Source: Candidatus Eiseniibacteriota bacterium (GTDB lineage: Bacteria > Arandabacterota > Arandabacteria > Arandabacterales > Arandabacteraceae). Taken from it: a stretch of 64,000 bases of DNA. Made by a program: the position numbers and the translations under genes. Positions 1-64,000 of the stretch are shown here, one piece after another (positions within the stretch are counted from its first letter, which is position 1; every line of letters begins with the position of its first letter). The DNA lies in contig JBDRNT010000037.1 in assembly GCA_043810925.1 (NCBI GenBank), forward strand, positions 1 through 64,000. Direction: 5' to 3'. Under the pieces are notes generated by a model. The model had not been told where the DNA came from. It ran no database searches and saw nothing but the letters and a program-made list of their open reading frames with translations.

Positions 1-178
1 GTGCAGTGAAACACTGACACCAAAACCTGCGAAGTCCCGGCAATGGCTGGACGCTGATCACTCAGTTATAAGGGGTGAGATCACCCCACCCCGAGGGCGG
101 CGTATGCCCTATTGACAGGTGCCTCTTAATGGGTGACCCCAAGGGCCGTTGGGCACGGAGGCCGGGCGCTACACCTCT
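1..178. ncRNA. Candidate structured non-coding RNA or leader, possibly truncated at the window edge; family unassigned
   Basis: No credible ORF; several inverted repeats: CAGTG/CACTG 4-16, 34-52, GGGGTGA/TCACCCC 72-87, AGGGC/GCCCT 94-110, GCCTC/GAGGC 121-162. Confidence 0.25.
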
Positions 179-185
179 ATATCCG

Positions 186-212
186 GAATTCAAGAATTCA
201 AAGCCTGACCCC
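186..212. repeat. 27-bp intergenic repeat GAATTCAAGAATTCAAAGCCTGACCCC (half of a palindromic element)
   Basis: Identical to 42031-42057. Confidence 0.85.
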
Positions 213-283
213 ATCTTTGCTCTTGACAGGAGGGGGGTAGTCTGATTAGATAGGAAACTAGTAGAGTATGTCAGGAGAGGTCT

Positions 284-595
284 ATGTACGCAATAATCGA
301 TGTTGGCGGTAAACAACTTAAGGTCGCGCCTGAGGAGCACGTCAGGGTGCCGCTTCTTGAAGCGGAGGTGGGCTCGAAGGTGACTTTCGACCGTGTCTTG
401 GCCGTGCGATCGAACGGAGACGTCCACGTAGGTACTCCCACGGTTGAGGGTGCCAGGGTCGTCGCCGATGTTGTGGCCCATGGCAAGGCAAAGAAGGTGA
501 TGGTGGGCAAGTACAAGAGGCGTAAGTTCTACAGACGGAAGCGAGGCCACAGGCAAGACTATACTGAGATCAAGATATCCGAGATCGTGGTCTGA
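284..595 (+). CDS. rplU: 50S ribosomal protein L21
   Basis: [11 protein letters not shown] start, [26 protein letters not shown]; adjacent to L27. Confidence 0.98.
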
Positions 596-611
596 GGAGG
601 TTTCAGGGGTT

Positions 612-863
612 ATGGCTCACAAGAAAGGTGTCGGAAGCTCCCGCAACGGGCGTGACAGCAACTCCCAGCGACTCGGGATCAAGAGTCACTCGGGGCAGGA
701 GATAAATGCCGGCACGATAATCATGCGGCAGAGGGGCACGAGATTTCTTCCCGGTGAGAATGTCGGAATGGGAAAGGACAAGACTCTTTTTGCTCTCGTA
801 AAGGGTAAGGTTGCATTCGAGCGGCAGGGAAAGAGCAAGAAGAAAGTCAGTGTGTACGCCTAG
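612..863 (+). CDS. rpmA: 50S ribosomal protein L27
   Basis: [22 protein letters not shown] signature. Confidence 0.99.
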
Positions 864-958
864 GTAGTTCCTTACGGCTGTTCCTAACTTGTTTCGGATA
901 AGCGCTTCCGGTTTGCTTTTTGTTCCAGTTTGTGCCGGCTCACCTGGGAGGTGGAGAT

Positions 959-1612
959 ATGAAGATAAGATGGCTCGGCCATTCTGCCTTTGTTCTGACC
1001 TCGGACTCCGGAACCAGGATTCTCACCGACCCCTACGAGAGCGGCAGCTACGGCGGAGCCGTCGGCTATGAACCCATCCGCGAGACGGTGGAAATCGTCA
1101 CCGCCAGTCACGACCACGAAGATCACTTCTGTCTTGAAGGCCTTCCCGAAGGATTCGAGTGCGTCACCACGACGGGTAAGCACGATGTCAACGGTCTCAC
1201 GATAACGGGTGTCAAGACCTACCATGACGAGACGAAGGGCAAGGAACGCGGACCCAACGTCATATTCGTAATCGATGTCGATGGGCTGAGAGTCTGCCAC
1301 CTGGGGGACCTCGGCCACACGCTCTCCGCCGACGAACTGGGTTCGATAGGTAAGGTTGATGTGCTCTTGATCCCCGTTGGCGGTTTCTATACGATCGGGC
1401 CGAAGGAAGCGCTTAACGTGATGAAAGCGCTTTCACCGGCCGTAACGATCCCGATGCATTTTAAGACCGAATCACTCGGATTTCCCATAGAGCCTGTTGA
1501 CAATTTCCTATCGCTTGCCGGAAAGCATGAGAGGCCCGGAACGAGCGAGATCGAGATCACAAAGGACGATCTCGGCGCCAGACGAATCATTGTTCTTGAG
1601 CACGAACTCTAA
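959..1612 (+). CDS. Metallo-beta-lactamase fold hydrolase
   Basis: MKIRWLGHSAF, TDPY, HDHEDH (HxHxDH), HLGDLG, IPMHF; SD GGAG before ATG 959. Confidence 0.9.
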   Translation: MKIRWLGHSAFVLTSDSGTRILTDPYESGSYGGAVGYEPIRETVEIVTASHDHEDHFCLEGLPEGFECVTTTGKHDVNGLTITGVKTYHDETKGKERGPNVIFVIDVDGLRVCHLGDLGHTLSADELGSIGKVDVLLIPVGGFYTIGPKEALNVMKALSPAVTIPMHFKTESLGFPIEPVDNFLSLAGKHERPGTSEIEITKDDLGARRIIVLEHEL

Positions 1613-1643
1613 CCTATCTTTCCTAAGGATGGAGGATTGATGC

Positions 1644-2486
1644 ATGAGAGAGGTTGATGTCAAGCAGATCGGTGATGCCGTACGGGATCTCTCGATCTCA
1701 ACGAACTGCGAGCTGGGTGAGCGGGAGACCGAATATATCAAGAAGATGCTTGATGTTGAAGAGTCTCCGACGGGCAAGGAGATAATCTCGATGTTACTTG
1801 AGAATGCAGAGATTGCCCGCAAGGAGATGATCCCGATCTGTCAGGACACCGGCTTTACGGTGATCTTCCTTGATCTCGGGCAGGATGTGCATCTTGTGGG
1901 CGGCGACCTCAGCGATGCGCTTGCCGATGGCGTCAAGCGAGGTTACACCGAAGGCTACTTAAGAAAATCGATTCTCTCCGATCCGATAAAGCGGGTGAAT
2001 ACCGGGGACAACACACCGCCGGTCGTGCACCTTTCCATCGTCCCCGGGGACAAAGTCAAGGTGACACTGGCTCCCAAGGGCGGCGGCAGTGAGAACATGA
2101 GCGGCGTCTGTATGCTCAAGCCCGCCGACGGTATCGAGGGCGTTAAGAACTTCGTCGTCGACAAGGTCATTGCCTCAGGTGGTAATCCCTGTCCACCAGT
2201 GGTTGTCGGTGTGGGTATAGGGGGCACGTTTGAGAAGTGTGCTTTCCTTGCAAAGAAGGCGCTCTTAAAGCCCCTCGGCGAGCGTCATCCGGATCCATTC
2301 TATGCTGAAGTCGAGGAAGAGATCCTCAGGCGGGTCAATGAGTCCGGAGTGGGCCCTCAGGGTCTTGGCGGCAGGGTGACGGCGCTCGATGTCCATGTGG
2401 AGACTTATCCCTGCCACATCGCATCGCTGCCTTCTGCAGTCAACATAAACTGCCATGCCTCACGCCATGGCGAGAGAGTGATATAA
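1644..2486 (+). CDS. Class I fumarate hydratase / L-tartrate dehydratase Fe-S alpha subunit
   Basis: PICQDTG, KGGGSEN, GNPCPP, CHASRH motifs. Confidence 0.93.
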   Translation: MREVDVKQIGDAVRDLSISTNCELGERETEYIKKMLDVEESPTGKEIISMLLENAEIARKEMIPICQDTGFTVIFLDLGQDVHLVGGDLSDALADGVKRGYTEGYLRKSILSDPIKRVNTGDNTPPVVHLSIVPGDKVKVTLAPKGGGSENMSGVCMLKPADGIEGVKNFVVDKVIASGGNPCPPVVVGVGIGGTFEKCAFLAKKALLKPLGERHPDPFYAEVEEEILRRVNESGVGPQGLGGRVTALDVHVETYPCHIASLPSAVNINCHASRHGERVI

Positions 2487-2501
2487 GAAGCCTGGAGGAT
2501 T

Positions 2502-3065
2502 ATGATGGCACAAGTCAAGCATATCGCGGCACCGCTGACCGACGAGGTTGTCAAGACCCTGAAGATAGGTGACAAGGTGGCGATAACCGGCGTCATTTAC
2601 TCGGCGCGGGATGCCGCACACAAGAAACTGGTAGATCTCATAGAAAGCGGCAAGGACCTGCCGTTTGACCTGCCGGGGCAGGCGATCTACTTCGTGGGCC
2701 CGACACCGGCCAAACCCGGAAACGTCGTTGGGGCCGCAGGGCCTACAACCTCAGGACGGATGGATGCTTATTCACCGATCCTCATCGCCCACGGACTCAA
2801 GGGCATGATAGGCAAAGGGCCCAGGTCTCAAGGCGTCAAGGACGCTATGAAGAAACACGGCGCGGTCTACTTCGCAGCCGTGGGCGGCGCGGGAGCGCTG
2901 ATTTCAAAGTCAATCACAAAGGTGGATGTGATCGCCTATCCTGAACTCGGTGCAGAGGCGATACGGCGGATGGAAGTCAAGGACTTTCCCGCCATCGTGG
3001 CAATTGATGCATCGGGTGACGATCTCTACGAGAAAGGCAAGAAGGAATACGGAATAGGTGCCTGA
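2502..3065 (+). CDS. Class I fumarate hydratase / tartrate dehydratase beta subunit
   Basis: ARDAAHK, GPTTSGRMD, MIGKG motifs; follows the alpha subunit. Confidence 0.93.
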   Translation: MMAQVKHIAAPLTDEVVKTLKIGDKVAITGVIYSARDAAHKKLVDLIESGKDLPFDLPGQAIYFVGPTPAKPGNVVGAAGPTTSGRMDAYSPILIAHGLKGMIGKGPRSQGVKDAMKKHGAVYFAAVGGAGALISKSITKVDVIAYPELGAEAIRRMEVKDFPAIVAIDASGDDLYEKGKKEYGIGA

Positions 3066-3824
3066 TAAGGAAGCCGTAATAGGAGTCATCCCTGCTCGAT
3101 ACGGCTCAACACGCTTTCCCGGCAAACCTCTCGCCCTGATCGCCGGCAGGCCCATGATCCAGCATGTCTACGAGCGCTCCTCAAAGGCTTCACTGCTTTC
3201 CCGGGTTGTGGTTGCGACCGACGATGAGCGAATAGAGCGCGCCGTAAAAGACTTCGGCGGCACGGCGGTGATGACCTCGGCCGGCCACCGGACCGGTACC
3301 GACAGGACCGCCGAGGTTGCCGGGCGCCTTGAAGCTCCCAACTATGTCAACATACAGGGTGACGAACCCCTGGTGGATGCCGACCACATAGACATGTGCG
3401 CCCGGCTGCTTCTCGACGGGGCGAGCATGAGTACGCTTGTAGCCAGGATCAGGACGAGGGATGAGCTCCTCGATCAGCACCTGGCGAGAGTTGTCGTAGG
3501 CAAGGACGGCCACGCGCTGATGTTTTCCCGGTCCACAATTCCTTTTCCCAGAAAATACCTTGATCGGGGAGTCGATGTGGATTTAGACTCGTCAACGTAC
3601 TACAGACACATTGGCATATACGGTTACACGCGATCCACTCTGGAGAAGCTCGCAGAAGCCGGTGTGTGTGAGCTCGAAGAGCTCGAGTCACTCGAGCAGC
3701 TTCGAGCCCTCTGGCTTGGTATCGCGATCAGGGTGGGTGTCGTTGGAAAGGTAGGCCCCTGCGTAGACGTGCCCTCGGACATCGCATGTATTGAAGCTGC
3801 GATGCGTATGGGAGACGGGGTGTA

Positions 3825-3825
<1 letters not shown>
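3058..3825 (+). CDS. kdsB: 3-deoxy-manno-octulosonate cytidylyltransferase
   Basis: [36 protein letters not shown]. Confidence 0.95.
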
Positions 3826-5458
<1,633 letters not shown>

Positions 5459-5462
<4 letters not shown>

Positions 5463-6298
5463 TCCCGCCTGTGGTGAACGTATCGGGGATAGAGGTGGGT
5501 GGTGAGAGGTTCACCGTAATAGGGGGCCCGTGTGTCATAGAGGATCTCGATGTCTGTCTCGAGACCGCCGCAAGCCTGAAGGCCTCCGCCGGGAAGCACG
5601 GTCTTAACTTCATTTTCAAATCGTCATTCGAGAAAGACAACAGATCCGACGTGGCCTTCTACCGGGGTCCGGGTATCAAAGAGGGGCTCCGGATTCTCTC
5701 CGAGGTGCGGGAACAGATTGGGGTACCTGTGCTCTCGGATGTTCACAGCCGCGAGCAGGTCGGACCGGCATCGGAGGTGCTTGATGTCATCCAGATACCT
5801 GCTTACCTGAGTCAGCAGACAAGCCTCGTCGTACTCGCGGGCGAGACCGGCAAACCGGTCAATGTCAAGAAAGGCCAGTTTGTTGCGCCTGAGGATATGC
5901 GTGCCGTGGTCTCGAAGATAAGGAGCACCGGTAATAACAGCATCATGCTTACCGAGCGCGGCAGTTGCTTCGGCTACCGCAGACTGGTGGTCGACATGAG
6001 GTCACTACCCATAATGCAGTCACTGGGATGCCCCGTGATTTTCGATGTGACCCACGCCATAAGGATCTATGGAAAGCCGAGTGCGGATGAGTCCGGTGGT
6101 GAGCCCAGGTTCGTACCGGCTCTTGCCCGGGCGGCGGTTGCATGCGGTATCGACGGACTGTTTCTGGAGACGCACCCGGAGCCCGCGCGCGGGAACTGCG
6201 ATGCCGCCAGCATGCTCGATCTTTCGGAGGCGGACGCATTGCTTGGGCAGGTATCGGCAATAGACGGGCTCGTAAGAACATTCGAACCGAGGTCGTGA
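5459..6298 (+). CDS. kdsA: KDO 8-phosphate synthase, metal-dependent type, with divergent signature motifs
   Basis: GPCVIE, NVKKGQF, TERG, FLETHP; operon context; KDNRS replaces KANRS. Confidence 0.85.
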
Positions 6299-6822
6299 TG
6301 GGCGAGAGCAAGCATGGAATCAGGATGTTCGGTATGGATGTGGACGGAGTACTCACCGATGGCGGCATCTACTACGGTAATTCGGGCCTTGAGATAAAGC
6401 GATTCGATGCACAGGACGGTATGGGAATCACCCTCTTGAGAAAGGCGGGTATAATACCGTTCATCGTTACCGGGCGTACGAGTGAGGCCGTCAAGAGACG
6501 TGGTGAAGAGCTGGGAATAGATGAGATCCACCAGGGTGTCAAAGACAAACTGGCATGTCTCAAGGGTCTCGCCGAAAGCCACGGCGTCGCGTTTGAAGAA
6601 ATAGCCTTCGTCGGTGATGACCTCGCCGATCTTGAAGTCCTGGGGAGCATCGGCCACCCCATTGCGGTCGCCAATGCGAGGGACGAGGTCAAGCGTGCGG
6701 CGGCGTTTGTTACGCCGTCGCCTGGCGGTGCCGGTGCGGTGAGGGAAGCCTGCGAATACGCGATACGACTCAACGGCTACGATCAGGAATCCATGCTTGG
6801 TCTCTTGATCAAGGATAAGTGA
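6298..6822 (+). CDS. kdsC: KDO 8-phosphate phosphatase (HAD family)
   Basis: DVDGVLTDG, GDDLAD, GGAGAVRE; ATG overlaps the kdsA stop (TGATG). Confidence 0.93.
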   Translation: MGESKHGIRMFGMDVDGVLTDGGIYYGNSGLEIKRFDAQDGMGITLLRKAGIIPFIVTGRTSEAVKRRGEELGIDEIHQGVKDKLACLKGLAESHGVAFEEIAFVGDDLADLEVLGSIGHPIAVANARDEVKRAAAFVTPSPGGAGAVREACEYAIRLNGYDQESMLGLLIKDK

Positions 6823-6835
6823 CCGGAGGACCGAC

Positions 6836-7873
6836 GTGCATAGACGCAAGCGAGAGAGCCGGGTGGGCACCAATGGTCTGGGTAGCAAGGTACTTGAGAC
6901 GGCCAGAGGGGTAATAAAGATCGAGGCCGAGGAAATCGCCCGGCTTGAAGCCAGGCTCGGGGAAGAATTCGTTGATGCCGTCGATGCGATCACCTCGTGC
7001 ATAGAGCGAGGCGGCAAAGTGATTGTGACAGGCATCGGCAAGAGCGGCCTCGTTGCCAAGAAACTTGCAGCGACGATGAACAGCACCGGCACGACCGCAT
7101 TCTTCCTTCATCCCTCTGAGGCCGTTCACGGCGACGTAGGCATGGTCAGCGCCAGGGATGTCGTAATCGCGATCTCAAAGAGCGGGAAGACCGAAGAACT
7201 GGCGGCCCTGCTTCCCACCTTCAGGCGGCTGGGGACTGCGATAATCGCGCTCACGGGTGATATCACGTCCGATCTGGCAAAGGAGAGCGACATAGTCCTC
7301 GACGTCAGTGTGAAACAGGAAGCCTGCCCGTTCGATCTTGCACCGACCGCTTCGACCTCAAGCGCCTTCGCGATGGCAGACGCGCTGGCGATCTCGATAT
7401 TCGTTGTGAGAGGTCTTCAGCCGGAGGATTTTGCCTTTCATCACCCCGGTGGGGCCCTGGGCAAGCGGTTGCTCCTCAAGGTGAGTGACATCATGCACAC
7501 CGGCGAGGCCATGCCGATTGTGAGGGAAGCCGCCACGATGCGGGACGCCCTGATGGAGATCATCGATAAGCGGCTCGGCATGACCGGGGTCGTGGATGAT
7601 GAGGGCCAACTCGTCGGGATTATAACCGATGGCGATATAAAGCGGATCTTGATGGGGCACCAGGATATCACGGACATTCGGGAGATCAAGGTCGGCAGCG
7701 TCATGACCAGAAATCCGAGGACGATCGACAGGGAAGCCCTTGTGGCGAGGGCCATCCAGAAGATGGAGGCGGATCCCGGACGTCTGATCACGTGTCTCAT
7801 GATCGTGGACGGCAGGGGCTATCCGATCGGAATAATCCACATGCATGACTGCCTCAGAACCGGCATTGCGTAA
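6836..7873 (+). CDS. kdsD: Arabinose 5-phosphate isomerase, KpsF/GutQ family (SIS plus two CBS domains)
   Basis: GIGKSG, EAVHGDVG, EACPFDLAPTAST, HPGGALG; exact start uncertain. Confidence 0.95.
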   Translation: MHRRKRESRVGTNGLGSKVLETARGVIKIEAEEIARLEARLGEEFVDAVDAITSCIERGGKVIVTGIGKSGLVAKKLAATMNSTGTTAFFLHPSEAVHGDVGMVSARDVVIAISKSGKTEELAALLPTFRRLGTAIIALTGDITSDLAKESDIVLDVSVKQEACPFDLAPTASTSSAFAMADALAISIFVVRGLQPEDFAFHHPGGALGKRLLLKVSDIMHTGEAMPIVREAATMRDALMEIIDKRLGMTGVVDDEGQLVGIITDGDIKRILMGHQDITDIREIKVGSVMTRNPRTIDREALVARAIQKMEADPGRLITCLMIVDGRGYPIGIIHMHDCLRTGIA

Positions 7874-7899
7874 GCCTCGTCGGACATCTATCATACATC

Positions 7900-7914
7900 T
7901 GGCATAGAATATGC
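7900..7914 (+). promoter_or_regulatory. Sigma54 -24/-12 site TGGCATAGAATATGC
   Basis: GG-N10-GC spacing with TGGCA start; intergenic. Confidence 0.6.
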
Positions 7915-7943
7915 TTGACACTGGCACGCCCCTCGTCTAACAT
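7915..7943 (+). promoter_or_regulatory. Sigma70 promoter TTGACA-N17-TAACAT for the lpxL-lptC-lptB-rpoN operon
   Basis: Perfect -35, 17-bp spacer, TAnnnT -10. Confidence 0.7.
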
Positions 7944-7996
7944 CTACATAGGAAGCACGACGCTACGGGTTCTGCCCGTTGAGGATAGAGATAGAG

Positions 7997-8890
7997 ATGT
8001 TCAGGAAGCTCCGCAGGTTCCTGGCGTACATTACCGTAGCCGGTCTTGTCAGGCTTGCAGAGATACTACCGAGACGTGTCGGGACCGCACTGTTCGCCTG
8101 GCTGGGGGCGGTTGCATACGGGCTGATGGCCCGATCCCGTGGCGTTGCACTGGCGAATTTAGAGCTGGTCTACGGCTCGACTACTCCCGATACAGATAAA
8201 AGGAGGATTGCGCGCGCCGCGTTCATCAATCTAGGGCGATTTGCTTACGATACGGCAAGGATGAGAAAGACAACTCCCCAGACAATACAGAGGATAACCG
8301 GGATCACCGGTAAGGAGCATCTCGACGGGGCACTTGCGCGTGGGAAGGGTGTGGTTGCTCTTACCGGGCATGTCGGTAACTGGGAGCTAATGGGTGCTTA
8401 CTTCTCCCTGATGGGCTATCCTCTGACCGTGTTTGCTACCGATTTGAAGGACTCGAGGCTCAACGACCTCCTTGCGGACTTGAGGACCAGCACGGGGCTC
8501 AAGGTGGTTGAGCGTTCGAAAGGCCTGCCGGCGGCTCTGCGGTGTCTTAAACGCGGTGAGATGCTCGGAGCGTTGATCGATCAGGATACATCGGTCGATA
8601 GCGTTGTTGTGGATTTTCTCGGCAGCCCCGCGAAGACCCCTGTCGGCCCGACCAAGCTGGCCTCGAGGATGGGGGCGCCCGTTGTTCCGATGGCCATGCT
8701 GATGACCGATGACGGGGACTACCGGATCGAGGTCAAGGAGCCGGTTACAGTCGGGGATAACGGATCATCACTTGAGGACGATGTTGAGAAGTGCTCCAAG
8801 GCAATTGAGGAGTTCATACACAGGAAGCCGTCACAATGGGTCTGGATGCATAAGAGATGGAAATCAGTGCTTTCAGATATGTACTCGTGA
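7997..8890 (+). CDS. Lipid A late acyltransferase (LpxL/HtrB family)
   Basis: HVGNWE (HxxxxE), LIDQD, QWVWMHKRWK; start taken at ATG 7997. Confidence 0.88.
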   Translation: MFRKLRRFLAYITVAGLVRLAEILPRRVGTALFAWLGAVAYGLMARSRGVALANLELVYGSTTPDTDKRRIARAAFINLGRFAYDTARMRKTTPQTIQRITGITGKEHLDGALARGKGVVALTGHVGNWELMGAYFSLMGYPLTVFATDLKDSRLNDLLADLRTSTGLKVVERSKGLPAALRCLKRGEMLGALIDQDTSVDSVVVDFLGSPAKTPVGPTKLASRMGAPVVPMAMLMTDDGDYRIEVKEPVTVGDNGSSLEDDVEKCSKAIEEFIHRKPSQWVWMHKRWKSVLSDMYS

Positions 8891-9459
8891 AGCCGGTTGT
8901 CGGTCTGATTCTGGCGGGTCTCGTGGTTGCGGGTGCCTGCTCGAGGGAGGAGCCCGGTGATCTTATTGAGGAGCGCAGCGAACCGCTCCCCGATCAGGTG
9001 ATCTCCGACTTCAAGATCACGGAAACATCGTTGGGCAAGAAGGACTGGACCATGAGAGCTGAGAAGGCGTACATCTATGAAAAGAGGAACCTCCTGGAAG
9101 CCCGAGTGATCGAAGTCAACTTCTTCAGCGAACAGGGTGAGGTGCGGTCGGTCCTCATTGCGGATTACGGCAAGATCAACCGTTATTCGGGCGACATGGA
9201 GGCCAGAGGTAACGTTGTGGTTACAGGATCGGACGGCGTCGTGCTTGAGTCGCAAAGTCTGACGTGGGACAGTGCGACGAGGCAGATCGCCTCGGATGAC
9301 TCGGTGAAGGTCATACGAAACGAGGATGTGTTGACGGGTTGGGGCTTCAAGGGGGACCCCGACCTCGGGTCATTCACCATCTTAAGAGATATGAAGGCAA
9401 CGATCAGGGCAGGACAGCAAGACGCGGAAGGCGGACAGCCAAATGGCCACGGCACTTAA
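8887..9459 (+). CDS. lptC: LPS export periplasmic protein LptC
   Basis: N-terminal hydrophobic anchor, beta-jellyroll-like GNVVV..L.SQSLTWD; upstream of lptB; GTGA overlap with lpxL. Confidence 0.8.
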
Positions 9460-10171
9460 GACTGAAAATCTGGTCAAGTCCTACAGAGGGCGGCGGGTCG
9501 TCGACGGAATATCGATCGAGGTCAACCGGGGTGAGATCGTGGGTCTCCTCGGTCAGAACGGCGCCGGAAAGACGACCAGCTTCTACATGATGATGGGTCT
9601 GGTCCGGCCCGAGAGCGGTTCCATCTTCCTGGACGGGTCCGACGTAACGGATCTGCCGATGCACATGAGGGCGAGGATGGGACTGGGATATCTCTCGCAG
9701 GAACCTTCCGTGTTCAGGAAGTTGACCGTAGAAGACAACATAAAGGCGATCCTCGAGACCCTGAACATCAGAGCGGACGAGCTCGCGACAAGACTGGAAG
9801 CACTGATGAACGAGCTGGGTATAACGCACCTGAGGACGTCAAAGGCTTTCATGCTCTCGGGCGGCGAGCGCCGGAGGCTGGAAATCGCGAGGGCACTCGT
9901 GACAAGTCCCAGCTTCATGTTGCTTGACGAACCGTTTTCGGGAATCGACCCGATTGCCGTTGCGGACATCCAGTCCATTGTCGCAGGTCTCAGGGACAAG
10001 GGGCTGGGTTTGCTCATAACGGATCACAATGTGAGGGAGACACTTTCGATCACAGATCGTTCATACATCATGGCGGAAGGCAAGATCCTCGTACATGGTG
10101 AACCCGAAGACCTGGCTAATGATCCAGTTGCAAGGGAGGCCTATCTCGGCGAGAAATTCTCGCTTGGCTGA
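9443..10171 (+). CDS. lptB: LPS export ABC transporter ATP-binding protein
   Basis: [46 protein letters not shown]. Confidence 0.97.
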
Positions 10172-10197
10172 ACCTGAGTAAGGCGGGGGTAATCTGA

Positions 10198-11613
10198 ATG
10201 GACATGAAACATGAAATGCGGCATGAGCTAAGACAGAAGCTGGTCATGACGCCCAAGCTGCAGCAGGCTATCAAACTGCTCCAGGTGCCTGCGCTTGAAC
10301 TCCAGCAGATACTCAAGGAAGAGTTGACCGTCAACCCGTTGCTCGAAGAGCCTGAAGACGGTGAGGATGAGGTCCAGGAAGAAGAGGTTCCTGATGACGA
10401 CGGTGAGGACGAAGGGGAGTTCAAGGCCAGCGAGGCGGAGATCGAGTGGGATCGCTATCTGAAGGACGGGTTCGAGATGGGCTCACGTGCCTCCGGAGAG
10501 AGGGAGGAGATCGAGGAAGGTTATGAGAGGGTTCCGGTCGTCAAGCACACGCTTGAAGACCATCTCATGTCCCAGCTGAGGATCGCCACGGATCTGGAAG
10601 AAAGCATCAAGATCGGGGAGTTCATAATAGGGAGTCTTGACAGAAACGGGTTCCTGACGATCTCAACCGAAGAGATTGCGCGCTTGCTGTCGGTGGATGA
10701 AGACGTGATCACCAGGGTCCATTCACTGATCAAGACCTTCGATCCACCCGGCATCGGTGCCGCAGATCTTCGCGAGTGTCTGATGATTCAGCTTTCCCAG
10801 GACGCGCTTGAAGACAGTCTTGCCTGGGTGCTTGTCAAGGATCATCTCGATGACTTCCTGCAGAAAAGATACCCGGACCTGGCACGCAGGCTCCACAAGA
10901 CCGTCGGGGAGGTGCAGACCGCCGCGGATGTGATTGCGAAGTACGATCCCCGTCCCGGCACGCGATACTCTTCCGATGAGCCACGCTACATCGTACCCGA
11001 TCTCGTGATTGAGAACGTCGAGGGCGAGTATATAGTGCAGCTCAATGACAGGAACGTACCACGACTGCGCATCAGTCGCGCATACAAAGACATACTGTCG
11101 AATGCGAAGTCGAGGACCAAGAAAGAGCGCGAATATGTTGTGGAAAAGCTGAATTCCGCCAGATGGCTCATAAGGACTATCGATCAGCGCAGAAGGACTA
11201 TGATAAAGGTGATGGAGGCCATACTTGAGGTCCAGAGAGAGTTCTTCGACAAGGGCGTGGAACACCTCAGACCGCTCACGTTGCAGCAGATCGCCGAGAG
11301 GGTGGATATGCATGAGTCCACGGTGAGCAGGGTCACCAACAGCAAGTATGTTCAGACCCCTAGGGGAGTGCTGGAACTCAAGTACTTCTTCTCGACGGGT
11401 CTCAGGTCCGATAACGGCGAAGTAGCGTCCTCGAAGATGATCAAAGCGAGGCTGTCCGAAGCGATCGAGAAGGAAGACAAGCATCGCCCTCTGAGTGATC
11501 AGGAGCTCGCCGACATGCTTAAACGGGAAGGCCTGAATGTAGCCCGCCGGACCGTGGCTAAGTACCGGGACCAGCTCGAAATACTTCCGGCCAGGATAAG
11601 GAAGCAGTATTAA
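10198..11613 (+). CDS. rpoN: RNA polymerase sigma-54 factor
   Basis: MTPKLQQAIKLLQ, HESTVSR, RpoN box ARRTVAKYR. Confidence 0.99.
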   Translation: MDMKHEMRHELRQKLVMTPKLQQAIKLLQVPALELQQILKEELTVNPLLEEPEDGEDEVQEEEVPDDDGEDEGEFKASEAEIEWDRYLKDGFEMGSRASGEREEIEEGYERVPVVKHTLEDHLMSQLRIATDLEESIKIGEFIIGSLDRNGFLTISTEEIARLLSVDEDVITRVHSLIKTFDPPGIGAADLRECLMIQLSQDALEDSLAWVLVKDHLDDFLQKRYPDLARRLHKTVGEVQTAADVIAKYDPRPGTRYSSDEPRYIVPDLVIENVEGEYIVQLNDRNVPRLRISRAYKDILSNAKSRTKKEREYVVEKLNSARWLIRTIDQRRRTMIKVMEAILEVQREFFDKGVEHLRPLTLQQIAERVDMHESTVSRVTNSKYVQTPRGVLELKYFFSTGLRSDNGEVASSKMIKARLSEAIEKEDKHRPLSDQELADMLKREGLNVARRTVAKYRDQLEILPARIRKQY

Positions 11614-11615
11614 AC

Positions 11616-12494
11616 ATGGCAGGAAGAATTCCATCGTGGCTGAAATCGGATCTGCCCGGCGGCCAGTCTCTTAAGAAAGTGGCCGCTGTGGTTTCCTCCA
11701 TGAAGCTGAATACCATCTGTTTTGAGGCCAGATGCCCGAACAAGGCTGAGTGTTTCAAGGGGGGCTCAATCACTTTTTTGATCCTCGGCAGGAACTGTTC
11801 GAGACATTGCGGTTTCTGTAATGTAGTTGCTGCACTGCCCGAGCGACTGGATGGGGGAGAACCGGAGAGAGTAAAACAGGCGTGTTCCCTCCTCGGACTT
11901 GATTACGTGATTCTGACCTCCGTTACGAGGGATGATCTCCCCGACGGGGGTTCAGACCACTTTGCGAAGTGTGTACGTCTGATCAAAGAGGACGGGGACA
12001 GTCCGACCGTGGAGGTTCTTATCCCGGATTTCGGTGGGAGCCTCGAATCGGTGGAACGGGTGGCATCGGCCGGGGTCGACGTCCTCGGTCACAACTTGGA
12101 AACAGTCGAGAGACTTTACACTACGGTGCGTGATGAGGCCGGCTACGGCCGGTCACTTGGCATCCTGGATCATGTGAAATCCAGATTCCCGGGTTTGGTT
12201 GTCAAATCCGGTCTGATGCTGGGTCTCGGTGAGGAAAGCGAGGAGGTGAAATCAACCCTCAAGGATCTGGCGGACGCCGGTTGCGACATAGTCGTGGTGG
12301 GGCAATACATGCGCCCATCGATGACGCACTTACCGGTGCAGGAATACATCGATCCAGCGGTGTTCGACGAGCTCAAAGATTACGCACGTGAACTTGGACT
12401 CGTGGGGGTTTGTGGGCCCAAGGCCCGTAGCTCCTATCTTGCGAAAGCAGCTTACAACGCGGCGAGGCTAAGGAGGCAGAAGAGATGCGCATAG
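11616..12494 (+). CDS. lipA: Lipoyl synthase
   Basis: CxxxxCxxxxxC and CxxxCxxC motifs, TSVTRDDL, HNLET, RSSY. Confidence 0.95.
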   Translation: MAGRIPSWLKSDLPGGQSLKKVAAVVSSMKLNTICFEARCPNKAECFKGGSITFLILGRNCSRHCGFCNVVAALPERLDGGEPERVKQACSLLGLDYVILTSVTRDDLPDGGSDHFAKCVRLIKEDGDSPTVEVLIPDFGGSLESVERVASAGVDVLGHNLETVERLYTTVRDEAGYGRSLGILDHVKSRFPGLVVKSGLMLGLGEESEEVKSTLKDLADAGCDIVVVGQYMRPSMTHLPVQEYIDPAVFDELKDYARELGLVGVCGPKARSSYLAKAAYNAARLRRQKRCA

Positions 12495-12856
12495 AAATTA
12501 CTGCACGTGAACTTGAACTGACCGACAGCATGAGAGAACACATCGAGGAGCGACTGACCAAACTGAGAAAGTACTTCGAAGGGGTGCTGGAATGTCATGT
12601 GTACGCGCACCTCGAACGATTCATATACAAATTTGAAATAAAACTCCACGGAACCGGGTTCGACCTCTTCGCCGAGGCCCATGCCGAAGATCTTCACGCA
12701 GCGTTTGAGAAAGCTGCGGAGAGGATGGAGCGGCAGGTGAAGAAACAGAAAGATAAGATCAAAGACAGAAGAGGCAAGAAACCGGGTATCCCGATCGCAA
12801 TCACCGATGAATTCGATGAAGTCGAGGATGTTGCCGAGGAATACGAGGGCACATAG
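12485..12856 (+). CDS. hpf: Ribosome hibernation promoting factor (HPF/RaiA)
   Basis: MRIEITAR..ELTDSMR..., DLHAAF...MERQVKKQKDK; rpoN operon position. Confidence 0.88.
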   Translation: MRIEITARELELTDSMREHIEERLTKLRKYFEGVLECHVYAHLERFIYKFEIKLHGTGFDLFAEAHAEDLHAAFEKAAERMERQVKKQKDKIKDRRGKKPGIPIAITDEFDEVEDVAEEYEGT

Positions 12857-12858
12857 GG

Positions 12859-13830
12859 ATGGGGACCACAGAGGTTCTGTTCTCAAAGGTCTTCGAGGAC
12901 TGCAAAGACCTTCTCCGTCTCGAGCTGCTGAATCCGGCAGTCGAACTCGACCGGCCTGTCAGACGCTCAGACTTATCCAGACCGGGCTTGCGGCTCACCG
13001 GCTTTGACGCCGGTTTCAAAGGCGATCAGATCCAGGTGCTCAGTGAGATCGAAATCCTGTATCTTGAGAGCCTCACCGGCGAAGACCGGATCCGGTCATT
13101 CCGCAGTGTTCTGCGTGAGGACGTGCCTTGCCTCGTCGTAGCGGACGGCGGGCGGCTACCCGACCCACTGATCGAAACCGCAACAGCAAGCCGGGTGCCC
13201 GTCGTGTCGACTCCGATCTCCGCCACCGAGGTCGTCCAGGACCTGAACAGCTATCTTGTAGTCGAGCTCGCGGCGGAAACGGGGATCAACGGTACCCTTG
13301 TTGATGTGTACAGCATAGGGATACTCCTCAGGGGCAAAAGCGGTATCGGTAAGAGTGAGTGCGCTCTGGACCTCGTCGAGCGTGGTCACCGCCTGGTTGC
13401 GGATGACCTCGTCCGTGTGATATCGAAGCCTCCGGGGATATTGATAGGCAGGAGTACCGAGCCGCTTCAGAGCTACATGGAAGTGAGGGGGGTCGGGCTT
13501 GTCGACATAGGCAGCATATTCGGTATCAAAGCGCTGCGGAGACAGAAGCGGATCGAGGTGGAAGTCAATCTGAGAGAGTGGGAGAAGGGACGGTCTTACG
13601 ACAGATCGGGACTCGAATATGGGCGGACGGATATAATGGGAGTCAGGATTCCATCGATAGTAGTACCGCTGGTGCCCGGCAAGAGCGTCAGCGTCATAGT
13701 GGAGGTAATAGCACTCAGCCACATCCTGAGATCCTACGGGTACGACGCCGCCAAAACACTCGATGAAAGATGGATCGATCGTCTCAGGGGGCAGGCAAGC
13801 CGGGCTTTCGAGCCCAGGGACATGGAGTAG
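12859..13830 (+). CDS. hprK: HPr(Ser) kinase/phosphorylase
   Basis: RPGL.LTGF, GKSGIGKSECALDL, LVADD, EVRGVG. Confidence 0.96.
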   Translation: MGTTEVLFSKVFEDCKDLLRLELLNPAVELDRPVRRSDLSRPGLRLTGFDAGFKGDQIQVLSEIEILYLESLTGEDRIRSFRSVLREDVPCLVVADGGRLPDPLIETATASRVPVVSTPISATEVVQDLNSYLVVELAAETGINGTLVDVYSIGILLRGKSGIGKSECALDLVERGHRLVADDLVRVISKPPGILIGRSTEPLQSYMEVRGVGLVDIGSIFGIKALRRQKRIEVEVNLREWEKGRSYDRSGLEYGRTDIMGVRIPSIVVPLVPGKSVSVIVEVIALSHILRSYGYDAAKTLDERWIDRLRGQASRAFEPRDME

Positions 13831-13942
13831 GAACGCCGAGATCCAACGGCCTGCATGAGACGGAACACATCCTGCAGGCATGCGGGCCCCGCTGTAATGG
13901 CCGGTTGACTTTTGGCCCGATTCTGGGGCAAGATGGTCTGAG

Positions 13943-14212
13943 ATGGTGGAACAGACAGTTACTATAACGAACATGAAGGGGATTCATCTGAGCGCGGCTG
14001 TGCTGATTGTGAGGATGGCGGCAGCTCATGAGTCCGATATTCGCATACGGCGGGACTCCATCGAGGTTGATGCAAAGAGCCTGTTGGGTTTGCTGGGTCT
14101 GGAGGGGTCCGTGGGCGTCGATGTGGTCATCCTGGCCAATGGGCCGGATGAAAAAGAGGCCCTGAAAGCACTCGTCGGGTTGTTCGAAGCCAAGTTCAAC
14201 GAGGGAGAATAG
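13943..14212 (+). CDS. ptsH: HPr family phosphocarrier protein (atypical active-site loop)
   Basis: His15 (GIH) and Ser46 (DAKS) retained; between hprK and ptsI. Confidence 0.88.
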   Translation: MVEQTVTITNMKGIHLSAAVLIVRMAAAHESDIRIRRDSIEVDAKSLLGLLGLEGSVGVDVVILANGPDEKEALKALVGLFEAKFNEGE

Positions 14213-14217
14213 CGCTT

Positions 14218-15978
14218 TTGGCCGGAAAGACGGAGCAGACATTCAACGGTATCGCCGCATCCCCGGGCATTGCCATGGGCAGCGCGGTCGTGCTGGCACA
14301 GCAGGAACTGGTGGTACCTCAGAGACGTCTCCAACCGGATGAGACCGCGAGCGAGCTGGACCGGCTGATGGTGGCGGTTGAGGCATCGAAGAGCCAGCTG
14401 ATAGAAATCAGAAACGATGTTGCGGGTGACATGGGTGAGTCTTACGCGCGGATCTTCGATGCGCACGTGATGATTCTCGAGGACAAGCGGTCGCTTGATG
14501 ACGTGGTCGGCAGGATAGAGGACGGGCATAACGCCGAGTTCGCTTTCAACTCGGTGTTCCTGCGGCATGAGAAGGAACTGTGGGAAAAGGGAGACGTATA
14601 CATAAAGGACAGAGCAGGGGACATTCGGGATGTGAGAAGGAGGGTCCTGTCCAATCTGTCCGGAATGAGGAGGAGCCCGGGCGATCTTTTGAACCTCGAT
14701 AGCGATGTGATTGTGATCGCCCATGATCTTTCTCCGGCGGACACTGCGCAGATGCGCAAGGAACGGGTGATGGCATTCGGGACCGACATAGGCGGCAGGA
14801 CGTCTCATACCGCTATAATGGCGAGATCGCTCGAGATTCCCGCCGTGGTCGGTCTGAAGAACGTGTCCTGGAGTGTTGCGGACGGCGATTTCGTGATAGT
14901 GGACGGCAACCGGGGAAAGGTCGTGATCTCACCATCATCCGGGACGCTCAGCAGGTACTCATTGGAGATCGAACGCTACAGCAGTTTCACCAAAGGACTG
15001 CTGCGATTCAAGGATCTCCCCGCTGTGACGATCGACCACCATCCGGTCATGTTGTCTGCGAACATCGAATCGCATGAAGAGGTTGAATCGGTTCTTGAAC
15101 ACGGTGCCCAGGGCATCGGACTCTATAGAACCGAGTTCATGTATATAGGCAGGGAAGGTCTGCCCTCGGAAGATGAACAGCGTCGAATATACGAGGCGGT
15201 GGCGGCCGCTGTGAGTCCGGCCCCGGTGATCATAAGAACAATGGATCTGGGAGGTGACAAGTTCCTGTCCGCATTTGAAAGTCCGAAAGAGATGAATCCT
15301 TATCTCGGCTGGCGGGGCATAAGGTTCTGCCTTGCCAGGAAGGACATATTCAAGGTGCATCTCAGGGCGATCCTCCGGGCCAGTGCAAGGGGAAATGTGA
15401 AGATCATGTATCCAATGATCTCAAACCTCGACGAGCTTGTTGAAGCCAACATCGTTCTTGATGAAGTCAAGTCGGAGCTCAAAGCCGAAGGCCATGCATT
15501 CGATAGTGATTGCGAAGTCGGGATAATGGTTGAAACGCCTGCGGCAGTTATGATAGCGCGGGAGCTGGCCGAGCATGTGGACTTCTTCAGCATAGGCTCA
15601 AATGATCTGATTCAGTATGCCCTGGCGGCCGACAGGGGCAATGAGAAGGTTGCCTACCTGTACGAGCCTCTGCATCCGGCCGTGCTCCGGTTCATCAAGA
15701 TGACCATAGATGTTGCCAAGGAATCAGGCATATGGGTCGGTCTCTGCGGGGAGATGTCGAGCGACCTTGTCTGCGCGTTTGTATTGCTGGGAATGGGCGT
15801 GGACGAGCTTAGCGCCAGCCCATACGTCGTTCCCGAGATCAAGGAGATGGTCAGGTCGGTTTACTTCTCGGACGCCCAGGAGGTTGCCGAGCGGGCACTG
15901 ACCATTGCCAGCCCGGCCGAGGTGCGCCGGATGGCGATGGAGAGGATTGGCAAGGAACAACCCGACATGCCGCTGTGA
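14218..15978 (+). CDS. ptsI: PTS enzyme I
   Basis: GGRTSHTAIMAR, GLYRTEF, DLGGDK, NPYLGWRGIR, SIGSNDL, CGEM. Confidence 0.97.
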   Translation: MAGKTEQTFNGIAASPGIAMGSAVVLAQQELVVPQRRLQPDETASELDRLMVAVEASKSQLIEIRNDVAGDMGESYARIFDAHVMILEDKRSLDDVVGRIEDGHNAEFAFNSVFLRHEKELWEKGDVYIKDRAGDIRDVRRRVLSNLSGMRRSPGDLLNLDSDVIVIAHDLSPADTAQMRKERVMAFGTDIGGRTSHTAIMARSLEIPAVVGLKNVSWSVADGDFVIVDGNRGKVVISPSSGTLSRYSLEIERYSSFTKGLLRFKDLPAVTIDHHPVMLSANIESHEEVESVLEHGAQGIGLYRTEFMYIGREGLPSEDEQRRIYEAVAAAVSPAPVIIRTMDLGGDKFLSAFESPKEMNPYLGWRGIRFCLARKDIFKVHLRAILRASARGNVKIMYPMISNLDELVEANIVLDEVKSELKAEGHAFDSDCEVGIMVETPAAVMIARELAEHVDFFSIGSNDLIQYALAADRGNEKVAYLYEPLHPAVLRFIKMTIDVAKESGIWVGLCGEMSSDLVCAFVLLGMGVDELSASPYVVPEIKEMVRSVYFSDAQEVAERALTIASPAEVRRMAMERIGKEQPDMPL

Positions 15979-17045
15979 GGATGCGTGTGATGCTGGACGG
16001 AGATACCCTCAAACTGGATTCATCCGACATGCTCGGCAAGATAGCAGGCACTCCGGATCAGCTCAGAACAGGTTTTGATCTTGGGCGCGAGGCCTGGAAA
16101 CCGCTGGCCGGACTGAAACCGAGTGCGCTCGTGGTTGCAGGCATGGGAGGATCGGCAATGGGTGGGGACCTGCTCCGGAGTTATGCTCTTAAGCAATCAA
16201 AGATACCGGTCACGGTCTCGAGGGGCTACAGTCTGCCGGGGTTTGTGGACAGTGACGCCCTGGTTGTCGTGTCCTCGTATTCAGGTAATACAGAGGAGGC
16301 GCTGGCCTGCCTTGGTGATGCGATTGACAGGAATGCTACGATCGCAGGTATCACCTCCGGCGGTGAGTTGCTTGCCGCGGCCGACAGGCATTCGATGCCG
16401 TGCGTCCGGCTTCCGGAAGGCTATCCTCCCCGGGCGGCGCTCGGGTATTCCTTCGGAGCGCTGCTTGCGCTGGCCGGTCCCGTCGGGTTGTGCGAGACCC
16501 CGGATCAGGATTTGGCCGAGTGCATCGATACGCTGCGAAACCTCAACAAGACTTACGGCCAGGGGGAGTCCTGCGATAACCGGGCCCTCGCGATTGCCGG
16601 GGAGCTTCTCGACAAAACCCCGCTGATCTATTGCAGTGACCAGTTGAGCGCGGTGGGGCTGAGGTGGAAGAACCAGTTCTGCGAGAACTCGAAGAAACTG
16701 GCGTTTTTGGGTCTTCAGCCTGAGATGAGCCACAATGACATAATGGGATGGGAGATCGATGACGAGAGTATTAAGGGAGGGGTGATCATCCTTAGAATGC
16801 GTGGTGAACACCCCCGCATATCACCGAGGTTTGCTTTTCTGGAGGATCGGATACGGGAGCATGGGGCTTTCTGTGGTGAATTCTGGGGCGTGGGTTCCAG
16901 CTTGCTCACCCAGGTGTTTTCACTGATATTACTTGGAGACTATGCAAGCGTCTATCTTGCGCTTATGCGTGGAGTGGACCCCACGCCGATAGCTACGATC
17001 GACGGGCTTAAGGTGCGGATCGGGAAGGAAGGGACGGAACAATAG
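15975..17045 (+). CDS. Bifunctional phosphoglucose/phosphomannose isomerase
   Basis: GMGGSAMGG, SYSGNTEE, PPRAAL, RWKNQFCENSK, PEMSHN. Confidence 0.9.
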   Translation: MRMRVMLDGDTLKLDSSDMLGKIAGTPDQLRTGFDLGREAWKPLAGLKPSALVVAGMGGSAMGGDLLRSYALKQSKIPVTVSRGYSLPGFVDSDALVVVSSYSGNTEEALACLGDAIDRNATIAGITSGGELLAAADRHSMPCVRLPEGYPPRAALGYSFGALLALAGPVGLCETPDQDLAECIDTLRNLNKTYGQGESCDNRALAIAGELLDKTPLIYCSDQLSAVGLRWKNQFCENSKKLAFLGLQPEMSHNDIMGWEIDDESIKGGVIILRMRGEHPRISPRFAFLEDRIREHGAFCGEFWGVGSSLLTQVFSLILLGDYASVYLALMRGVDPTPIATIDGLKVRIGKEGTEQ

Positions 17046-18020
17046 ATGAAAGCGGTAATCCCGGTTGCAGGTGAGGGTACACGGCTGAGGCCCCAGACCC
17101 ACACGACTCCGAAACCGTTGCTCAGAGTCGCGGGTAAGCCGATTCTCGGTCATATTCTTGACGACATAGTGAAACTCGGAATCAGCGAGATAGTGCTTAT
17201 CGTCGGGTACAGGGGCCGGGACATTGTCGAATACGTCAGGTCCGGCTACGACGTGAAGGTCCATGTTGTCGAACAGGGTGAGAGACTTGGTCTTGGCCAC
17301 GCGATATACCTCAGCCGGGAGCATGTCGGTGATGACCGCGTGTTCATAATGCTGGGCGACAGCATATTCAAGGGTGATCTGGCCACCATGGCCGGCTCCG
17401 GAGGCAACTACATCGGGGTAAAGCCGGTTGACGAGCCGCAACGGTTCGGTATTGTGGAGGTCAAGGACGGCAATATAGTCAGCCTGGTCGAGAAGCCCGA
17501 TGTGCCCAAGTCGAATCTCGCGGTGGTGGGCGTATACATGATCGAAGACTCGTCCGCACTCTATTCCGGGCTGGATTCGATCATCAAGTCCGGGATAAGG
17601 ACCAAGGGCGAGTTCCAACTTACGGATGCGCTAAACCTAATGATAGATAACGGCATCACAATAAAAGCATTCGAAGTGGAAGGTTGGTTCGATTGCGGCA
17701 AACCGGAGACGCTCCTTGAGACGAACCGGGCGCTGCTTGAGATGGCATGTCCTAAGGTAGATATTCCCGGGAGCATCATCGTTGCCCCTGTGTACGTGGC
17801 GGAAGATGCAAAGATCGAGGCCTCGGTGATCGGGCCTCATGTTTCCGTAGCGGTTGGCTCGGTGGTCAGAGGATCGATCATCAGGAATTCAATCATAGGT
17901 GAAAACGCGTTGGTTGAAGACGCGTTGCTTGATTCATCACTGATCGGCGACAATGCGATCGTCAAAGGCATGTTCAAGAAGCTGAATGTCGGCGATTCGT
18001 CTGAAATAGATTTCACATGA
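17046..18020 (+). CDS. Sugar-phosphate nucleotidyltransferase (glucose-1-P thymidylyltransferase-like, long form)
   Basis: [23 protein letters not shown]-terminal hexapeptide repeats. Confidence 0.9.
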
Positions 18021-18039
18021 CAAATTGTGGAGGGTTGAA

Positions 18040-19185
18040 ATGACAAAGCAAGACCACCTTTTCACTTCCGAGTCGGTGACGGAAGGACATCCCGATAAGG
18101 TTTCCGACCAGATATCCGATGCTATCCTGGACGCGATCATGGCGGATGATCCGCAGGGAAGGGTAGCCTGTGAGACCCTCGTAACCACCGGGCTGGCTTT
18201 CGTTGCGGGGGAGATTACGACCAAGTGTTATGCCGATATCCCCAGTATCGTCAGGGGTGTCATAAAGGAGATCGGGTATACCGACGCCTCCTTTGGATTC
18301 GACTATGAGACCTGTGCGGTCCTTACTTCAATCGATGCGCAGTCACCGGACATAGCGATGGGTGTGGATAAGGAGGGTGCCGGAGACCAGGGCATGATGT
18401 TCGGTTATGCGAAGAATGAAACGCCCGAGCTCATGCCTCTGCCCATCATGCTTGCCCACCGGATCGTCCGGAAGCTCTCTGAGGTGAGGAAGGACGGGAC
18501 GCTGGACTACCTGAGACCGGACGGCAAGTCACAGGTGACCGTCGAATACCAGGACAGGCAGCCCGTCGCCGTCAGGGCGGTCGTGGTTGCAGCGCAGCAT
18601 CACCCGGATGTTTCCCACGACCGGATGCGGGAGGACATTATAGAGAAAGTCATTAGACAAGTGGTTCCCGCGTCGTTTATCGAAGAGGATTCGATCAAGT
18701 ACTTCGTCAACGAGACAGGCCGGTTCGCGATGGGTGGCCCGCAGGGTGACTGTGGTCTGACGGGAAGGAAGATCATCGTTGACACGTATGGAGGCGTTGG
18801 AAGTCACGGCGGCGGTTGTTTTTCGGGAAAAGATCCGACAAAGGTCGACAGGTCGGCAAGCTATATGGTCAGGTATGTGGCCAAGAACATCGTAGCGGCC
18901 GGTCTTGCGGACGAATGTGAGGTGCAGGTGGCGTACGCCATAGGTGTGGCGGATCCCATATCTGTGATGATAGACACGCACGGAACCGGTGTGATCCCGG
19001 ACGATCAGATGTCCAAGGTTGTTGTCGAGCAGTTCGATTTGAAGCCGCGGTCGATCATAGAGACCCTCAATCTGAGACGACCGATTTACAAGAACACGGC
19101 CGCTTACGGTCACTTCGGTCGGGAGGAAGATGGCTTCACATGGGAAGTGACCGACCGGGCAGACGATCTGAAGAAGTGTATATGA
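18040..19185 (+). CDS. metK: S-adenosylmethionine synthetase
   Basis: [28 protein letters not shown]. Confidence 0.99.
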
Positions 19186-19195
19186 GGAGGTTGAG

Positions 19196-20452
19196 ATGGA
19201 ATACGATGTAACCGATACCGGTCTTGCAGGGAAAGGGAAGCTGAGAATCGAATGGGCGCGGAGCAGTATGCCGGTCCTCAACAAGATAACCAGGCGGTTC
19301 GAGAAGGAGAAGCCGCTTAAGGGTGTTAAGATCTCGGCCTGCCTGCATGTTACCACCGAGACGGCCAACCTGATGATAGCCCTCAAGGCGGGGGGGGCCG
19401 AGGTGCGGTTGTGCGCATCCAATCCCTTGAGCACACAGGATGACGTAGCGGCTTCGCTTGCCGTCAATGATGAGATCAGCGTGTTCGCCCGGCATGGCGT
19501 CGATTCCACCGGTTATTACGAGCACATCAGATCCGCACTTGCCTTCTCTCCTGCGATAACGATGGATGACGGGGCTGATCTCGTTTTCACCATACACTCC
19601 GAAATGCGCGAGCTCGTCTCGTCGGTGATCGGCGGTACCGAAGAGACGACAACGGGTGTGATACGACTGAGAAGTATGGCACGCGAGGGAGAGCTGAAGT
19701 ACCCGATCATCGCCGTCAATGATGCGATGACGAAGCACTTCTTCGACAACAGGTACGGGACCGGCCAGAGCACGCTTGACGGTGTGTTGAGAGCGACGAA
19801 TATGCTGCTTGCAGGTTCAAAGGTCGTGATCAGCGGGTACGGTTGGTGCGGTCGAGGATTGGCGTCGAGAGCGAAGGGTCTTGGGGCAAACGTGATCGTG
19901 ACGGAGGTCGATCCGCTAAAGGCACTCGAGGCCGTCATGGATGGTTTTTCCGTGCTTCCTATGTCGGAGGCGGCCAAAGTCGGCGACCTCTTCATAACGG
20001 TTACAGGCAACAAGTCGGTCATAAGGGCCGAGCACTTCAAAGCGATGAAGGATGGGGCGATTGTCGCCAATTCGGGCCACTTCAACGTAGAAATAGACAT
20101 AGACAAGCTTGAAGATATGAAGACCGGGAAGCGGACAGTCCGCGACAACGTCGAGGAGTACACGATCGGAAAGGGCAAGAAGGTCTTTCTGCTCGGAGAG
20201 GGCAGGCTCATAAACCTCGCGGCTGCTGAAGGACACCCCGCATCCGTAATGGATATGAGTTTCGCGAACCAGGCCCTGTGTATCGAGCACTTGATCGGCT
20301 TGAGTGAGAAGCCTGAGCCGGGTGTATATCCGGTGCCCGAGGATATCGATCTCAAGGTAGCCGAGCTGAAGCTGGACGCTCTGGCCGTGGATATCGACGT
20401 TCTTTCAGAGGATCAGAAGGAGTATCTGGCGTCCTGGAAGTCCGGCACGTAA
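19196..20452 (+). CDS. ahcY: Adenosylhomocysteinase
   Basis: CLHVTTET, SNPLSTQD, EETTTG, FDNRYGTGQS, GHP..VMDMSF. Confidence 0.98.
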   Translation: MEYDVTDTGLAGKGKLRIEWARSSMPVLNKITRRFEKEKPLKGVKISACLHVTTETANLMIALKAGGAEVRLCASNPLSTQDDVAASLAVNDEISVFARHGVDSTGYYEHIRSALAFSPAITMDDGADLVFTIHSEMRELVSSVIGGTEETTTGVIRLRSMAREGELKYPIIAVNDAMTKHFFDNRYGTGQSTLDGVLRATNMLLAGSKVVISGYGWCGRGLASRAKGLGANVIVTEVDPLKALEAVMDGFSVLPMSEAAKVGDLFITVTGNKSVIRAEHFKAMKDGAIVANSGHFNVEIDIDKLEDMKTGKRTVRDNVEEYTIGKGKKVFLLGEGRLINLAAAEGHPASVMDMSFANQALCIEHLIGLSEKPEPGVYPVPEDIDLKVAELKLDALAVDIDVLSEDQKEYLASWKSGT

Positions 20453-20523
20453 GAGATGTCCTTTACCATGAAGTCACTTCGAGGAACTGAGTGACGCCGG
20501 GAAGACATACCACCACTTGCTTT

Positions 20524-21612
20524 TCAGTGTCTTTCGGCTCGTGATATCAGGATGATTCCGCAGATACCAAAGAAGATATTGCCCAGCCATGAGGCAAGAA
20601 CGGGCGGAAGAACCGCCTGATCGCCCAGTGTCTGTCCGACTCTGATGAACCCGTAGTAGACAAAGGTGAGCGAAAGCCCAAGGCCGACGCCCACTGCGAG
20701 GCCTCCTCTGCGTAATCTTGCCGACAGAGGGGACCCGATCAAGACGACGATCAGGTTGGTGAACGGGAACGAGATCTTCATGTTGAGACCGACGCGGTAC
20801 CCGGTGGTTTCGCCGCCGCTGTCGTCGATTCTGGACACGAGGTCCGACAGCTCCCGGTAGCTCATCTCCTCAGGTTTCCGCTGCTCGCGGACTATGTCGT
20901 TCGGGTGGTCACCCAATCTGGAAACCGGGCCCTCGGGAACGTATGCTTCGCGTTCCACCTCACCGTCCTCGGCGAACCATCTTATCCACGCTTCGGAGAA
21001 GACCCAGGTCGATTCCTGCCAGGTTGCCTGCTCGGCGTTGAGTCTGAATACCAGTTTCCCCCGGTCCGATTTCTCAACCACGACATCTCTCATGATATTG
21101 AGTTTCGTGTCGTATTCCGGTGCGAAGTAGAAGACCCCGCTCGCACCACGGTAGCTGATGTTCGTTCTGACCCGGGGTTGCCTCGTCCTCGAGGACTTCT
21201 TGATCTCACCAGCCTTGATATTGCGGACAGTGGAGTTCGCCTCAGGTTCGATGATCTCACTCACACCGAGCGAAAGCGCGCTGGCAACCAGTCCGACGGC
21301 GACAAGCGGGAGCATCGTTCTTGCGAACCTGATACCCGATGCCTTTATTGCTATCAACTCATAGTGCCTCGCCATCTGTCCGACTGTGAACAGACAGGAA
21401 ATCAGAACGGCAATGGGCAGTGTAAGGGTGAAGATGTGTGGTATCTGGAAGGCATAGTACTTGAGTATCGTCGGGATACCGGCATTGTTGTCGACGAAAT
21501 CGTCCACATTCTCAACCATGTCCAGAGTGATGAAGATGGTGATAAAGGCCAGGAGGCCTATGAGAACGGTCCGCCAAGTCTCTGAAAAAAGATACCTGTC
21601 GAGTACTCTCAT
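20524..21612 (-). CDS. lptG: LPS export permease, LptG-type
   Basis: MRVLDRYL start, ELIAIKASGI, KISFPF; ATGA overlap with the upstream paralogue. Confidence 0.85.
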   Translation of the reverse strand: MRVLDRYLFSETWRTVLIGLLAFITIFITLDMVENVDDFVDNNAGIPTILKYYAFQIPHIFTLTLPIAVLISCLFTVGQMARHYELIAIKASGIRFARTMLPLVAVGLVASALSLGVSEIIEPEANSTVRNIKAGEIKKSSRTRQPRVRTNISYRGASGVFYFAPEYDTKLNIMRDVVVEKSDRGKLVFRLNAEQATWQESTWVFSEAWIRWFAEDGEVEREAYVPEGPVSRLGDHPNDIVREQRKPEEMSYRELSDLVSRIDDSGGETTGYRVGLNMKISFPFTNLIVVLIGSPLSARLRRGGLAVGVGLGLSLTFVYYGFIRVGQTLGDQAVLPPVLASWLGNIFFGICGIILISRAERH

Positions 21613-22940
21613 GTCGAATCTCCCCCTCGAAACCTCTTCAGAGTGCAGGGAATGAACGGGAGTTCCTTGTTCGCCCTGATGAAAAAGTACAGCCCGAGAC
21701 CGCCCAGGACTATGTTGGCGGCCCACATGGACAGGAACGGCAATATAAAGCCCCGGTCGGCAAGTTTTTCCCCGGCGCTCAGGAATGCATAATAGACCGC
21801 AAAAAACATTATGCTGATCACCATGCCTCCGCCTGCACCACCTTCCCGGCTTCTCACACCGATCGGTATGCCCAGGAGGACGAACACAGTACACGCGAAG
21901 GAGATCGCGATCTTCTTGTGGGCCTCAACGGACAGCGACCTGATTCGTCGCTCGTGCGAGCTCACCTGCGTCCTGAGCGTGCGAAGTCTCTCAACTGCTG
22001 AGCCGATCATCTTGTTAAATCCCTCACCGGTTTGAGTCCCCGCCGTAGCGGCGGCTGCCGGAGCACAGAGACCGGGCAGGTCAAGCGCGGCACCCCTGAC
22101 CACCTTTCCCACGTCCTGTTCCTGCTCGGCCACCTTCTGCCGGTATTTCGCTATCTCGGCCCTGAGATCGCCTATGCTCATCTCGCGCTCGCCGCGATAG
22201 TCCCTTTCGATCCTGACGAGCTTGCTGCCCGCCCCCGGGATGTTGAGCGTGTGTTCCGTGAACTTCAGTCTCAGGTATCGCTTCGGGTCCTTCTCGTCAA
22301 CATCGTGGATCTCACCGTCAAACAGCCTGATCACGAGCGTGTTACCGTCCTCGGCGAAGAAGATCTCTCCCCGCTCAGCCCTGATGGTCTGTGCCGGCTT
22401 CCTCTCAATCAGTTTGGATATCGTCACGCCTTCGATCTCACTGCCGTTTGACTTGTTGACAAGTATGCTGTATCCCTTGATGTCGTTCATGAAAACACCT
22501 TCACGAAGCTGGAGGGCAGGTTTTTTTCTGTGTATCGAGACCAGCAGATTTGCTAACCTGTGGTTCGTCTCGGGCACCACGTAATTGTGTATGGGGATCA
22601 TGAGCCCGGAAAGCAGGACGGAGGCTATGATAAGGGGCTTGGAGATGGAAGCGAGACTCAAACCGCTGGTTCTCATTGCGACTATCTCATTGTCCGAGGC
22701 CAGCCTCATGAAGGAGATCAGTGTTCCGATCAGAACTGCCATCGGCACGGCCATGACGGTCATCCAGCCGAGACTCAGGCCCAGAAGTTCCATGGCAGCC
22801 GTGACGGGCACCCCTTTACCGATCAAGATCTCGAGATTTTTGTAGAGGAAGTCCAGAATGAGCACGAAGATGATCATGAAAATACCGAACAGGAACGGGG
22901 CTATCTGCTGCGTGAGAATATACCTGTGGAGTGTCTTCAT
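21609..22940 (-). CDS. lptF: LPS export permease, LptF-type
   Basis: MKTLHRYI, RLASDNEIVAMRTSG, HKKIAIS; start ATG 22940. Confidence 0.85.
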   Translation of the reverse strand: MKTLHRYILTQQIAPFLFGIFMIIFVLILDFLYKNLEILIGKGVPVTAAMELLGLSLGWMTVMAVPMAVLIGTLISFMRLASDNEIVAMRTSGLSLASISKPLIIASVLLSGLMIPIHNYVVPETNHRLANLLVSIHRKKPALQLREGVFMNDIKGYSILVNKSNGSEIEGVTISKLIERKPAQTIRAERGEIFFAEDGNTLVIRLFDGEIHDVDEKDPKRYLRLKFTEHTLNIPGAGSKLVRIERDYRGEREMSIGDLRAEIAKYRQKVAEQEQDVGKVVRGAALDLPGLCAPAAAATAGTQTGEGFNKMIGSAVERLRTLRTQVSSHERRIRSLSVEAHKKIAISFACTVFVLLGIPIGVRSREGGAGGGMVISIMFFAVYYAFLSAGEKLADRGFILPFLSMWAANIVLGGLGLYFFIRANKELPFIPCTLKRFRGGDST

Positions 22941-23078
22941 TTGTGCACCGGCGTAGCTTGATGAGGTCACTGTACCTCTCACCGAGCCACGTTACTATAG
23001 ATGCATCCGGAGGGCAAGCGCATTATTAGAGTAGGGATTACGGGGGTTCAGGTGATACCTCAGTCCGCTTGCCATGAG

Positions 23079-23093
23079 TGGCACGGAACTTGC
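23079..23093 (+). promoter_or_regulatory. Sigma54 promoter TGGCACGGAACTTGC upstream of sprA
   Basis: Exact match to TGGCACG-N4-TTGC. Confidence 0.85.
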
Positions 23094-23133
23094 CGTAGGG
23101 CGGGCATGGGATGAGTATATTCACTGGAAGACA

Positions 23134-26100
23134 ATGCCGATGAAGCCGTACGTTGGACTGTGCATCTTACTGCTCGTTACTACCGCCGGGGTGTGCAGCG
23201 GGAGCGGGGATCTCGCACGGGCAATCGACCGTGAGCCGGGCGATCCGGCCGGTTTTGCGCCTTTGGGGATCTCGGGCTCGCTGAGATTCATGCCGTATTC
23301 GGTTCACGCGCACCTGCAGCCTGAAGTACCGGAGTTTGCCAGGAAACCAGTCCTTGAGCAAACCTACATGGAGATCCTGAGGGACCGGTGGTCAAAGGCC
23401 GGATCGGGACGGACGTTTGAGGAGAAGGGGATGTCGCTCGGGGACTTCAGCGAGATAGACATACCGGTCAAGTTCCCGGAGACGATAGGCAGGGTCATCG
23501 GCCAGGGAGCGAACCTGAGTGTTACGGGAAGTGAGCAGATCAGTTTCGGCGGCCAGAGCAGGTACCGTGTCAACGAGCCCCTGACCGAGTACGGCCACAG
23601 GTCGAAGTTCCCCACACTTGACATGAAGCAGCACCTCAAGATTGATCTCAAGGGGACTGTGGGTGAGAAGATCCACGTGATGGTGCATCACGACAGTGAG
23701 ATCGAGACACCGCTTGAGAACAGGATAAAGCTGCGCTACGAGGGTGATGACGACGAAATAGTGCAGAGCATAGAGATGGGTAACACCAACCTTACATTGC
23801 CCGGTTCTCAATTCGTCAGTTACAGCGGCAAGCAGGAGGGCCTCTTCGGTGCGAAGATGCTCGCAAAACTCGGTGCCCTCGATGTCACAGCGGTGGCGAG
23901 CAAGCAGGAGGGGAGGACATCGGGTGCACGTTTCGAGGCCGACGTGAAGGACTCGGTCCAAATCGATGACGACCAGTTCGTCAGAAACAAGTACTTCTTC
24001 ATGATACATCCTTTTCAGCTTAACCTCACCAAGAATTTCATCGACATAGAGGTCTACCTCGATGACGGCAACGGTCTTAACAACGACGCTGCGATCCACG
24101 CCTACGCCTTCATGGACCCGACGGACCCGGCGATACCTGATCCGGACGAGTGGAACGGCCTTGAATATGCTTTTGACGGTGACTTCGACGTACTGATGCC
24201 GAACACGGACTACGCCGTCGATCCCCTCACCGGTGAGATCTCACTGCTGAGGCCGCTTGGGCCCACACATACGCTGGCCGTGAAATACATTTACGCGAAT
24301 GCTTCGGATGTGGACACGGTTGGTGGGACCGTCCAGGACAGCCTTGCGCTCAAGATGATCAGACCGAGCGATGAGGAGATGAAGAACCGTTGGGACATAT
24401 GGCGGGAGGCGCTCAGGTTGGAACGGAAGAACGTGTATTCGCTCGGCAGGAGCTACATCTCGGAGGAAAAGGTAGAGGTCAGAATCTACCGGAAGGGGCC
24501 GGTCAATGAGGATATCCAGCGTGATTACGAATACTCGAAGATCCTCGGGATCGATCTTGCCGATGAAAACGGACTGATCGATCCCACAACCTGGGAGACG
24601 GATGGTTATGCCGACGGCGGTCGCGTAAACGGCGAGCTCGGTCTGTTGCTGTTCCCGGATCTCAGACCCTTTGACCCTGAGTTTGTGGTGAGCGCGCGGC
24701 CTGAGGCACTTGACAGTCTGAATAGAAACGGCCCCATATATGATGAACACTATACCAATCTCAGACCGATCAACAGCCTGTTCTACATGGTAGTCCGCTT
24801 CACAACCACCCAGACCACATTCAAGCTGGATCACATAAACATTCTTGAAAACAGTGAGGTCGTGACCCTGAATGGGCAACGGCTGACGCGGAATACCGAC
24901 TATGAGATCTACTATGATATCGGCCAGATAAGGTTCACGACCGAAGAGGCCACCGACCCGGATGCGAAGATCACGGTCGATTATCAGTACGTGCCTTTCC
25001 TTTCAATGGCCCAGCAGTCGCTGGTCGGTGTCCAGGGCATTTACCGCTTCGGGGAGCAATCGCATCTGGGTGCGGCCTGGCTCTACCAGAGCAAGAAGTC
25101 GCCCGAGGAGCGTCCGAGGCTCGGCCAGGAACCTTCGAGGATCATGATGGGTGATATCAACACCCAGGTTGCCTTAGCGCCGGACATCATGACCGCGCTC
25201 GTCGACGCGCTGCCCATGGTCGAGGCCGACAAGCCCTCGAAGCTGACGATGTCCGGGGAGCTCGGGATGAGCTTCCCCAATCCCAACACCAAGGGTGATG
25301 TCTACATAGATGACATGGAAGGTGTCAAAGACCTGAGGTCGTTTTCGATGTTGAGGGAGAGCTGGTTTCCTGCAAGTCCGCCGACCGGTCTGAGATGGGA
25401 GGATACCAGGAAGGTCTGGTGGTATGTCAGGGACAGAGAGGTGAAAGAGGAAGACCTCTTCGCGGAGGCGGAGTCAAGACCGGGTGAGGCGTATATACCT
25501 GTGCTTGAGATGAACTACAGGGGCGCAATGTACGACACGGTGTTTACGAACCCCGACGAGGAGTGGGGAGGTTTGATGCGGCTGGTATCCCGTAGCGGCA
25601 CTGACTACTCCGAGCTGAGATTCGTCGAGATCTGGCTGAGACAGAAACAGGGCCAAGCCGACAGCATGCATATCGATCTCGGTGCGGTCAATGAGAACTT
25701 CTACCGCCCATGGGACGCAGACGTGCTCAACACCGAAGACAAGGACAAGGACGGCCAGCTGAGCGTCGAAGAGAACACCGGGCTTGACGGCATACCTGAT
25801 GGAGTTCCGGGTGACGATCCCGACGACAACTGGAGCTACTCCGAAGGCGACTTCTCGCACATAAACGGCACCGAAGGCGATCCGAGGATAGTGCCCGATA
25901 CGGAGGATCTTGACGGTGACGGCAATCTCGACACCGATGACATCCATTTCAGGTTGTCCTTTGATCTCAATGATACGACGTATATCGTCAATGAGGCGAC
26001 CAAGGGCTGGCGACAGTACCGGATTCCGCTTGTCAGCGCCGATACGCTGGGGGGATCGCCGAGCTGGCGATCGATCAAGTACCTCAGGTTCTTCTTCACC

Positions 26101-28779
26101 GGTGTCGATTCGCAGGCAGTCTTCCAGATTGCCTACCTTCAGATCGCGGGAGCAAGCTGGCTTGAAGAGGGGATCCGGACCAAGGCGGACATGCTTCGGG
26201 CCGATGTTCCTCCTGAGGAGGCGTTCGAAATCTCGGCAAAGAACACGCGTGACGATCCCGACTACGATCCGCCCTATGATCCCGGCAAGGACCCCGAAGG
26301 ATACAGGAAAAGGGAACAGTCACTCGTTTTCAGTATGAGAAATCTCGGGGCCGGCAACTCCGGATCCGTCTACAGATTGATGCCCGGAAATGCAAGCAAT
26401 TACACTCTTTATCAAAGCATGGCCTTCTACACGCGTGCCGACGGGGCTGCATCGGCCGAATCACTATACCTGTTCGTGAGGATCGGGTCGGACAGCGTGA
26501 ACTTCTATGAATACGGCGTCCGGGCGGATTCCGCACATCAGAACCTGGGGTCCGACAGGCCCGGCTGGCAGAGCATCGAGATCCCGCTTGACGACATTAC
26601 CAATCTCAAGGGGAGCGATGACACGGTCAGAGTCGATCTCTACGGCAGTCCCAAGAAAGTGTTGTTCAGGGAGCGGCCCCTCGCGGGGGGAGACGGATGG
26701 ATTGCGGTCTACGGGGAACCTTCAATCACGAGGATATCAAGGATAGGAGCGGGGGTGGTCAACCGGCGTGGGGATGGTGTGGCTACAAGCTCAAGAGCCA
26801 TAGAGGTATGGTTTGACGATCTTCGTCTCACGGATGTGAGGAAAGACATCGGTTTTGCCAAGCGATTAAGCGTCGCCGCGTCCTTTTCCGACTTGATAAA
26901 CGTGAATGCGGATTACAGGAACACCGATACGGAGTTCCAGACGCTTTCAGGCGAACGGCGGGGGACTGACGATACGGACTACAGCATATCGGCTTCCACA
27001 TCGATTGACAGGTACCTTCCCGATACCGGAGTTTCGCTGCCGTTTTCCGTACGCTACCACAAGAGCCGGTCCCTGCCCACGCTTAAGAGCAATTCCGATA
27101 TCGCCCTCAAGCCGGAAGAGCGAAAGGAACAGGAGAGAAGCTCGGTTGATGATTCCTACAGGCTGGGTTTTTCGAGAAGAAGGAAGTCCAAGAACCTGTT
27201 GATGCGGCTGACGCTTGATGCCGTATCGGCGGGTGCAACCTATTCGAGGAAACGCGGGGTCTCGCCGGAGCTACTTGACAACAGCGACGGCTACTCCGGC
27301 AATTTGTCCTATAACTTCACCCCCTGGTGGAAGCACACGGTAAGGCTTTACAGAGGTTACATGATCTCATACATGCCGGAGAACGTAACCGTCAATGTCA
27401 CCGGCTCGACGAGAAACACCAAGAAAGTCAACAGACGGCGGGGTGTCACCACTGAGGACAAGTATACGAGGGACATCAATGGTGTATTCAACGTTGCTTT
27501 CAAGCCTTTTTCGGGAGGCGCATTCCAGACGGATTACAGCCTGAAGACCACCCGTGATCTTGATCTCTATAAGTACGTGCCGATAGCGAACAGTATTGGA
27601 TGGGGACGTGAGCTGACACGCAATCAGAGGGCAGGCCTTCGAATAACGCCCACCTTCGGAAAGTGGATGCGGCCGACCATGAGCTATGATGTCAGTTACG
27701 ATGAGAATGCGGATCCCAAGAACCGTGCTCAGGGTGATCCTATGGGCGTGCGGCGGGCTTCGGTTTCGAGCAGGTCGAAGATAGACATATTCCTGACGAT
27801 CGGGTCCATTTTTGCCGAACCGGTCAAGGGCAGCGATACGACCGGGGTGTCCTTGACCCGCCAGATACTGACCAGGATACCCGACCTGAACGTAAGCTAT
27901 GTACTTGACAGGAATTCCAAGTACAACAAGCTCCTGGGGCGCCCGGGGCTGAAGTACCAACTCGGCATCGACGCCGTGGCCAGCGATGACCTTGTTTACG
28001 TCTCCTCGTCGGGGGGAGGGCAGCGGGCCGACGACCAGACGCGGAAGAGCGGGCTGAGCGTCGGAACAGAGTTCGAGCCCGTACCGACCATATCGCTTGA
28101 TTCGAAATACAGATACGACAGATCGGACAAGACATATGTCGGCGGGAAGACATACAACGAGACCTCGGTCTGGCCCGACATCACAGGCAATATATCCTCG
28201 GTGGCGACCATGTCGCTCCTTGAGGGTGTCATGAAGAGTTCCTCAATCGCAATCGGCTACAAGGGGACTTCGCAGATTGACGGTAAGGGCACCTCGACCA
28301 AGACCAAGGAGGTGCACAAGTCGGAGTGGCTGCCGCTTGTCGGGTGGGATGCCACGTGGAACAACGGGGTGAGGACGACGTTCAATGTGAGACGTTCCAC
28401 CAGCGAAACCGAGAACCTGCTTGGCACACGCAGCGTACAGGAGACCAAGACAACGGCCATCAATCTTTCGGTACGGCATTCTTTCAGTGCGCCACAGGGA
28501 ATGTACATCCCCCTGGCAGGGAAAACTCTGAAGTTCAAGAGCAACCTCACCTTCACACTTGATCTCGACTATGAGTCCTCGCTGACCACAACCCCGACAT
28601 CGCGAAACAGGATAGACAAGAACACGCGGAAGTTCGGGATAGTCCCCAAGGCGACATACAGCTTCAGCAAGAACATCACGGGGTCCGCCAATGCGCGGTT
28701 CGAGCAGACCTCGGACCGCAAGCTCGGTCAGACCTGGAGGACCATCGGTATAAGCGCCTCCGTCCTCATCCGCTTCTAA
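23134..28779 (+). CDS. sprA: SprA/Sov-like outer-membrane protein (type IX secretion translocon family)
   Basis: Signal-like N-terminus; LENRIKLRYEGDDDEIVQSIEMGN and GLFG motifs typical of SprA; beta-strand-rich C-terminus ending in Phe; start 23134 or 23140, downstream of the sigma54 site. Confidence 0.82.
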   Translation: MPMKPYVGLCILLLVTTAGVCSGSGDLARAIDREPGDPAGFAPLGISGSLRFMPYSVHAHLQPEVPEFARKPVLEQTYMEILRDRWSKAGSGRTFEEKGMSLGDFSEIDIPVKFPETIGRVIGQGANLSVTGSEQISFGGQSRYRVNEPLTEYGHRSKFPTLDMKQHLKIDLKGTVGEKIHVMVHHDSEIETPLENRIKLRYEGDDDEIVQSIEMGNTNLTLPGSQFVSYSGKQEGLFGAKMLAKLGALDVTAVASKQEGRTSGARFEADVKDSVQIDDDQFVRNKYFFMIHPFQLNLTKNFIDIEVYLDDGNGLNNDAAIHAYAFMDPTDPAIPDPDEWNGLEYAFDGDFDVLMPNTDYAVDPLTGEISLLRPLGPTHTLAVKYIYANASDVDTVGGTVQDSLALKMIRPSDEEMKNRWDIWREALRLERKNVYSLGRSYISEEKVEVRIYRKGPVNEDIQRDYEYSKILGIDLADENGLIDPTTWETDGYADGGRVNGELGLLLFPDLRPFDPEFVVSARPEALDSLNRNGPIYDEHYTNLRPINSLFYMVVRFTTTQTTFKLDHINILENSEVVTLNGQRLTRNTDYEIYYDIGQIRFTTEEATDPDAKITVDYQYVPFLSMAQQSLVGVQGIYRFGEQSHLGAAWLYQSKKSPEERPRLGQEPSRIMMGDINTQVALAPDIMTALVDALPMVEADKPSKLTMSGELGMSFPNPNTKGDVYIDDMEGVKDLRSFSMLRESWFPASPPTGLRWEDTRKVWWYVRDREVKEEDLFAEAESRPGEAYIPVLEMNYRGAMYDTVFTNPDEEWGGLMRLVSRSGTDYSELRFVEIWLRQKQGQADSMHIDLGAVNENFYRPWDADVLNTEDKDKDGQLSVEENTGLDGIPDGVPGDDPDDNWSYSEGDFSHINGTEGDPRIVPDTEDLDGDGNLDTDDIHFRLSFDLNDTTYIVNEATKGWRQYRIPLVSADTLGGSPSWRSIKYLRFFFTGVDSQAVFQIAYLQIAGASWLEEGIRTKADMLRADVPPEEAFEISAKNTRDDPDYDPPYDPGKDPEGYRKREQSLVFSMRNLGAGNSGSVYRLMPGNASNYTLYQSMAFYTRADGAASAESLYLFVRIGSDSVNFYEYGVRADSAHQNLGSDRPGWQSIEIPLDDITNLKGSDDTVRVDLYGSPKKVLFRERPLAGGDGWIAVYGEPSITRISRIGAGVVNRRGDGVATSSRAIEVWFDDLRLTDVRKDIGFAKRLSVAASFSDLINVNADYRNTDTEFQTLSGERRGTDDTDYSISASTSIDRYLPDTGVSLPFSVRYHKSRSLPTLKSNSDIALKPEERKEQERSSVDDSYRLGFSRRRKSKNLLMRLTLDAVSAGATYSRKRGVSPELLDNSDGYSGNLSYNFTPWWKHTVRLYRGYMISYMPENVTVNVTGSTRNTKKVNRRRGVTTEDKYTRDINGVFNVAFKPFSGGAFQTDYSLKTTRDLDLYKYVPIANSIGWGRELTRNQRAGLRITPTFGKWMRPTMSYDVSYDENADPKNRAQGDPMGVRRASVSSRSKIDIFLTIGSIFAEPVKGSDTTGVSLTRQILTRIPDLNVSYVLDRNSKYNKLLGRPGLKYQLGIDAVASDDLVYVSSSGGGQRADDQTRKSGLSVGTEFEPVPTISLDSKYRYDRSDKTYVGGKTYNETSVWPDITGNISSVATMSLLEGVMKSSSIAIGYKGTSQIDGKGTSTKTKEVHKSEWLPLVGWDATWNNGVRTTFNVRRSTSETENLLGTRSVQETKTTAINLSVRHSFSAPQGMYIPLAGKTLKFKSNLTFTLDLDYESSLTTTPTSRNRIDKNTRKFGIVPKATYSFSKNITGSANARFEQTSDRKLGQTWRTIGISASVLIRF

Positions 28780-28798
28780 AGACCTTTGGGAGACCCAT

Positions 28799-28814
28799 GG
28801 GGTCACGTCTTGAA
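28799..28814. repeat. Diverged copy of the GGGGTCAGGCTTTGAA repeat family
   Basis: GGGGTCACGTCTTGAA matches 13/16 to the reverse complement of the 186/42031 repeat end. Confidence 0.45.
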
Positions 28815-28861
28815 ACCAGGCGTTTTCTGGTCGCCGGCACAGCCTCTCGGTCCGCCTCGCC

Positions 28862-28942
28862 GTAGCATCGGCTCTCTTCGCCCGAGGTATGAACCGAAAC
28901 TCGGGCTTACGCTCCATGGCGTCGGGTTTCCGCGCCCGACGC
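28862..28942 (+). repeat. Two REP-like palindromes (28862-28887, 28916-28942)
   Basis: 20/26 and 22/26 identical to 63316-63341; second copy forms GCGTCGGG/CCCGACGC. Confidence 0.6.
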
Positions 28943-28999
28943 GACAGCCCCAAGGTTTTTCGCTTGCTTTTGGTTTCTACCTGTTGTAGTTTTGACGTG

Positions 29000-29019
29000 A
29001 GTGGGCAAAGCCCACTTTT
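29000..29019 (+). promoter_or_regulatory. rimP-nusA leader hairpin (attenuator-like)
   Basis: AGTGGGC-AAA-GCCCACT-TTT directly after TTGCTT-N17-TAGTTT (28964-28992). Confidence 0.6.
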
Positions 29020-29046
29020 GCAATTTGTATTGCCTGGGGGCATCGA

Positions 29047-29505
29047 TTGAGACGTTCAGAGTTGCTGGAGAGGGTGCGAAGCGTCCTTTTACCGGCATTG
29101 GCGAACCTGGGCTTTGATCTGGTCGAGGTGGCCCTTGTGGTGTCGCACGGGCGACGGACGCTCCAGGTTTTCATCGACAAAGAGAACGGCGTGAACCTGG
29201 ATGATTGTGCCAGGGCCAGCAAGGCCATCAGCCCGGCCCTCGATGAGGGGGGTTTCTTTCGAGACGGGTATTACCTCGAGGTTTCCTCTCCGGGTGCTGA
29301 GCGGAAACTGAGAAGCAGGCAGGATTTTGAGCGTTTCGTGGGCAGACTGGCCCTTGTCAGGCTCCGGGAGGGACGTAACGGACGGACCGAGGTCAAGGGC
29401 GAGATCGAGAGTTTTCAGGATGATATGCTGGCGCTCCGGCCGGAAGGAGAAGCTCTGATAGCGATTCCATTCGAGACGATCTCGAGTGCGAATCTCTGTC
29501 TTTGA
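29047..29505 (+). CDS. rimP: Ribosome maturation factor RimP
   Basis: GVNLDDC, YYLEVSSPG; precedes nusA. Confidence 0.95.
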   Translation: MRRSELLERVRSVLLPALANLGFDLVEVALVVSHGRRTLQVFIDKENGVNLDDCARASKAISPALDEGGFFRDGYYLEVSSPGAERKLRSRQDFERFVGRLALVRLREGRNGRTEVKGEIESFQDDMLALRPEGEALIAIPFETISSANLCL

Positions 29506-29521
29506 GCGAGGGTTCTTAACT

Positions 29522-31114
29522 ATGGACATGAGCTTTGAAGTGATCCAGGCGCTGAAATCGATCGCGAGAGCGAAAGATGTCGATGAGAACCTGATAATCG
29601 AGACCCTTCAGGCCGGTCTTATCAGTGCGGCGAGGAAGAAATTCGGTGCGAACAGCAACATCATCGTTGATGTGGATGAAGAGCACAGCAGCTTAACGGT
29701 GTATTGCTGCAAGGCCGTCGTGGACGTGGTTGAAGAGGCTGAAGCGGAGATCTGTCTTGCGGATGCACGGGAGATCGATCCCGGGATCAAGGTAGGTGGG
29801 GAGATCCGGACGGACATCCCGATTTCCCAGTTCGGCAGAAACGCGATCCAGGCTGCCAAGCAGGTCGTGATTCAGAGGATCAGGGAGGCAGAGCGGGACA
29901 GGACCTTCAATGAGTACAGAGAGAGGATTGGAGAGGTTGTCAACGGCGGTGTGCAGCAGGTGGACAGGGGCAGTCTGATAGTCAACCTCGGAAGGACTGA
30001 GGCAATCCTGCCGCAGCGAGAGCAGATCCCCAGAGAGCAGTTCAGGCAGGGCAATTCCATAAAGGCGTATGTCATAGACGTGACAAGGAGCTCAAAGGGG
30101 CCGCAGGTCATCCTGTCAAGAAGTCATCCCGATTTCTTAAGAAGGCTGTTCGAAATGGAGGTGCCTGAAATAAAGGACGGGACGGTTGAGATAAAGGCCG
30201 TGGCAAGGGAGCCCGGAGGCAGGTCGAAAATCGCGGTCCATTCCCATGATGACAAGGTGGACGCAGTTGGGGCTTGCGTCGGCATGAAGGGATCCCGTGT
30301 TCAGACAGTCGTCAGGGAACTCGGTGGCGAGCGCATTGACGTCGTACTCTGGAGCGACGAGTCCATAACCTATGTCACAAGGGCGCTGAGTCCCGCGAAG
30401 GTTGTTCATGCGGAGCTCGATGCCAAGGACCACAAGGTAACGGTTGTGGTGGCTGATGATCAGCTGTCACTTGCAATAGGCAAGGGAGGCCAGAACGCGA
30501 GGCTCGCGGCCAAACTGACAACCCTCAAGATAGATCTGATCAATGAATTGCAATACGGTGAGCGACTCGAATTCAGGAAGATGGCGAGGATTCCGCTTTC
30601 CGATGTGCCGGGCATCGGTTCGAAGATGCAGGCCAGGCTTACGGCGGGAGGATATGAAACAGCTGATGACATAGTGAATGTAGGCGTTGCGGATCTTATG
30701 GCTCTCGAAGGGGTGGGTGAGAAGACCGCCGGGAAGGTTATGGATGCTACCAGAGCCAAGATCGATGAACTGAAGGAACAGTTCCTGGCCGACAGAGCCG
30801 CACAGAGGGCCGCTGAAGAAGAGCGGCTCGCCGAAGAAGAGCGAGTTGCTGAAGAAGAACGAGTTGCGGAAGAGGCGCGGCTCGCCGAAGAGGAAGCCGC
30901 CGCAGCAGCTGAGGACGACGAGATAGATGAGGCAGCCGAGGAGGATGAGGACGACGAGATAGATGAGGCAGCTGAAGCTGCCGAGGCCCCCGAGACCGAG
31001 GATGCGGCCGAACCTGCCATCGAAGAGGGACTGGTCGCCGAAGCGGAAGTCGAAGTCGAAGACGCAGCCGAGGCGGCTGATGAAGACGAGGCCGCAGCCA
31101 AGGAGGATCGGTGA
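29522..31114 (+). CDS. nusA: Transcription factor NusA with HhH domains and an acidic repetitive tail
   Basis: FGRNAIQAAKQV, EVPEI, GACVGMKGSRV, LAIGKGGQNARLA. Confidence 0.97.
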   Translation: MDMSFEVIQALKSIARAKDVDENLIIETLQAGLISAARKKFGANSNIIVDVDEEHSSLTVYCCKAVVDVVEEAEAEICLADAREIDPGIKVGGEIRTDIPISQFGRNAIQAAKQVVIQRIREAERDRTFNEYRERIGEVVNGGVQQVDRGSLIVNLGRTEAILPQREQIPREQFRQGNSIKAYVIDVTRSSKGPQVILSRSHPDFLRRLFEMEVPEIKDGTVEIKAVAREPGGRSKIAVHSHDDKVDAVGACVGMKGSRVQTVVRELGGERIDVVLWSDESITYVTRALSPAKVVHAELDAKDHKVTVVVADDQLSLAIGKGGQNARLAAKLTTLKIDLINELQYGERLEFRKMARIPLSDVPGIGSKMQARLTAGGYETADDIVNVGVADLMALEGVGEKTAGKVMDATRAKIDELKEQFLADRAAQRAAEEERLAEEERVAEEERVAEEARLAEEEAAAAAEDDEIDEAAEEDEDDEIDEAAEAAEAPETEDAAEPAIEEGLVAEAEVEVEDAAEAADEDEAAAKEDR

Positions 31115-31434
31115 GAAAAGGGCACGTGCCTGTGAGAACCTGCATTGGTTGCCATAAACGAGGGCCGAAGCAAGATCTCCTGAGACTCGTATCGACCAAA
31201 GACGGTCTTAAGATCGGAGACGCGGACGGCCGGGGTTTCTACCTGTGCAGAGATGTCGAGTGCCTGGTTAGAGCCGGTAAGAACAATAGAATGAAGAGGT
31301 CTCTTGGAAGACCGCTCAGCGATCTGGAATCTGCCGTCCTTATGCGTGAGGTGTCCGGGCAGAACGGTGTTGACGGCGCATGCGACAAAGGTGTTATATG
31401 TTGTAGATGTACCGGAGGTGAGTCTATTGCCTAG
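31111..31434 (+). CDS. YlxR family RNA-binding protein
   Basis: HVPVRTCIGC, GRGFYLC; between nusA and infB. Confidence 0.85.
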   Translation: MRKGHVPVRTCIGCHKRGPKQDLLRLVSTKDGLKIGDADGRGFYLCRDVECLVRAGKNNRMKRSLGRPLSDLESAVLMREVSGQNGVDGACDKGVICCRCTGGESIA

Positions 31435-33598
31435 GAAGAGAATCTACCAGGTTGCACGCGAAATCAATCTGTCCAGCGAAGCTCTTCTTGAGATGTTGCG
31501 TGGTATGGGTCTCACTGTAAAGAGCCACATGAGTGCAATTGATGATGAGGCGGTCGAGGCGCTCAGGCAAAAGCTCAGGGAAGAGAAGGAAGAAGTAAAG
31601 AAGGAAGTCGCTCGTAAGAAGAGGATAGTCGAGGAGAGCAAGGCCGAGAAGAAGGCTGAGCAAAAGACGACCGAGAAGAAAAAGACCGAAAAGAAGAAGG
31701 CGGCGGAGCCACCACGTAAGGGCGGGCTGCGCCGGCGAGTACCCGATCAGAAAACGGTCAAGGAGTCTGTAAGGAAGACGCTGGCAGGGCTTGAGGGGGG
31801 CAAGAAGACCAGGAGGAAGAAGCGTCGGCTGCAAACGGAAGAAGAGGCCGTCGAGACGGATACCAAGGTTCTTCGAGTCACCGAGTTCATATCTGTAAGT
31901 GAGCTTGCTGCGGCTATGAATTCCAAACCCGCCGACGTGATTGCATGTTGTCTGCGTATGGGTGTGATGACGACCGTCAATCAGAGGCTCGATGCTGACA
32001 CCATCGGGGCAATAGCCGATGAGTTCGGTTTCACGGTGGACTTCGTGAAGGAATACGGTTCCGAGCTTGTCGAGGAGGAGGGATCTCCGGCTGAGTTGCG
32101 GCACGCGGTGGTCACCATAATGGGCCATGTCGACCACGGCAAGACATCTTTGCTCGACTACATCCGTAGAAGCAACGTGGTCGCGGGAGAGTCCGGGGGG
32201 ATAACCCAGCATATAGGAGCATACGAGGTCGAGACCGAGGGTGGACGGATAACCTTTCTTGATACACCTGGGCATGAGGCCTTCACGGCCATGCGGGCAA
32301 GAGGCGCGCAGGCGACGGACATCGTCGTCCTGGTGGTTGCTGCTGATGACAGGGTGATGCCCCAGACCGTAGAGGCGATAGACCACGCCAAGGCTGCAGG
32401 TGTTCCAATCATAGTAGCCATTAATAAGATAGACTTGCCGGATGCGAACGTCGACAAACTGAAGCAGGATCTCGCATCGCATGGTTTGACACCGGATGAC
32501 TGGGGTGGCCAGAGTCTTATGGTTCCTGTGTCGGCAAAGACCGGTGACGGGGTCGATCACTTGCTTGAGGTGATTCTGCTTCAGGCTGAAGACCTGAGCC
32601 TTGATGCTCCCAAGGAAGGTAGAGCAAGCGGGGTTGTGATCGAATCCCGGGTCGAGCAGGGCAGGGGAATAGTCGTCACGCTTCTCGTGGAGAAGGGGAG
32701 GCTGGTGCTGGGTGATCCCTTTGTAGCCGGGATCAGGAGTGGGAAAGTCAGGGCAATGTTCAACGAGCGCCGTAGAACCATCGATGCAGTGTGTCCCGCC
32801 TCGCCTGCGGAGATACTCGGATGCCAGGGCATACCTCAGGCCGGTGATTCCTTTATGGTGACAAGGGATGAGCGGGAGGCCCGTGCGGTGGCGCTGAAGA
32901 GACAGATGCTCCAGAGAGAGAAGGACCTCAGACGGGTGGGCCATATAAGTCTCCAGGACCTTCACAGCAGGATACAGGCAGGCGAGGTGAAGGAACTTAA
33001 GGTCATTGCAAAGGGCGACGTGGACGGATCGGTCGAGGCTCTGGCCGATGTGCTTGAGCGTCTGGGTACGGATGAGGTAAGCATAAGGATAATCCACAGG
33101 GGTGTTGGACCCGTCAATGAATCCGATGTTCTCTTGGCTGCCGCGTCGGATGCCATAGTGATCGCTTTTCATGTGGGTGTGCTTCCCAAGGGGAAGGAAC
33201 TCTCAAAGCGCGAGAAGGTCGATGTAAGAAGCTATAACGTGATATATGAAGTCAGCGAAGACATCCAGGCGGCCATGAAGGGCCTTCTTGGACCTATCAT
33301 AGAGGAGAAGGTGCTGGGGAGCGCTGAAGTCAGACAAGTCTTCAGCGTCAGCCGTGTGGGCACTATTGCAGGATCGTTTGTGATTGGCGGGTCGGTTGTC
33401 AGGAACGCTTCCGCCAGACTGCTGAGAGAGGGCGAGACCGTCTTCGAAGGCAAGATAAACTCGCTCAAGCGATTCAAAGATGATGTCAAAGAGGTCTCCC
33501 AGGGCTACGAGTGTGGCATAGGACTTGAGAATTTCTCCGATTTCCTGGCTGGGGATGTCCTGGAGGTCTTTGTCCTCGAGGAAGTCCAGAGATCATAG
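31427..33598 (+). CDS. infB: Translation initiation factor IF-2
   Basis: [38 protein letters not shown] start after SD GGAGGTG. Confidence 0.98.
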
Positions 33599-33607
33599 GG
33601 TCATAAC

Positions 33608-33889
33608 TTGATCGTAGGCACTTGCCGGGTCAGTCTGCATATCCCCGACAGCGGATCACTCAAAGCAAAGAGGTTTGCGCTCAGGAGTTTGAAGGACAGG
33701 GTGAGGAATAAGTTCAACGTCTCCGTTGCTGAAGTGGATGACTTCGATTTGTGGCAGCGTGCGACGATCGGGATTGCGGTCGTTGCCAATGAGGGACGGT
33801 TCGCGGACAAGGTCATCTCGAGTGTTGTCGGCATGATAGAATCAGACAGGAACGTCGTCGTCATAGACATCGAAACAGATTTGAGGTGA
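33608..33889 (+). CDS. DUF503 (YlxP-like) protein
   Basis: SLKAKR...KFNVSVAEV; typical infB-rbfA position. Confidence 0.88.
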   Translation: MIVGTCRVSLHIPDSGSLKAKRFALRSLKDRVRNKFNVSVAEVDDFDLWQRATIGIAVVANEGRFADKVISSVVGMIESDRNVVVIDIETDLR

Positions 33890-34272
33890 TAGCGGCTGTG
33901 CAGAGCAGGAGAATCAGCAGGCTGTGCGATCAGATTCAAGAAGAGGTAAGTGACATATTGTACCGCAAACTCAAGGATCCGAGACTCGGATTCGTGACGA
34001 TTACCAGGGTTAAGCTTGCCCCGGATCTCAGCCAGTCAAACATCTATGTCAGCGTTATGGGCAGTCCCGAAGATATTGCCGAGACCATAGAATGCCTCGA
34101 CCGCGCCTCGAGTTTCGTCAGATCCGAGCTCGGAAAAAGACTGAGAATCAAACGCATCCCCGAGCTGATATTTCGCTATGATGACTCAGCAGTAAGAGGG
34201 GCCCGCATAGAGTCGATACTCAAAGACCTCAGGGAAGGAAAAGATGGAGAAAGCCTACAGGACGATATCTGA
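33886..34272 (+). CDS. rbfA: Ribosome-binding factor A
   Basis: LKDPRLGFVTIT, RIPELIFRYD. Confidence 0.95.
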   Translation: MIAAVQSRRISRLCDQIQEEVSDILYRKLKDPRLGFVTITRVKLAPDLSQSNIYVSVMGSPEDIAETIECLDRASSFVRSELGKRLRIKRIPELIFRYDDSAVRGARIESILKDLREGKDGESLQDDI

Positions 34273-35224
34273 CCTCATCCGCAGCTCAGAGTCGTTTCTC
34301 ATCACGTCGCATATCGATCCAGATGGTGATGCTATCGGGTCTGCATTGGCTATCTTCTCTGTTTTGACCCGATTAGGCAAATCATGTAAAGTGGTTTTTG
34401 AAGAGCCGATTCCCCAGACATTTGACTTCCTGAAGGGAAGCGACGAGGTGATAACCTCTTCAACCGGCCCGTGTGAGGTGGCGATAGTGGTGGATGCCGC
34501 AGATCTTGACCGCGTCGGGTGGGTGAAAGACGTCGTAGCGAAATGCCCTGTGATCGTCAATATCGATCATCATGGGTCCAACGATGGTTTCGGTCATCAC
34601 AATCTCGTCGTTACCAGTGCAGGTGCCTGCGGCGAGATCGTATACAAGTTGCTCACCGGTCTCGTGGATACCCTGATTCTGGGTGAGGCTGAAGCCCTGT
34701 ATGTCGCCATACTGAGCGACACCGGATGTTTCCGGTTTCCCACGACCAGTGCAGATACACTGCGAACCGCGGCCAGTCTCATTGATATTGGTGTGAGGCC
34801 CTATCATGCGGCCTCGGAGATATTCTGGAAGAGGTCCCCTTCGGCACTCAAGCTCCTGAGCGGTGCGCTCTCGACGATCGAAGTCACAAATGACGGTGCC
34901 GTTGCCACCATGGAGATAACCCGGCGGATGTTCACTGAGTCAGGTGCTACTCCCAAAGAGATCGAAGGATTCGCCAACTACCCGCGATCCATACGCGATG
35001 TGCTTGTCGGGGTGTTCGTGAGGGAAATGAGGGATGGGATGTTCAGAGTGAGCTTAAGGGCGAGAGAGGGCTACAGGGTTGATCAAGTAGCCAAAACCTT
35101 TGGGGGAGGGGGGCACCCCACTGCCGCCGGATTCCGCATACGTGGTGATATTGATGACCTCAAAGCCAGGCTGCGAAGTGAGATCCAAACGACGGTCCTC
35201 AATCCGAATTCGACCTCCGACTGA
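34244..35224 (+). CDS. DHH/DHHA1 phosphoesterase (NrnA-like)
   Basis: HIDPDGDAIGS, NIDHH, DTGCF, FGGGGHPTAAG. Confidence 0.93.
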   Translation: MEKAYRTISDLIRSSESFLITSHIDPDGDAIGSALAIFSVLTRLGKSCKVVFEEPIPQTFDFLKGSDEVITSSTGPCEVAIVVDAADLDRVGWVKDVVAKCPVIVNIDHHGSNDGFGHHNLVVTSAGACGEIVYKLLTGLVDTLILGEAEALYVAILSDTGCFRFPTTSADTLRTAASLIDIGVRPYHAASEIFWKRSPSALKLLSGALSTIEVTNDGAVATMEITRRMFTESGATPKEIEGFANYPRSIRDVLVGVFVREMRDGMFRVSLRAREGYRVDQVAKTFGGGGHPTAAGFRIRGDIDDLKARLRSEIQTTVLNPNSTSD

Positions 35225-35231
35225 TAACGAG

Positions 35232-36122
35232 ATGGACGGCATTCTAAATATCGACAAACCAGGCGGCATGACGTCGCATGATGTGGTACAGAAGGTGCGG
35301 GACCTGCTGCGAGGTGCCAAGGTAGGCCACGCCGGCACGTTGGATCCCAATGCGACGGGGGTGCTGATTGTCCTTGTCGGAAAGGCGACAAAGGTCTCCC
35401 GTTTTCTCATGGGCCTCGAGAAGGAGTATGTGTTCACCATACAGCTTGGGGTCGAGACGGATACGCTGGACAGATGGGGAGAAGTCGTATCCACCAGCAG
35501 CCCGGATGGCGTGGGGGCCTGTGAGATAGCGAGTGTCGCCTCGAGATTCAAAGGCAGGTACCAGCAGATAGCTCCGTCGGTTTCGGCCCTCAAGCACCGC
35601 GGCGTGCCTCTCTACAAACTGGTCCGGCGAGGAGAACCGACACCCGTGAAGACAAGGGTGGTCATGATCAGGAATTTCGAGGTGCTTGACATCCGTCATC
35701 CACACGTGACGATCCGGGTCGTCTGCTCATCCGGCACATATGTACGATCCCTTGCAAGGGACATGGGAAAACACCTCGGTTGTGGAGCGTCCGTGTTCTC
35801 CCTGAGAAGGACCCGGATAGGTTCCTTTGGACTGGAGGAGGCGGTAGCCTTGAGGGACCTGACGGAAGGGCCTTCCGGCCTCAAGAACGCGATGATGACA
35901 ATTGAGGAAGGCCTCAGGCATCTACCGAAGATTCCCATGAAACCCGGGAGCGTCGAGAGGATTAGGACGGGGGGCCAGCCCACCGCCGAGGACTTCCATG
36001 AGTCAGACCTTGATTTCGATGGGGATTATGTTGCACTCACGGACGAAAAGGGTACTATTGTTGGTATCGCGAAGCGGTCCGGGCAGCAGGGTTCGATGCT
36101 GAAGACGGAACGAATACTCTGA
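35232..36122 (+). CDS. truB: tRNA pseudouridine(55) synthase
   Basis: DKPGGMTSHDVV, GHAGTLDP, CSSGTYVRSL. Confidence 0.96.
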   Translation: MDGILNIDKPGGMTSHDVVQKVRDLLRGAKVGHAGTLDPNATGVLIVLVGKATKVSRFLMGLEKEYVFTIQLGVETDTLDRWGEVVSTSSPDGVGACEIASVASRFKGRYQQIAPSVSALKHRGVPLYKLVRRGEPTPVKTRVVMIRNFEVLDIRHPHVTIRVVCSSGTYVRSLARDMGKHLGCGASVFSLRRTRIGSFGLEEAVALRDLTEGPSGLKNAMMTIEEGLRHLPKIPMKPGSVERIRTGGQPTAEDFHESDLDFDGDYVALTDEKGTIVGIAKRSGQQGSMLKTERIL

Positions 36123-36129
36123 GGAGGAT

Positions 36130-37062
36130 ATGCCTCTGCGAACCATAAGGGATTTGCCGGGGTCACGGGCGCCGAAGAAGTCGGTTGTGACCATTGGCGC
36201 TTTTGATGGGATCCACATCGGTCACCGGAGGATTCTTGATGAGGTCGTAATGCTCGCAAAGGGTCTGGGTGTCAGGGGAGTGGTTGTCACCTTTGACCCG
36301 CATCCCCTGGCGATACTCCAGCCGGATGAAGCACCGCACCTTCTGACGTCTCTTGACGAGAAGCGCCGGTTGATCGAAGAGGCGGGGATGGACGATCTTG
36401 TCCTTTTGAGATTTAGTCCTAATCTCGCCTGCCAGAGCGCCGAATGGTTTGTAAAGAACGTTCTTCTCAAGAAACTGAACATGAGAAGACTGGTGATCGG
36501 CTATGACTTTCGTTTCGGCAGGGATAGACAGGGAGATGCCTTGTACCTGGAGTCCCTTGGGGAAGCGGAAGGTTTCGGTGTTGACGCAGTACCACCGGTC
36601 AACTTCCGGGATCACCCGGTAAGCTCGACACGTGTCAGGACTGCTCTCGTCAGAGGCGACGTGGAGTCTGCGGCGCGTATGCTCGGCAGACCATACTCAT
36701 TCAAGGGGTCTGTCGTAAGAGGTGAGGGCAGGGGCACGGGCTTGAGTTACCCGACCGCGAACATAGACCTGGGGGACTCAAGTAAGATGATCCCTGCAAA
36801 CGGGGTCTATGCTGTAACGACGCGTATGGGAAGCAAGAACAGGCCTGCGGTGCTCTACATCGGCACAAGACCCACATTTGGCGGGCGGTCGACCACGATA
36901 GAGGCCCATGTTATGGGAATGGAGGGGAATCTCTACGGCAAGTCCATCGAAGTGGCCTTTGCCGAGAGGCTGAGGGACGAGACCCGGTTCGAGAATGATG
37001 CAGAGCTCAGGACGGCCATAGCAGGAGACGTTTCGAGGGCAAAAGGGCTATTGTCAATTTAA
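36130..37062 (+). CDS. ribF: Riboflavin kinase / FAD synthetase
   Basis: FDGIHIGH, GYDFRFG, SSTRVR, PTAN, IEAH. Confidence 0.96.
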   Translation: MPLRTIRDLPGSRAPKKSVVTIGAFDGIHIGHRRILDEVVMLAKGLGVRGVVVTFDPHPLAILQPDEAPHLLTSLDEKRRLIEEAGMDDLVLLRFSPNLACQSAEWFVKNVLLKKLNMRRLVIGYDFRFGRDRQGDALYLESLGEAEGFGVDAVPPVNFRDHPVSSTRVRTALVRGDVESAARMLGRPYSFKGSVVRGEGRGTGLSYPTANIDLGDSSKMIPANGVYAVTTRMGSKNRPAVLYIGTRPTFGGRSTTIEAHVMGMEGNLYGKSIEVAFAERLRDETRFENDAELRTAIAGDVSRAKGLLSI

Positions 37063-37121
37063 GTGTTGATTTATCGTGTAAAAAGGTCTAAGTAATAGTA
37101 TTTGGAGGGGGTGAGAGAGAC

Positions 37122-37391
37122 GTGCCTTTGAGCAAAGACAAGAAACAGGAGATTATCGAGAAGTTCCGTGTGCATGACGCTGACTCCGGTTCGCCGGAGG
37201 TTCAAATTGCGCTGCTGACGGAACGCATCAAGGAGCTTACGGGACACTTCCAGGTCCACAAGAAGGACTTCCATTCGCGGAGGGGCCTCTTGAAGCTCGT
37301 CGGCCAGCGTAGAAGGCTTCTTGACTATTTGAAGTCGAGAAAGATTGATAAGTACAGGCGGATTGTAAAGGAACTGGGTTTACGCAAGTAA
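37122..37391 (+). CDS. rpsO: 30S ribosomal protein S15
   Basis: [24 protein letters not shown]. Confidence 0.99.
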
Positions 37392-37412
37392 CCAAGGAGA
37401 TTAACGAGACAT

Positions 37413-39509
37413 ATGGTAGTTAGGGAAGAAATCGAAATAGGTGGAAGAACATTTTCAATAGAGACAGGCCGGGTCGCAAGGCAGGCTGGCGGCGCGGTGC
37501 TTGTGCAATATGGTGACACCGTAGTCCTGGTGACCAGCGTGATTTCCAAGGAACCGAAGGAGGGATTTAACTTCCTTCCACTCCTTGTCGAATACCGCGA
37601 GAAGTATTATGCCGCAGGTAAGATACCCGGCGGCTTCTTCAAGCGCGAAGGACGGCCCACGGAGAAGGAGATACTGAGTGCCCGCTTGATCGACAGACCG
37701 GTACGCTCGCTCTTCCCGAAGGGCTTCAGACACGATGTACAGATTGTCGCGTCGGTCCTGTCGTCTGACCAGGAGAACGACTCTGACATTCTTGCCATGA
37801 TCGGTGCGTCAGTATCGCTGGGTCTGGCCGGTGCACCGCTGGGTGGACCTATAGGGGTCGTCAGGATAGGACGGAGGAACGGTGAATTCGTTTTGAATCC
37901 CACCTTCAGTGAGCGGGGCGAGGGGGACATAGACATGGTGGTGGTGGGTCACGGTGGCGATATCGTGATGATCGAAGGGGGAATGAAGGAGATCAGTGAG
38001 GACGATCTCATGAAAGGCATCCAGATGGCCTCCGAGGCTATCCCCCAGGTGATCCAACTGCAGCAGAGGCTATTAGAGAGATGCGGCGCGAAGGAGATGA
38101 GTTTCACGCCGGAGCTCCCATCTCCTGAAATATCGAGTGAAGTGAAGAGTGCATACAAGACAAGAATCGTCGAGGCCATCGGCATTCCTGATAAAGAGAG
38201 GCGTCAGGATGAACTCGATCTCATAAAGAAAGAGGCTCGTGAAACTCTTGCGGAGAAGTACCCGGAGAGCGAGGGCGACATAGGCGACGCCATATCAGGT
38301 ATTGAGCGCGATGAAGTCAGGCGGATGATCTCTGACGGCGGCAAGCGTATTGACGGCAGAGGACTGCGCGAGGTCAGGGAGATAACCTGTGAGGTCGGGG
38401 TTCTACCGAGGACCCACGGCTCGGCCCTGTTTACGCGTGGTCAGACGCAGGCCCTGGCGGTTACCACCCTTGGAACCTCAATCGACGAACAGCGTGTTGA
38501 GGATCTCGAAGGTGAGTCCTCGAAGTCCTATATGTTGCACTACAATTTCCCGCCGTTCAGCGTTGGAGAGATAAGACCGCTGAGAGGCCCGGCAAGACGT
38601 GAGATCGGACACGGGGCACTTGCCGAAAAGTCAATTCAACCCGTGATACCTGACGGGGAAGTGTTTCCATACACGATCAGACTGGTCTCGGATATTCTCG
38701 AGTCCAACGGTTCCTCCTCAATGGCCACGGTCTGCAGCGGAACCCTGGCGCTCATGGATGCCGGTGTCCCGATAAAGGCCCCGGTTGCCGGGGTCGCACT
38801 GGGTCTTGTCAAGGACGGTGACCGGTACAGCATTCTCACCGATATACTCGGGGTCGAGGACCATCACGGCGATATGGATTTCAAAGTCGCCGGTACTCGC
38901 GAGGGGCTGACAGCTGTCCAGATGGATCTTAAGATACCCGGGGTCCCGATCAGTGTGCTCAAAGATGTCGTTGCCCAGTCGACCGAGGCGAGACAGAAGA
39001 TCCATGACATCATGGATAGTACACTTCAGTCCCCCAGAGAGGAGATCTCATCATATGCTCCCAGGATTGTGTCGATCAGGGTCGACAAGGACAAGATCAG
39101 GGAGATCATAGGCCCCGGTGGGAAGATCATCAGGAAGATCATCGATGAGACCGGAGCGGTCATAGACATAAACGATGACGGGGAGGTCAAGATAGCCTCA
39201 CCCGACAGAAGCGCCCTCGACAAGGCTCTTGAAATGATCAATGCGATCATAGAGGACCCCGAGGTGGGCAAGACCTATAACGGGATCGTCAAGAAGATCG
39301 TTGATTTCGGTGCCTTTGTCGAAATCCTGCCCGGCAAGGATGGTCTGCTTCATATCTCCGAGATAGAAAACCGGAGGATCAACAATGTCAGGGATGTCCT
39401 GAACGAGGGAGATGAGATCCTCGTCAAGGTCATCGGGGCGGAGAGGGACGGAAAGATCCGGCTGAGCAGGAAGGCGTTGCTCAAAGACAAAGACAAAGAA
39501 CGTAGTTGA
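37413..39509 (+). CDS. pnp: Polyribonucleotide nucleotidyltransferase
   Basis: IPGGFFKREGRP, HGSALFTRGQTQ, ESNGSSSMA, GDMDFKVAG; KH and S1 domains. Confidence 0.99.
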   Translation: MVVREEIEIGGRTFSIETGRVARQAGGAVLVQYGDTVVLVTSVISKEPKEGFNFLPLLVEYREKYYAAGKIPGGFFKREGRPTEKEILSARLIDRPVRSLFPKGFRHDVQIVASVLSSDQENDSDILAMIGASVSLGLAGAPLGGPIGVVRIGRRNGEFVLNPTFSERGEGDIDMVVVGHGGDIVMIEGGMKEISEDDLMKGIQMASEAIPQVIQLQQRLLERCGAKEMSFTPELPSPEISSEVKSAYKTRIVEAIGIPDKERRQDELDLIKKEARETLAEKYPESEGDIGDAISGIERDEVRRMISDGGKRIDGRGLREVREITCEVGVLPRTHGSALFTRGQTQALAVTTLGTSIDEQRVEDLEGESSKSYMLHYNFPPFSVGEIRPLRGPARREIGHGALAEKSIQPVIPDGEVFPYTIRLVSDILESNGSSSMATVCSGTLALMDAGVPIKAPVAGVALGLVKDGDRYSILTDILGVEDHHGDMDFKVAGTREGLTAVQMDLKIPGVPISVLKDVVAQSTEARQKIHDIMDSTLQSPREEISSYAPRIVSIRVDKDKIREIIGPGGKIIRKIIDETGAVIDINDDGEVKIASPDRSALDKALEMINAIIEDPEVGKTYNGIVKKIVDFGAFVEILPGKDGLLHISEIENRRINNVRDVLNEGDEILVKVIGAERDGKIRLSRKALLKDKDKERS

Positions 39510-40774
39510 TGAGTTTCACCTACCGAAAAGACGTCCTTGACAGCGGTGTAACTGTTGTCAGCGAGTCGAGCAAGTCCTCAAATTCTCTTGCTATCGGGTT
39601 CTGGATCGGTGTCGGTTCAAGCTGTGAACCGCAGAGTCTCGGGGGAGTCTCCCACTTCATCGAGCACATTCTCTTCAAAGGGACCCGACGGCGGTCCGCC
39701 TACCAGATAGCCCACGCTCTTGAGTCCGTTGGAGGGAGCGTCGATGCCTTCGCGGGAAGAGAGTCCACCGCCTTTGTGAGCCTGTGTCTTCCGGAGCACC
39801 TGCCGACGGCCGTTGATGTCCTGGGTGATATGCTCTGTCATCCGGCTATGGAAGATGACGCCATAGAGCTCGAGAAACAGGTGATAATCGAGGAGATCAG
39901 GAACTATGAGGATACACCCGAGGAGATAGTGCACGAACTTCTGGCAAGATCGGTGTGGAACTCAAGCCCGATGGGAAACCCTATACTCGGAACCGTCGAT
40001 TCGGTCAGCGGGTTCACGCGGAGCAGTGTATTCCCCTATTTCCGGAGACATTATGTGTCGCCGAGCACAATCGTCGCAGCATGCGGCAAGGTCAGCCACA
40101 GGGAGTTGGTGGGCCACGTAGAACGGATTCTGAAGATCCCCGGCAACAAGCCTGAAACAGTTGCCGAAGCCTATGCCGGCGGTCTTCCGAGAGTGCACCA
40201 CGAGAGACGCAAAGTCGGCCAGTGTTACATCTGCATGGGGGTGGAGTCACCGCCATATCTGGATAAGAAGCGCTACCCGACGATCTTTCTGTCCATGATA
40301 ATCGGCGGAGGGATGACGTCGCGGCTCTTCCAGGAGGTCCGGGAAAAGCAGGGGCTTGCATATTCGGTTTACTGCTCGTGCGAGTTCTACCAGAGGACCG
40401 GGGCATTCCTGGTGTTTCTTGCCGTCGATCCTAAGAAAGCCCGCAAAGCCGTGCGGATGGTTTCAAAGGAGCTCAAATGCCTGAAGGAGGACGGACTGAG
40501 ACGGGGTGAACTCGCAAGCGCGAAGGAGCAGCTCAAGGGCAATCTGATCCTGGGTCTGGAAAGTACTTCTGCCAGGATGGGACGATTGGCCCGGCAGGAG
40601 TTCTACCTTGGCGAGTACCAGCCGATGGATAGATCCATCGACCTGGCGATGGCGGTCAAGAGCAGCATGGTGAGAAAGCAGGCGGAGAACCTGCTCGATG
40701 CCTCCAGGTTTTCGCTCGTCGTGGTCGGCCCCGACTCGACCGATTTCCCCACCGCCTCCGACCTCGACTTCTAG
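39506..40774 (+). CDS. M16 (pitrilysin) family zinc peptidase
   Basis: Inverted zinc motif HFIEH; SRLFQEVREKQGLAYSV. Confidence 0.93.
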   Translation: MMSFTYRKDVLDSGVTVVSESSKSSNSLAIGFWIGVGSSCEPQSLGGVSHFIEHILFKGTRRRSAYQIAHALESVGGSVDAFAGRESTAFVSLCLPEHLPTAVDVLGDMLCHPAMEDDAIELEKQVIIEEIRNYEDTPEEIVHELLARSVWNSSPMGNPILGTVDSVSGFTRSSVFPYFRRHYVSPSTIVAACGKVSHRELVGHVERILKIPGNKPETVAEAYAGGLPRVHHERRKVGQCYICMGVESPPYLDKKRYPTIFLSMIIGGGMTSRLFQEVREKQGLAYSVYCSCEFYQRTGAFLVFLAVDPKKARKAVRMVSKELKCLKEDGLRRGELASAKEQLKGNLILGLESTSARMGRLARQEFYLGEYQPMDRSIDLAMAVKSSMVRKQAENLLDASRFSLVVVGPDSTDFPTASDLDF

Positions 40775-41949
40775 AGTAAACCGCTCTGCTCTATTCTTGC
40801 GATGGCTTCCTTTATGCGCTCGACATCTTCTATGAGTGATACTCTTATGTAGCCCTCGCCATAGGTTCCGAAGCCGCTGCCGGGTGCGAAGACAACACCG
40901 GTCTTCGTAAGAACGTCTTTGGCAAACTGCATCGAGGACTTGTATTTTTCCGGGATGGCGGCCCATACGTAAATGGTGGCAAGCGGGTTCGTTGCCCGGA
41001 TGCCTATCCGCTCGAATCCGTCAACCACGGTGTCCCGGCGCTTCGCATATATCTCCCGCGTGGGCTGTATGAGAGCGTCCCCGGCCCTGAGCACAAATGC
41101 ACCCGTTCTCTGCATCGCCATGAAGATTCCGAAATCCATATTGGTCTTGATCTTCAGGATGTTCTGGACGATGGCCGCATTGCCGACCACGAAGCCCAGC
41201 CGCCAGCCGGCCATGGAATAGGTCTTCGAAAAGGAGTGGAATTCGATTGCACGTTCCTTCGCACCCGGGAGTTCGAGGAAACTCATCGCCTTGTATGAAG
41301 GCTCGAGATTGAGCTCCGCATATGCGATATCGGAGACGACTATGAGATCGTGACGCTGGGCAAGTTCGAGCACTTCCTGATAGAGCTTCCTGGTCTCGAC
41401 GGCGCCTGTCGGATTGTTGGGGTAGTTTATGAGAATAGCGGCGGCCTTATCAAGCACGTCGGAAGGTATGCTTTTAAGATCCGGACGGAACTCATTTTGC
41501 TCATAGAGCGGCAGCTCGTAGAGATCGGCGTCGGATATGCCGACGGCGCCTATGTAGGCGGGGTAGCACGGAGATGTCACGATGGCAACGTCACCCGGGT
41601 CCATGTGTGAGAGAAAGAACTTGGCTATGCCCTCCTTTGACCCGATAAGCGGCAGCACCTCGGGTCCGGGATCCAGCTCCACTCCGAATCTGGTCTTGTA
41701 GTAGTCGGCGATCGCTTCCCTGAACTCCATGATCCCGTCATAGGGCGGGTACCTGTGGTTCTGCCGCTCGGTCTCGTCCAGGGCGCTCTTCAGGAAGTCA
41801 ATTATCGACTGGTCGGGTCTAAGATCGGGATTGCCGACACCCATGTCGATCACATCCATACCTGCCTTCTTAGCCTCATCCCTTGCCTTGTTGACCTCCG
41901 CAAAAGGGTAGACCGGGAGGCGTCCCGTCCTCTCGTTACCGTTTCTCAC
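40771..41949 (-). CDS. PLP-dependent aminotransferase class I/II (LL-diaminopimelate aminotransferase-like)
   Basis: GVGNPD, GSKEG, NYPNNPTG, SFSKTYSMAGWRLG. Confidence 0.88.
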   Translation of the reverse strand: MRNGNERTGRLPVYPFAEVNKARDEAKKAGMDVIDMGVGNPDLRPDQSIIDFLKSALDETERQNHRYPPYDGIMEFREAIADYYKTRFGVELDPGPEVLPLIGSKEGIAKFFLSHMDPGDVAIVTSPCYPAYIGAVGISDADLYELPLYEQNEFRPDLKSIPSDVLDKAAAILINYPNNPTGAVETRKLYQEVLELAQRHDLIVVSDIAYAELNLEPSYKAMSFLELPGAKERAIEFHSFSKTYSMAGWRLGFVVGNAAIVQNILKIKTNMDFGIFMAMQRTGAFVLRAGDALIQPTREIYAKRRDTVVDGFERIGIRATNPLATIYVWAAIPEKYKSSMQFAKDVLTKTGVVFAPGSGFGTYGEGYIRVSLIEDVERIKEAIARIEQSGLL

Positions 41950-41988
41950 GCTGTGTCCTCCTGTCCTGATACTGATAGTCTGCTCAGT

Positions 41989-42016
41989 ATTCTAACACAC
42001 CTTGAGGCTGTGTCAA
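41989..42016 (-). promoter_or_regulatory. Sigma70 promoter TTGACA-N16-TAGAAT with TGn extension, for the aminotransferase
   Basis: Read on the minus strand. Confidence 0.6.
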
Positions 42017-42017
42017 C

Positions 42018-42057
42018 GGCGTCAGCCTTTGAATTCAAGAATTCAAAGCCTGACCCC
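42018..42057. repeat. Imperfect 40-bp palindrome containing the 27-bp repeat
   Basis: GGCGTCAGCCTTTGAATTC-AA-GAATTCAAAGCCTGACCCC; 42031-42057 identical to 186-212. Confidence 0.85.
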
Positions 42058-42079
42058 CGTTTGGTTTGACCCATTTGAA

Positions 42080-42108
42080 TTGACAGGGGGTTACCGGTAC
42101 GGTAATCT
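42080..42108 (+). promoter_or_regulatory. Sigma70 promoter TTGACA-N17-TAATCT
   Basis: Predicted start site falls at about ATG 42116. Confidence 0.65.
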
Positions 42109-42115
42109 AGTATCT

Positions 42116-42427
42116 ATGGAAGTGACAAGGCCTAAGATGGTTGTGTACGGATCCGGCCGCAAGAACACAGACTCTGCGGAGGTTTCTCCACACTCCTGTC
42201 CCGTGCATATCAGTGGCTCCCAGCATGCCTGCGAGTATTGCAAGTGTTGCTCGTGCCAGAAGATCTGCACCATGTGCAGCGTGAACTGCACGCCGTCGGA
42301 ATCGCTCTTCATCCCCGTTGTAGGCTGTCCTGACTTCGCCGATATGCGGGCATTGGGCCCGGTCAGATACCTGTACAGGAATCAGTATGGTTGTGAGTAC
42401 AAGCTCCGCCTGCCAGGGACAAGGTAA
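42116..42427 (+). CDS. Small cysteine-rich hypothetical protein (103 aa, 11 Cys)
   Basis: [20 protein letters not shown] cluster; fills the gap between a promoter and dut. Confidence 0.6.
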
Positions 42428-42450
42428 CCTTTCGATTCCATGCGACTCCT

Positions 42451-42906
42451 ATGGATATCAATAGGGTAACGGTAAGGATACGGCGGCTCCCCGGGAGCAA
42501 GGGCCTTCCTCTGCCTGCCCCGGCAAGTGCGGGCGCATCAGGCGTGGATCTCCTGGCCTGTGTCGACGACGAAGTCAAGATACGGCGGGGTGAGTCCCTG
42601 CTGATCCCGACAGGTCTGTGTGCTGAACTGCCCAGGGGCTACGAAGCTCAGGTAAGACCGCGTTCGGGTCTCGCGCTGCGAAACGGGATCACGGTCCTGA
42701 ACACACCCGGAACGATCGACTCCGATTACCGTGGAGAGATCGGCGTGATCCTGATCAATCACGGACGTGACGTGTTCACGGTACGACGTGGTGACAGGAT
42801 CGCGCAACTCGTGTTCTCCGCGGTCTGCGAGCCGGTGTTCGAAGAAGTCGATAGCCTGGAGGATAGTGCCAGGGGCCCCGGTGGGTTCGGCCATACAGGG
42901 ATCTGA
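42451..42906 (+). CDS. dut: dUTP diphosphatase
   Basis: [33 protein letters not shown]. Confidence 0.97.
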
Positions 42907-42919
42907 CAGTGTGGTGCCA

Positions 42920-43657
42920 ATGATATTCACCTACCACAAGATCGGCCAGCAGTTCGAGCTCGGAATAACGACTGTCCGGAAGCAGACATTCGGAGCGCAT
43001 CTCGATTTTCTCAGCGGCCTGGGGCTTGAGTTCGTGACTGCGAGCGAGGCGGACACCGCTTATCGACCGGTGAGACAGGTTGCGATAACTTTTGACGACG
43101 GCTACGAGTCGGTCTATTCTGACGCGTGCCTCGAGATGGAGCCACGGGGTATAGGTGGAACCGTGTTTCCGGTCGTCGGTTCGATCGACGGCTACAACAA
43201 ATGGGACGTTCAGCTTTCACGACGGCCCTTTAAGCACCTCTCGTGGCCGCAGTTGCGTGAGTTGTCCGCCGGGGGATTCGAGGTAGGCTCGCACACACTG
43301 TCCCACAGAGATCTCACGAGGCTTGATCCGAAGACCCTGAGGCGTGAGCTCGGGGAATCGAGGGCCATGCTTGAGGAACATCTCGGAACAGGCGTTACAG
43401 CGATCTCATACCCTTTCGGCAGGTTCTCAGCGAGGGTGATTGAGGAGGCCCTTGAGGCGGGATACACTCACGGATTTACGAGCTTCCCTCACGACGCAAC
43501 TGACCCGATGGCGATAGGCCGGATGACGGTCTATTCAGTCGACGGGACGAGTTCGCTCAAGAGAAAGCTGGGGCTGGCGCCGGGTTACCGATTTGAGTGC
43601 CTGAAGAACAAGTTCATCGCACGGCTCTCTCTCGGTACCACTCTGGTCAAGAGGTAG
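42920..43657 (+). CDS. Polysaccharide deacetylase (CE4/NodB-like)
   Basis: YHKI, TFDDGY, GSHTLSH, SYPFG; start 42911 or 42920. Confidence 0.88.
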   Translation: MIFTYHKIGQQFELGITTVRKQTFGAHLDFLSGLGLEFVTASEADTAYRPVRQVAITFDDGYESVYSDACLEMEPRGIGGTVFPVVGSIDGYNKWDVQLSRRPFKHLSWPQLRELSAGGFEVGSHTLSHRDLTRLDPKTLRRELGESRAMLEEHLGTGVTAISYPFGRFSARVIEEALEAGYTHGFTSFPHDATDPMAIGRMTVYSVDGTSSLKRKLGLAPGYRFECLKNKFIARLSLGTTLVKR

Positions 43658-43660
43658 ACC

Positions 43661-44614
43661 ATGAAGCTGATCGACCTCTTCTTCCTCATACGGCCTGCCT
43701 TGCTCTGCGCATCATGTGTCTTCTTCTTCGCAGGTGCCGTGTCATCCGCCCGCTCGGGCACGGGTCCATACCCCTTCGGGTTTATGCTCAGGACGGTTCC
43801 GAACCTGATCCTCTTTGTGCTTGTGACCTCCTGGGCCTTTGTGATTAACCAGGTCACCGATGTTAAGAGCGACCGTGTCAACAAGAAGACTTACATCTTG
43901 CCGTCCGGGACGGTAACGATACGCGAAAGCCTTGTAGTCCTTGCACTCATCGGTGTGCTCGCCGTCATACTGAGCCTCCACCGTGATGCTGCTTTGCGCT
44001 ACCTCGTATGGACAGGTCTTGCACTCGGTCTTGCGTATTCGGTGCCGCCCCTGAGACTCAAAGGCCGGCCGGTCGGAGACCTTCTCGCGAACGTTGCAGC
44101 TTTCGGAGTCATCGGTTTCGCCATGGGCTGGCTTGTGTTTTCAGATATCGGGGTTGACCTGATGCTGCGATCCCTGCCCTACTCGCTGGCGATGGCTGCC
44201 ATCTTCCTGAACACATGCATTCCTGATGAGGCGGGGGACAGGGTTGCCGGTGACCGGACCTCGTGCGTTGTCTTCGGAAGGGTGGCCGCCGGCCGTGCGG
44301 CGGTTGTCTTGCTTGCGCTGTCCGCCGTCGCCGCGTTTGCCGTGGGTGAGACGCTCTGCGGGCTGGCAGTGCTCGGGAGTATGGCTGCTTTTGTCGCTGT
44401 AGCAGCCGAACCCACGTCTGAGAACTCGGTAATCGCAAGCCAGTTCAGCACCAGACTGCTCTTTGTCCTGGTGAGTGTGAAGGCCCCGCTGCTCGGGCTG
44501 CTCGGTGTAGCTTCGTATGCCGCCGCGAAGGTCTATTACGCGAAGCGCTTTGGACTCGATTATCCGAATCTCAAGGGTGCGCAGGGGGGAAGGTCACCTG
44601 GTTCGTCACGGTGA
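43661..44614 (+). CDS. UbiA superfamily prenyltransferase
   Basis: NQVTDVKSD (NxxxDxxxD), YSVPPLRLK, DEAGD; multiple TM helices. Confidence 0.85.
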   Translation: MKLIDLFFLIRPALLCASCVFFFAGAVSSARSGTGPYPFGFMLRTVPNLILFVLVTSWAFVINQVTDVKSDRVNKKTYILPSGTVTIRESLVVLALIGVLAVILSLHRDAALRYLVWTGLALGLAYSVPPLRLKGRPVGDLLANVAAFGVIGFAMGWLVFSDIGVDLMLRSLPYSLAMAAIFLNTCIPDEAGDRVAGDRTSCVVFGRVAAGRAAVVLLALSAVAAFAVGETLCGLAVLGSMAAFVAVAAEPTSENSVIASQFSTRLLFVLVSVKAPLLGLLGVASYAAAKVYYAKRFGLDYPNLKGAQGGRSPGSSR

Positions 44615-45667
44615 CAGGACGTATCGTTCCTCAGTCGGGAAGTACCTGTAGGCGTAAGGAGAACCGTATCTGCTGGTTATCTGTTCCTCGGTGAGGAGGC
44701 CCATCGTGACGAGTTCAGTGAGTTGCCCCGGGTACCTTCTGTGAAGATAATGGTAGGCATCCAGGGCGAAGTGAAGATTCTGGACTTCTCTTTGATCTGT
44801 GACCTCCTGGATGGTATTCCTGAGCTGTCTTATGGGTTGCTCGTCCGGAGCACCGGGGACAAGCCAGATGAACCGAAGTAGCGCGGCCACCGTGACTATC
44901 GCAACAGCGGTTATCAGAGACTGAAGCGCCGAGCGTTTCAGCAGGTGTCCCGGGCCCTCATGGTCGGCTTCAGAGATCGACACGATTCCCAGCGCGAACA
45001 ACCTCTCCAGAATGTCGAGCGTGTCAATCTCGTCGGTGTCGCTATCGTCTATGATCTCGTCTATTGTCCTTTTCCCGTTGACGAGCATCAAAACGCCTGC
45101 ATCAGCCTCCTCGAGCGGCAGTTCCGTGATGTCGGAGACCGCAACCTTGATCCTCGTGTCATAACCGGGTAGGAACCGTCTGATCTCTTCAACCTCATCC
45201 TTACGCCTCAGCGCCTCCATCAGGATGGCCTCAAGCCTCTGCGGCGTGACTATCGCTTTTTCCGGGAGCGAGTCGACAGAGGGGGCGAACTCGTAGGTCC
45301 CACTTTCCCACTTGACTACGGTCTCCAGAGTATAAGCTGCATAGGTGCCGAGGAGCTTGCCCAGTTTCTTCTCATCGACAATCTTGTGGCTGAGCAGTAT
45401 GTCAACCAGGTCACCGCTGGCGTCCTGCCTGATCTCGGTGATCCTGTTCAAGTCCTCCACGCCGATCGCACCTTTTTCCTGGAGATAGAAGAGGAATGGG
45501 TCCCGGGATCCCTGTCTTCGGTCCCTCGCAGACAGCACCTTTCCGGTATCGAAGAAGAGGACCGCACTCTTCCCCTTGCTCTTTATGCTGAGGAGGCCCG
45601 ATTTTTCCTGCATGCCGATCATCTGAAGGATTTCGGCGACGCTGAAGGTGCCTATTTCGCCTTTCAT
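44606..45667 (-). CDS. DUF4388 domain protein with C-terminal TM helix
   Basis: MKGEIGTFSVAEILQMIGMQEKSGLL, WESGTYEF, ILMEALRRKDE. Confidence 0.8.
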   Translation of the reverse strand: MKGEIGTFSVAEILQMIGMQEKSGLLSIKSKGKSAVLFFDTGKVLSARDRRQGSRDPFLFYLQEKGAIGVEDLNRITEIRQDASGDLVDILLSHKIVDEKKLGKLLGTYAAYTLETVVKWESGTYEFAPSVDSLPEKAIVTPQRLEAILMEALRRKDEVEEIRRFLPGYDTRIKVAVSDITELPLEEADAGVLMLVNGKRTIDEIIDDSDTDEIDTLDILERLFALGIVSISEADHEGPGHLLKRSALQSLITAVAIVTVAALLRFIWLVPGAPDEQPIRQLRNTIQEVTDQREVQNLHFALDAYHYLHRRYPGQLTELVTMGLLTEEQITSRYGSPYAYRYFPTEERYVLSP

Positions 45668-45676
45668 AAGAGCATC

Positions 45677-47413
45677 CTATGTTTCTCTTGCGCTTCGGAT
45701 CGCAGTCACAGTAGATCTCCAGGCATAGACCGCATAGGCCAGCACAAATGCAGGCAGCGCCCATCCGGTCAGAGGGTCGAGTCTGAGCTGCGGCACCGGC
45801 TTTATCACTGCACCTCCGGCGAGGGCGAGAATCATGAGGGAGAAAAGCCCGAAGGACACCATGAATCCCTTGAACCGCTTGCCCGAAAGGTGGTATGTGG
45901 TTCCGGGCACAAGGAGCCCGACCACCACGTTGAAACAGATCTTCATGAGTTTAAGCTTACCCAGCCGGCCGTTGAGTTCCTGCTCCAGTCTATCGTGATC
46001 GTTTGCACTGCGGGCCCTTATCCGGTGACAATTCGGACACAGGATGTCCTTTCTTCTCCTCTTGGTAACACGGGTCAGAACGGAGCATCCACACACTTCA
46101 CATCTGGCCGGGCAGTCGGCACGTCTCATCGCAACGAACGCGGCTCCCGCCAGGACGACCATTATCAGAGTGCCCGTCAGACCGGACTCAACAGGATGGT
46201 AGTCGATGCCGACAACACGCCGGTCGGCGCTGAGAGCCAGCTGCCAGAGCACCCTGGCCTGGAGGTTCATCGGAACAAGGCGTGCACCGCTTTCCTCGGT
46301 CATGAGAGTCCTGGTCAGGTCGAAATCCAGAAGCGATGCTTTGGCGAGTTCCTGCTGTGCCTGCTCGTAGTGGAGCAGCTCATTCAGGGTTTGCGAGTAG
46401 TTGTAATGGATCACGGCCTCCCGCGGGCTCAGCACAACAGCCCGCTCGAACTTCTGCCTGGCCGTGTCAAACCAGCCAAGCCCGTGAAAAGCCACGCCGA
46501 GGTTGTTGAGGATTGCGGCGTTGTCGGGATCGGACTTCAATGCGACTTCCAGATGCTCGATGGCACGCATGTAGTTGCCCGCCATCACATACCGAAAACC
46601 CTGCATGAACTCATTCACAGCATCGGGTTCGGTCACTGTCGACTCTGCTTCAAGGATACTCTCCAGCTCTTTCCGCCCCAGTCTGTCCGCAAGCGAGGCA
46701 AGCCTGAGTGGCGAATCAGGGTGCTGGGTCGACACGACAAGTGTGGTGGCGTCGAGCATGACTCCAAGCAGGATGAGGAACACGAAGAAGCTTACGACCG
46801 TCCGCTTCTCTGAAACGCTGGCAAACCTCCACAGCAGTCCGCACCCGATAACCGCGGTCCAGGTGATGATTCCCATCACGCTTCGACCCGAGAGGAGCAC
46901 AAAGAATGCGGACAGGCAGGCGATGATGACCATCGCCGGGTAGCGGCCTCTCAGAACAGGCGGTATGCTCAATACCGTTGACAGCCACACGGTCCTTGAA
47001 TGCCTGACTACTATTACCATCACTGCTATATAGATACCGGCCCCTGCCGCAAGCAGGGCGATCACCATCAGGTTTGAGACAACCAGGGACTGGTAGAAGA
47101 AGTCGCTTATCAGTAGCTGCAGACCGGTTGCGAACTCGAGGAAGGCATCCATGGGCGATCTCTTGAGATACACCCTGGCAAGTGCGAAGTGGGGTGAGGG
47201 AGAGGTCCGCATGTAACTGGATGCCTTAAGATAAGACTCAGTCGCAAGGTCTTCCCGGCCCTCGCGGAGATGTTGATCGCCCTTCCACACATAGAGCTCG
47301 GACACAACGAGGGAGGGGCCGGAGGTATCCTCCGGCAGTCCATCGTCAGCCAAGCACATCGCCGGCCACAGGACGGTGATGGCGGCGAAAACCAGTAGCA
47401 GCCTAGTCAACAA
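45677..47413 (-). CDS. Multi-pass membrane protein with TPR repeats and a CxxC..CxxC zinc ribbon
   Basis: AILNNLGVAF, IHYNYSQTL TPRs; CEVC...CPNC; signal-like N-terminus. Confidence 0.75.
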   Translation of the reverse strand: MLTRLLLVFAAITVLWPAMCLADDGLPEDTSGPSLVVSELYVWKGDQHLREGREDLATESYLKASSYMRTSPSPHFALARVYLKRSPMDAFLEFATGLQLLISDFFYQSLVVSNLMVIALLAAGAGIYIAVMVIVVRHSRTVWLSTVLSIPPVLRGRYPAMVIIACLSAFFVLLSGRSVMGIITWTAVIGCGLLWRFASVSEKRTVVSFFVFLILLGVMLDATTLVVSTQHPDSPLRLASLADRLGRKELESILEAESTVTEPDAVNEFMQGFRYVMAGNYMRAIEHLEVALKSDPDNAAILNNLGVAFHGLGWFDTARQKFERAVVLSPREAVIHYNYSQTLNELLHYEQAQQELAKASLLDFDLTRTLMTEESGARLVPMNLQARVLWQLALSADRRVVGIDYHPVESGLTGTLIMVVLAGAAFVAMRRADCPARCEVCGCSVLTRVTKRRRKDILCPNCHRIRARSANDHDRLEQELNGRLGKLKLMKICFNVVVGLLVPGTTYHLSGKRFKGFMVSFGLFSLMILALAGGAVIKPVPQLRLDPLTGWALPAFVLAYAVYAWRSTVTAIRSARET

Positions 47414-47570
47414 CTGTCACCCTCTTTATGCTCCTGTACGAGTTTTCCGGCCTGTTCTGACACTACAGCCTATCTAATCTGATCTTCGGCAGACTTCCGG
47501 GCCTGCTTGAGCAACCGGGTCATAATGTTTGCTGATAATAGGGAATCTTTGCGGTTGTGGACGTTTTGGG

Positions 47571-47600
47571 TTGACATGGGGCGGCCCACGTCCTTAACTT
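47571..47600 (+). promoter_or_regulatory. Sigma70 promoter TTGACA-N18-TAACTT
   Basis: Upstream of the Na/Pi cotransporter. Confidence 0.5.
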
Positions 47601-47627
47601 TAAAGGTTAAATATAAAGTAAGGGCAG

Positions 47628-49688
47628 ATGCGCATGTATTCTACCAAGAGTGCTTGGGTCGTTGTTGCCGCCTGTGTGCTGCTTTCGGGTCTGTGCTCGT
47701 CGGCATGCTTTTCGGCAACGACCGTCCATCTCACCTATGCCAAAGGCATAGACGGCGAGGACATATCCGGCAACAGCCAGATCGGCATCGCCGAAGCCTA
47801 CCTGGCACGGCCCATCAGGGTCCAGGTCACCGATGAAAACGGAGAGCCCCTGGGCGGGGTCGCCGTCGAATTCAAACTGGTCGAGGAAGAGAGCAAGTTC
47901 AAGGCGGCCGGCGGCTTGCCGGAGGTTATGGCCCCCCTGGTCGAGAGCGGTCCATCGGGGATTGCAAGCACGACCCTCAGGTTCGGTTCACGTCAGGGCA
48001 CATTTCACGTGCTCTGTTCGCCCCGGTCTCGTGAAGGGGATTTCATCATCTTCACTGTTAAGGCGTACAGGAGCCACTGGCTGGCCTTCATGCTTCTCGG
48101 GATCGTCGGCGGGCTTGCCCTCTTCCTGTTCGGCATCAAGTTCGGGGGCAGGGGGCTTCAGAAGGCCGCCGGGAAGAGGCTGCGGGACGCCGTATGCAAA
48201 CTGACCGCGAACAGGTTCCTCGGACTGCTCACGGGGATAGTGGTCACCGTCATAATCCAGAGCAGCAGCGCAACCACAGCCATGATGGTGAGTTTCGCCA
48301 ATGCGGGGATCATAGTCCTGAAGCAGTCGCTCGGTGTAATCCTTGGGTCCGACATAGGTACCACTCTGACGGTTCAGCTGATAGCCTTCAGGATCTTCGA
48401 CTACGCGCTTCTGATCGTTGCCATCGGCTTCGTGCTGTTCGTAGCAGGTACACAGCGCTACTCGCGGTTGGGGCAGATAGTCATGGGGTTCGGACTTCTC
48501 TTCTTCGGCATGAGCATAATGTCCGGGGCCGTTGAACCGGCCAAAGACCATCCCACGTTCATCAGTTTCATGCTGGGTGTGGAACGCAACCCGGTGCTGG
48601 CCATAGTCTTCTCCGCGATATTCACGGCCATTATACAGGGTAGTGCGGCCACGATCGGACTTGTGCTCACATTTGCGTTCCAGGGTGTGATCAACCTGGA
48701 AACGGCCATCCCGCTTGTTCTCGGCGCAAATGTGGGAACATGTGCCACGGCCCTGCTTGCCAGTCTGGGGAGCAGCGCGGAAGGCAAGCGAATCGCCTGG
48801 GCACACATCTTCTTCAAGTTGGTTGCGGTGCTTCTCCTTATTCCTTTCCTCGGTCCCTTCGCCAGGTTTGTAGCCGGCACCGCACCCAGTCTCACCCGCC
48901 AGATAGCAAACGCACACAGTTTCTTCAACATAGGTGCCGCGCTGGTCTTCATCCCCTTTGTCAAACCCTGGGCGTGGCTCTTCAGGTTCCTTGTGAAGGA
49001 AGAAGAGGTGTCCTTCAAAGCCTTCAAACCGGTGTATCTGGACCAGCGGGTGCTTGATACGCCGTCCCTTGCGCTTGGTCAGGCGACCAGGGAGACCCTG
49101 AGGATGGCCGATATCACCTACAACATCTTCTCAAAGTCCATAGATGTCTTTATGAAGGACGACGAAGCCCTGAGAAAGAAATTGATCGAGGATGATGACA
49201 AGATAGACACCCTCGACGAGGCCATTACCCCTTATCTTACAGTCCTTTCCCAGAAAGAGATGTCGGATGAGGAGGCCGAGAGGGCGGTCTCGCTGCTTTT
49301 TATAGTCAAGAACCTCGAGCTCATAGGCGATATGGTCTCAAAGAGTCTCATGGACCTTGCATTGAAGAAGATAACCGTATCTCCGAGGTTCTCGAGCGAA
49401 GCGCTCGAGAGGATTGAGCAATACCATGATGAGATCGAGAAGACATTCCAGATGGCCATTGATTCGTTTGCGTCACAGGATAAGAAACTTGCTGAGGAAG
49501 TCGTGGAACGCAAGACCGAAATGAATCTGCTTGAACGGCAGTTGCATAAGGAACATCTCTCACTGCTGCACGGTAGCAGGGAAGAGGTCGTTGAGACAAG
49601 TACCGTCTATCTCGATGTCATAAGCGACCTCAAGAGAATAAACTCATACGCTTCTGGAATAGCCTACGCGGTTCTTGGAAAGCTATGA
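47628..49688 (+). CDS. Na/Pi cotransporter family protein with N-terminal Ig-like domain and C-terminal PhoU-like domain
   Basis: QSSSATT, GSDIGTT, QGSAAT, GANVGT repeats; DLKRINS at the C-terminus. Confidence 0.9.
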   Translation: MRMYSTKSAWVVVAACVLLSGLCSSACFSATTVHLTYAKGIDGEDISGNSQIGIAEAYLARPIRVQVTDENGEPLGGVAVEFKLVEEESKFKAAGGLPEVMAPLVESGPSGIASTTLRFGSRQGTFHVLCSPRSREGDFIIFTVKAYRSHWLAFMLLGIVGGLALFLFGIKFGGRGLQKAAGKRLRDAVCKLTANRFLGLLTGIVVTVIIQSSSATTAMMVSFANAGIIVLKQSLGVILGSDIGTTLTVQLIAFRIFDYALLIVAIGFVLFVAGTQRYSRLGQIVMGFGLLFFGMSIMSGAVEPAKDHPTFISFMLGVERNPVLAIVFSAIFTAIIQGSAATIGLVLTFAFQGVINLETAIPLVLGANVGTCATALLASLGSSAEGKRIAWAHIFFKLVAVLLLIPFLGPFARFVAGTAPSLTRQIANAHSFFNIGAALVFIPFVKPWAWLFRFLVKEEEVSFKAFKPVYLDQRVLDTPSLALGQATRETLRMADITYNIFSKSIDVFMKDDEALRKKLIEDDDKIDTLDEAITPYLTVLSQKEMSDEEAERAVSLLFIVKNLELIGDMVSKSLMDLALKKITVSPRFSSEALERIEQYHDEIEKTFQMAIDSFASQDKKLAEEVVERKTEMNLLERQLHKEHLSLLHGSREEVVETSTVYLDVISDLKRINSYASGIAYAVLGKL

Positions 49689-49698
49689 TTGAGAAGGG

Positions 49699-50394
49699 GT
49701 GATGACGGTGGCTGCAAAACATTTCGCGGTGATGGGTCTTGGGAGGTTCGGGTACACCGTTGCGACTCATCTTGCCAGGGGCGGGGCTGATGTCATTGCA
49801 GTCGACACAGACCAGAACATCATCAATGAGGTCAGCAACCTGGTACCCGTGGCAATCTGTATGAACTCCGCCGACAGGGAGAACCTGCTCGGGCACGGTA
49901 TCGACAAAGTTGATGCAGCAGTGGTGGCGATAGGACAGAACTTCGAGGCGAATCTGCTTACCACGGCAATGCTGAAGGACATCGGTGTCAGCAAGGTTAT
50001 AGCAAGAGCCGGCAATGACGTGCAGAAGCGAATCCTCGAGTTGATCGGTGCCGACCAGGTGATTTTCCCGGAGGATGCCATCGGCGTCCGGGTCGCGCAG
50101 AGCCTGATGAGCTCGAGGATAGTGGATATAACCTCACTGTTCGAAGGTCTGAGCGTCGCGGAGGTGGTCGTGTCGAAAGAGATCGTCGGCAAGAAGATCG
50201 GCGAGATCAAGTTCAGGCAGAAGTACGGGTGCAATATCGTTGTGATCAAGCGAAAGACCGATCAGTCTGATTTGAAGGGAGAGTCTCCGCGGTACAACGT
50301 GCTGCCGGAACCGGACGACGAAATCAAGGTCGGTGACATCCTGGTGGTCGTCGGCGCCGAAAAGGATATAGAGCGTTTCGCCAGCTCAATGTAA
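49699..50394 (+). CDS. TrkA/KtrA potassium uptake regulatory subunit
   Basis: GLGRFG Rossmann motif, VVAIG, IGADQVIFPE; RCK-C domain. Confidence 0.92.
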   Translation: MMTVAAKHFAVMGLGRFGYTVATHLARGGADVIAVDTDQNIINEVSNLVPVAICMNSADRENLLGHGIDKVDAAVVAIGQNFEANLLTTAMLKDIGVSKVIARAGNDVQKRILELIGADQVIFPEDAIGVRVAQSLMSSRIVDITSLFEGLSVAEVVVSKEIVGKKIGEIKFRQKYGCNIVVIKRKTDQSDLKGESPRYNVLPEPDDEIKVGDILVVVGAEKDIERFASSM

Positions 50395-50445
50395 CCGGGC
50401 TGCCAAAGAACCACTGTTCTTGAAAAGCCCGCGATAGAGGTGAAT

Positions 50446-50477
50446 AAAGGGGGAGTCGTCCGTGGCTCCCCCTTTTT
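50446..50477. terminator. Probable bidirectional intrinsic terminator
   Basis: AAAGGGGGAGTC...GGCTCCCCCTTTTT between convergent genes. Confidence 0.8.
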
Positions 50478-50484
50478 CCCGGTA

Positions 50485-50931
50485 CTACGACACCTGGATC
50501 GGTATCTCCTTTGGTTTCTTCGCTTCGATTCTCGGCATCTCGACCTTGAGGACCCCGTCCTTAAACGTCGCCTTCACCTTGGCTGCGTCGACCTCCGCAG
50601 GAAGGCTTACACTCCGCTTAAAGAAACCGTAGCTCCTCTCGATCCTGCATGAGTCTTCACCATCATCGGTCTTCTCTTGCTTCTTCTCACCGCTGACCGT
50701 CAGAACATCGTCCTTGACGCTGACCTTGATGTCTTCCTTGTTCATTCCAGGAAGCTCAAGCGACACGGTGACGTCCTTCTCGCCCTCCGACATGTCCATC
50801 GGTGGTAACCAATCGCCCTCGTGGCCGTCGTCCGGTCCTGTCATTCTCCCGTACATGTCCTCGAGAAGACTGTCCATCTGGTCACGGAAACTCACCACAT
50901 TCCTCATTGGTGTCCATCTGATAAGCCTCAT
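50485..50931 (-). CDS. Hsp20/alpha-crystallin small heat shock protein
   Basis: ELPGM.KEDI, ERSYGFFKRS, ATFKDGVL; SD AGGAGG. Confidence 0.96.
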   Translation of the reverse strand: MRLIRWTPMRNVVSFRDQMDSLLEDMYGRMTGPDDGHEGDWLPPMDMSEGEKDVTVSLELPGMNKEDIKVSVKDDVLTVSGEKKQEKTDDGEDSCRIERSYGFFKRSVSLPAEVDAAKVKATFKDGVLKVEMPRIEAKKPKEIPIQVS

Positions 50932-50970
50932 CTCCTAAACCTCCTTTTCGGGTTCCTGCACAGGGTAATT

Positions 50971-50985
50971 GCAATGGGTGTGCCA
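50971..50985 (-). promoter_or_regulatory. Sigma54 promoter TGGCACACCCATTGC for hsp20
   Basis: TGGCAC-N5-TTGC on the minus strand, 40 bp upstream of the ATG. Confidence 0.85.
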
Positions 50986-51280
50986 AGCATCTTAATTAAG
51001 CGCGAAGTCGCTAAGAAGCCTGCAATTACGGCACTTGTGGAATCCCGGGTCATTGGTTGCACCGGATAAGTACGTGCCATTATGACCCTGCTCTGCCGAA
51101 CGTGCCTGCTCAACAGGCAGGCACTGCCATAATGGCAAATAGGCCCCCGGGAAACAGCCGGCCAGGACTGCCCTATATGGAGATTTGCAGAAAAATCGGT
51201 CTGCCGGTAAAAAAACACTTGACTTAATGATAGGATAGCCGATATGTTAGCGACACTTAACTTTTTGTTTATGTACATGG

Positions 51281-51844
51281 ATGGAGCAAATGAACATTGG
51301 CAAGCACATAAGGGAGTTGCGGCAGGCAAACCAGCTGACGCAATCGGAGCTCGCCAGAAGGGCGGGACTTACAACGGGTTTCATCTCTCTTCTGGAGCGT
51401 GACAAGAGTTCGGTGTCACTTGAGACGCTTGTTCAGGTTCTGAACGTGTTCGGTGAAAGCCTAACGACCTTCTTCTCCGAGGACGTGCAGATGCCGTTTG
51501 TTTTTAAAAAGAAGGACAGGATCACACTTCATGATGAGGGCGGCGAGAAGCACGAGCTGCTGATACCGAGCTCGGTAACAATGGAAATGGAGTCTTCTCT
51601 CGTCGAACTCAGACCCGGGAAGAAGATCGGACCGGACAGTCCCCACATAGGTGAGGAGTTTGGATATGTGATTCAGGGCCGGGTGCTTGTGACGTTGGGA
51701 AAGCGATCGGCAACTGCCAGGGCCGGCGAATGTTTCAGCTATCTGGCGGACAAGGAGCACTCAATCGTAAACCGCGGGGTTTCGGTGGCGAAGATTCTCA
51801 TTGTGAAGTGGCCGCCGCAGCTGCCGCGGATGGGAGGTGTGTAG
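51281..51844 (+). CDS. XRE HTH-cupin transcriptional regulator (PuuR-like)
   Basis: IRELRQ..LTQSELA..GFISLLERD; H.GEEFGYV cupin; promoter TTGACT-N18-TATGTT at 51219-51248; start 51281 or 51290. Confidence 0.88.
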   Translation: MEQMNIGKHIRELRQANQLTQSELARRAGLTTGFISLLERDKSSVSLETLVQVLNVFGESLTTFFSEDVQMPFVFKKKDRITLHDEGGEKHELLIPSSVTMEMESSLVELRPGKKIGPDSPHIGEEFGYVIQGRVLVTLGKRSATARAGECFSYLADKEHSIVNRGVSVAKILIVKWPPQLPRMGGV

Positions 51845-51971
51845 TCTGGATGGTATGGGCGCCGGCCGGATGATACGGCCGGGTTGGAGTAGAACTGTAA
51901 CGTGTAGTGCGTCCGGAGGGTGGCCTCACGGATTACGGTACCGTCCGCGGCGCATGACAGGTGGGAGAGCG

Positions 51972-53198
51972 ATGATCAATCGAGCAGATGTATCAGTGTC
52001 CGCGGCTCCACGGGGCTTCCTTGCACAGCCCGTTGTTGACTTCGATCAGGCCAGAGAATTGGCTCGTTGGTGGTCAACGCCACTTTTGGTTCTATCCCCG
52101 GGAAAATTGAGAGAGAACGTGGAGGTTCTCCGTAGTGGGCTTCCCGGCATAAAGATCTACTACGCGATGAAATCCAATCCCAGCCCCGAGATTCTCGGGC
52201 TGCTGAATGGTTTGGTGGATGGAATCGACGTAGCTTCATCCGGTGAGGTTTCAATCGCGCAACAGGCCGGTTTCAGCGTCGATAGCATGATTCACAGCCA
52301 TCCGGTCAAGCGAGAAACAGACATCCAGGAGAGCGTGCGTTTGGGCATCAGCCAGTTCGTGTTCGATAACGCTGATGAGATACCCAAACTGGCACAGCAT
52401 GCGCCGGGCTGCGATCTGTTGCTCCGGGTGGCCATAAAGAACGGCAGCTGCGTTGTCGACCTCTCGTCCAAGTTCGGAGCATCCCGAGACGATGTGATTT
52501 CTTTGCTTCTCCAGGCATATCGGTCGGGTCTGAATGTAAGAGGTATAGCATTCCATGTGGGGTCGCAGAGCCGGAACCCGCAGGTATACGCCCGTGCCCT
52601 GAAGCTGGTTGGCGGGATATTTGAGAAGGCTTGGGAGCTCGGCCTTCAACTGGATACGCTTGATATTGGTGGTGGGTTTCCGGTCTCCTACCGGGAGTCC
52701 ATGCCCAGCGTGACCGAGTTCTGTAAGGTTGTCTCGGCGGGGTGTCGCAATCTCCAGAAGGCGGGTGTGACCGTACTCTGTGAGCCCGGTCGCAGCATCT
52801 CCGGTGATTCCGCGACGCTGATAACCCGTGTGACCGGACGCGCGCGGAGGGGAGGTATTCCCTGGTTCTATATAGATGACGGTGTCTACGGCGCGTTTTC
52901 AGGCAGGCTCTTTGACCACTGCGACTACCGTCTGATCTCAGATCGGAGAGGGCGCAAGGCCAAGTGTGTAGTCGCCGGTCCCACCTGCGATTCCATTGAC
53001 GTCGTCTCGAGAGACCAGGTTCTCCCAGGTCTTGACATAGGCGATCTCCTTTTGGTTCCAGGGATGGGGGCCTATACGAACGCAAGCGCAACGTCCTTTA
53101 ACGGATTCGCGCCGCCTCCCCTGATCGTACTCGACGATCATATGATGGGGATTCGAAACACGCGGATTGATGTTGCACGCCGTGTCGCAGTCGGTTAG
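51972..53198 (+). CDS. Fold-type III PLP decarboxylase (ornithine/lysine decarboxylase)
   Basis: YAMKSN, FHVGSQ, DIGGGF, EPGR, DGVYG, GPTCDSID, GAY, FNGF. Confidence 0.9.
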   Translation: MINRADVSVSAAPRGFLAQPVVDFDQARELARWWSTPLLVLSPGKLRENVEVLRSGLPGIKIYYAMKSNPSPEILGLLNGLVDGIDVASSGEVSIAQQAGFSVDSMIHSHPVKRETDIQESVRLGISQFVFDNADEIPKLAQHAPGCDLLLRVAIKNGSCVVDLSSKFGASRDDVISLLLQAYRSGLNVRGIAFHVGSQSRNPQVYARALKLVGGIFEKAWELGLQLDTLDIGGGFPVSYRESMPSVTEFCKVVSAGCRNLQKAGVTVLCEPGRSISGDSATLITRVTGRARRGGIPWFYIDDGVYGAFSGRLFDHCDYRLISDRRGRKAKCVVAGPTCDSIDVVSRDQVLPGLDIGDLLLVPGMGAYTNASATSFNGFAPPPLIVLDDHMMGIRNTRIDVARRVAVG

Positions 53199-53230
53199 AT
53201 CGGGTTGAATGTTGGGATTGGAAAGGTTGG

Positions 53231-54754
53231 TTGCTCAGGATAGTGAACGACAAGATGACCGGTTTCCAGGGCCGGATTCTGATGTTGGGGTGTGGATCGG
53301 TGGCACAGTGCACGCTGCCGCTTCTCCTCAGGCACATCGACGTATCTGCGGACCGGGTTACAGTTATGGACTTCGAAGATCGCAGAACACGGATATCCGA
53401 TTGTCTGGAAAGCGGGGTCCGGTATGTCCAGGAGCGGATCACCCAGAGCAACTTCCGGGAGATGCTCGGCAAGTATGTCGGCCCGGGTGACCTCATTGTG
53501 GACCTTGCATGGGATACCGAGACTATTGAGATACTGGAGTGGTGTAACCAGAACAATGTGATGTTCATAAATACCTCAGTGGAGAAATGGGACCCACATA
53601 CCGGTATCGAGGAGAAGTCACCGTACCGTCGGACTCTCTATTGCCGTCAGATGCGGCTACGCGAGCTGAAGGGGGCGATAGAAGAGAAGGGTGGTGGGGG
53701 TGCGACCGCCGTTGTAGATCATGGTGCAAACCCCGGACTGGTAAGTCACTTTGTGAAGCGGGCTCTCCTTGAGATCGGCAGCGAGATGGTGGACAAGGGT
53801 CTGGGTCCGGCTTCCGGGTCCGGATCGGATCGCCTCGAGGACGTCTTGGCCGGAGCCAAACGGGCCGAGCCGGGCTCATTCGCAAGCCTGTGTCAGCACA
53901 CAGGCACAAAGGTCATACACATTTCTGAGCGAGACACCCAGATTTCAGACAAGCCCAAGGAAGTGGGGGAGTTTGTCAATACCTGGTCGATCGAAGGCTT
54001 TATTGAGGAGGGTACGGCTCCCGCTGAGCTCGGCTGGGGGACACACGAACGCCGGATGCCCAGATACGCATATCATCCCAAGGGCGGGCCGGGCAATCAG
54101 ATCTTCATCGCACAGCCGGGTATCAGGACGTTTGTGTATTCATGGGTCCCCGAAGGCGGGCAGATCATTGGGATGGTGGTCCGGCATGCGGAAGCATTTA
54201 CCATCAGTGACTACCTCACCGTCTGGGAAGACACGGACACGGCGATACGTCAGCCGGTTTTCCGGCCCACGGTCCACTATGCCTATATGCCATGCGACCA
54301 GGCGATTGTGAGCCTGCACGAGTTTGCCATGCATGGCTATGTCCCGCAGGAACGCGGGAGAATCATGACTGATGAGATCACCGGGGGTATCGACGAGCTC
54401 GGTGTTCTCCTGCTCGGCCACGGGCTGGGTGGGTGGTGGACCGGGTCGCAGCTGGGCATCGAAGAAGCTCGAAGGCTGGTTCCGGGTCAGAATGCCACCA
54501 CACTGCAGGTGGCTGCCGCGGTGCTGGCGGGTGTCGTCTGGATGATAAGGAACCCGGCGGAAGGTATCAAAGTCCCCGATGAGTTGCCGCACGATGAGAT
54601 TCTGGACATCGCCTATCCGTACCTGGGACCCTGTCCGTCGGTCAGGACCGACTGGACTCCACTCAGGGACAGGTCAAGGCTCTTCGACAGGTGGGGTAAG
54701 CGAGTACCTGGACAGGACGAGACCTGGCAGTTCACCAGCTTCCTTGTCGACTGA
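53231..54754 (+). CDS. hss: Homospermidine synthase
   Basis: GCGSV, DHGANPGLVSHF, HISERDTQ, NTWSIEG, ELGWGTHE, RPTVHYAY, QNATTLQV; start 53231 or 53255. Confidence 0.93.
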   Translation: MLRIVNDKMTGFQGRILMLGCGSVAQCTLPLLLRHIDVSADRVTVMDFEDRRTRISDCLESGVRYVQERITQSNFREMLGKYVGPGDLIVDLAWDTETIEILEWCNQNNVMFINTSVEKWDPHTGIEEKSPYRRTLYCRQMRLRELKGAIEEKGGGGATAVVDHGANPGLVSHFVKRALLEIGSEMVDKGLGPASGSGSDRLEDVLAGAKRAEPGSFASLCQHTGTKVIHISERDTQISDKPKEVGEFVNTWSIEGFIEEGTAPAELGWGTHERRMPRYAYHPKGGPGNQIFIAQPGIRTFVYSWVPEGGQIIGMVVRHAEAFTISDYLTVWEDTDTAIRQPVFRPTVHYAYMPCDQAIVSLHEFAMHGYVPQERGRIMTDEITGGIDELGVLLLGHGLGGWWTGSQLGIEEARRLVPGQNATTLQVAAAVLAGVVWMIRNPAEGIKVPDELPHDEILDIAYPYLGPCPSVRTDWTPLRDRSRLFDRWGKRVPGQDETWQFTSFLVD

Positions 54755-54913
54755 GCGTGCCCTGGAGAACACGTTTGTCTCCGGCATTAATCCCTTGACA
54801 AAGCCGGGAGTCTATTCGATCATTCAACGTCGCGCAGGCGGTCATATGGTGGCCGCCGCGGTTTTCATTCCGTTGGTCCGTTAGAGTGGTATTAGAGCCC
54901 CAGGCCGCACTAT

Positions 54914-56665
54914 ATGAGGGAAGCAACTGACAGACTGCTAGGCCGCCTGCTGATAGTGGCAGCAGTCCTTGCGGGAGCCTCCCTGGTAGCACGTTACGGC
55001 TTCTATCTTCCCCAGGTCTATATCGGATACCTCAACGGCCTCGATGTCGGTATAATCTCCTTCTTCATCGCCGAGAACTTCCTGAGACTGCTCATAAGCA
55101 GGGAAAAGCTCGCTTATCTCAGGTCCCACTGGCTTGATTTCACTTTCATAGGACTGTTCTCAGCCCAGATAATTTCGCTGCGTTTCTTCTCCGAATCTGA
55201 GATGGTGGCCATCTTCCTTGCACGGCTCAGTATCGTATCCCTGACCAAGGCCTACATAGTCGCCGTCCAGGTCTATATCGGGGCGGCACTTTTCACCAAG
55301 ACGGTAGATGCCAACAGGGTGATTGCGCGCCTGAACCTGAGCGCCTCGCAGCTGGTGCTTTTGAGTTTTGCGTTTGCCATCAGTATCGGGACACTCCTGC
55401 TCCTGCTCCCACGGGCTACCACAACCGGTATCTCGATGCCGTTCATCGACGCCCTCTTCACCGCGGCTTCCGCCACATGCGTGACGGGCCTGATCGTGGT
55501 TGACACGGGGACTTACTTCTCGAGGTTCGGGCAAGGAATAATCCTGTTCCTGATCCAGCTCGGCGGCATCGGCATAATGAGTTTGGTGGCCTTCTCCGCA
55601 GTTGTGATGGGCCGGGGAATAGGTATGCGTCAGAGGGCGGTGATGAAGGACATCCTGAGTTCGGACTTGATAGGGGAGGTAACCGGACTCTTAAGAAACA
55701 TCGTATTGATAACCGGGCTCTGCGAGCTGGCAGGCGTACTGATACTGTCGCGACTCTGGGCTCGGGACTTCGCCTCCCCGTTTACCACATTCTACTACTC
55801 TCTCTTTCACTCGATATCAGCGTTCTGCAATGCGGGCTTCTCGCTGTTCATGGACAGTCTTGAAGGATTTGCGGGCAGGGTGGACGTTATCATGGTCTTT
55901 ATTGTCCTGATAGTCATCGGCGGCCTGGGCTTCACAGTCGTATCGAACCTGGCCTCCTGCCTGGTCAGCATCGCCAAGAGACGGAGAGCCGGGCCCAGAC
56001 TCAGTCTTCATTCAAGGATGGTCCTGGTTGCAACCGGTATTCTTTTGAGCTTCGGGACTCTTGCCTTCTATCTGTTCGAAGCGAACAAGTCGATAGCCTC
56101 TATGCCGGCAGCCCAGCGGATGCTGTCGGCGTTCTTCACCTCTGTCACCGCCAGAACCGCGGGGTTCAGCACCACTACGATGGGAGCGATAGCCACCCCC
56201 GGTGCGCTGATCGTCATACTTCTGATGTTCATAGGTGCCTCACCCGGAGGAACGGGAGGAGGGATCAAGACCAGTACGATAGCGGTCATGGTTGCAACAA
56301 TAAGATCGATCTTGAGGGGCAGGCCCAGCGTTGAGGTCTTCAAACGCGCGATTCCTCAGGACGTGGTCAATAAAGCCATCTGTGTGGTTATCCTGTCCCT
56401 TGGACTGATTCTCATCTCGGTGATCATCATCTCCGTTGCAGAGGAGCAACCACTTACCGAAGTCCTGTTCGAAAGCGTGTCGGCCTTTGGTACGGTGGGC
56501 CTTTCCCGGGGACTAACACGGGACTTGACTACAACAAGCAAGATAGTGATAATTCTTACAATGTTTTTTGGCAGGATCGGGCCCTTGACTCTTGGGCTGG
56601 CGATAAGACAGAGGATGCGTGATTCGTCTTACTCCTATCCTGCCGAAAGAGTGATGATAGGTTGA
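54914..56665 (+). CDS. TrkH/KtrB potassium uptake membrane subunit with N-terminal TM extension
   Basis: SATCVTGL, SAFCNAGF, ARTAGF, GTGGGIKT, SAFGTVGLS pore motifs. Confidence 0.93.
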   Translation: MREATDRLLGRLLIVAAVLAGASLVARYGFYLPQVYIGYLNGLDVGIISFFIAENFLRLLISREKLAYLRSHWLDFTFIGLFSAQIISLRFFSESEMVAIFLARLSIVSLTKAYIVAVQVYIGAALFTKTVDANRVIARLNLSASQLVLLSFAFAISIGTLLLLLPRATTTGISMPFIDALFTAASATCVTGLIVVDTGTYFSRFGQGIILFLIQLGGIGIMSLVAFSAVVMGRGIGMRQRAVMKDILSSDLIGEVTGLLRNIVLITGLCELAGVLILSRLWARDFASPFTTFYYSLFHSISAFCNAGFSLFMDSLEGFAGRVDVIMVFIVLIVIGGLGFTVVSNLASCLVSIAKRRRAGPRLSLHSRMVLVATGILLSFGTLAFYLFEANKSIASMPAAQRMLSAFFTSVTARTAGFSTTTMGAIATPGALIVILLMFIGASPGGTGGGIKTSTIAVMVATIRSILRGRPSVEVFKRAIPQDVVNKAICVVILSLGLILISVIIISVAEEQPLTEVLFESVSAFGTVGLSRGLTRDLTTTSKIVIILTMFFGRIGPLTLGLAIRQRMRDSSYSYPAERVMIG

Positions 56666-56680
56666 GAGGGGGATCTGGAT

Positions 56681-57325
56681 TTGCCAGGACGTACGAAGAA
56701 AACAGCGAAGGGAAAGCCAAGACCTGCCGGGAAGGCGACCAGAAAAGTGACCAAGAAGGTGGCGAAGAAAACGGCGAAAAAGGTGACCGGAAAGCCCGCC
56801 GGGAAAACAGCCCGGAAGATGGTCAAGAAGGCGACCCGGAAACCGCCCAAGAAGGTTGCAAAGCCGAAACGCCAAGCCCCTCCACCGGGTTCCGCCATGG
56901 AGGCCAAGCCCGGGGTAGGTGTTGCACCCAAGGAGTCGGTGAAGTCCCGCGTAATGCAGTCGAGAGCCAGGGTGGACGAACTCAGGTCCATGCTCGAAAC
57001 CAAGCGGGCTGAGATCTCAGACGAGATCAAAAAAGCACGAGAAGACAGTATGAAGAACGATCATACCAGCTTCCCCGAGGTGGGGGACCTCGTTTCTGCC
57101 TCGGTTGAGAAGGAAAGGGCCTTCGAACATGGGGAGGCCGGGGTCAATGCCCTGCGGGAAATCAACGCGGCCCTGGAGAAGCTTAAATCCGGCACCTACG
57201 GTATCTGTGAGATGTGCACCAAGGCCATAGGGGTTAAGAGACTTAAGGTGATGCCCTCGGCCCGGCTTTGCATCAAGTGCAAGTCGAAGGAGGAGTCTTC
57301 AGGAGGAGTCTCCACGGGCCGATGA
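56681..57325 (+). CDS. TraR/DksA C4 zinc-finger protein with Lys/Ala-rich N-terminus
   Basis: GTYGICEMC...RL.VMP.ARLCIKC. Confidence 0.88.
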   Translation: MPGRTKKTAKGKPRPAGKATRKVTKKVAKKTAKKVTGKPAGKTARKMVKKATRKPPKKVAKPKRQAPPPGSAMEAKPGVGVAPKESVKSRVMQSRARVDELRSMLETKRAEISDEIKKAREDSMKNDHTSFPEVGDLVSASVEKERAFEHGEAGVNALREINAALEKLKSGTYGICEMCTKAIGVKRLKVMPSARLCIKCKSKEESSGGVSTGR

Positions 57326-57339
57326 AGTAAATATGGAGA

Positions 57340-57368
57340 TTGACAAATCTCTATGAGTGCGCTATAGT
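57340..57368 (+). promoter_or_regulatory. Strong sigma70 promoter TTGACA-N17-TATAGT
   Basis: 11/12 consensus positions, ideal spacer; SD GGAGG at 57389-57393 follows. Confidence 0.8.
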
Positions 57369-57402
57369 AAGACATGAGGGCTATTAGCGGAGGCGCGTTG
57401 AT

Positions 57403-57702
57403 ATGACGCCTAGATGGCTCATGGCTTTTGCAGTTGTTCTTGCTCTGGCGTTCTGCGGAACTGCGCTTGCCGGACCAAAAGCTCACGACTGGGGTGACCC
57501 CGACATCTTCGAAGGCACAAAACCGAAGGGTCTGACTCCGCGCGAGCAAATATCCGGGGATGCCGGTCCAGCATTTATCGTGCTAGATGTCCCTATCTAT
57601 CATCGGTTCATCCAGGTCCAGCATGAGCACGGGCGAAAGCTTGATCCAGTACCAACAAGAAGGATTTCTGTTGCCTTGAGGAAGACCCGCGTAGGACGGT
57701 AA
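57403..57702 (+). CDS. Small secreted protein / candidate signalling pro-peptide (99 aa)
   Basis: Promoter and SD; Sec-type signal peptide ending A-L-A; mature N-terminus GPKAHDWGDPDIF. Confidence 0.75.
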   Translation: MTPRWLMAFAVVLALAFCGTALAGPKAHDWGDPDIFEGTKPKGLTPREQISGDAGPAFIVLDVPIYHRFIQVQHEHGRKLDPVPTRRISVALRKTRVGR

Positions 57703-57750
57703 TCTGGGCAGCAGACTTTTCACCCTTCAAGCTGGCGGGGAAAGGGTGAC

Positions 57751-60700
57751 ATGGATAAGGTACACGGCAACGGGCCGAGGGACAGAGATGGCCAAGATCG
57801 TAAGCGGCAGGGTATAACCACATCATTAGAAGATCTAGGAAACTTCTGCCTTGCCAGTGGGGAATTTACGACCGCCATCGAGTACTTCAGCAAGTTGCTG
57901 GCCGGCTGCAAGAGCTCGGAAGAATCCAGACCAAGACGTGCTTCCCTTCTTCGTAGACTTGCCACCTGCTACACCAAGATAGGCAAGTGTGACCACGCGC
58001 TGGAGCTGCTTGATAAAGCCTTTATGCTTGTGACGGATGACGAAGATCCTATAGAGCTGGCCCGTATCATCGGAGAGCGGGGATGGGTGCACTTCAAGCG
58101 GGGCGAGTATGATCTCTCCCAGGCTGATCTCGAATCCTGTCTCGATATCCTGCTCGGTGATGATAGAGGAAGGGCAATAGCCAGCACCTACAATCGTCTG
58201 GGCAGTGTACTGGCAAGAAAGGGAGAGGTCGAAAGCGCGTTGGACCTCTTCCAGGCCGCTCTTTCGGCAGCCAGACTGATCAAGGACCCGGAGCTCACAG
58301 GCAACTGTCTGAACAACCTTGGTCTTGTCTGCAAGTACCTGGGCCGCTGGTCGCAATCCCAGACCTACCACGAGGAAGCGCTCAGTCTTGCCGATGAGGT
58401 GGGGCAGCACATGGAGAAGGGTCTGCGTCTGAGCAACCTCGGGATCATTTACTCCAAACGCGGTTACCTGAAGAAAGCATATAGATGTTGGACTGAGGCC
58501 ATGAGCATTCTTGTCCACATTGGCAACGTGTGGGACGTGGCATCGGTCCGTTTGGCACTTGGTCATTACCACCTGACGTTTCACCAGTATGCCGAGGCGG
58601 AAGAATTCTTCGCTTGTGCGATGAAGGAGAGCTCGGAAAACGGTGATGCGCGTACACTGGCATTGAGTCTCGAAGCCATGGGCGACCTCCATTTCACTTG
58701 TGGCCGGATTGAGTCTGCTCATCGCTGCTATCTTGAGTCCCTTGAGCTCGCAGAAGAGATAGCGCCTCATGGTGACCTCGTCGCCGAGGTCAAGCGGAGA
58801 CTTGCGGATGTTGAGGTCAGCCGGGGCAGCTACGAGGTAGGCATGCAGCTTGCCGGTGAGGCTCTCGAGGTGGCGCAGGGCATACGAGACGTCTTCGAGC
58901 AGGGTTGCGCGCAGCGGTCCAAGGCTTGTGCGGAGTTCCATCTCGGGGAGTGGGAGGTGGCCAGGGTCAGCTTCAACAAGTCCATCGACCTTCTGTCAGC
59001 CATCGGCGACCGGAAGGAACTGGCGATGACGTATCTGAAGTCCGGTGATCTGCTCGCCACGCAGCCGGCTTCATGCGACACGGCAAGATCCCATTTGACC
59101 CAGGCTTTGTCGATCTTCGAGGATCTGGAGATGTCATACGAAGCCGGGCTGTCCGCTTTGTGGCTCGGTCGTGTTGCCGCGACGTGTGGAGATGTTGAGA
59201 GCTGTCACGGACTGTTGGACAGAGTGGCGGCCATTTTTGATGGCGACATGCCGGGTGAGATACGTGATGAGATCGGCAGGATCGAGCGGGAAGCCGACGA
59301 GCGTGTGTCATGTTTGTCCGTAAGTGAGAGCAACGGGCTGGCCAGCTTCAACTCAATCGTGGGTAGGGTGCTCACTGCTCGCGGTCAGGCTGAAAAGCTG
59401 GACATAATCCTCGATTCGTGTGTTTGTGAGACTGGGGCGACCAGAGGGTTGATTCTTTCCGGCCACAACGGCGGGCTCAAACTCCTGGCAAGCAAGAATG
59501 TGGATGGTGACGACGGTAACGGTGTTGTGTCCGCTGTAGATGAGCTGTTGATGATGACCGAGGCCTCTGAGAGACCGGTGGTCAGCACCAGCATCCGTAA
59601 GGATGGGAGATTCCGTGATGTCGTTGCGACTCAGTCTCTGGACGGTGCGGTGCTGTGTGTGCCGCTGGTGCTGAATGACGAGGGACCGGGCTGCATATAT
59701 CTGGACAGCAAAGAGGATGGACAGTTTTTCACCAGAAGCGATGTCGAATTCGTTGTTGCGCTGACGGGTATCCTCAAGAGCGTGTTATCGGAGGCGAAGC
59801 TCGGCAGGTATGTTGAGGAAACACGGTACCTGCGCAGCAATCTTGAGAAGGCACGCCGTTTCCAGGGCATGATAACTCAGAACAGGAAGATGCTGGAGGT
59901 GATGGAAGCCGTCGAATTCCTCTGCCGGACGTCCACCACGGTCCTCATTGAGGGTGAGACGGGCACAGGCAAGGAGATGCTGGCGCGGGCGATTCATTCC
60001 AGCGGTGACAGGAAGGACAAGCCTTTTGTGACGATAGACTGTTCCGCGCTTTCCAATGAGCTCCTCGAGAGTGAGCTTTTCGGGCACATAAGGGGCGCAT
60101 TCACGGATGCAAAGACAAACAAGACGGGTCTTTTCGAGTCGGCTGACGGAGGGACCGTCTTCCTGGACGAGGTGGGCAAGACCTCAAGGAAGTTCCAGGA
60201 GCGGCTGCTCCAGGTTGTCGACAAGAGGGAGTTCAAGCCGGTCGGTTCTACACAGTCCCGGAAAGCCGACTTCCGGCTGATCTGTGCGACCAACCGGGAT
60301 ATGAGTAACGAGGTCGCCTCAGGTCGATTCATGGAGGATCTCTACTACAGGCTCAAGGTGATTTCCTTAAGACTGCCGCCCCTGCGCGAGAGGCGGGACG
60401 ATATCCCGCTGTTGGCGGAGCACTTCCTCGGTGTGTATTGCGGCAAGATGGGCAAGGCCGTGGTTGGGTTCTCGGCCCCTGCGATGGATCTCCTCGTGAG
60501 TTACTCCTGGGCGGGTAATGTGAGACAACTGGAGCACGAGGTCGAAAGGGCGGTCACCTTTGCCGGTGACGGAGACCTGATCACACCTGATCTCTTCTCC
60601 GATGAGTTGTCCGAGTGGGGCAGCGTAGTCACCACCGATCGCACACGGCCGATGGCGGAGGCCGTCCAGCAGATCGAGAGACAGATGATAAAAGAGGCGA

Positions 60701-60801
60701 TGCGCCGCTTTAGCGGTAACAAGACCAGAGCTGCCAAGAGCCTTGGTTTGAGTAGACGCGGTCTTCTTAATAAAATTCAGCGTTACCACCTCAGATCGTA
60801 A
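57751..60801 (+). CDS. Sigma54-dependent enhancer-binding protein: TPR array, GAF, AAA+, Fis-type HTH
   Basis: About 12 TPR-like repeats of ~40 aa; GETGTGKE, ESELFGH..GAFTDA, FLDEV, DLYYRL, WAGNVRQL, GNKTRAAKSLGLSR. Confidence 0.95.
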   Translation: MDKVHGNGPRDRDGQDRKRQGITTSLEDLGNFCLASGEFTTAIEYFSKLLAGCKSSEESRPRRASLLRRLATCYTKIGKCDHALELLDKAFMLVTDDEDPIELARIIGERGWVHFKRGEYDLSQADLESCLDILLGDDRGRAIASTYNRLGSVLARKGEVESALDLFQAALSAARLIKDPELTGNCLNNLGLVCKYLGRWSQSQTYHEEALSLADEVGQHMEKGLRLSNLGIIYSKRGYLKKAYRCWTEAMSILVHIGNVWDVASVRLALGHYHLTFHQYAEAEEFFACAMKESSENGDARTLALSLEAMGDLHFTCGRIESAHRCYLESLELAEEIAPHGDLVAEVKRRLADVEVSRGSYEVGMQLAGEALEVAQGIRDVFEQGCAQRSKACAEFHLGEWEVARVSFNKSIDLLSAIGDRKELAMTYLKSGDLLATQPASCDTARSHLTQALSIFEDLEMSYEAGLSALWLGRVAATCGDVESCHGLLDRVAAIFDGDMPGEIRDEIGRIEREADERVSCLSVSESNGLASFNSIVGRVLTARGQAEKLDIILDSCVCETGATRGLILSGHNGGLKLLASKNVDGDDGNGVVSAVDELLMMTEASERPVVSTSIRKDGRFRDVVATQSLDGAVLCVPLVLNDEGPGCIYLDSKEDGQFFTRSDVEFVVALTGILKSVLSEAKLGRYVEETRYLRSNLEKARRFQGMITQNRKMLEVMEAVEFLCRTSTTVLIEGETGTGKEMLARAIHSSGDRKDKPFVTIDCSALSNELLESELFGHIRGAFTDAKTNKTGLFESADGGTVFLDEVGKTSRKFQERLLQVVDKREFKPVGSTQSRKADFRLICATNRDMSNEVASGRFMEDLYYRLKVISLRLPPLRERRDDIPLLAEHFLGVYCGKMGKAVVGFSAPAMDLLVSYSWAGNVRQLEHEVERAVTFAGDGDLITPDLFSDELSEWGSVVTTDRTRPMAEAVQQIERQMIKEAMRRFSGNKTRAAKSLGLSRRGLLNKIQRYHLRS

Positions 60802-60900
60802 AGCAACTTCGCGACCCGACCGTAACCAAACTTCTCACTGAAAACCCTTTGTTTGCAGGGCTTGCGGCACAGCTTTGAAAAGTCGTAAACTTGCTTCACA
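60797..60900. promoter_or_regulatory. Three 17-bp imperfect palindromes, candidate upstream activator sites
   Basis: CGTAAAGCAACTTCGCG (60797), CGTAACCAAACTTCTCA (60821), CGTAAACTTGCTTCACA (60884). Confidence 0.55.
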
Positions 60901-61013
60901 GGTTCCCGTCGGCCTCCGTATGCCGCCTCCGCTCACCGGATCGGATCGACCCGATATCCACTTGGTTTTAAAGCAGATAAATAGGGATATGATATAGCGG
61001 TCTGAATACACAG

Positions 61014-61028
61014 CGGCACGGAACTTGC
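61014..61028 (+). promoter_or_regulatory. Sigma54 promoter CGGCACGGAACTTGC upstream of the alternative sigma factor
   Basis: YGGCACG-N4-TTGC; GGCACGGAACTTGCC is identical to the sprA site. Confidence 0.82.
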
Positions 61029-61134
61029 CCTACCTTAGATGCGGGTACAATAAGCCTCTCGTCTCTCAAGCAGGCAATGTATCTGTTGGATAGCGTGAGA
61101 GCTTCTGGACGGTACCCACGGATTGGGTGAAGCG

Positions 61135-62076
61135 ATGTTGCGCCAAGACCTCATTGATGAGGGTGAATGTAATTCGCCCTTTAGCCAGTACCTGACGGGT
61201 CACAGCTCTCCCCGCCAGCGCCGGCCTGAGCAGAAGCCGGACAAGTCGGGTGAGAGTCTCTCAGCATATCTAAGGGCGATAAGCAGGATCCCGCTCTTAA
61301 CGAGAGAAGAAGAGCAGGACCTGGCCCGGCGGGTCCGGAGAGGGGACGTGACGGCCAAGGAACGAATGGTGCTGGCCAACCTGAGGCTGGTTATCTCAAT
61401 AGCCCGGAGGTATCAGGGGATGGGTCTTCCGCTGGCCGATCTTATCGGTGAAGGGAATCTTGGTTTGATAAAGGCCGTAGACCGGTTCAAGCACGAGAAA
61501 GGCTACAGGTTCAGTACGTATGCGTCCAAGTGGATCAGGCAGGCCGTGACCAAGACACTTGCCACCGATAGCAGAACGGTCCGGCTTCCGGCCAATGTGA
61601 TAGAGATCATCCGCAAGGTCAGAGCGACCGAGGAGACCCTTCTGCAGAACCGGAGGGAAGAACCGGCCGAGCAGGAAGTATGCAACAGGGTCGGGGTTTC
61701 ATCCTCACGATATGCTCAGGTCACCAATGCGTCATCGACGGTTTCGCTTGATTCGCCCTGTTCTCCCGATGGGGATGTCTCACTCCATGAGGTTCTTGCG
61801 GATACATCCGAAAGTCCCCCGGATGACATCGCCTTCCGGCGAATCGACAATACCAAGCTGGGTGAGCTTCTCGACAGGCTTTCGAAACGGGAAAGGAGGA
61901 TTCTCTCCTACCGTTTCGGGCTTGAGGACGGCAATCTCAGGTCGCTTGCCGAAACCGGCAAGATGGTGGGTATTACACGTGAGAGGATTAGACAGATCGA
62001 GAAGAGAGCCATTGAGAAAATGAGAAGAATGATGAAGAAGAGGAGGATGCGTAAGGTCCTAATGCAAGGTAAGTAG
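61135..62076 (+). CDS. Alternative sigma70-family factor (RpoD/RpoS-like, no region 1.1)
   Basis: YLRAISRIPLLT, ANLRLVISIARRY, RFSTYA, TRERIRQIE; start 61123 (TTG) or 61135. Confidence 0.93.
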   Translation: MLRQDLIDEGECNSPFSQYLTGHSSPRQRRPEQKPDKSGESLSAYLRAISRIPLLTREEEQDLARRVRRGDVTAKERMVLANLRLVISIARRYQGMGLPLADLIGEGNLGLIKAVDRFKHEKGYRFSTYASKWIRQAVTKTLATDSRTVRLPANVIEIIRKVRATEETLLQNRREEPAEQEVCNRVGVSSSRYAQVTNASSTVSLDSPCSPDGDVSLHEVLADTSESPPDDIAFRRIDNTKLGELLDRLSKRERRILSYRFGLEDGNLRSLAETGKMVGITRERIRQIEKRAIEKMRRMMKKRRMRKVLMQGK

Positions 62077-62138
62077 CCTTCTCTCCGGATTGTGCCTTCG
62101 TTTGTCCCCGCGGCGAGGGCACAATCTCTTTCATACGG

Positions 62139-62167
62139 TTGACTTTGGTCCGGGCAGTGCCTAGTAT
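62139..62167 (+). promoter_or_regulatory. Sigma70 promoter TTGACT-N17-TAGTAT
   Basis: Followed by SD GGAGG 62174-62178 and ATG 62187. Confidence 0.6.
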
Positions 62168-62186
62168 TTCACTGGAGGCCAGGCCC

Positions 62187-63308
62187 ATGTGTGATATGAA
62201 GAGACGTGAATTCCTGCAGGCGGTATCCGTGGGGACATGCGGCCTGCTTGGGGCCTCGGTTGTCCCAAGCGTCGCGCTGGGCGCCGACGAACGGTACCTT
62301 AAGGAAGCACGGTTCTATGAGGCACTGCCGGAAAAGAAGGTTCGTTGCCTCGTCTGCCCGAGGCAATGTGTGGTCGGCGATGGGCAGCGGGGCTACTGCA
62401 GGGTCAGAGAGAACATCGACGGGAAGTACTACTCGCTTGTCTTCGGCAGGGTCTGCGCCTACCACATAGACCCGATAGAGAAGAAACCACTGTTTCACTT
62501 TTTGCCTGGTACGACGGCTTTCTCAGTAGCAGCGGTTGGGTGTAACCTTGCGTGCAAGTTCTGCCAGAACTGGGAGATCTCACAGGCCAAACCGGAGGAT
62601 GTCGAAGCCACGGACCTCCCGCCTGCCAAACTCGCGGATGCAGCAACCAGGTACGGCTCCCCGACAATGGCGTATACCTACACCGAGCCTATCGTCTACT
62701 GTGAGTACGTCATGGCGAGCGCGCGGGAGGGACATGAAAGAGGCATCAGGAGCGTCATGATATCGGCGGGCTACATGAATGGTGAGACGATGCGCGAGCT
62801 GGCCGGTGCGATGGATGCCATAAAGATAGACCTTAAGGCCCACAGTGATGATTTCTATAAGAACATCTGCTCGGCAAGTCTCGCCCCGGTCCTCAAGACC
62901 ATTTCGGGAATAAAGAAGAGCGGCACATGGCTTGAAATAGTAAATCTCATCATCCCTACCCTGAATGACGATGACGAGCAGATAGAGAGCCTCTCCAAGT
63001 GGCTGCTCGACAATGTGGGTGACGAAGTCCCTGTGCATTTCACACGCTTTCACCCGACCTACAAACTCAAGAACCTTCCCCAGACACAGGTCTCATCCGT
63101 GGAGCGGGCCCGCGAAATCGCGATGGCCCAGGGCCTCAAGTATGCTTATGTCGGTAATGTGCCGGCAGGTCATCCGGGTGAGCACACCTATTGCCCGGGA
63201 TGTGGCAAGGCAGTCGTGAAGAGAACGGGTTACGCGGTTCTGTCCATCGACCTCGAAAACGGGAAGTGCTCCGCGTGTGGCACGGTCATCCCCGGTGTAT
63301 GGTCCTAG
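62187..63308 (+). CDS. amrS: AmmeMemoRadiSam system radical SAM enzyme with twin-arginine-like leader
   Basis: CLVCPRQC..G.C.VR, DPIEKKPLFHF, GCNLACKFCQNW, YTYTEP, YVGNV, TYCPGC. Confidence 0.88.
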   Translation: MCDMKRREFLQAVSVGTCGLLGASVVPSVALGADERYLKEARFYEALPEKKVRCLVCPRQCVVGDGQRGYCRVRENIDGKYYSLVFGRVCAYHIDPIEKKPLFHFLPGTTAFSVAAVGCNLACKFCQNWEISQAKPEDVEATDLPPAKLADAATRYGSPTMAYTYTEPIVYCEYVMASAREGHERGIRSVMISAGYMNGETMRELAGAMDAIKIDLKAHSDDFYKNICSASLAPVLKTISGIKKSGTWLEIVNLIIPTLNDDDEQIESLSKWLLDNVGDEVPVHFTRFHPTYKLKNLPQTQVSSVERAREIAMAQGLKYAYVGNVPAGHPGEHTYCPGCGKAVVKRTGYAVLSIDLENGKCSACGTVIPGVWS

Positions 63309-63315
63309 TGCTGCC

Positions 63316-63341
63316 GTAGCGTCGGGTCTCCGAGCCCGACG
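63316..63341 (+). repeat. GTAG-type REP-like palindrome
   Basis: GTAG followed by CGTCGGG-TCTCCGAG-CCCGACG; related copies at 28862 and 28916. Confidence 0.6.
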
Positions 63342-63450
63342 ATGTACATCAAGAAGCCGTCAACTGAATGCCCTTGTTTGATAGTATCAGAAAACATAAG
63401 GAATCACGTCAAGGTGCCTACAGTAATGCTGTTCTTGAAACAGTTCCGAT

Positions 63451-64000
63451 TTACTCCCAGTGAGGAGTTACGTCTGGCAGTCTGATCCATCTAGAACCCA
63501 GTTCGCGCAAGCAACCGAGCATAGTCTGAAGCACCTCAGAATAGTCTCCGGTTAGGCTTTCCATTTCTGAGACTGCTTTCAGTCGTGTCTCGCGAATGGC
63601 TCGTTCTTCATCCTCACTCAGCTTCAGCATGGCGGCAGTCTCTTTTGCGATTTCTGAGTAATCACCTTCGGAGAGCAGAGTCTTATAATCACGCAGCATT
63701 CCAGGAGAGATACTACCTTCTTCCCGGGTGTCCTCTTGGAAGAGGTCAATGAAACACTCAAGTTTGTCAGCGACCATAAGAATCGAGTGACCAGCTTGCT
63801 TCTTGAAATGGCACAAGACAGCGGCCTGTTCTGATGCCCAGTGCATGTCCTTTTCCCTTAGAGCCCCACCCAAACGGTCATTAGTCTCACGACACACGCG
63901 CAGAAGCGAAGTAAGTTCTGAAGATAACCTCAGGAAATCCTTCATGACTTGAACCTGCCGCCCGGAAAGGTGCTCCTCAAGTTCAACAGAACTAAGATCT
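63451..64000 (-). CDS. Hypothetical protein, probably 5'-truncated by the window edge
   Basis: Frame stays open upstream of ATG 63945 to the end of the window; no recognised motif. Confidence 0.55.
   Translation of the reverse strand, partial: DLSSVELEEHLSGRQVQVMKDFLRLSSELTSLLRVCRETNDRLGGALREKDMHWASEQAAVLCHFKKQAGHSILMVADKLECFIDLFQEDTREEGSISPGMLRDYKTLLSEGDYSEIAKETAAMLKLSEDEERAIRETRLKAVSEMESLTGDYSEVLQTMLGCLRELGSRWIRLPDVTPHWE

Follow-up and report, generated by a model that had tools for sequence, protein, structure and literature searches.

A conserved cassette of Eisenbacteria pairs a small exported protein with a TPR-containing candidate sigma-54 activator of an adjacent sigma gene

Introduction

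The RRNPP pairs Rap-Phr, NprR-NprX, PlcR-PapR, PrgX and AimR-AimP, whose signals mostly derive from the C-terminus, are systems of Bacillota and their phages. Their signature, as given in the accessible portion of its description, includes a receptor of 250–500 aa (PMC10075063). In the Rrp2–RpoN–RpoS pathway of Borrelia burgdorferi, an enhancer-binding protein and sigma-54 directly activate an RpoS-like sigma gene, and the accessible portions of the two reports describe no paired small exported protein for this cascade (PMC2940757, PMC3037356). As a response regulator, Rrp2 has a receiver domain and is activated by phosphorylation, while NifA, NorR and FhlA are built in the order GAF–AAA+–HTH_8. 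The TPRs of LGN/Pins and kinesin light chain (KLC), eukaryotic scaffold proteins of the TPR_12 class, hold extended peptides in a concave channel, and KLC binds tryptophan-acidic motifs. In SecM, MifM and VemP, the gene under control is directly preceded by an ORF with an export signal, and its ribosome-binding site is hidden by a hairpin.

Here we describe a locus from the genome of an uncultured Candidatus Eiseniibacteriota bacterium, contained in a window of 64,000 nucleotides (the whole stretch of DNA analysed). Its order is a DksA-like gene, a sigma-70 promoter, the gene of a 99-aa exported protein, that of a 1016-aa TPR-GAF-AAA+-HTH activator, two 15-bp palindromes, a -24/-12 promoter and a group-2-like sigma gene. 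All features listed in an earlier note on this DNA were found in the sequence, and comparison with relatives argues against their having arisen by chance. As in RRNPP systems, the gene of a small (≤100 aa) Sec-type exported protein stands beside that of a cytoplasmic TPR receptor with a DNA-binding output, the putative signal gene evolves fast and the receptor slowly, and paralogous pairs have motif variants of their own. Unlike in those systems, the receptor includes a sigma-54 AAA+ motor as well as a GAF-like domain, the conserved motif lies at the N-terminus of the mature small protein, the Opp importer was not found in the source genome, and the host comes from a candidate phylum of diderm bacteria. 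At 1016 aa, the receptor is also longer than the 250–500 aa of the RRNPP signature as available to us (PMC10075063). The activator would share with the Borrelia pathway the route from enhancer-binding protein and sigma-54 to an alternative sigma gene, and differs from Rrp2 in having a TPR array and a GAF-like domain in place of a receiver. Given the Borrelia precedent, control of a sigma factor by sigma-54 is no novelty in itself; the paired TPR input was found nowhere in the literature searched.

Results

Architecture of the activator

The activator comprises the following features.

57751–60801, plus strand: sigma-54 enhancer-binding protein, 1016 aa
57751, plus strand: its start codon, ATG
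57826–59370, plus strand: TPR superhelix, residues ~26–540
59398–59772, plus strand: GAF-like region, residues 550–674
59869–60369, plus strand: AAA+ domain (Sigma54_activat, E 2e-64), residues 707–873
60667–60786, plus strand: HTH_8, residues 973–1012

Domain matches also include TPR_12, related repeats and AAA_lid_14. The protein has no membrane segment, and the domain search agrees with the earlier reading that it lacks a receiver domain and that its AAA+ core is intact, with unbroken Walker A (GETGTGK) and Walker B motifs. The loop contacting sigma-54 has the sequence GAFTDA in place of the GAFTGA of NifA, NorR and FhlA, and all 13 orthologues compared keep this variant. The order of the three C-terminal modules follows that of these proteins, and the NifA model TIGR01817 aligns with residues 537–960, although at 324 bits it scores far under its cut-off of 529, and here the GAF region follows a TPR superhelix of 540 residues. 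The GAF-like assignment thus holds in part: the NifA alignment supports it, but GAF hits fall under the Pfam cut-offs (GAF_2, 25.7 bits against 28.6), and for three of the four paralogous or second-lineage activators scanned no GAF match is listed at E ≤ 0.001.

An AlphaFold2 model of residues 1–540 (pLDDT 89.5) shows 26 helices forming ~13 TPR repeats, close to the ~12 first counted. The asparagine-bearing units YNRLG, LNNLG and LSNLG, which had been offered as a clue to peptide binding, are the standard TPR_12 consensus and so provide no specific evidence for it. Searched by sequence against solved structures, the TPR region matches Pins/LGN (E 4e-36), KLC1 (E 5e-19) and, as a further likeness to RRNPP receptors, NprR chains (E 1e-9); the top Foldseek matches of the model are TONSOKU with an H3 tail, LGN with peptides and OGT. 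LGN/Pins and KLC, which unlike the activator have no transcription output, are the best solved-structure matches by sequence and among the best by fold, and the array is of their peptide-binding type. Activator orthologues occur in all 18 Eisenbacteria genomes searched. About 44 clusters are ≥48% identical to the TPR region and the small-protein family has only 35 representatives among 1.84 billion proteins, so that the two families are about equally narrow.

Activator sites, sigma-54 promoter and sigma gene

Downstream of the activator lie the putative elements of its output; the sigma-54 factor that the cascade needs in trans is encoded in the same window.

60798–60812, no strand: GTAAAGCAACTTCGC, upstream activator site 1; overlaps the stop codon of the activator gene
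60822–60836, no strand: degenerate third copy, GTAACCAAACTTCTC, with 76% identity to site 1 as direct repeat D1
60885–60899, no strand: upstream activator site 2, GTAAACTTGCTTCAC, at a distance of 87 nt from site 1
61015–61028, plus strand: sigma-54 promoter, GGCACGGAACTTGC, with the -24 GG at 61015–61016 and the -12 GC at 61027–61028
61029–61134, plus strand: sigma gene leader, ~100 nt, with a conserved box, AGCCTCTCGTCTCTC (61053–61067), and a hairpin (inverted repeat I4)
61135–62076, plus strand: group-2-like sigma-70 family sigma factor, its ORF open from a TTG at 61123
10198–11613, plus strand: rpoN (sigma-54)

Three repeated palindromes had been reported here. Two are clear, imperfect 15-bp copies; the third is degenerate, so that the copies are unequal, and in orthologues its region shows by eye a semi-conserved TGTAACC...TTC element. 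The pattern GTRAA-N5-TTYAC (≤1 mismatch) occurs at the position of site 1 in 16/16 loci, against 0.01–0.045 per locus in shuffles. Site 2 matches the strict pattern exactly, the window holding 2 such hits where 0.12 are expected, and a second site at a spacing of 86–89 nt is present in all 11 family-level loci.

Taken by itself, the -24/-12 pattern does not reach significance in the window (7 hits with ≤1 mismatch against 4.0 ± 2.1 expected). The promoter that had been proposed is borne out by its position: GG-N10-GC is found at the same place in all 16 orthologous intergenic regions with a pattern widened after the sequences were read, and in 7 of the 16 with the strict one. Moreover, among 224 loose sigma-54-like sites in the genome, only 61015–61028 is preceded by the activator-site motif within 300 nt. 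The leader box recurs at family-level loci; no Rfam family was matched by the leader.

The sigma gene lies 3' of the activator in each of the 16 loci with downstream DNA. Its product, earlier called RpoD/RpoS-like, does contain regions 1.2, 2, 3 and 4 but scores below both the RpoD and the RpoS cut-offs. The same genome encodes a 304-aa paralogue, and a 597-aa frame is probably the primary sigma factor. For rpoN, Sigma54_DBD (PF04552) matches 11131–11604 with 207 bits within a 471-aa open frame.

The succession of activator, upstream sites, sigma-54 promoter and alternative sigma gene is thus strongly supported as a predicted regulatory path, and we regard a cascade from the activator to the sigma gene as highly probable. 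There is a strong case that the activator would bind the palindromes, and a moderate one that the sigma gene would be its single target.

The small exported protein and its promoter

Upstream of the activator, the cassette contains the following features.

56681–57325, plus strand: DksA-like zinc-finger protein, extended by a Lys-rich stretch at its N-terminus, the conserved upstream neighbour
57340–57368, plus strand: sigma-70-type promoter, TTGACA-17-TATAGT, serving the bicistron of small ORF and activator
57403–57702, plus strand: small ORF, 99-aa exported protein
57403–57471, plus strand: its signal peptide, residues 1–23, read by eye
~57490–57513, plus strand: motif G31-D32-x-D34-I35 within WGDPDIFE
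57720–57749, plus strand: hairpin TCACCCTT ... AAGGGTGA, pairing the activator's Shine-Dalgarno region (RNAfold)

The DksA-like gene (zf-dskA_traR, E 1.4e-10; DksA_like model, 82.8 bits, under the cut-off of 105) precedes the cassette at the 13 family- or order-level loci with upstream DNA and at neither of the two class-level loci. The promoter noticed earlier as near consensus agrees with it at 11 of 12 positions, and its region holds 5 promoter-like sites against 2.5 ± 1.4 in shuffles. In 13 of 15 orthologous loci, a sigma-70 promoter with 10–11 of 12 matches stands 55–65 nt 5' of the small ORF; the two exceptions are class-level relatives. The conservation of a sigma-70 rather than a sigma-54 promoter indicates that the small ORF is co-expressed with the activator and is not its output.

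The predicted secreted protein has, by eye, an MTPRW start, a hydrophobic run and then ALA|GP; AlphaFold2 models its signal helix (residues 3–22) with pLDDT 94 and predicts disorder beyond it (pLDDT 51–68). No Pfam or NCBIfam family was matched. G31, D32 and D34 are unvarying across 37 sequences, in a G-D-x-D motif that lies ~8 residues downstream of the signal peptide. Length is almost constant at family and order level (~94–101 aa), and the proteins of the class-level and second-lineage loci have an aromatic-hydrophobic helix and then a basic tail at their C-terminus. With a dN/dS of 0.17–0.43, against 0.05–0.14 for the activator TPR region, the small ORF is a real gene, fast-evolving and under purifying selection.

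The gap between the two genes is 48 nt, as first described, and contains the hairpin. Among 20 ortholog loci folded with RNAfold, both arms are present in all 18 of family or order level, with a shortened 5' arm in three of these, and the hairpin is absent from both class-level loci; nor was it seen in 5 paralog or 11 second-lineage loci. The arm sequences are nearly unchanged between loci and the 5' arm begins at least 17 nt past the small ORF's stop codon. Its position over the activator's ribosome-binding site points to a possible cis-acting control.

Pairing of small ORF and activator among relatives

That a small signal-peptide ORF should consistently accompany homologous activators was a central expectation, and one is adjacent in every orthologous, paralogous and second-lineage locus that could be examined. 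A G-D-x-D small ORF lies directly 5' of the activator in 16/16 genome loci and 15/15 metagenome loci with enough upstream DNA. Six of six paralogous ~1000-aa TPR activators are likewise preceded by one, with motif variants of their own (GDPDEF, SGDHDIYQ or GGGDELES), and all 20 loci of a second lineage, unrelated to the first, have a small ORF of the E-x-P-W-D-x-D variant 5' of the activator. This conserved adjacency makes a cognate pair well supported. The motif variants that track the paralogues are no proof of specificity, since linked genes diverge together anyway. In a profile comparison of the small-protein families of both lineages, the signal peptides alone aligned (probability 61%), which leaves their common origin putative. 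The W-G-D-P-D and P-W-D-x-D sequences of the two families presumably resemble the ligand motifs of KLC.

Discussion

We propose that the conserved sigma-70 promoter co-transcribes a small Sec-exported, mostly disordered protein and a cytoplasmic TPR-GAF-AAA+-HTH activator, and that the activator would bind two GTRAA-N5-TTYAC palindromes starting at its own stop codon and, with the sigma-54 encoded 46 kb upstream, open the -24/-12 promoter of one target, the group-2-like sigma gene, whose product would then redirect transcription. For the TPR sensor, the small protein would serve as cognate signal or partner. As most likely route, it would be exported, cut to an aromatic-G-D-P-D-I-x-E fragment and taken up again; lodged in the concave channel that the TPR superhelix forms, the fragment would control how the AAA+ ring assembles. 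Comparative evidence strongly backs the downstream half of the interpretation first put forward, whereas a secreted peptide gripped by the TPR array is something that we infer. We consider it likely that the small protein works with the activator as its functional partner, whatever the route; that it contacts the TPR domain is suggested with moderate confidence, and its re-import weakly. A return path is required, because export separates the small protein from a cytoplasmic sensor that has no membrane segment. Searches of the source genome (92% complete) detected neither the Opp binding protein (PF00496), which was found in just 6 of the 18 genomes of the phylum, nor PTR2. An OPT oligopeptide transporter, the sole peptide importer found there, is present in all 18, which is only permissive of re-import. 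A re-imported peptide is a tentative choice of route, and the complete scheme of pairing, re-import and cascade, our best explanation, is rated at somewhat below even chances.

Regulation could be carried instead by the GAF domain or by the RNA hairpin. The small protein might be a co-transcribed envelope protein with no direct sensing role, the GAF-like domain reading a small molecule in the manner of NifA, NorR or FhlA and the TPR array self-associating or binding another cytoplasmic partner. The NifA alignment over the GAF-like region, the missing Opp and PTR2 importers and the fact that we infer the binding of small protein to TPR array all leave room for this. However, adjacency is kept everywhere examined despite ~32% activator identity, which would be difficult to account for if the two genes had no functional link; the small ORF is read from the activator's sigma-70 promoter and not from a sigma-54 promoter; and the GAF domain itself scores under the Pfam cut-offs, with no listed match in most of the further activators scanned. 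We judge this reading unlikely, though less so than two others, in which export itself would be monitored.

In one of these, the TPR array would bind the unexported precursor or a membrane-retained form in the cytoplasm, so that the activator's output would report the efficiency of small-protein export without re-import, following the logic of FlgM or PspA, in which a partner is removed by export. No importer would be necessary, in keeping with the missing Opp; expression of both genes from a single promoter, the disordered mature part with its invariant motif straight after the signal peptide, and the helix and basic tail of class-level and second-lineage proteins, which would be compatible with membrane anchoring and a cytoplasmic end, also fit. 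Yet family-level proteins, this one included, have no C-terminal hydrophobicity that would span a membrane (a hand estimate from the sequence), the invariant motif would be periplasmic after export, and we know of no Sec precursor that serves as ligand of a sigma-54 activator; this reading is improbable. Still less probable is a cis-acting secretion-monitoring leader of the SecM, MifM or VemP type, in which the peptide itself would be no signal and translation or export of the small ORF would govern opening of the hairpin over the activator's ribosome-binding site. The locus shares with these leaders an exported small ORF, here of near-constant length, immediately 5' of the regulated gene and a Shine-Dalgarno-sequestering hairpin, present throughout the family- and order-level loci. 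It differs from them in that the hairpin lies past the stop codon, where, given the size of a ribosome footprint, its 5' arm is out of reach of a terminating or stalled ribosome; in that the invariant residues are N-terminal, beside the signal peptide, and not C-terminal, where arrest motifs act; and in that the hairpin is unseen in the class-level, paralog and second-lineage loci, which keep the small ORF and its motif.

The anatomy of the cassette, its conservation and the pairing of small ORF with activator are observed directly. Taken together, they are best explained if the cassette is a dedicated, phylum-wide regulatory unit of Eisenbacteria, and it looks like an undescribed signalling circuit with a putative input step.

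A conserved gene pair of a small, predicted exported protein and a sigma-54 activator

The cassette comprises four genes that run in the same direction, and the gene for sigma-54 itself, rpoN, lies inside the same window.

Features of the cassette and rpoN (window coordinates)
10198–11613, rpoN (sigma-54)
56681–57325, DksA-like gene, same direction as the other three cassette genes
57403–57702, small ORF of 99 aa, same direction as the activator and 48 nt ahead of it
57751–60801, activator of 1016 aa; Pfam: many TPR matches, Sigma54_activat, AAA_lid_14 and HTH_8
61015–61028, -24/-12 element GGCACGGAACTTGC
61123–62076, ORF of the sigma gene (sigma-70 family), same direction as the activator, probable ATG at 61135

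The small ORF follows a promoter (TTGACA-17-TATAGT, 57340–57368) that agrees with the consensus at 11 of 12 positions. Its product matches no Pfam or NCBIfam family and a search of the ESM Atlas gave no usable match. The n, h and c regions of a signal peptide, with a cleavage site between ALA and GP, were recognized by eye. The AlphaFold2 model shows a hydrophobic helix at residues 3–22, corresponding to the signal helix (pLDDT 94), while the remainder is modelled at pLDDT 51–68, which fits a disordered mature chain, a shallow alignment being an alternative cause of the low values.

The pairing of this ORF with the activator, to which the earlier note drew attention, proves consistent. A small ORF lies upstream of the activator in 16/16 genome loci and in 15/15 metagenome contigs (at least 49% identity) that hold enough upstream DNA, and the same is true of the paralogues and of the second lineage described below. 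Two further genome loci (L012 and L017) are truncated by contig ends, the C-terminal part of the small ORF being still visible in L012, and three more metagenome contigs start inside the activator gene or too near it; two remote metagenome matches (22–24% identity) are without a small ORF. The small protein diverges down to 25–30% identity where the TPR region still shows 58–67%, and its dN/dS is 0.17–0.43 versus 0.05–0.14 for the TPR region. The constant parts are the signal peptide, its terminal A-G-P and the motif G31-D32-x-D34-I35, located eight residues into the mature chain, whose G, D and D occur without exception in 37 sequences; the C-terminus is weakly conserved (R-L-P-x-x-S ... R). 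A family profile search of 1.84 billion proteins returned only 35 representatives, and all relatives are 78–122 aa long. These sequence comparisons mark the small ORF as a genuine gene with a link to the activator.

In each of the 13 loci of family or order level that include upstream sequence, the DksA-like gene lies 5′ of the cassette; the two class-level loci lack it there. Its product carries a Lys/Arg-rich N-terminal extension of K-K-T-A-R-K-like repeats (window 56681–57000; also loci L002 and L004), the length of which differs among relatives, so that the proteins range from 193 to 300 aa.

Architecture of the activator

The activator shows the features of an AAA+ enhancer-binding protein, namely the motor domain, a Fis-type HTH, upstream sites to which binding is predicted and a -24/-12 target promoter. 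Sigma54_activat (PF00158) covers residues 707–873 (E 2e-64) and HTH_8 is matched with E 5e-13. The Walker A (GETGTGK) and Walker B (FLDEV) motifs are intact and kept in 13/13 orthologues, and the sigma-54 contact loop is GAFTDA, a variant of GAFTGA, in all 13 orthologues checked. The anatomy previously described (TPR repeats, AAA+ core, HTH) is thereby recovered, and a Pfam scan of the activator finds no receiver domain, as had been stated; matches to the proposed GAF-like region fall under Pfam cut-offs, yet the NifA model TIGR01817 aligns over residues 537–960, with a score of 324 bits (cut-off 529) that places the protein outside NifA.

AlphaFold2 models residues 1–540 with pLDDT 89.5 and pTM 0.85 as 26 helices forming about 13 TPR-like repeats. 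Among solved structures, the closest chains in sequence belong to Pins/LGN (E 4e-36) and kinesin light chain (E 5e-19), the RRNPP receptor NprR ranking lower (E 1e-9); the top fold matches are TONSOKU with a histone tail, LGN with peptide partners, and OGT. The concave channel of these TPR domains holds extended peptides. Kinesin light chain binds tryptophan-acidic motifs, which the aromatic-acidic motif of the small protein recalls by analogy. The invariant asparagines of the activator (N148, N189 and N229) belong to the ordinary TPR_12 consensus and are therefore compatible with peptide binding but unspecific as evidence for it. Co-folding of TPR residues 1–540 (19-row alignment) with residues 24–99 of the small protein, run without controls, gave a score of 0.00, which argues neither for nor against binding.

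Each of the other 17 genomes of the phylum in the collection has an orthologous activator, full or contig-split (43–91% identity); the next genomes there are kin at domain level only. In named records, relatives of the TPR region come from metagenome-assembled genomes, several labelled Candidatus Eisenbacteria, and the roughly 44 clusters at least 48% identical to it carry generic names where they carry any. The orthologue in L012 (G015:C386) has one in-frame TAA, which may stem from faulty sequencing or mark the gene as broken.

A probable sigma-54 cascade to an alternative sigma gene

The sigma gene lies 3′ of the activator in 16/16 loci having downstream DNA. Its product has regions 1.2 to 4 and scores 254 bits against the RpoS model TIGR02394 (cut-off 379) and 263 bits against the RpoD model NF006666 (cut-off 572). 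It is a group-2-like sigma factor, and these scores place it outside both the RpoS and RpoD equivalogs; a 597-aa frame elsewhere in the genome is the probable primary sigma.

A GG-N10-GC promoter occupies the same position in 16/16 orthologous intergenic regions, the strict sigma-54 pattern matching 7/16 and all 16 matching a pattern widened after inspection of the sequences. A GTRAA-N5-TTYAC motif (one mismatch allowed) overlaps or abuts the activator stop codon in 16/16 loci, and a second copy lies 86–89 nt downstream of the first in 11/11 family-level loci, against 0.01–0.045 matches per locus in shuffled controls. Of the three repeated palindromes noted earlier, two are retained and the third (60822–60836) is a degenerate copy. 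The sigma-70 promoter, the -24/-12 promoter and the downstream sigma gene were all correctly recognized and are conserved across relatives. The whole genome contains 224 sites that match a loose sigma-54 pattern, of which the one at 61015–61028 alone is preceded by the site motif at a distance of up to 300 nt; the activator therefore seems to serve the sigma gene specifically. The cascade from activator through sigma-54 promoter to sigma gene is, in our estimation, very probable.

An identical copy of the 14-mer GGCACGGAACTTGC occurs at 23080–23093 (+), about 40 nt before a 1881-aa SprA-like gene (23134–28779; type IX secretion translocon, PF14349, E 1e-24). This promoter was considered as a target of the activator and dropped; no activator-site motif is found upstream of it, and it is therefore left unassigned. 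An IHF site is likewise not claimed, as an exact WATCAA-N4-TTR is present in 6/16 loci and absent from the window.

The sigma-gene leader of about 100 nt (61029–61134) contains a box, AGCC(T/C)CTCGTC, kept in family-level relatives and followed by a hairpin; the leader may serve in translational control of the sigma factor. An Rfam scan of 56500–62300 gave only a chance snoRNA match (E 0.43) and placed the leader in no family. The sigma gene is followed by one for a radical SAM enzyme (62139–63308, +) whose N-terminus is twin-arginine-like; in L006 and L009, too, fragments of this enzyme gene lie 3′ of the sigma gene.

Paralogous pairs and a second lineage

A small ORF also precedes 6/6 paralogues of about 1000 aa. 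The second pair of the same genome (contig C71; L086 542–3796, −) consists of a 96-aa signal-peptide ORF with W-H-G-D-P-D-E-F-E, 21 nt ahead of a 980-aa TPR sigma-54 activator; the pair diverges from adjoining genes for glycosyltransferase and flippase-like products and is not followed by a sigma gene. The counterpart of this small protein in G006, another genome, has S-G-D-P-D-E-F-Q, and two further paralogue classes in class-level genomes show S-G-D-H-D-I-Y-Q and G-G-G-D-E-L-E-S. In one paralogue class (L041 1616 on G016:C28 and L042 1624 on G017:C6, +), a good sigma-54 promoter with one mismatch, TGGCATGACAGTTGCA, precedes the small ORF by about 400 nt, which suggests that the pair is itself sigma-54 driven and possibly autoregulated.

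A putatively kinase-fused relative of 1682 aa (G000:C162; L046 202–5250, +) matches activator residues 59–1009 with its TPR-to-HTH part at 28% identity, and no small ORF is found in the 201 nt of contig upstream of it. Its N-terminus resembles a Ser/Thr kinase by eye, and a gene for a 249-aa AAA+-like fragment lies on its 3′ side.

In a second, unrelated lineage, kin to the window's own genome at domain level only, 41/41 genomes encode a TPR activator some 985 aa in length, and all 20 loci fetched show a 79–136-aa signal-peptide ORF 24–151 nt upstream of it. These small proteins carry P-[W/F]-D-x-D directly after the signal peptide, with P, D and D invariant. In L087–L106 (G036 and relatives) the motif reads E-x-P-W-D-x-D and is followed by an acidic Gly/Ser-rich linker, the C-terminus forming an aromatic-hydrophobic helix with a basic tail; class-level Eisenbacteria small proteins end likewise (GDW...WLQG). 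When the small-protein families of both lineages were compared by profile, their signal peptides alone could be aligned (probability 61%), and for this reason common ancestry is left unclaimed.

Possible roles of the small protein

In the accessible parts of its description, the RRNPP signature comprises five criteria, including a propeptide of 10–100 aa and a receptor of about 250–500 aa, the receptor TPRs recognizing the mature peptide and the two genes being adjacent; the corresponding search tool considers only receptors of 250–500 aa and was shown on Firmicutes and virus genomes (PMC10075063). The cassette resembles such pairs in the size of the small protein and in the conserved same-strand adjacency of the genes; its TPRs match NprR, and their recognition of a peptide is putative. 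It differs in the activator, which is twice the allowed receptor length, and as regards the Opp importer. The mature RRNPP peptide is re-imported by Opp, the binding protein of which (PF00496) was not found in the window's own genome (92% complete) and occurs in 6/18 genomes of the phylum; PTR2 was not found in that genome either. An OPT oligopeptide transporter is present in 18/18 genomes, which makes import by this route possible. The earlier proposal of a peptide-sensing cascade is supported in part, as regards the conserved cascade and the paired small ORF; the cassette departs from RRNPP systems in receptor length and the Opp route. That the small protein and the activator are functional partners is probable; a re-imported peptide as the mechanism is a tentative reading, somewhat less likely than not.

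An alternative is a secretion monitor of the SecM type, in which the small ORF would control translation of the activator. Between the two genes, TCACCCTT (57720–57727) pairs with AAGGGTGA (57742–57749), the ribosome-binding site of the activator, and both arms, near-invariant in sequence, recur in every one of the 18 folded loci of family or order level, three of which have a shorter 5′ arm. The 5′ arm, however, starts at least 17 nt past the stop codon of the small ORF, outside the footprint of a stalled ribosome, and the small protein lacks the strongly conserved C-terminal arrest motif expected from SecM, MifM and VemP. The hairpin is also absent from the class-level, paralogue and second-lineage loci examined. 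Given this distance and this absence, a monitor role is ranked as unlikely.

Significance

The cassette can be read as RRNPP logic joined to a NifA-like sigma-54 activator. The earlier note knew of no described system of this form; the step from a sigma-54 activator to an alternative sigma gene does have a precedent in the Rrp2-RpoN-RpoS design of Borrelia, in which an rpoS-like gene is driven in this way (PMC2940757, PMC3037356). Among the papers listed in the literature searched, no title or abstract mentions a TPR-fused sigma-54 activator, and none describes an exported small protein as the partner of a TPR input. The RRNPP abstracts and text passages covered likewise yielded nothing outside Firmicutes and viruses. 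To our knowledge, cytoplasmic TPR receptors for secreted peptides come only from Bacillota and their phages.

On the most far-reaching proposal, which we consider rather unlikely, Eisenbacteria and the second, uncultured diderm lineage use a family of peptide-signal/receptor pairs sensed intracellularly by a TPR-sigma-54 activator. The exported, disordered pro-protein would yield an acidic peptide with a tryptophan/aromatic-G-D-x-D motif, which would be read inside the cell by the TPR superhelix fused to the sigma-54 AAA+ motor. Paralogous pairs would be separate dialects, one switching on a sigma factor and another adjoining exopolysaccharide genes. If true, diderms would thereby gain their first case of RRNPP-style peptide sensing in the cytoplasm, which would also be the first case to act through an ATP-driven sigma-54 output.

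Across the candidate phylum the cassette is fixed; paralogues repeat it and a second lineage mirrors it. Should the small protein be the input, such peptide signalling extends to diderms and can be wired to sigma-54 and a sigma-factor switch. Whatever the route, a sigma-54 activator obligatorily paired with an exported protein represents an input design not described so far, and the cassette is a defined circuit that could be rebuilt in E. coli on behalf of unculturable organisms.
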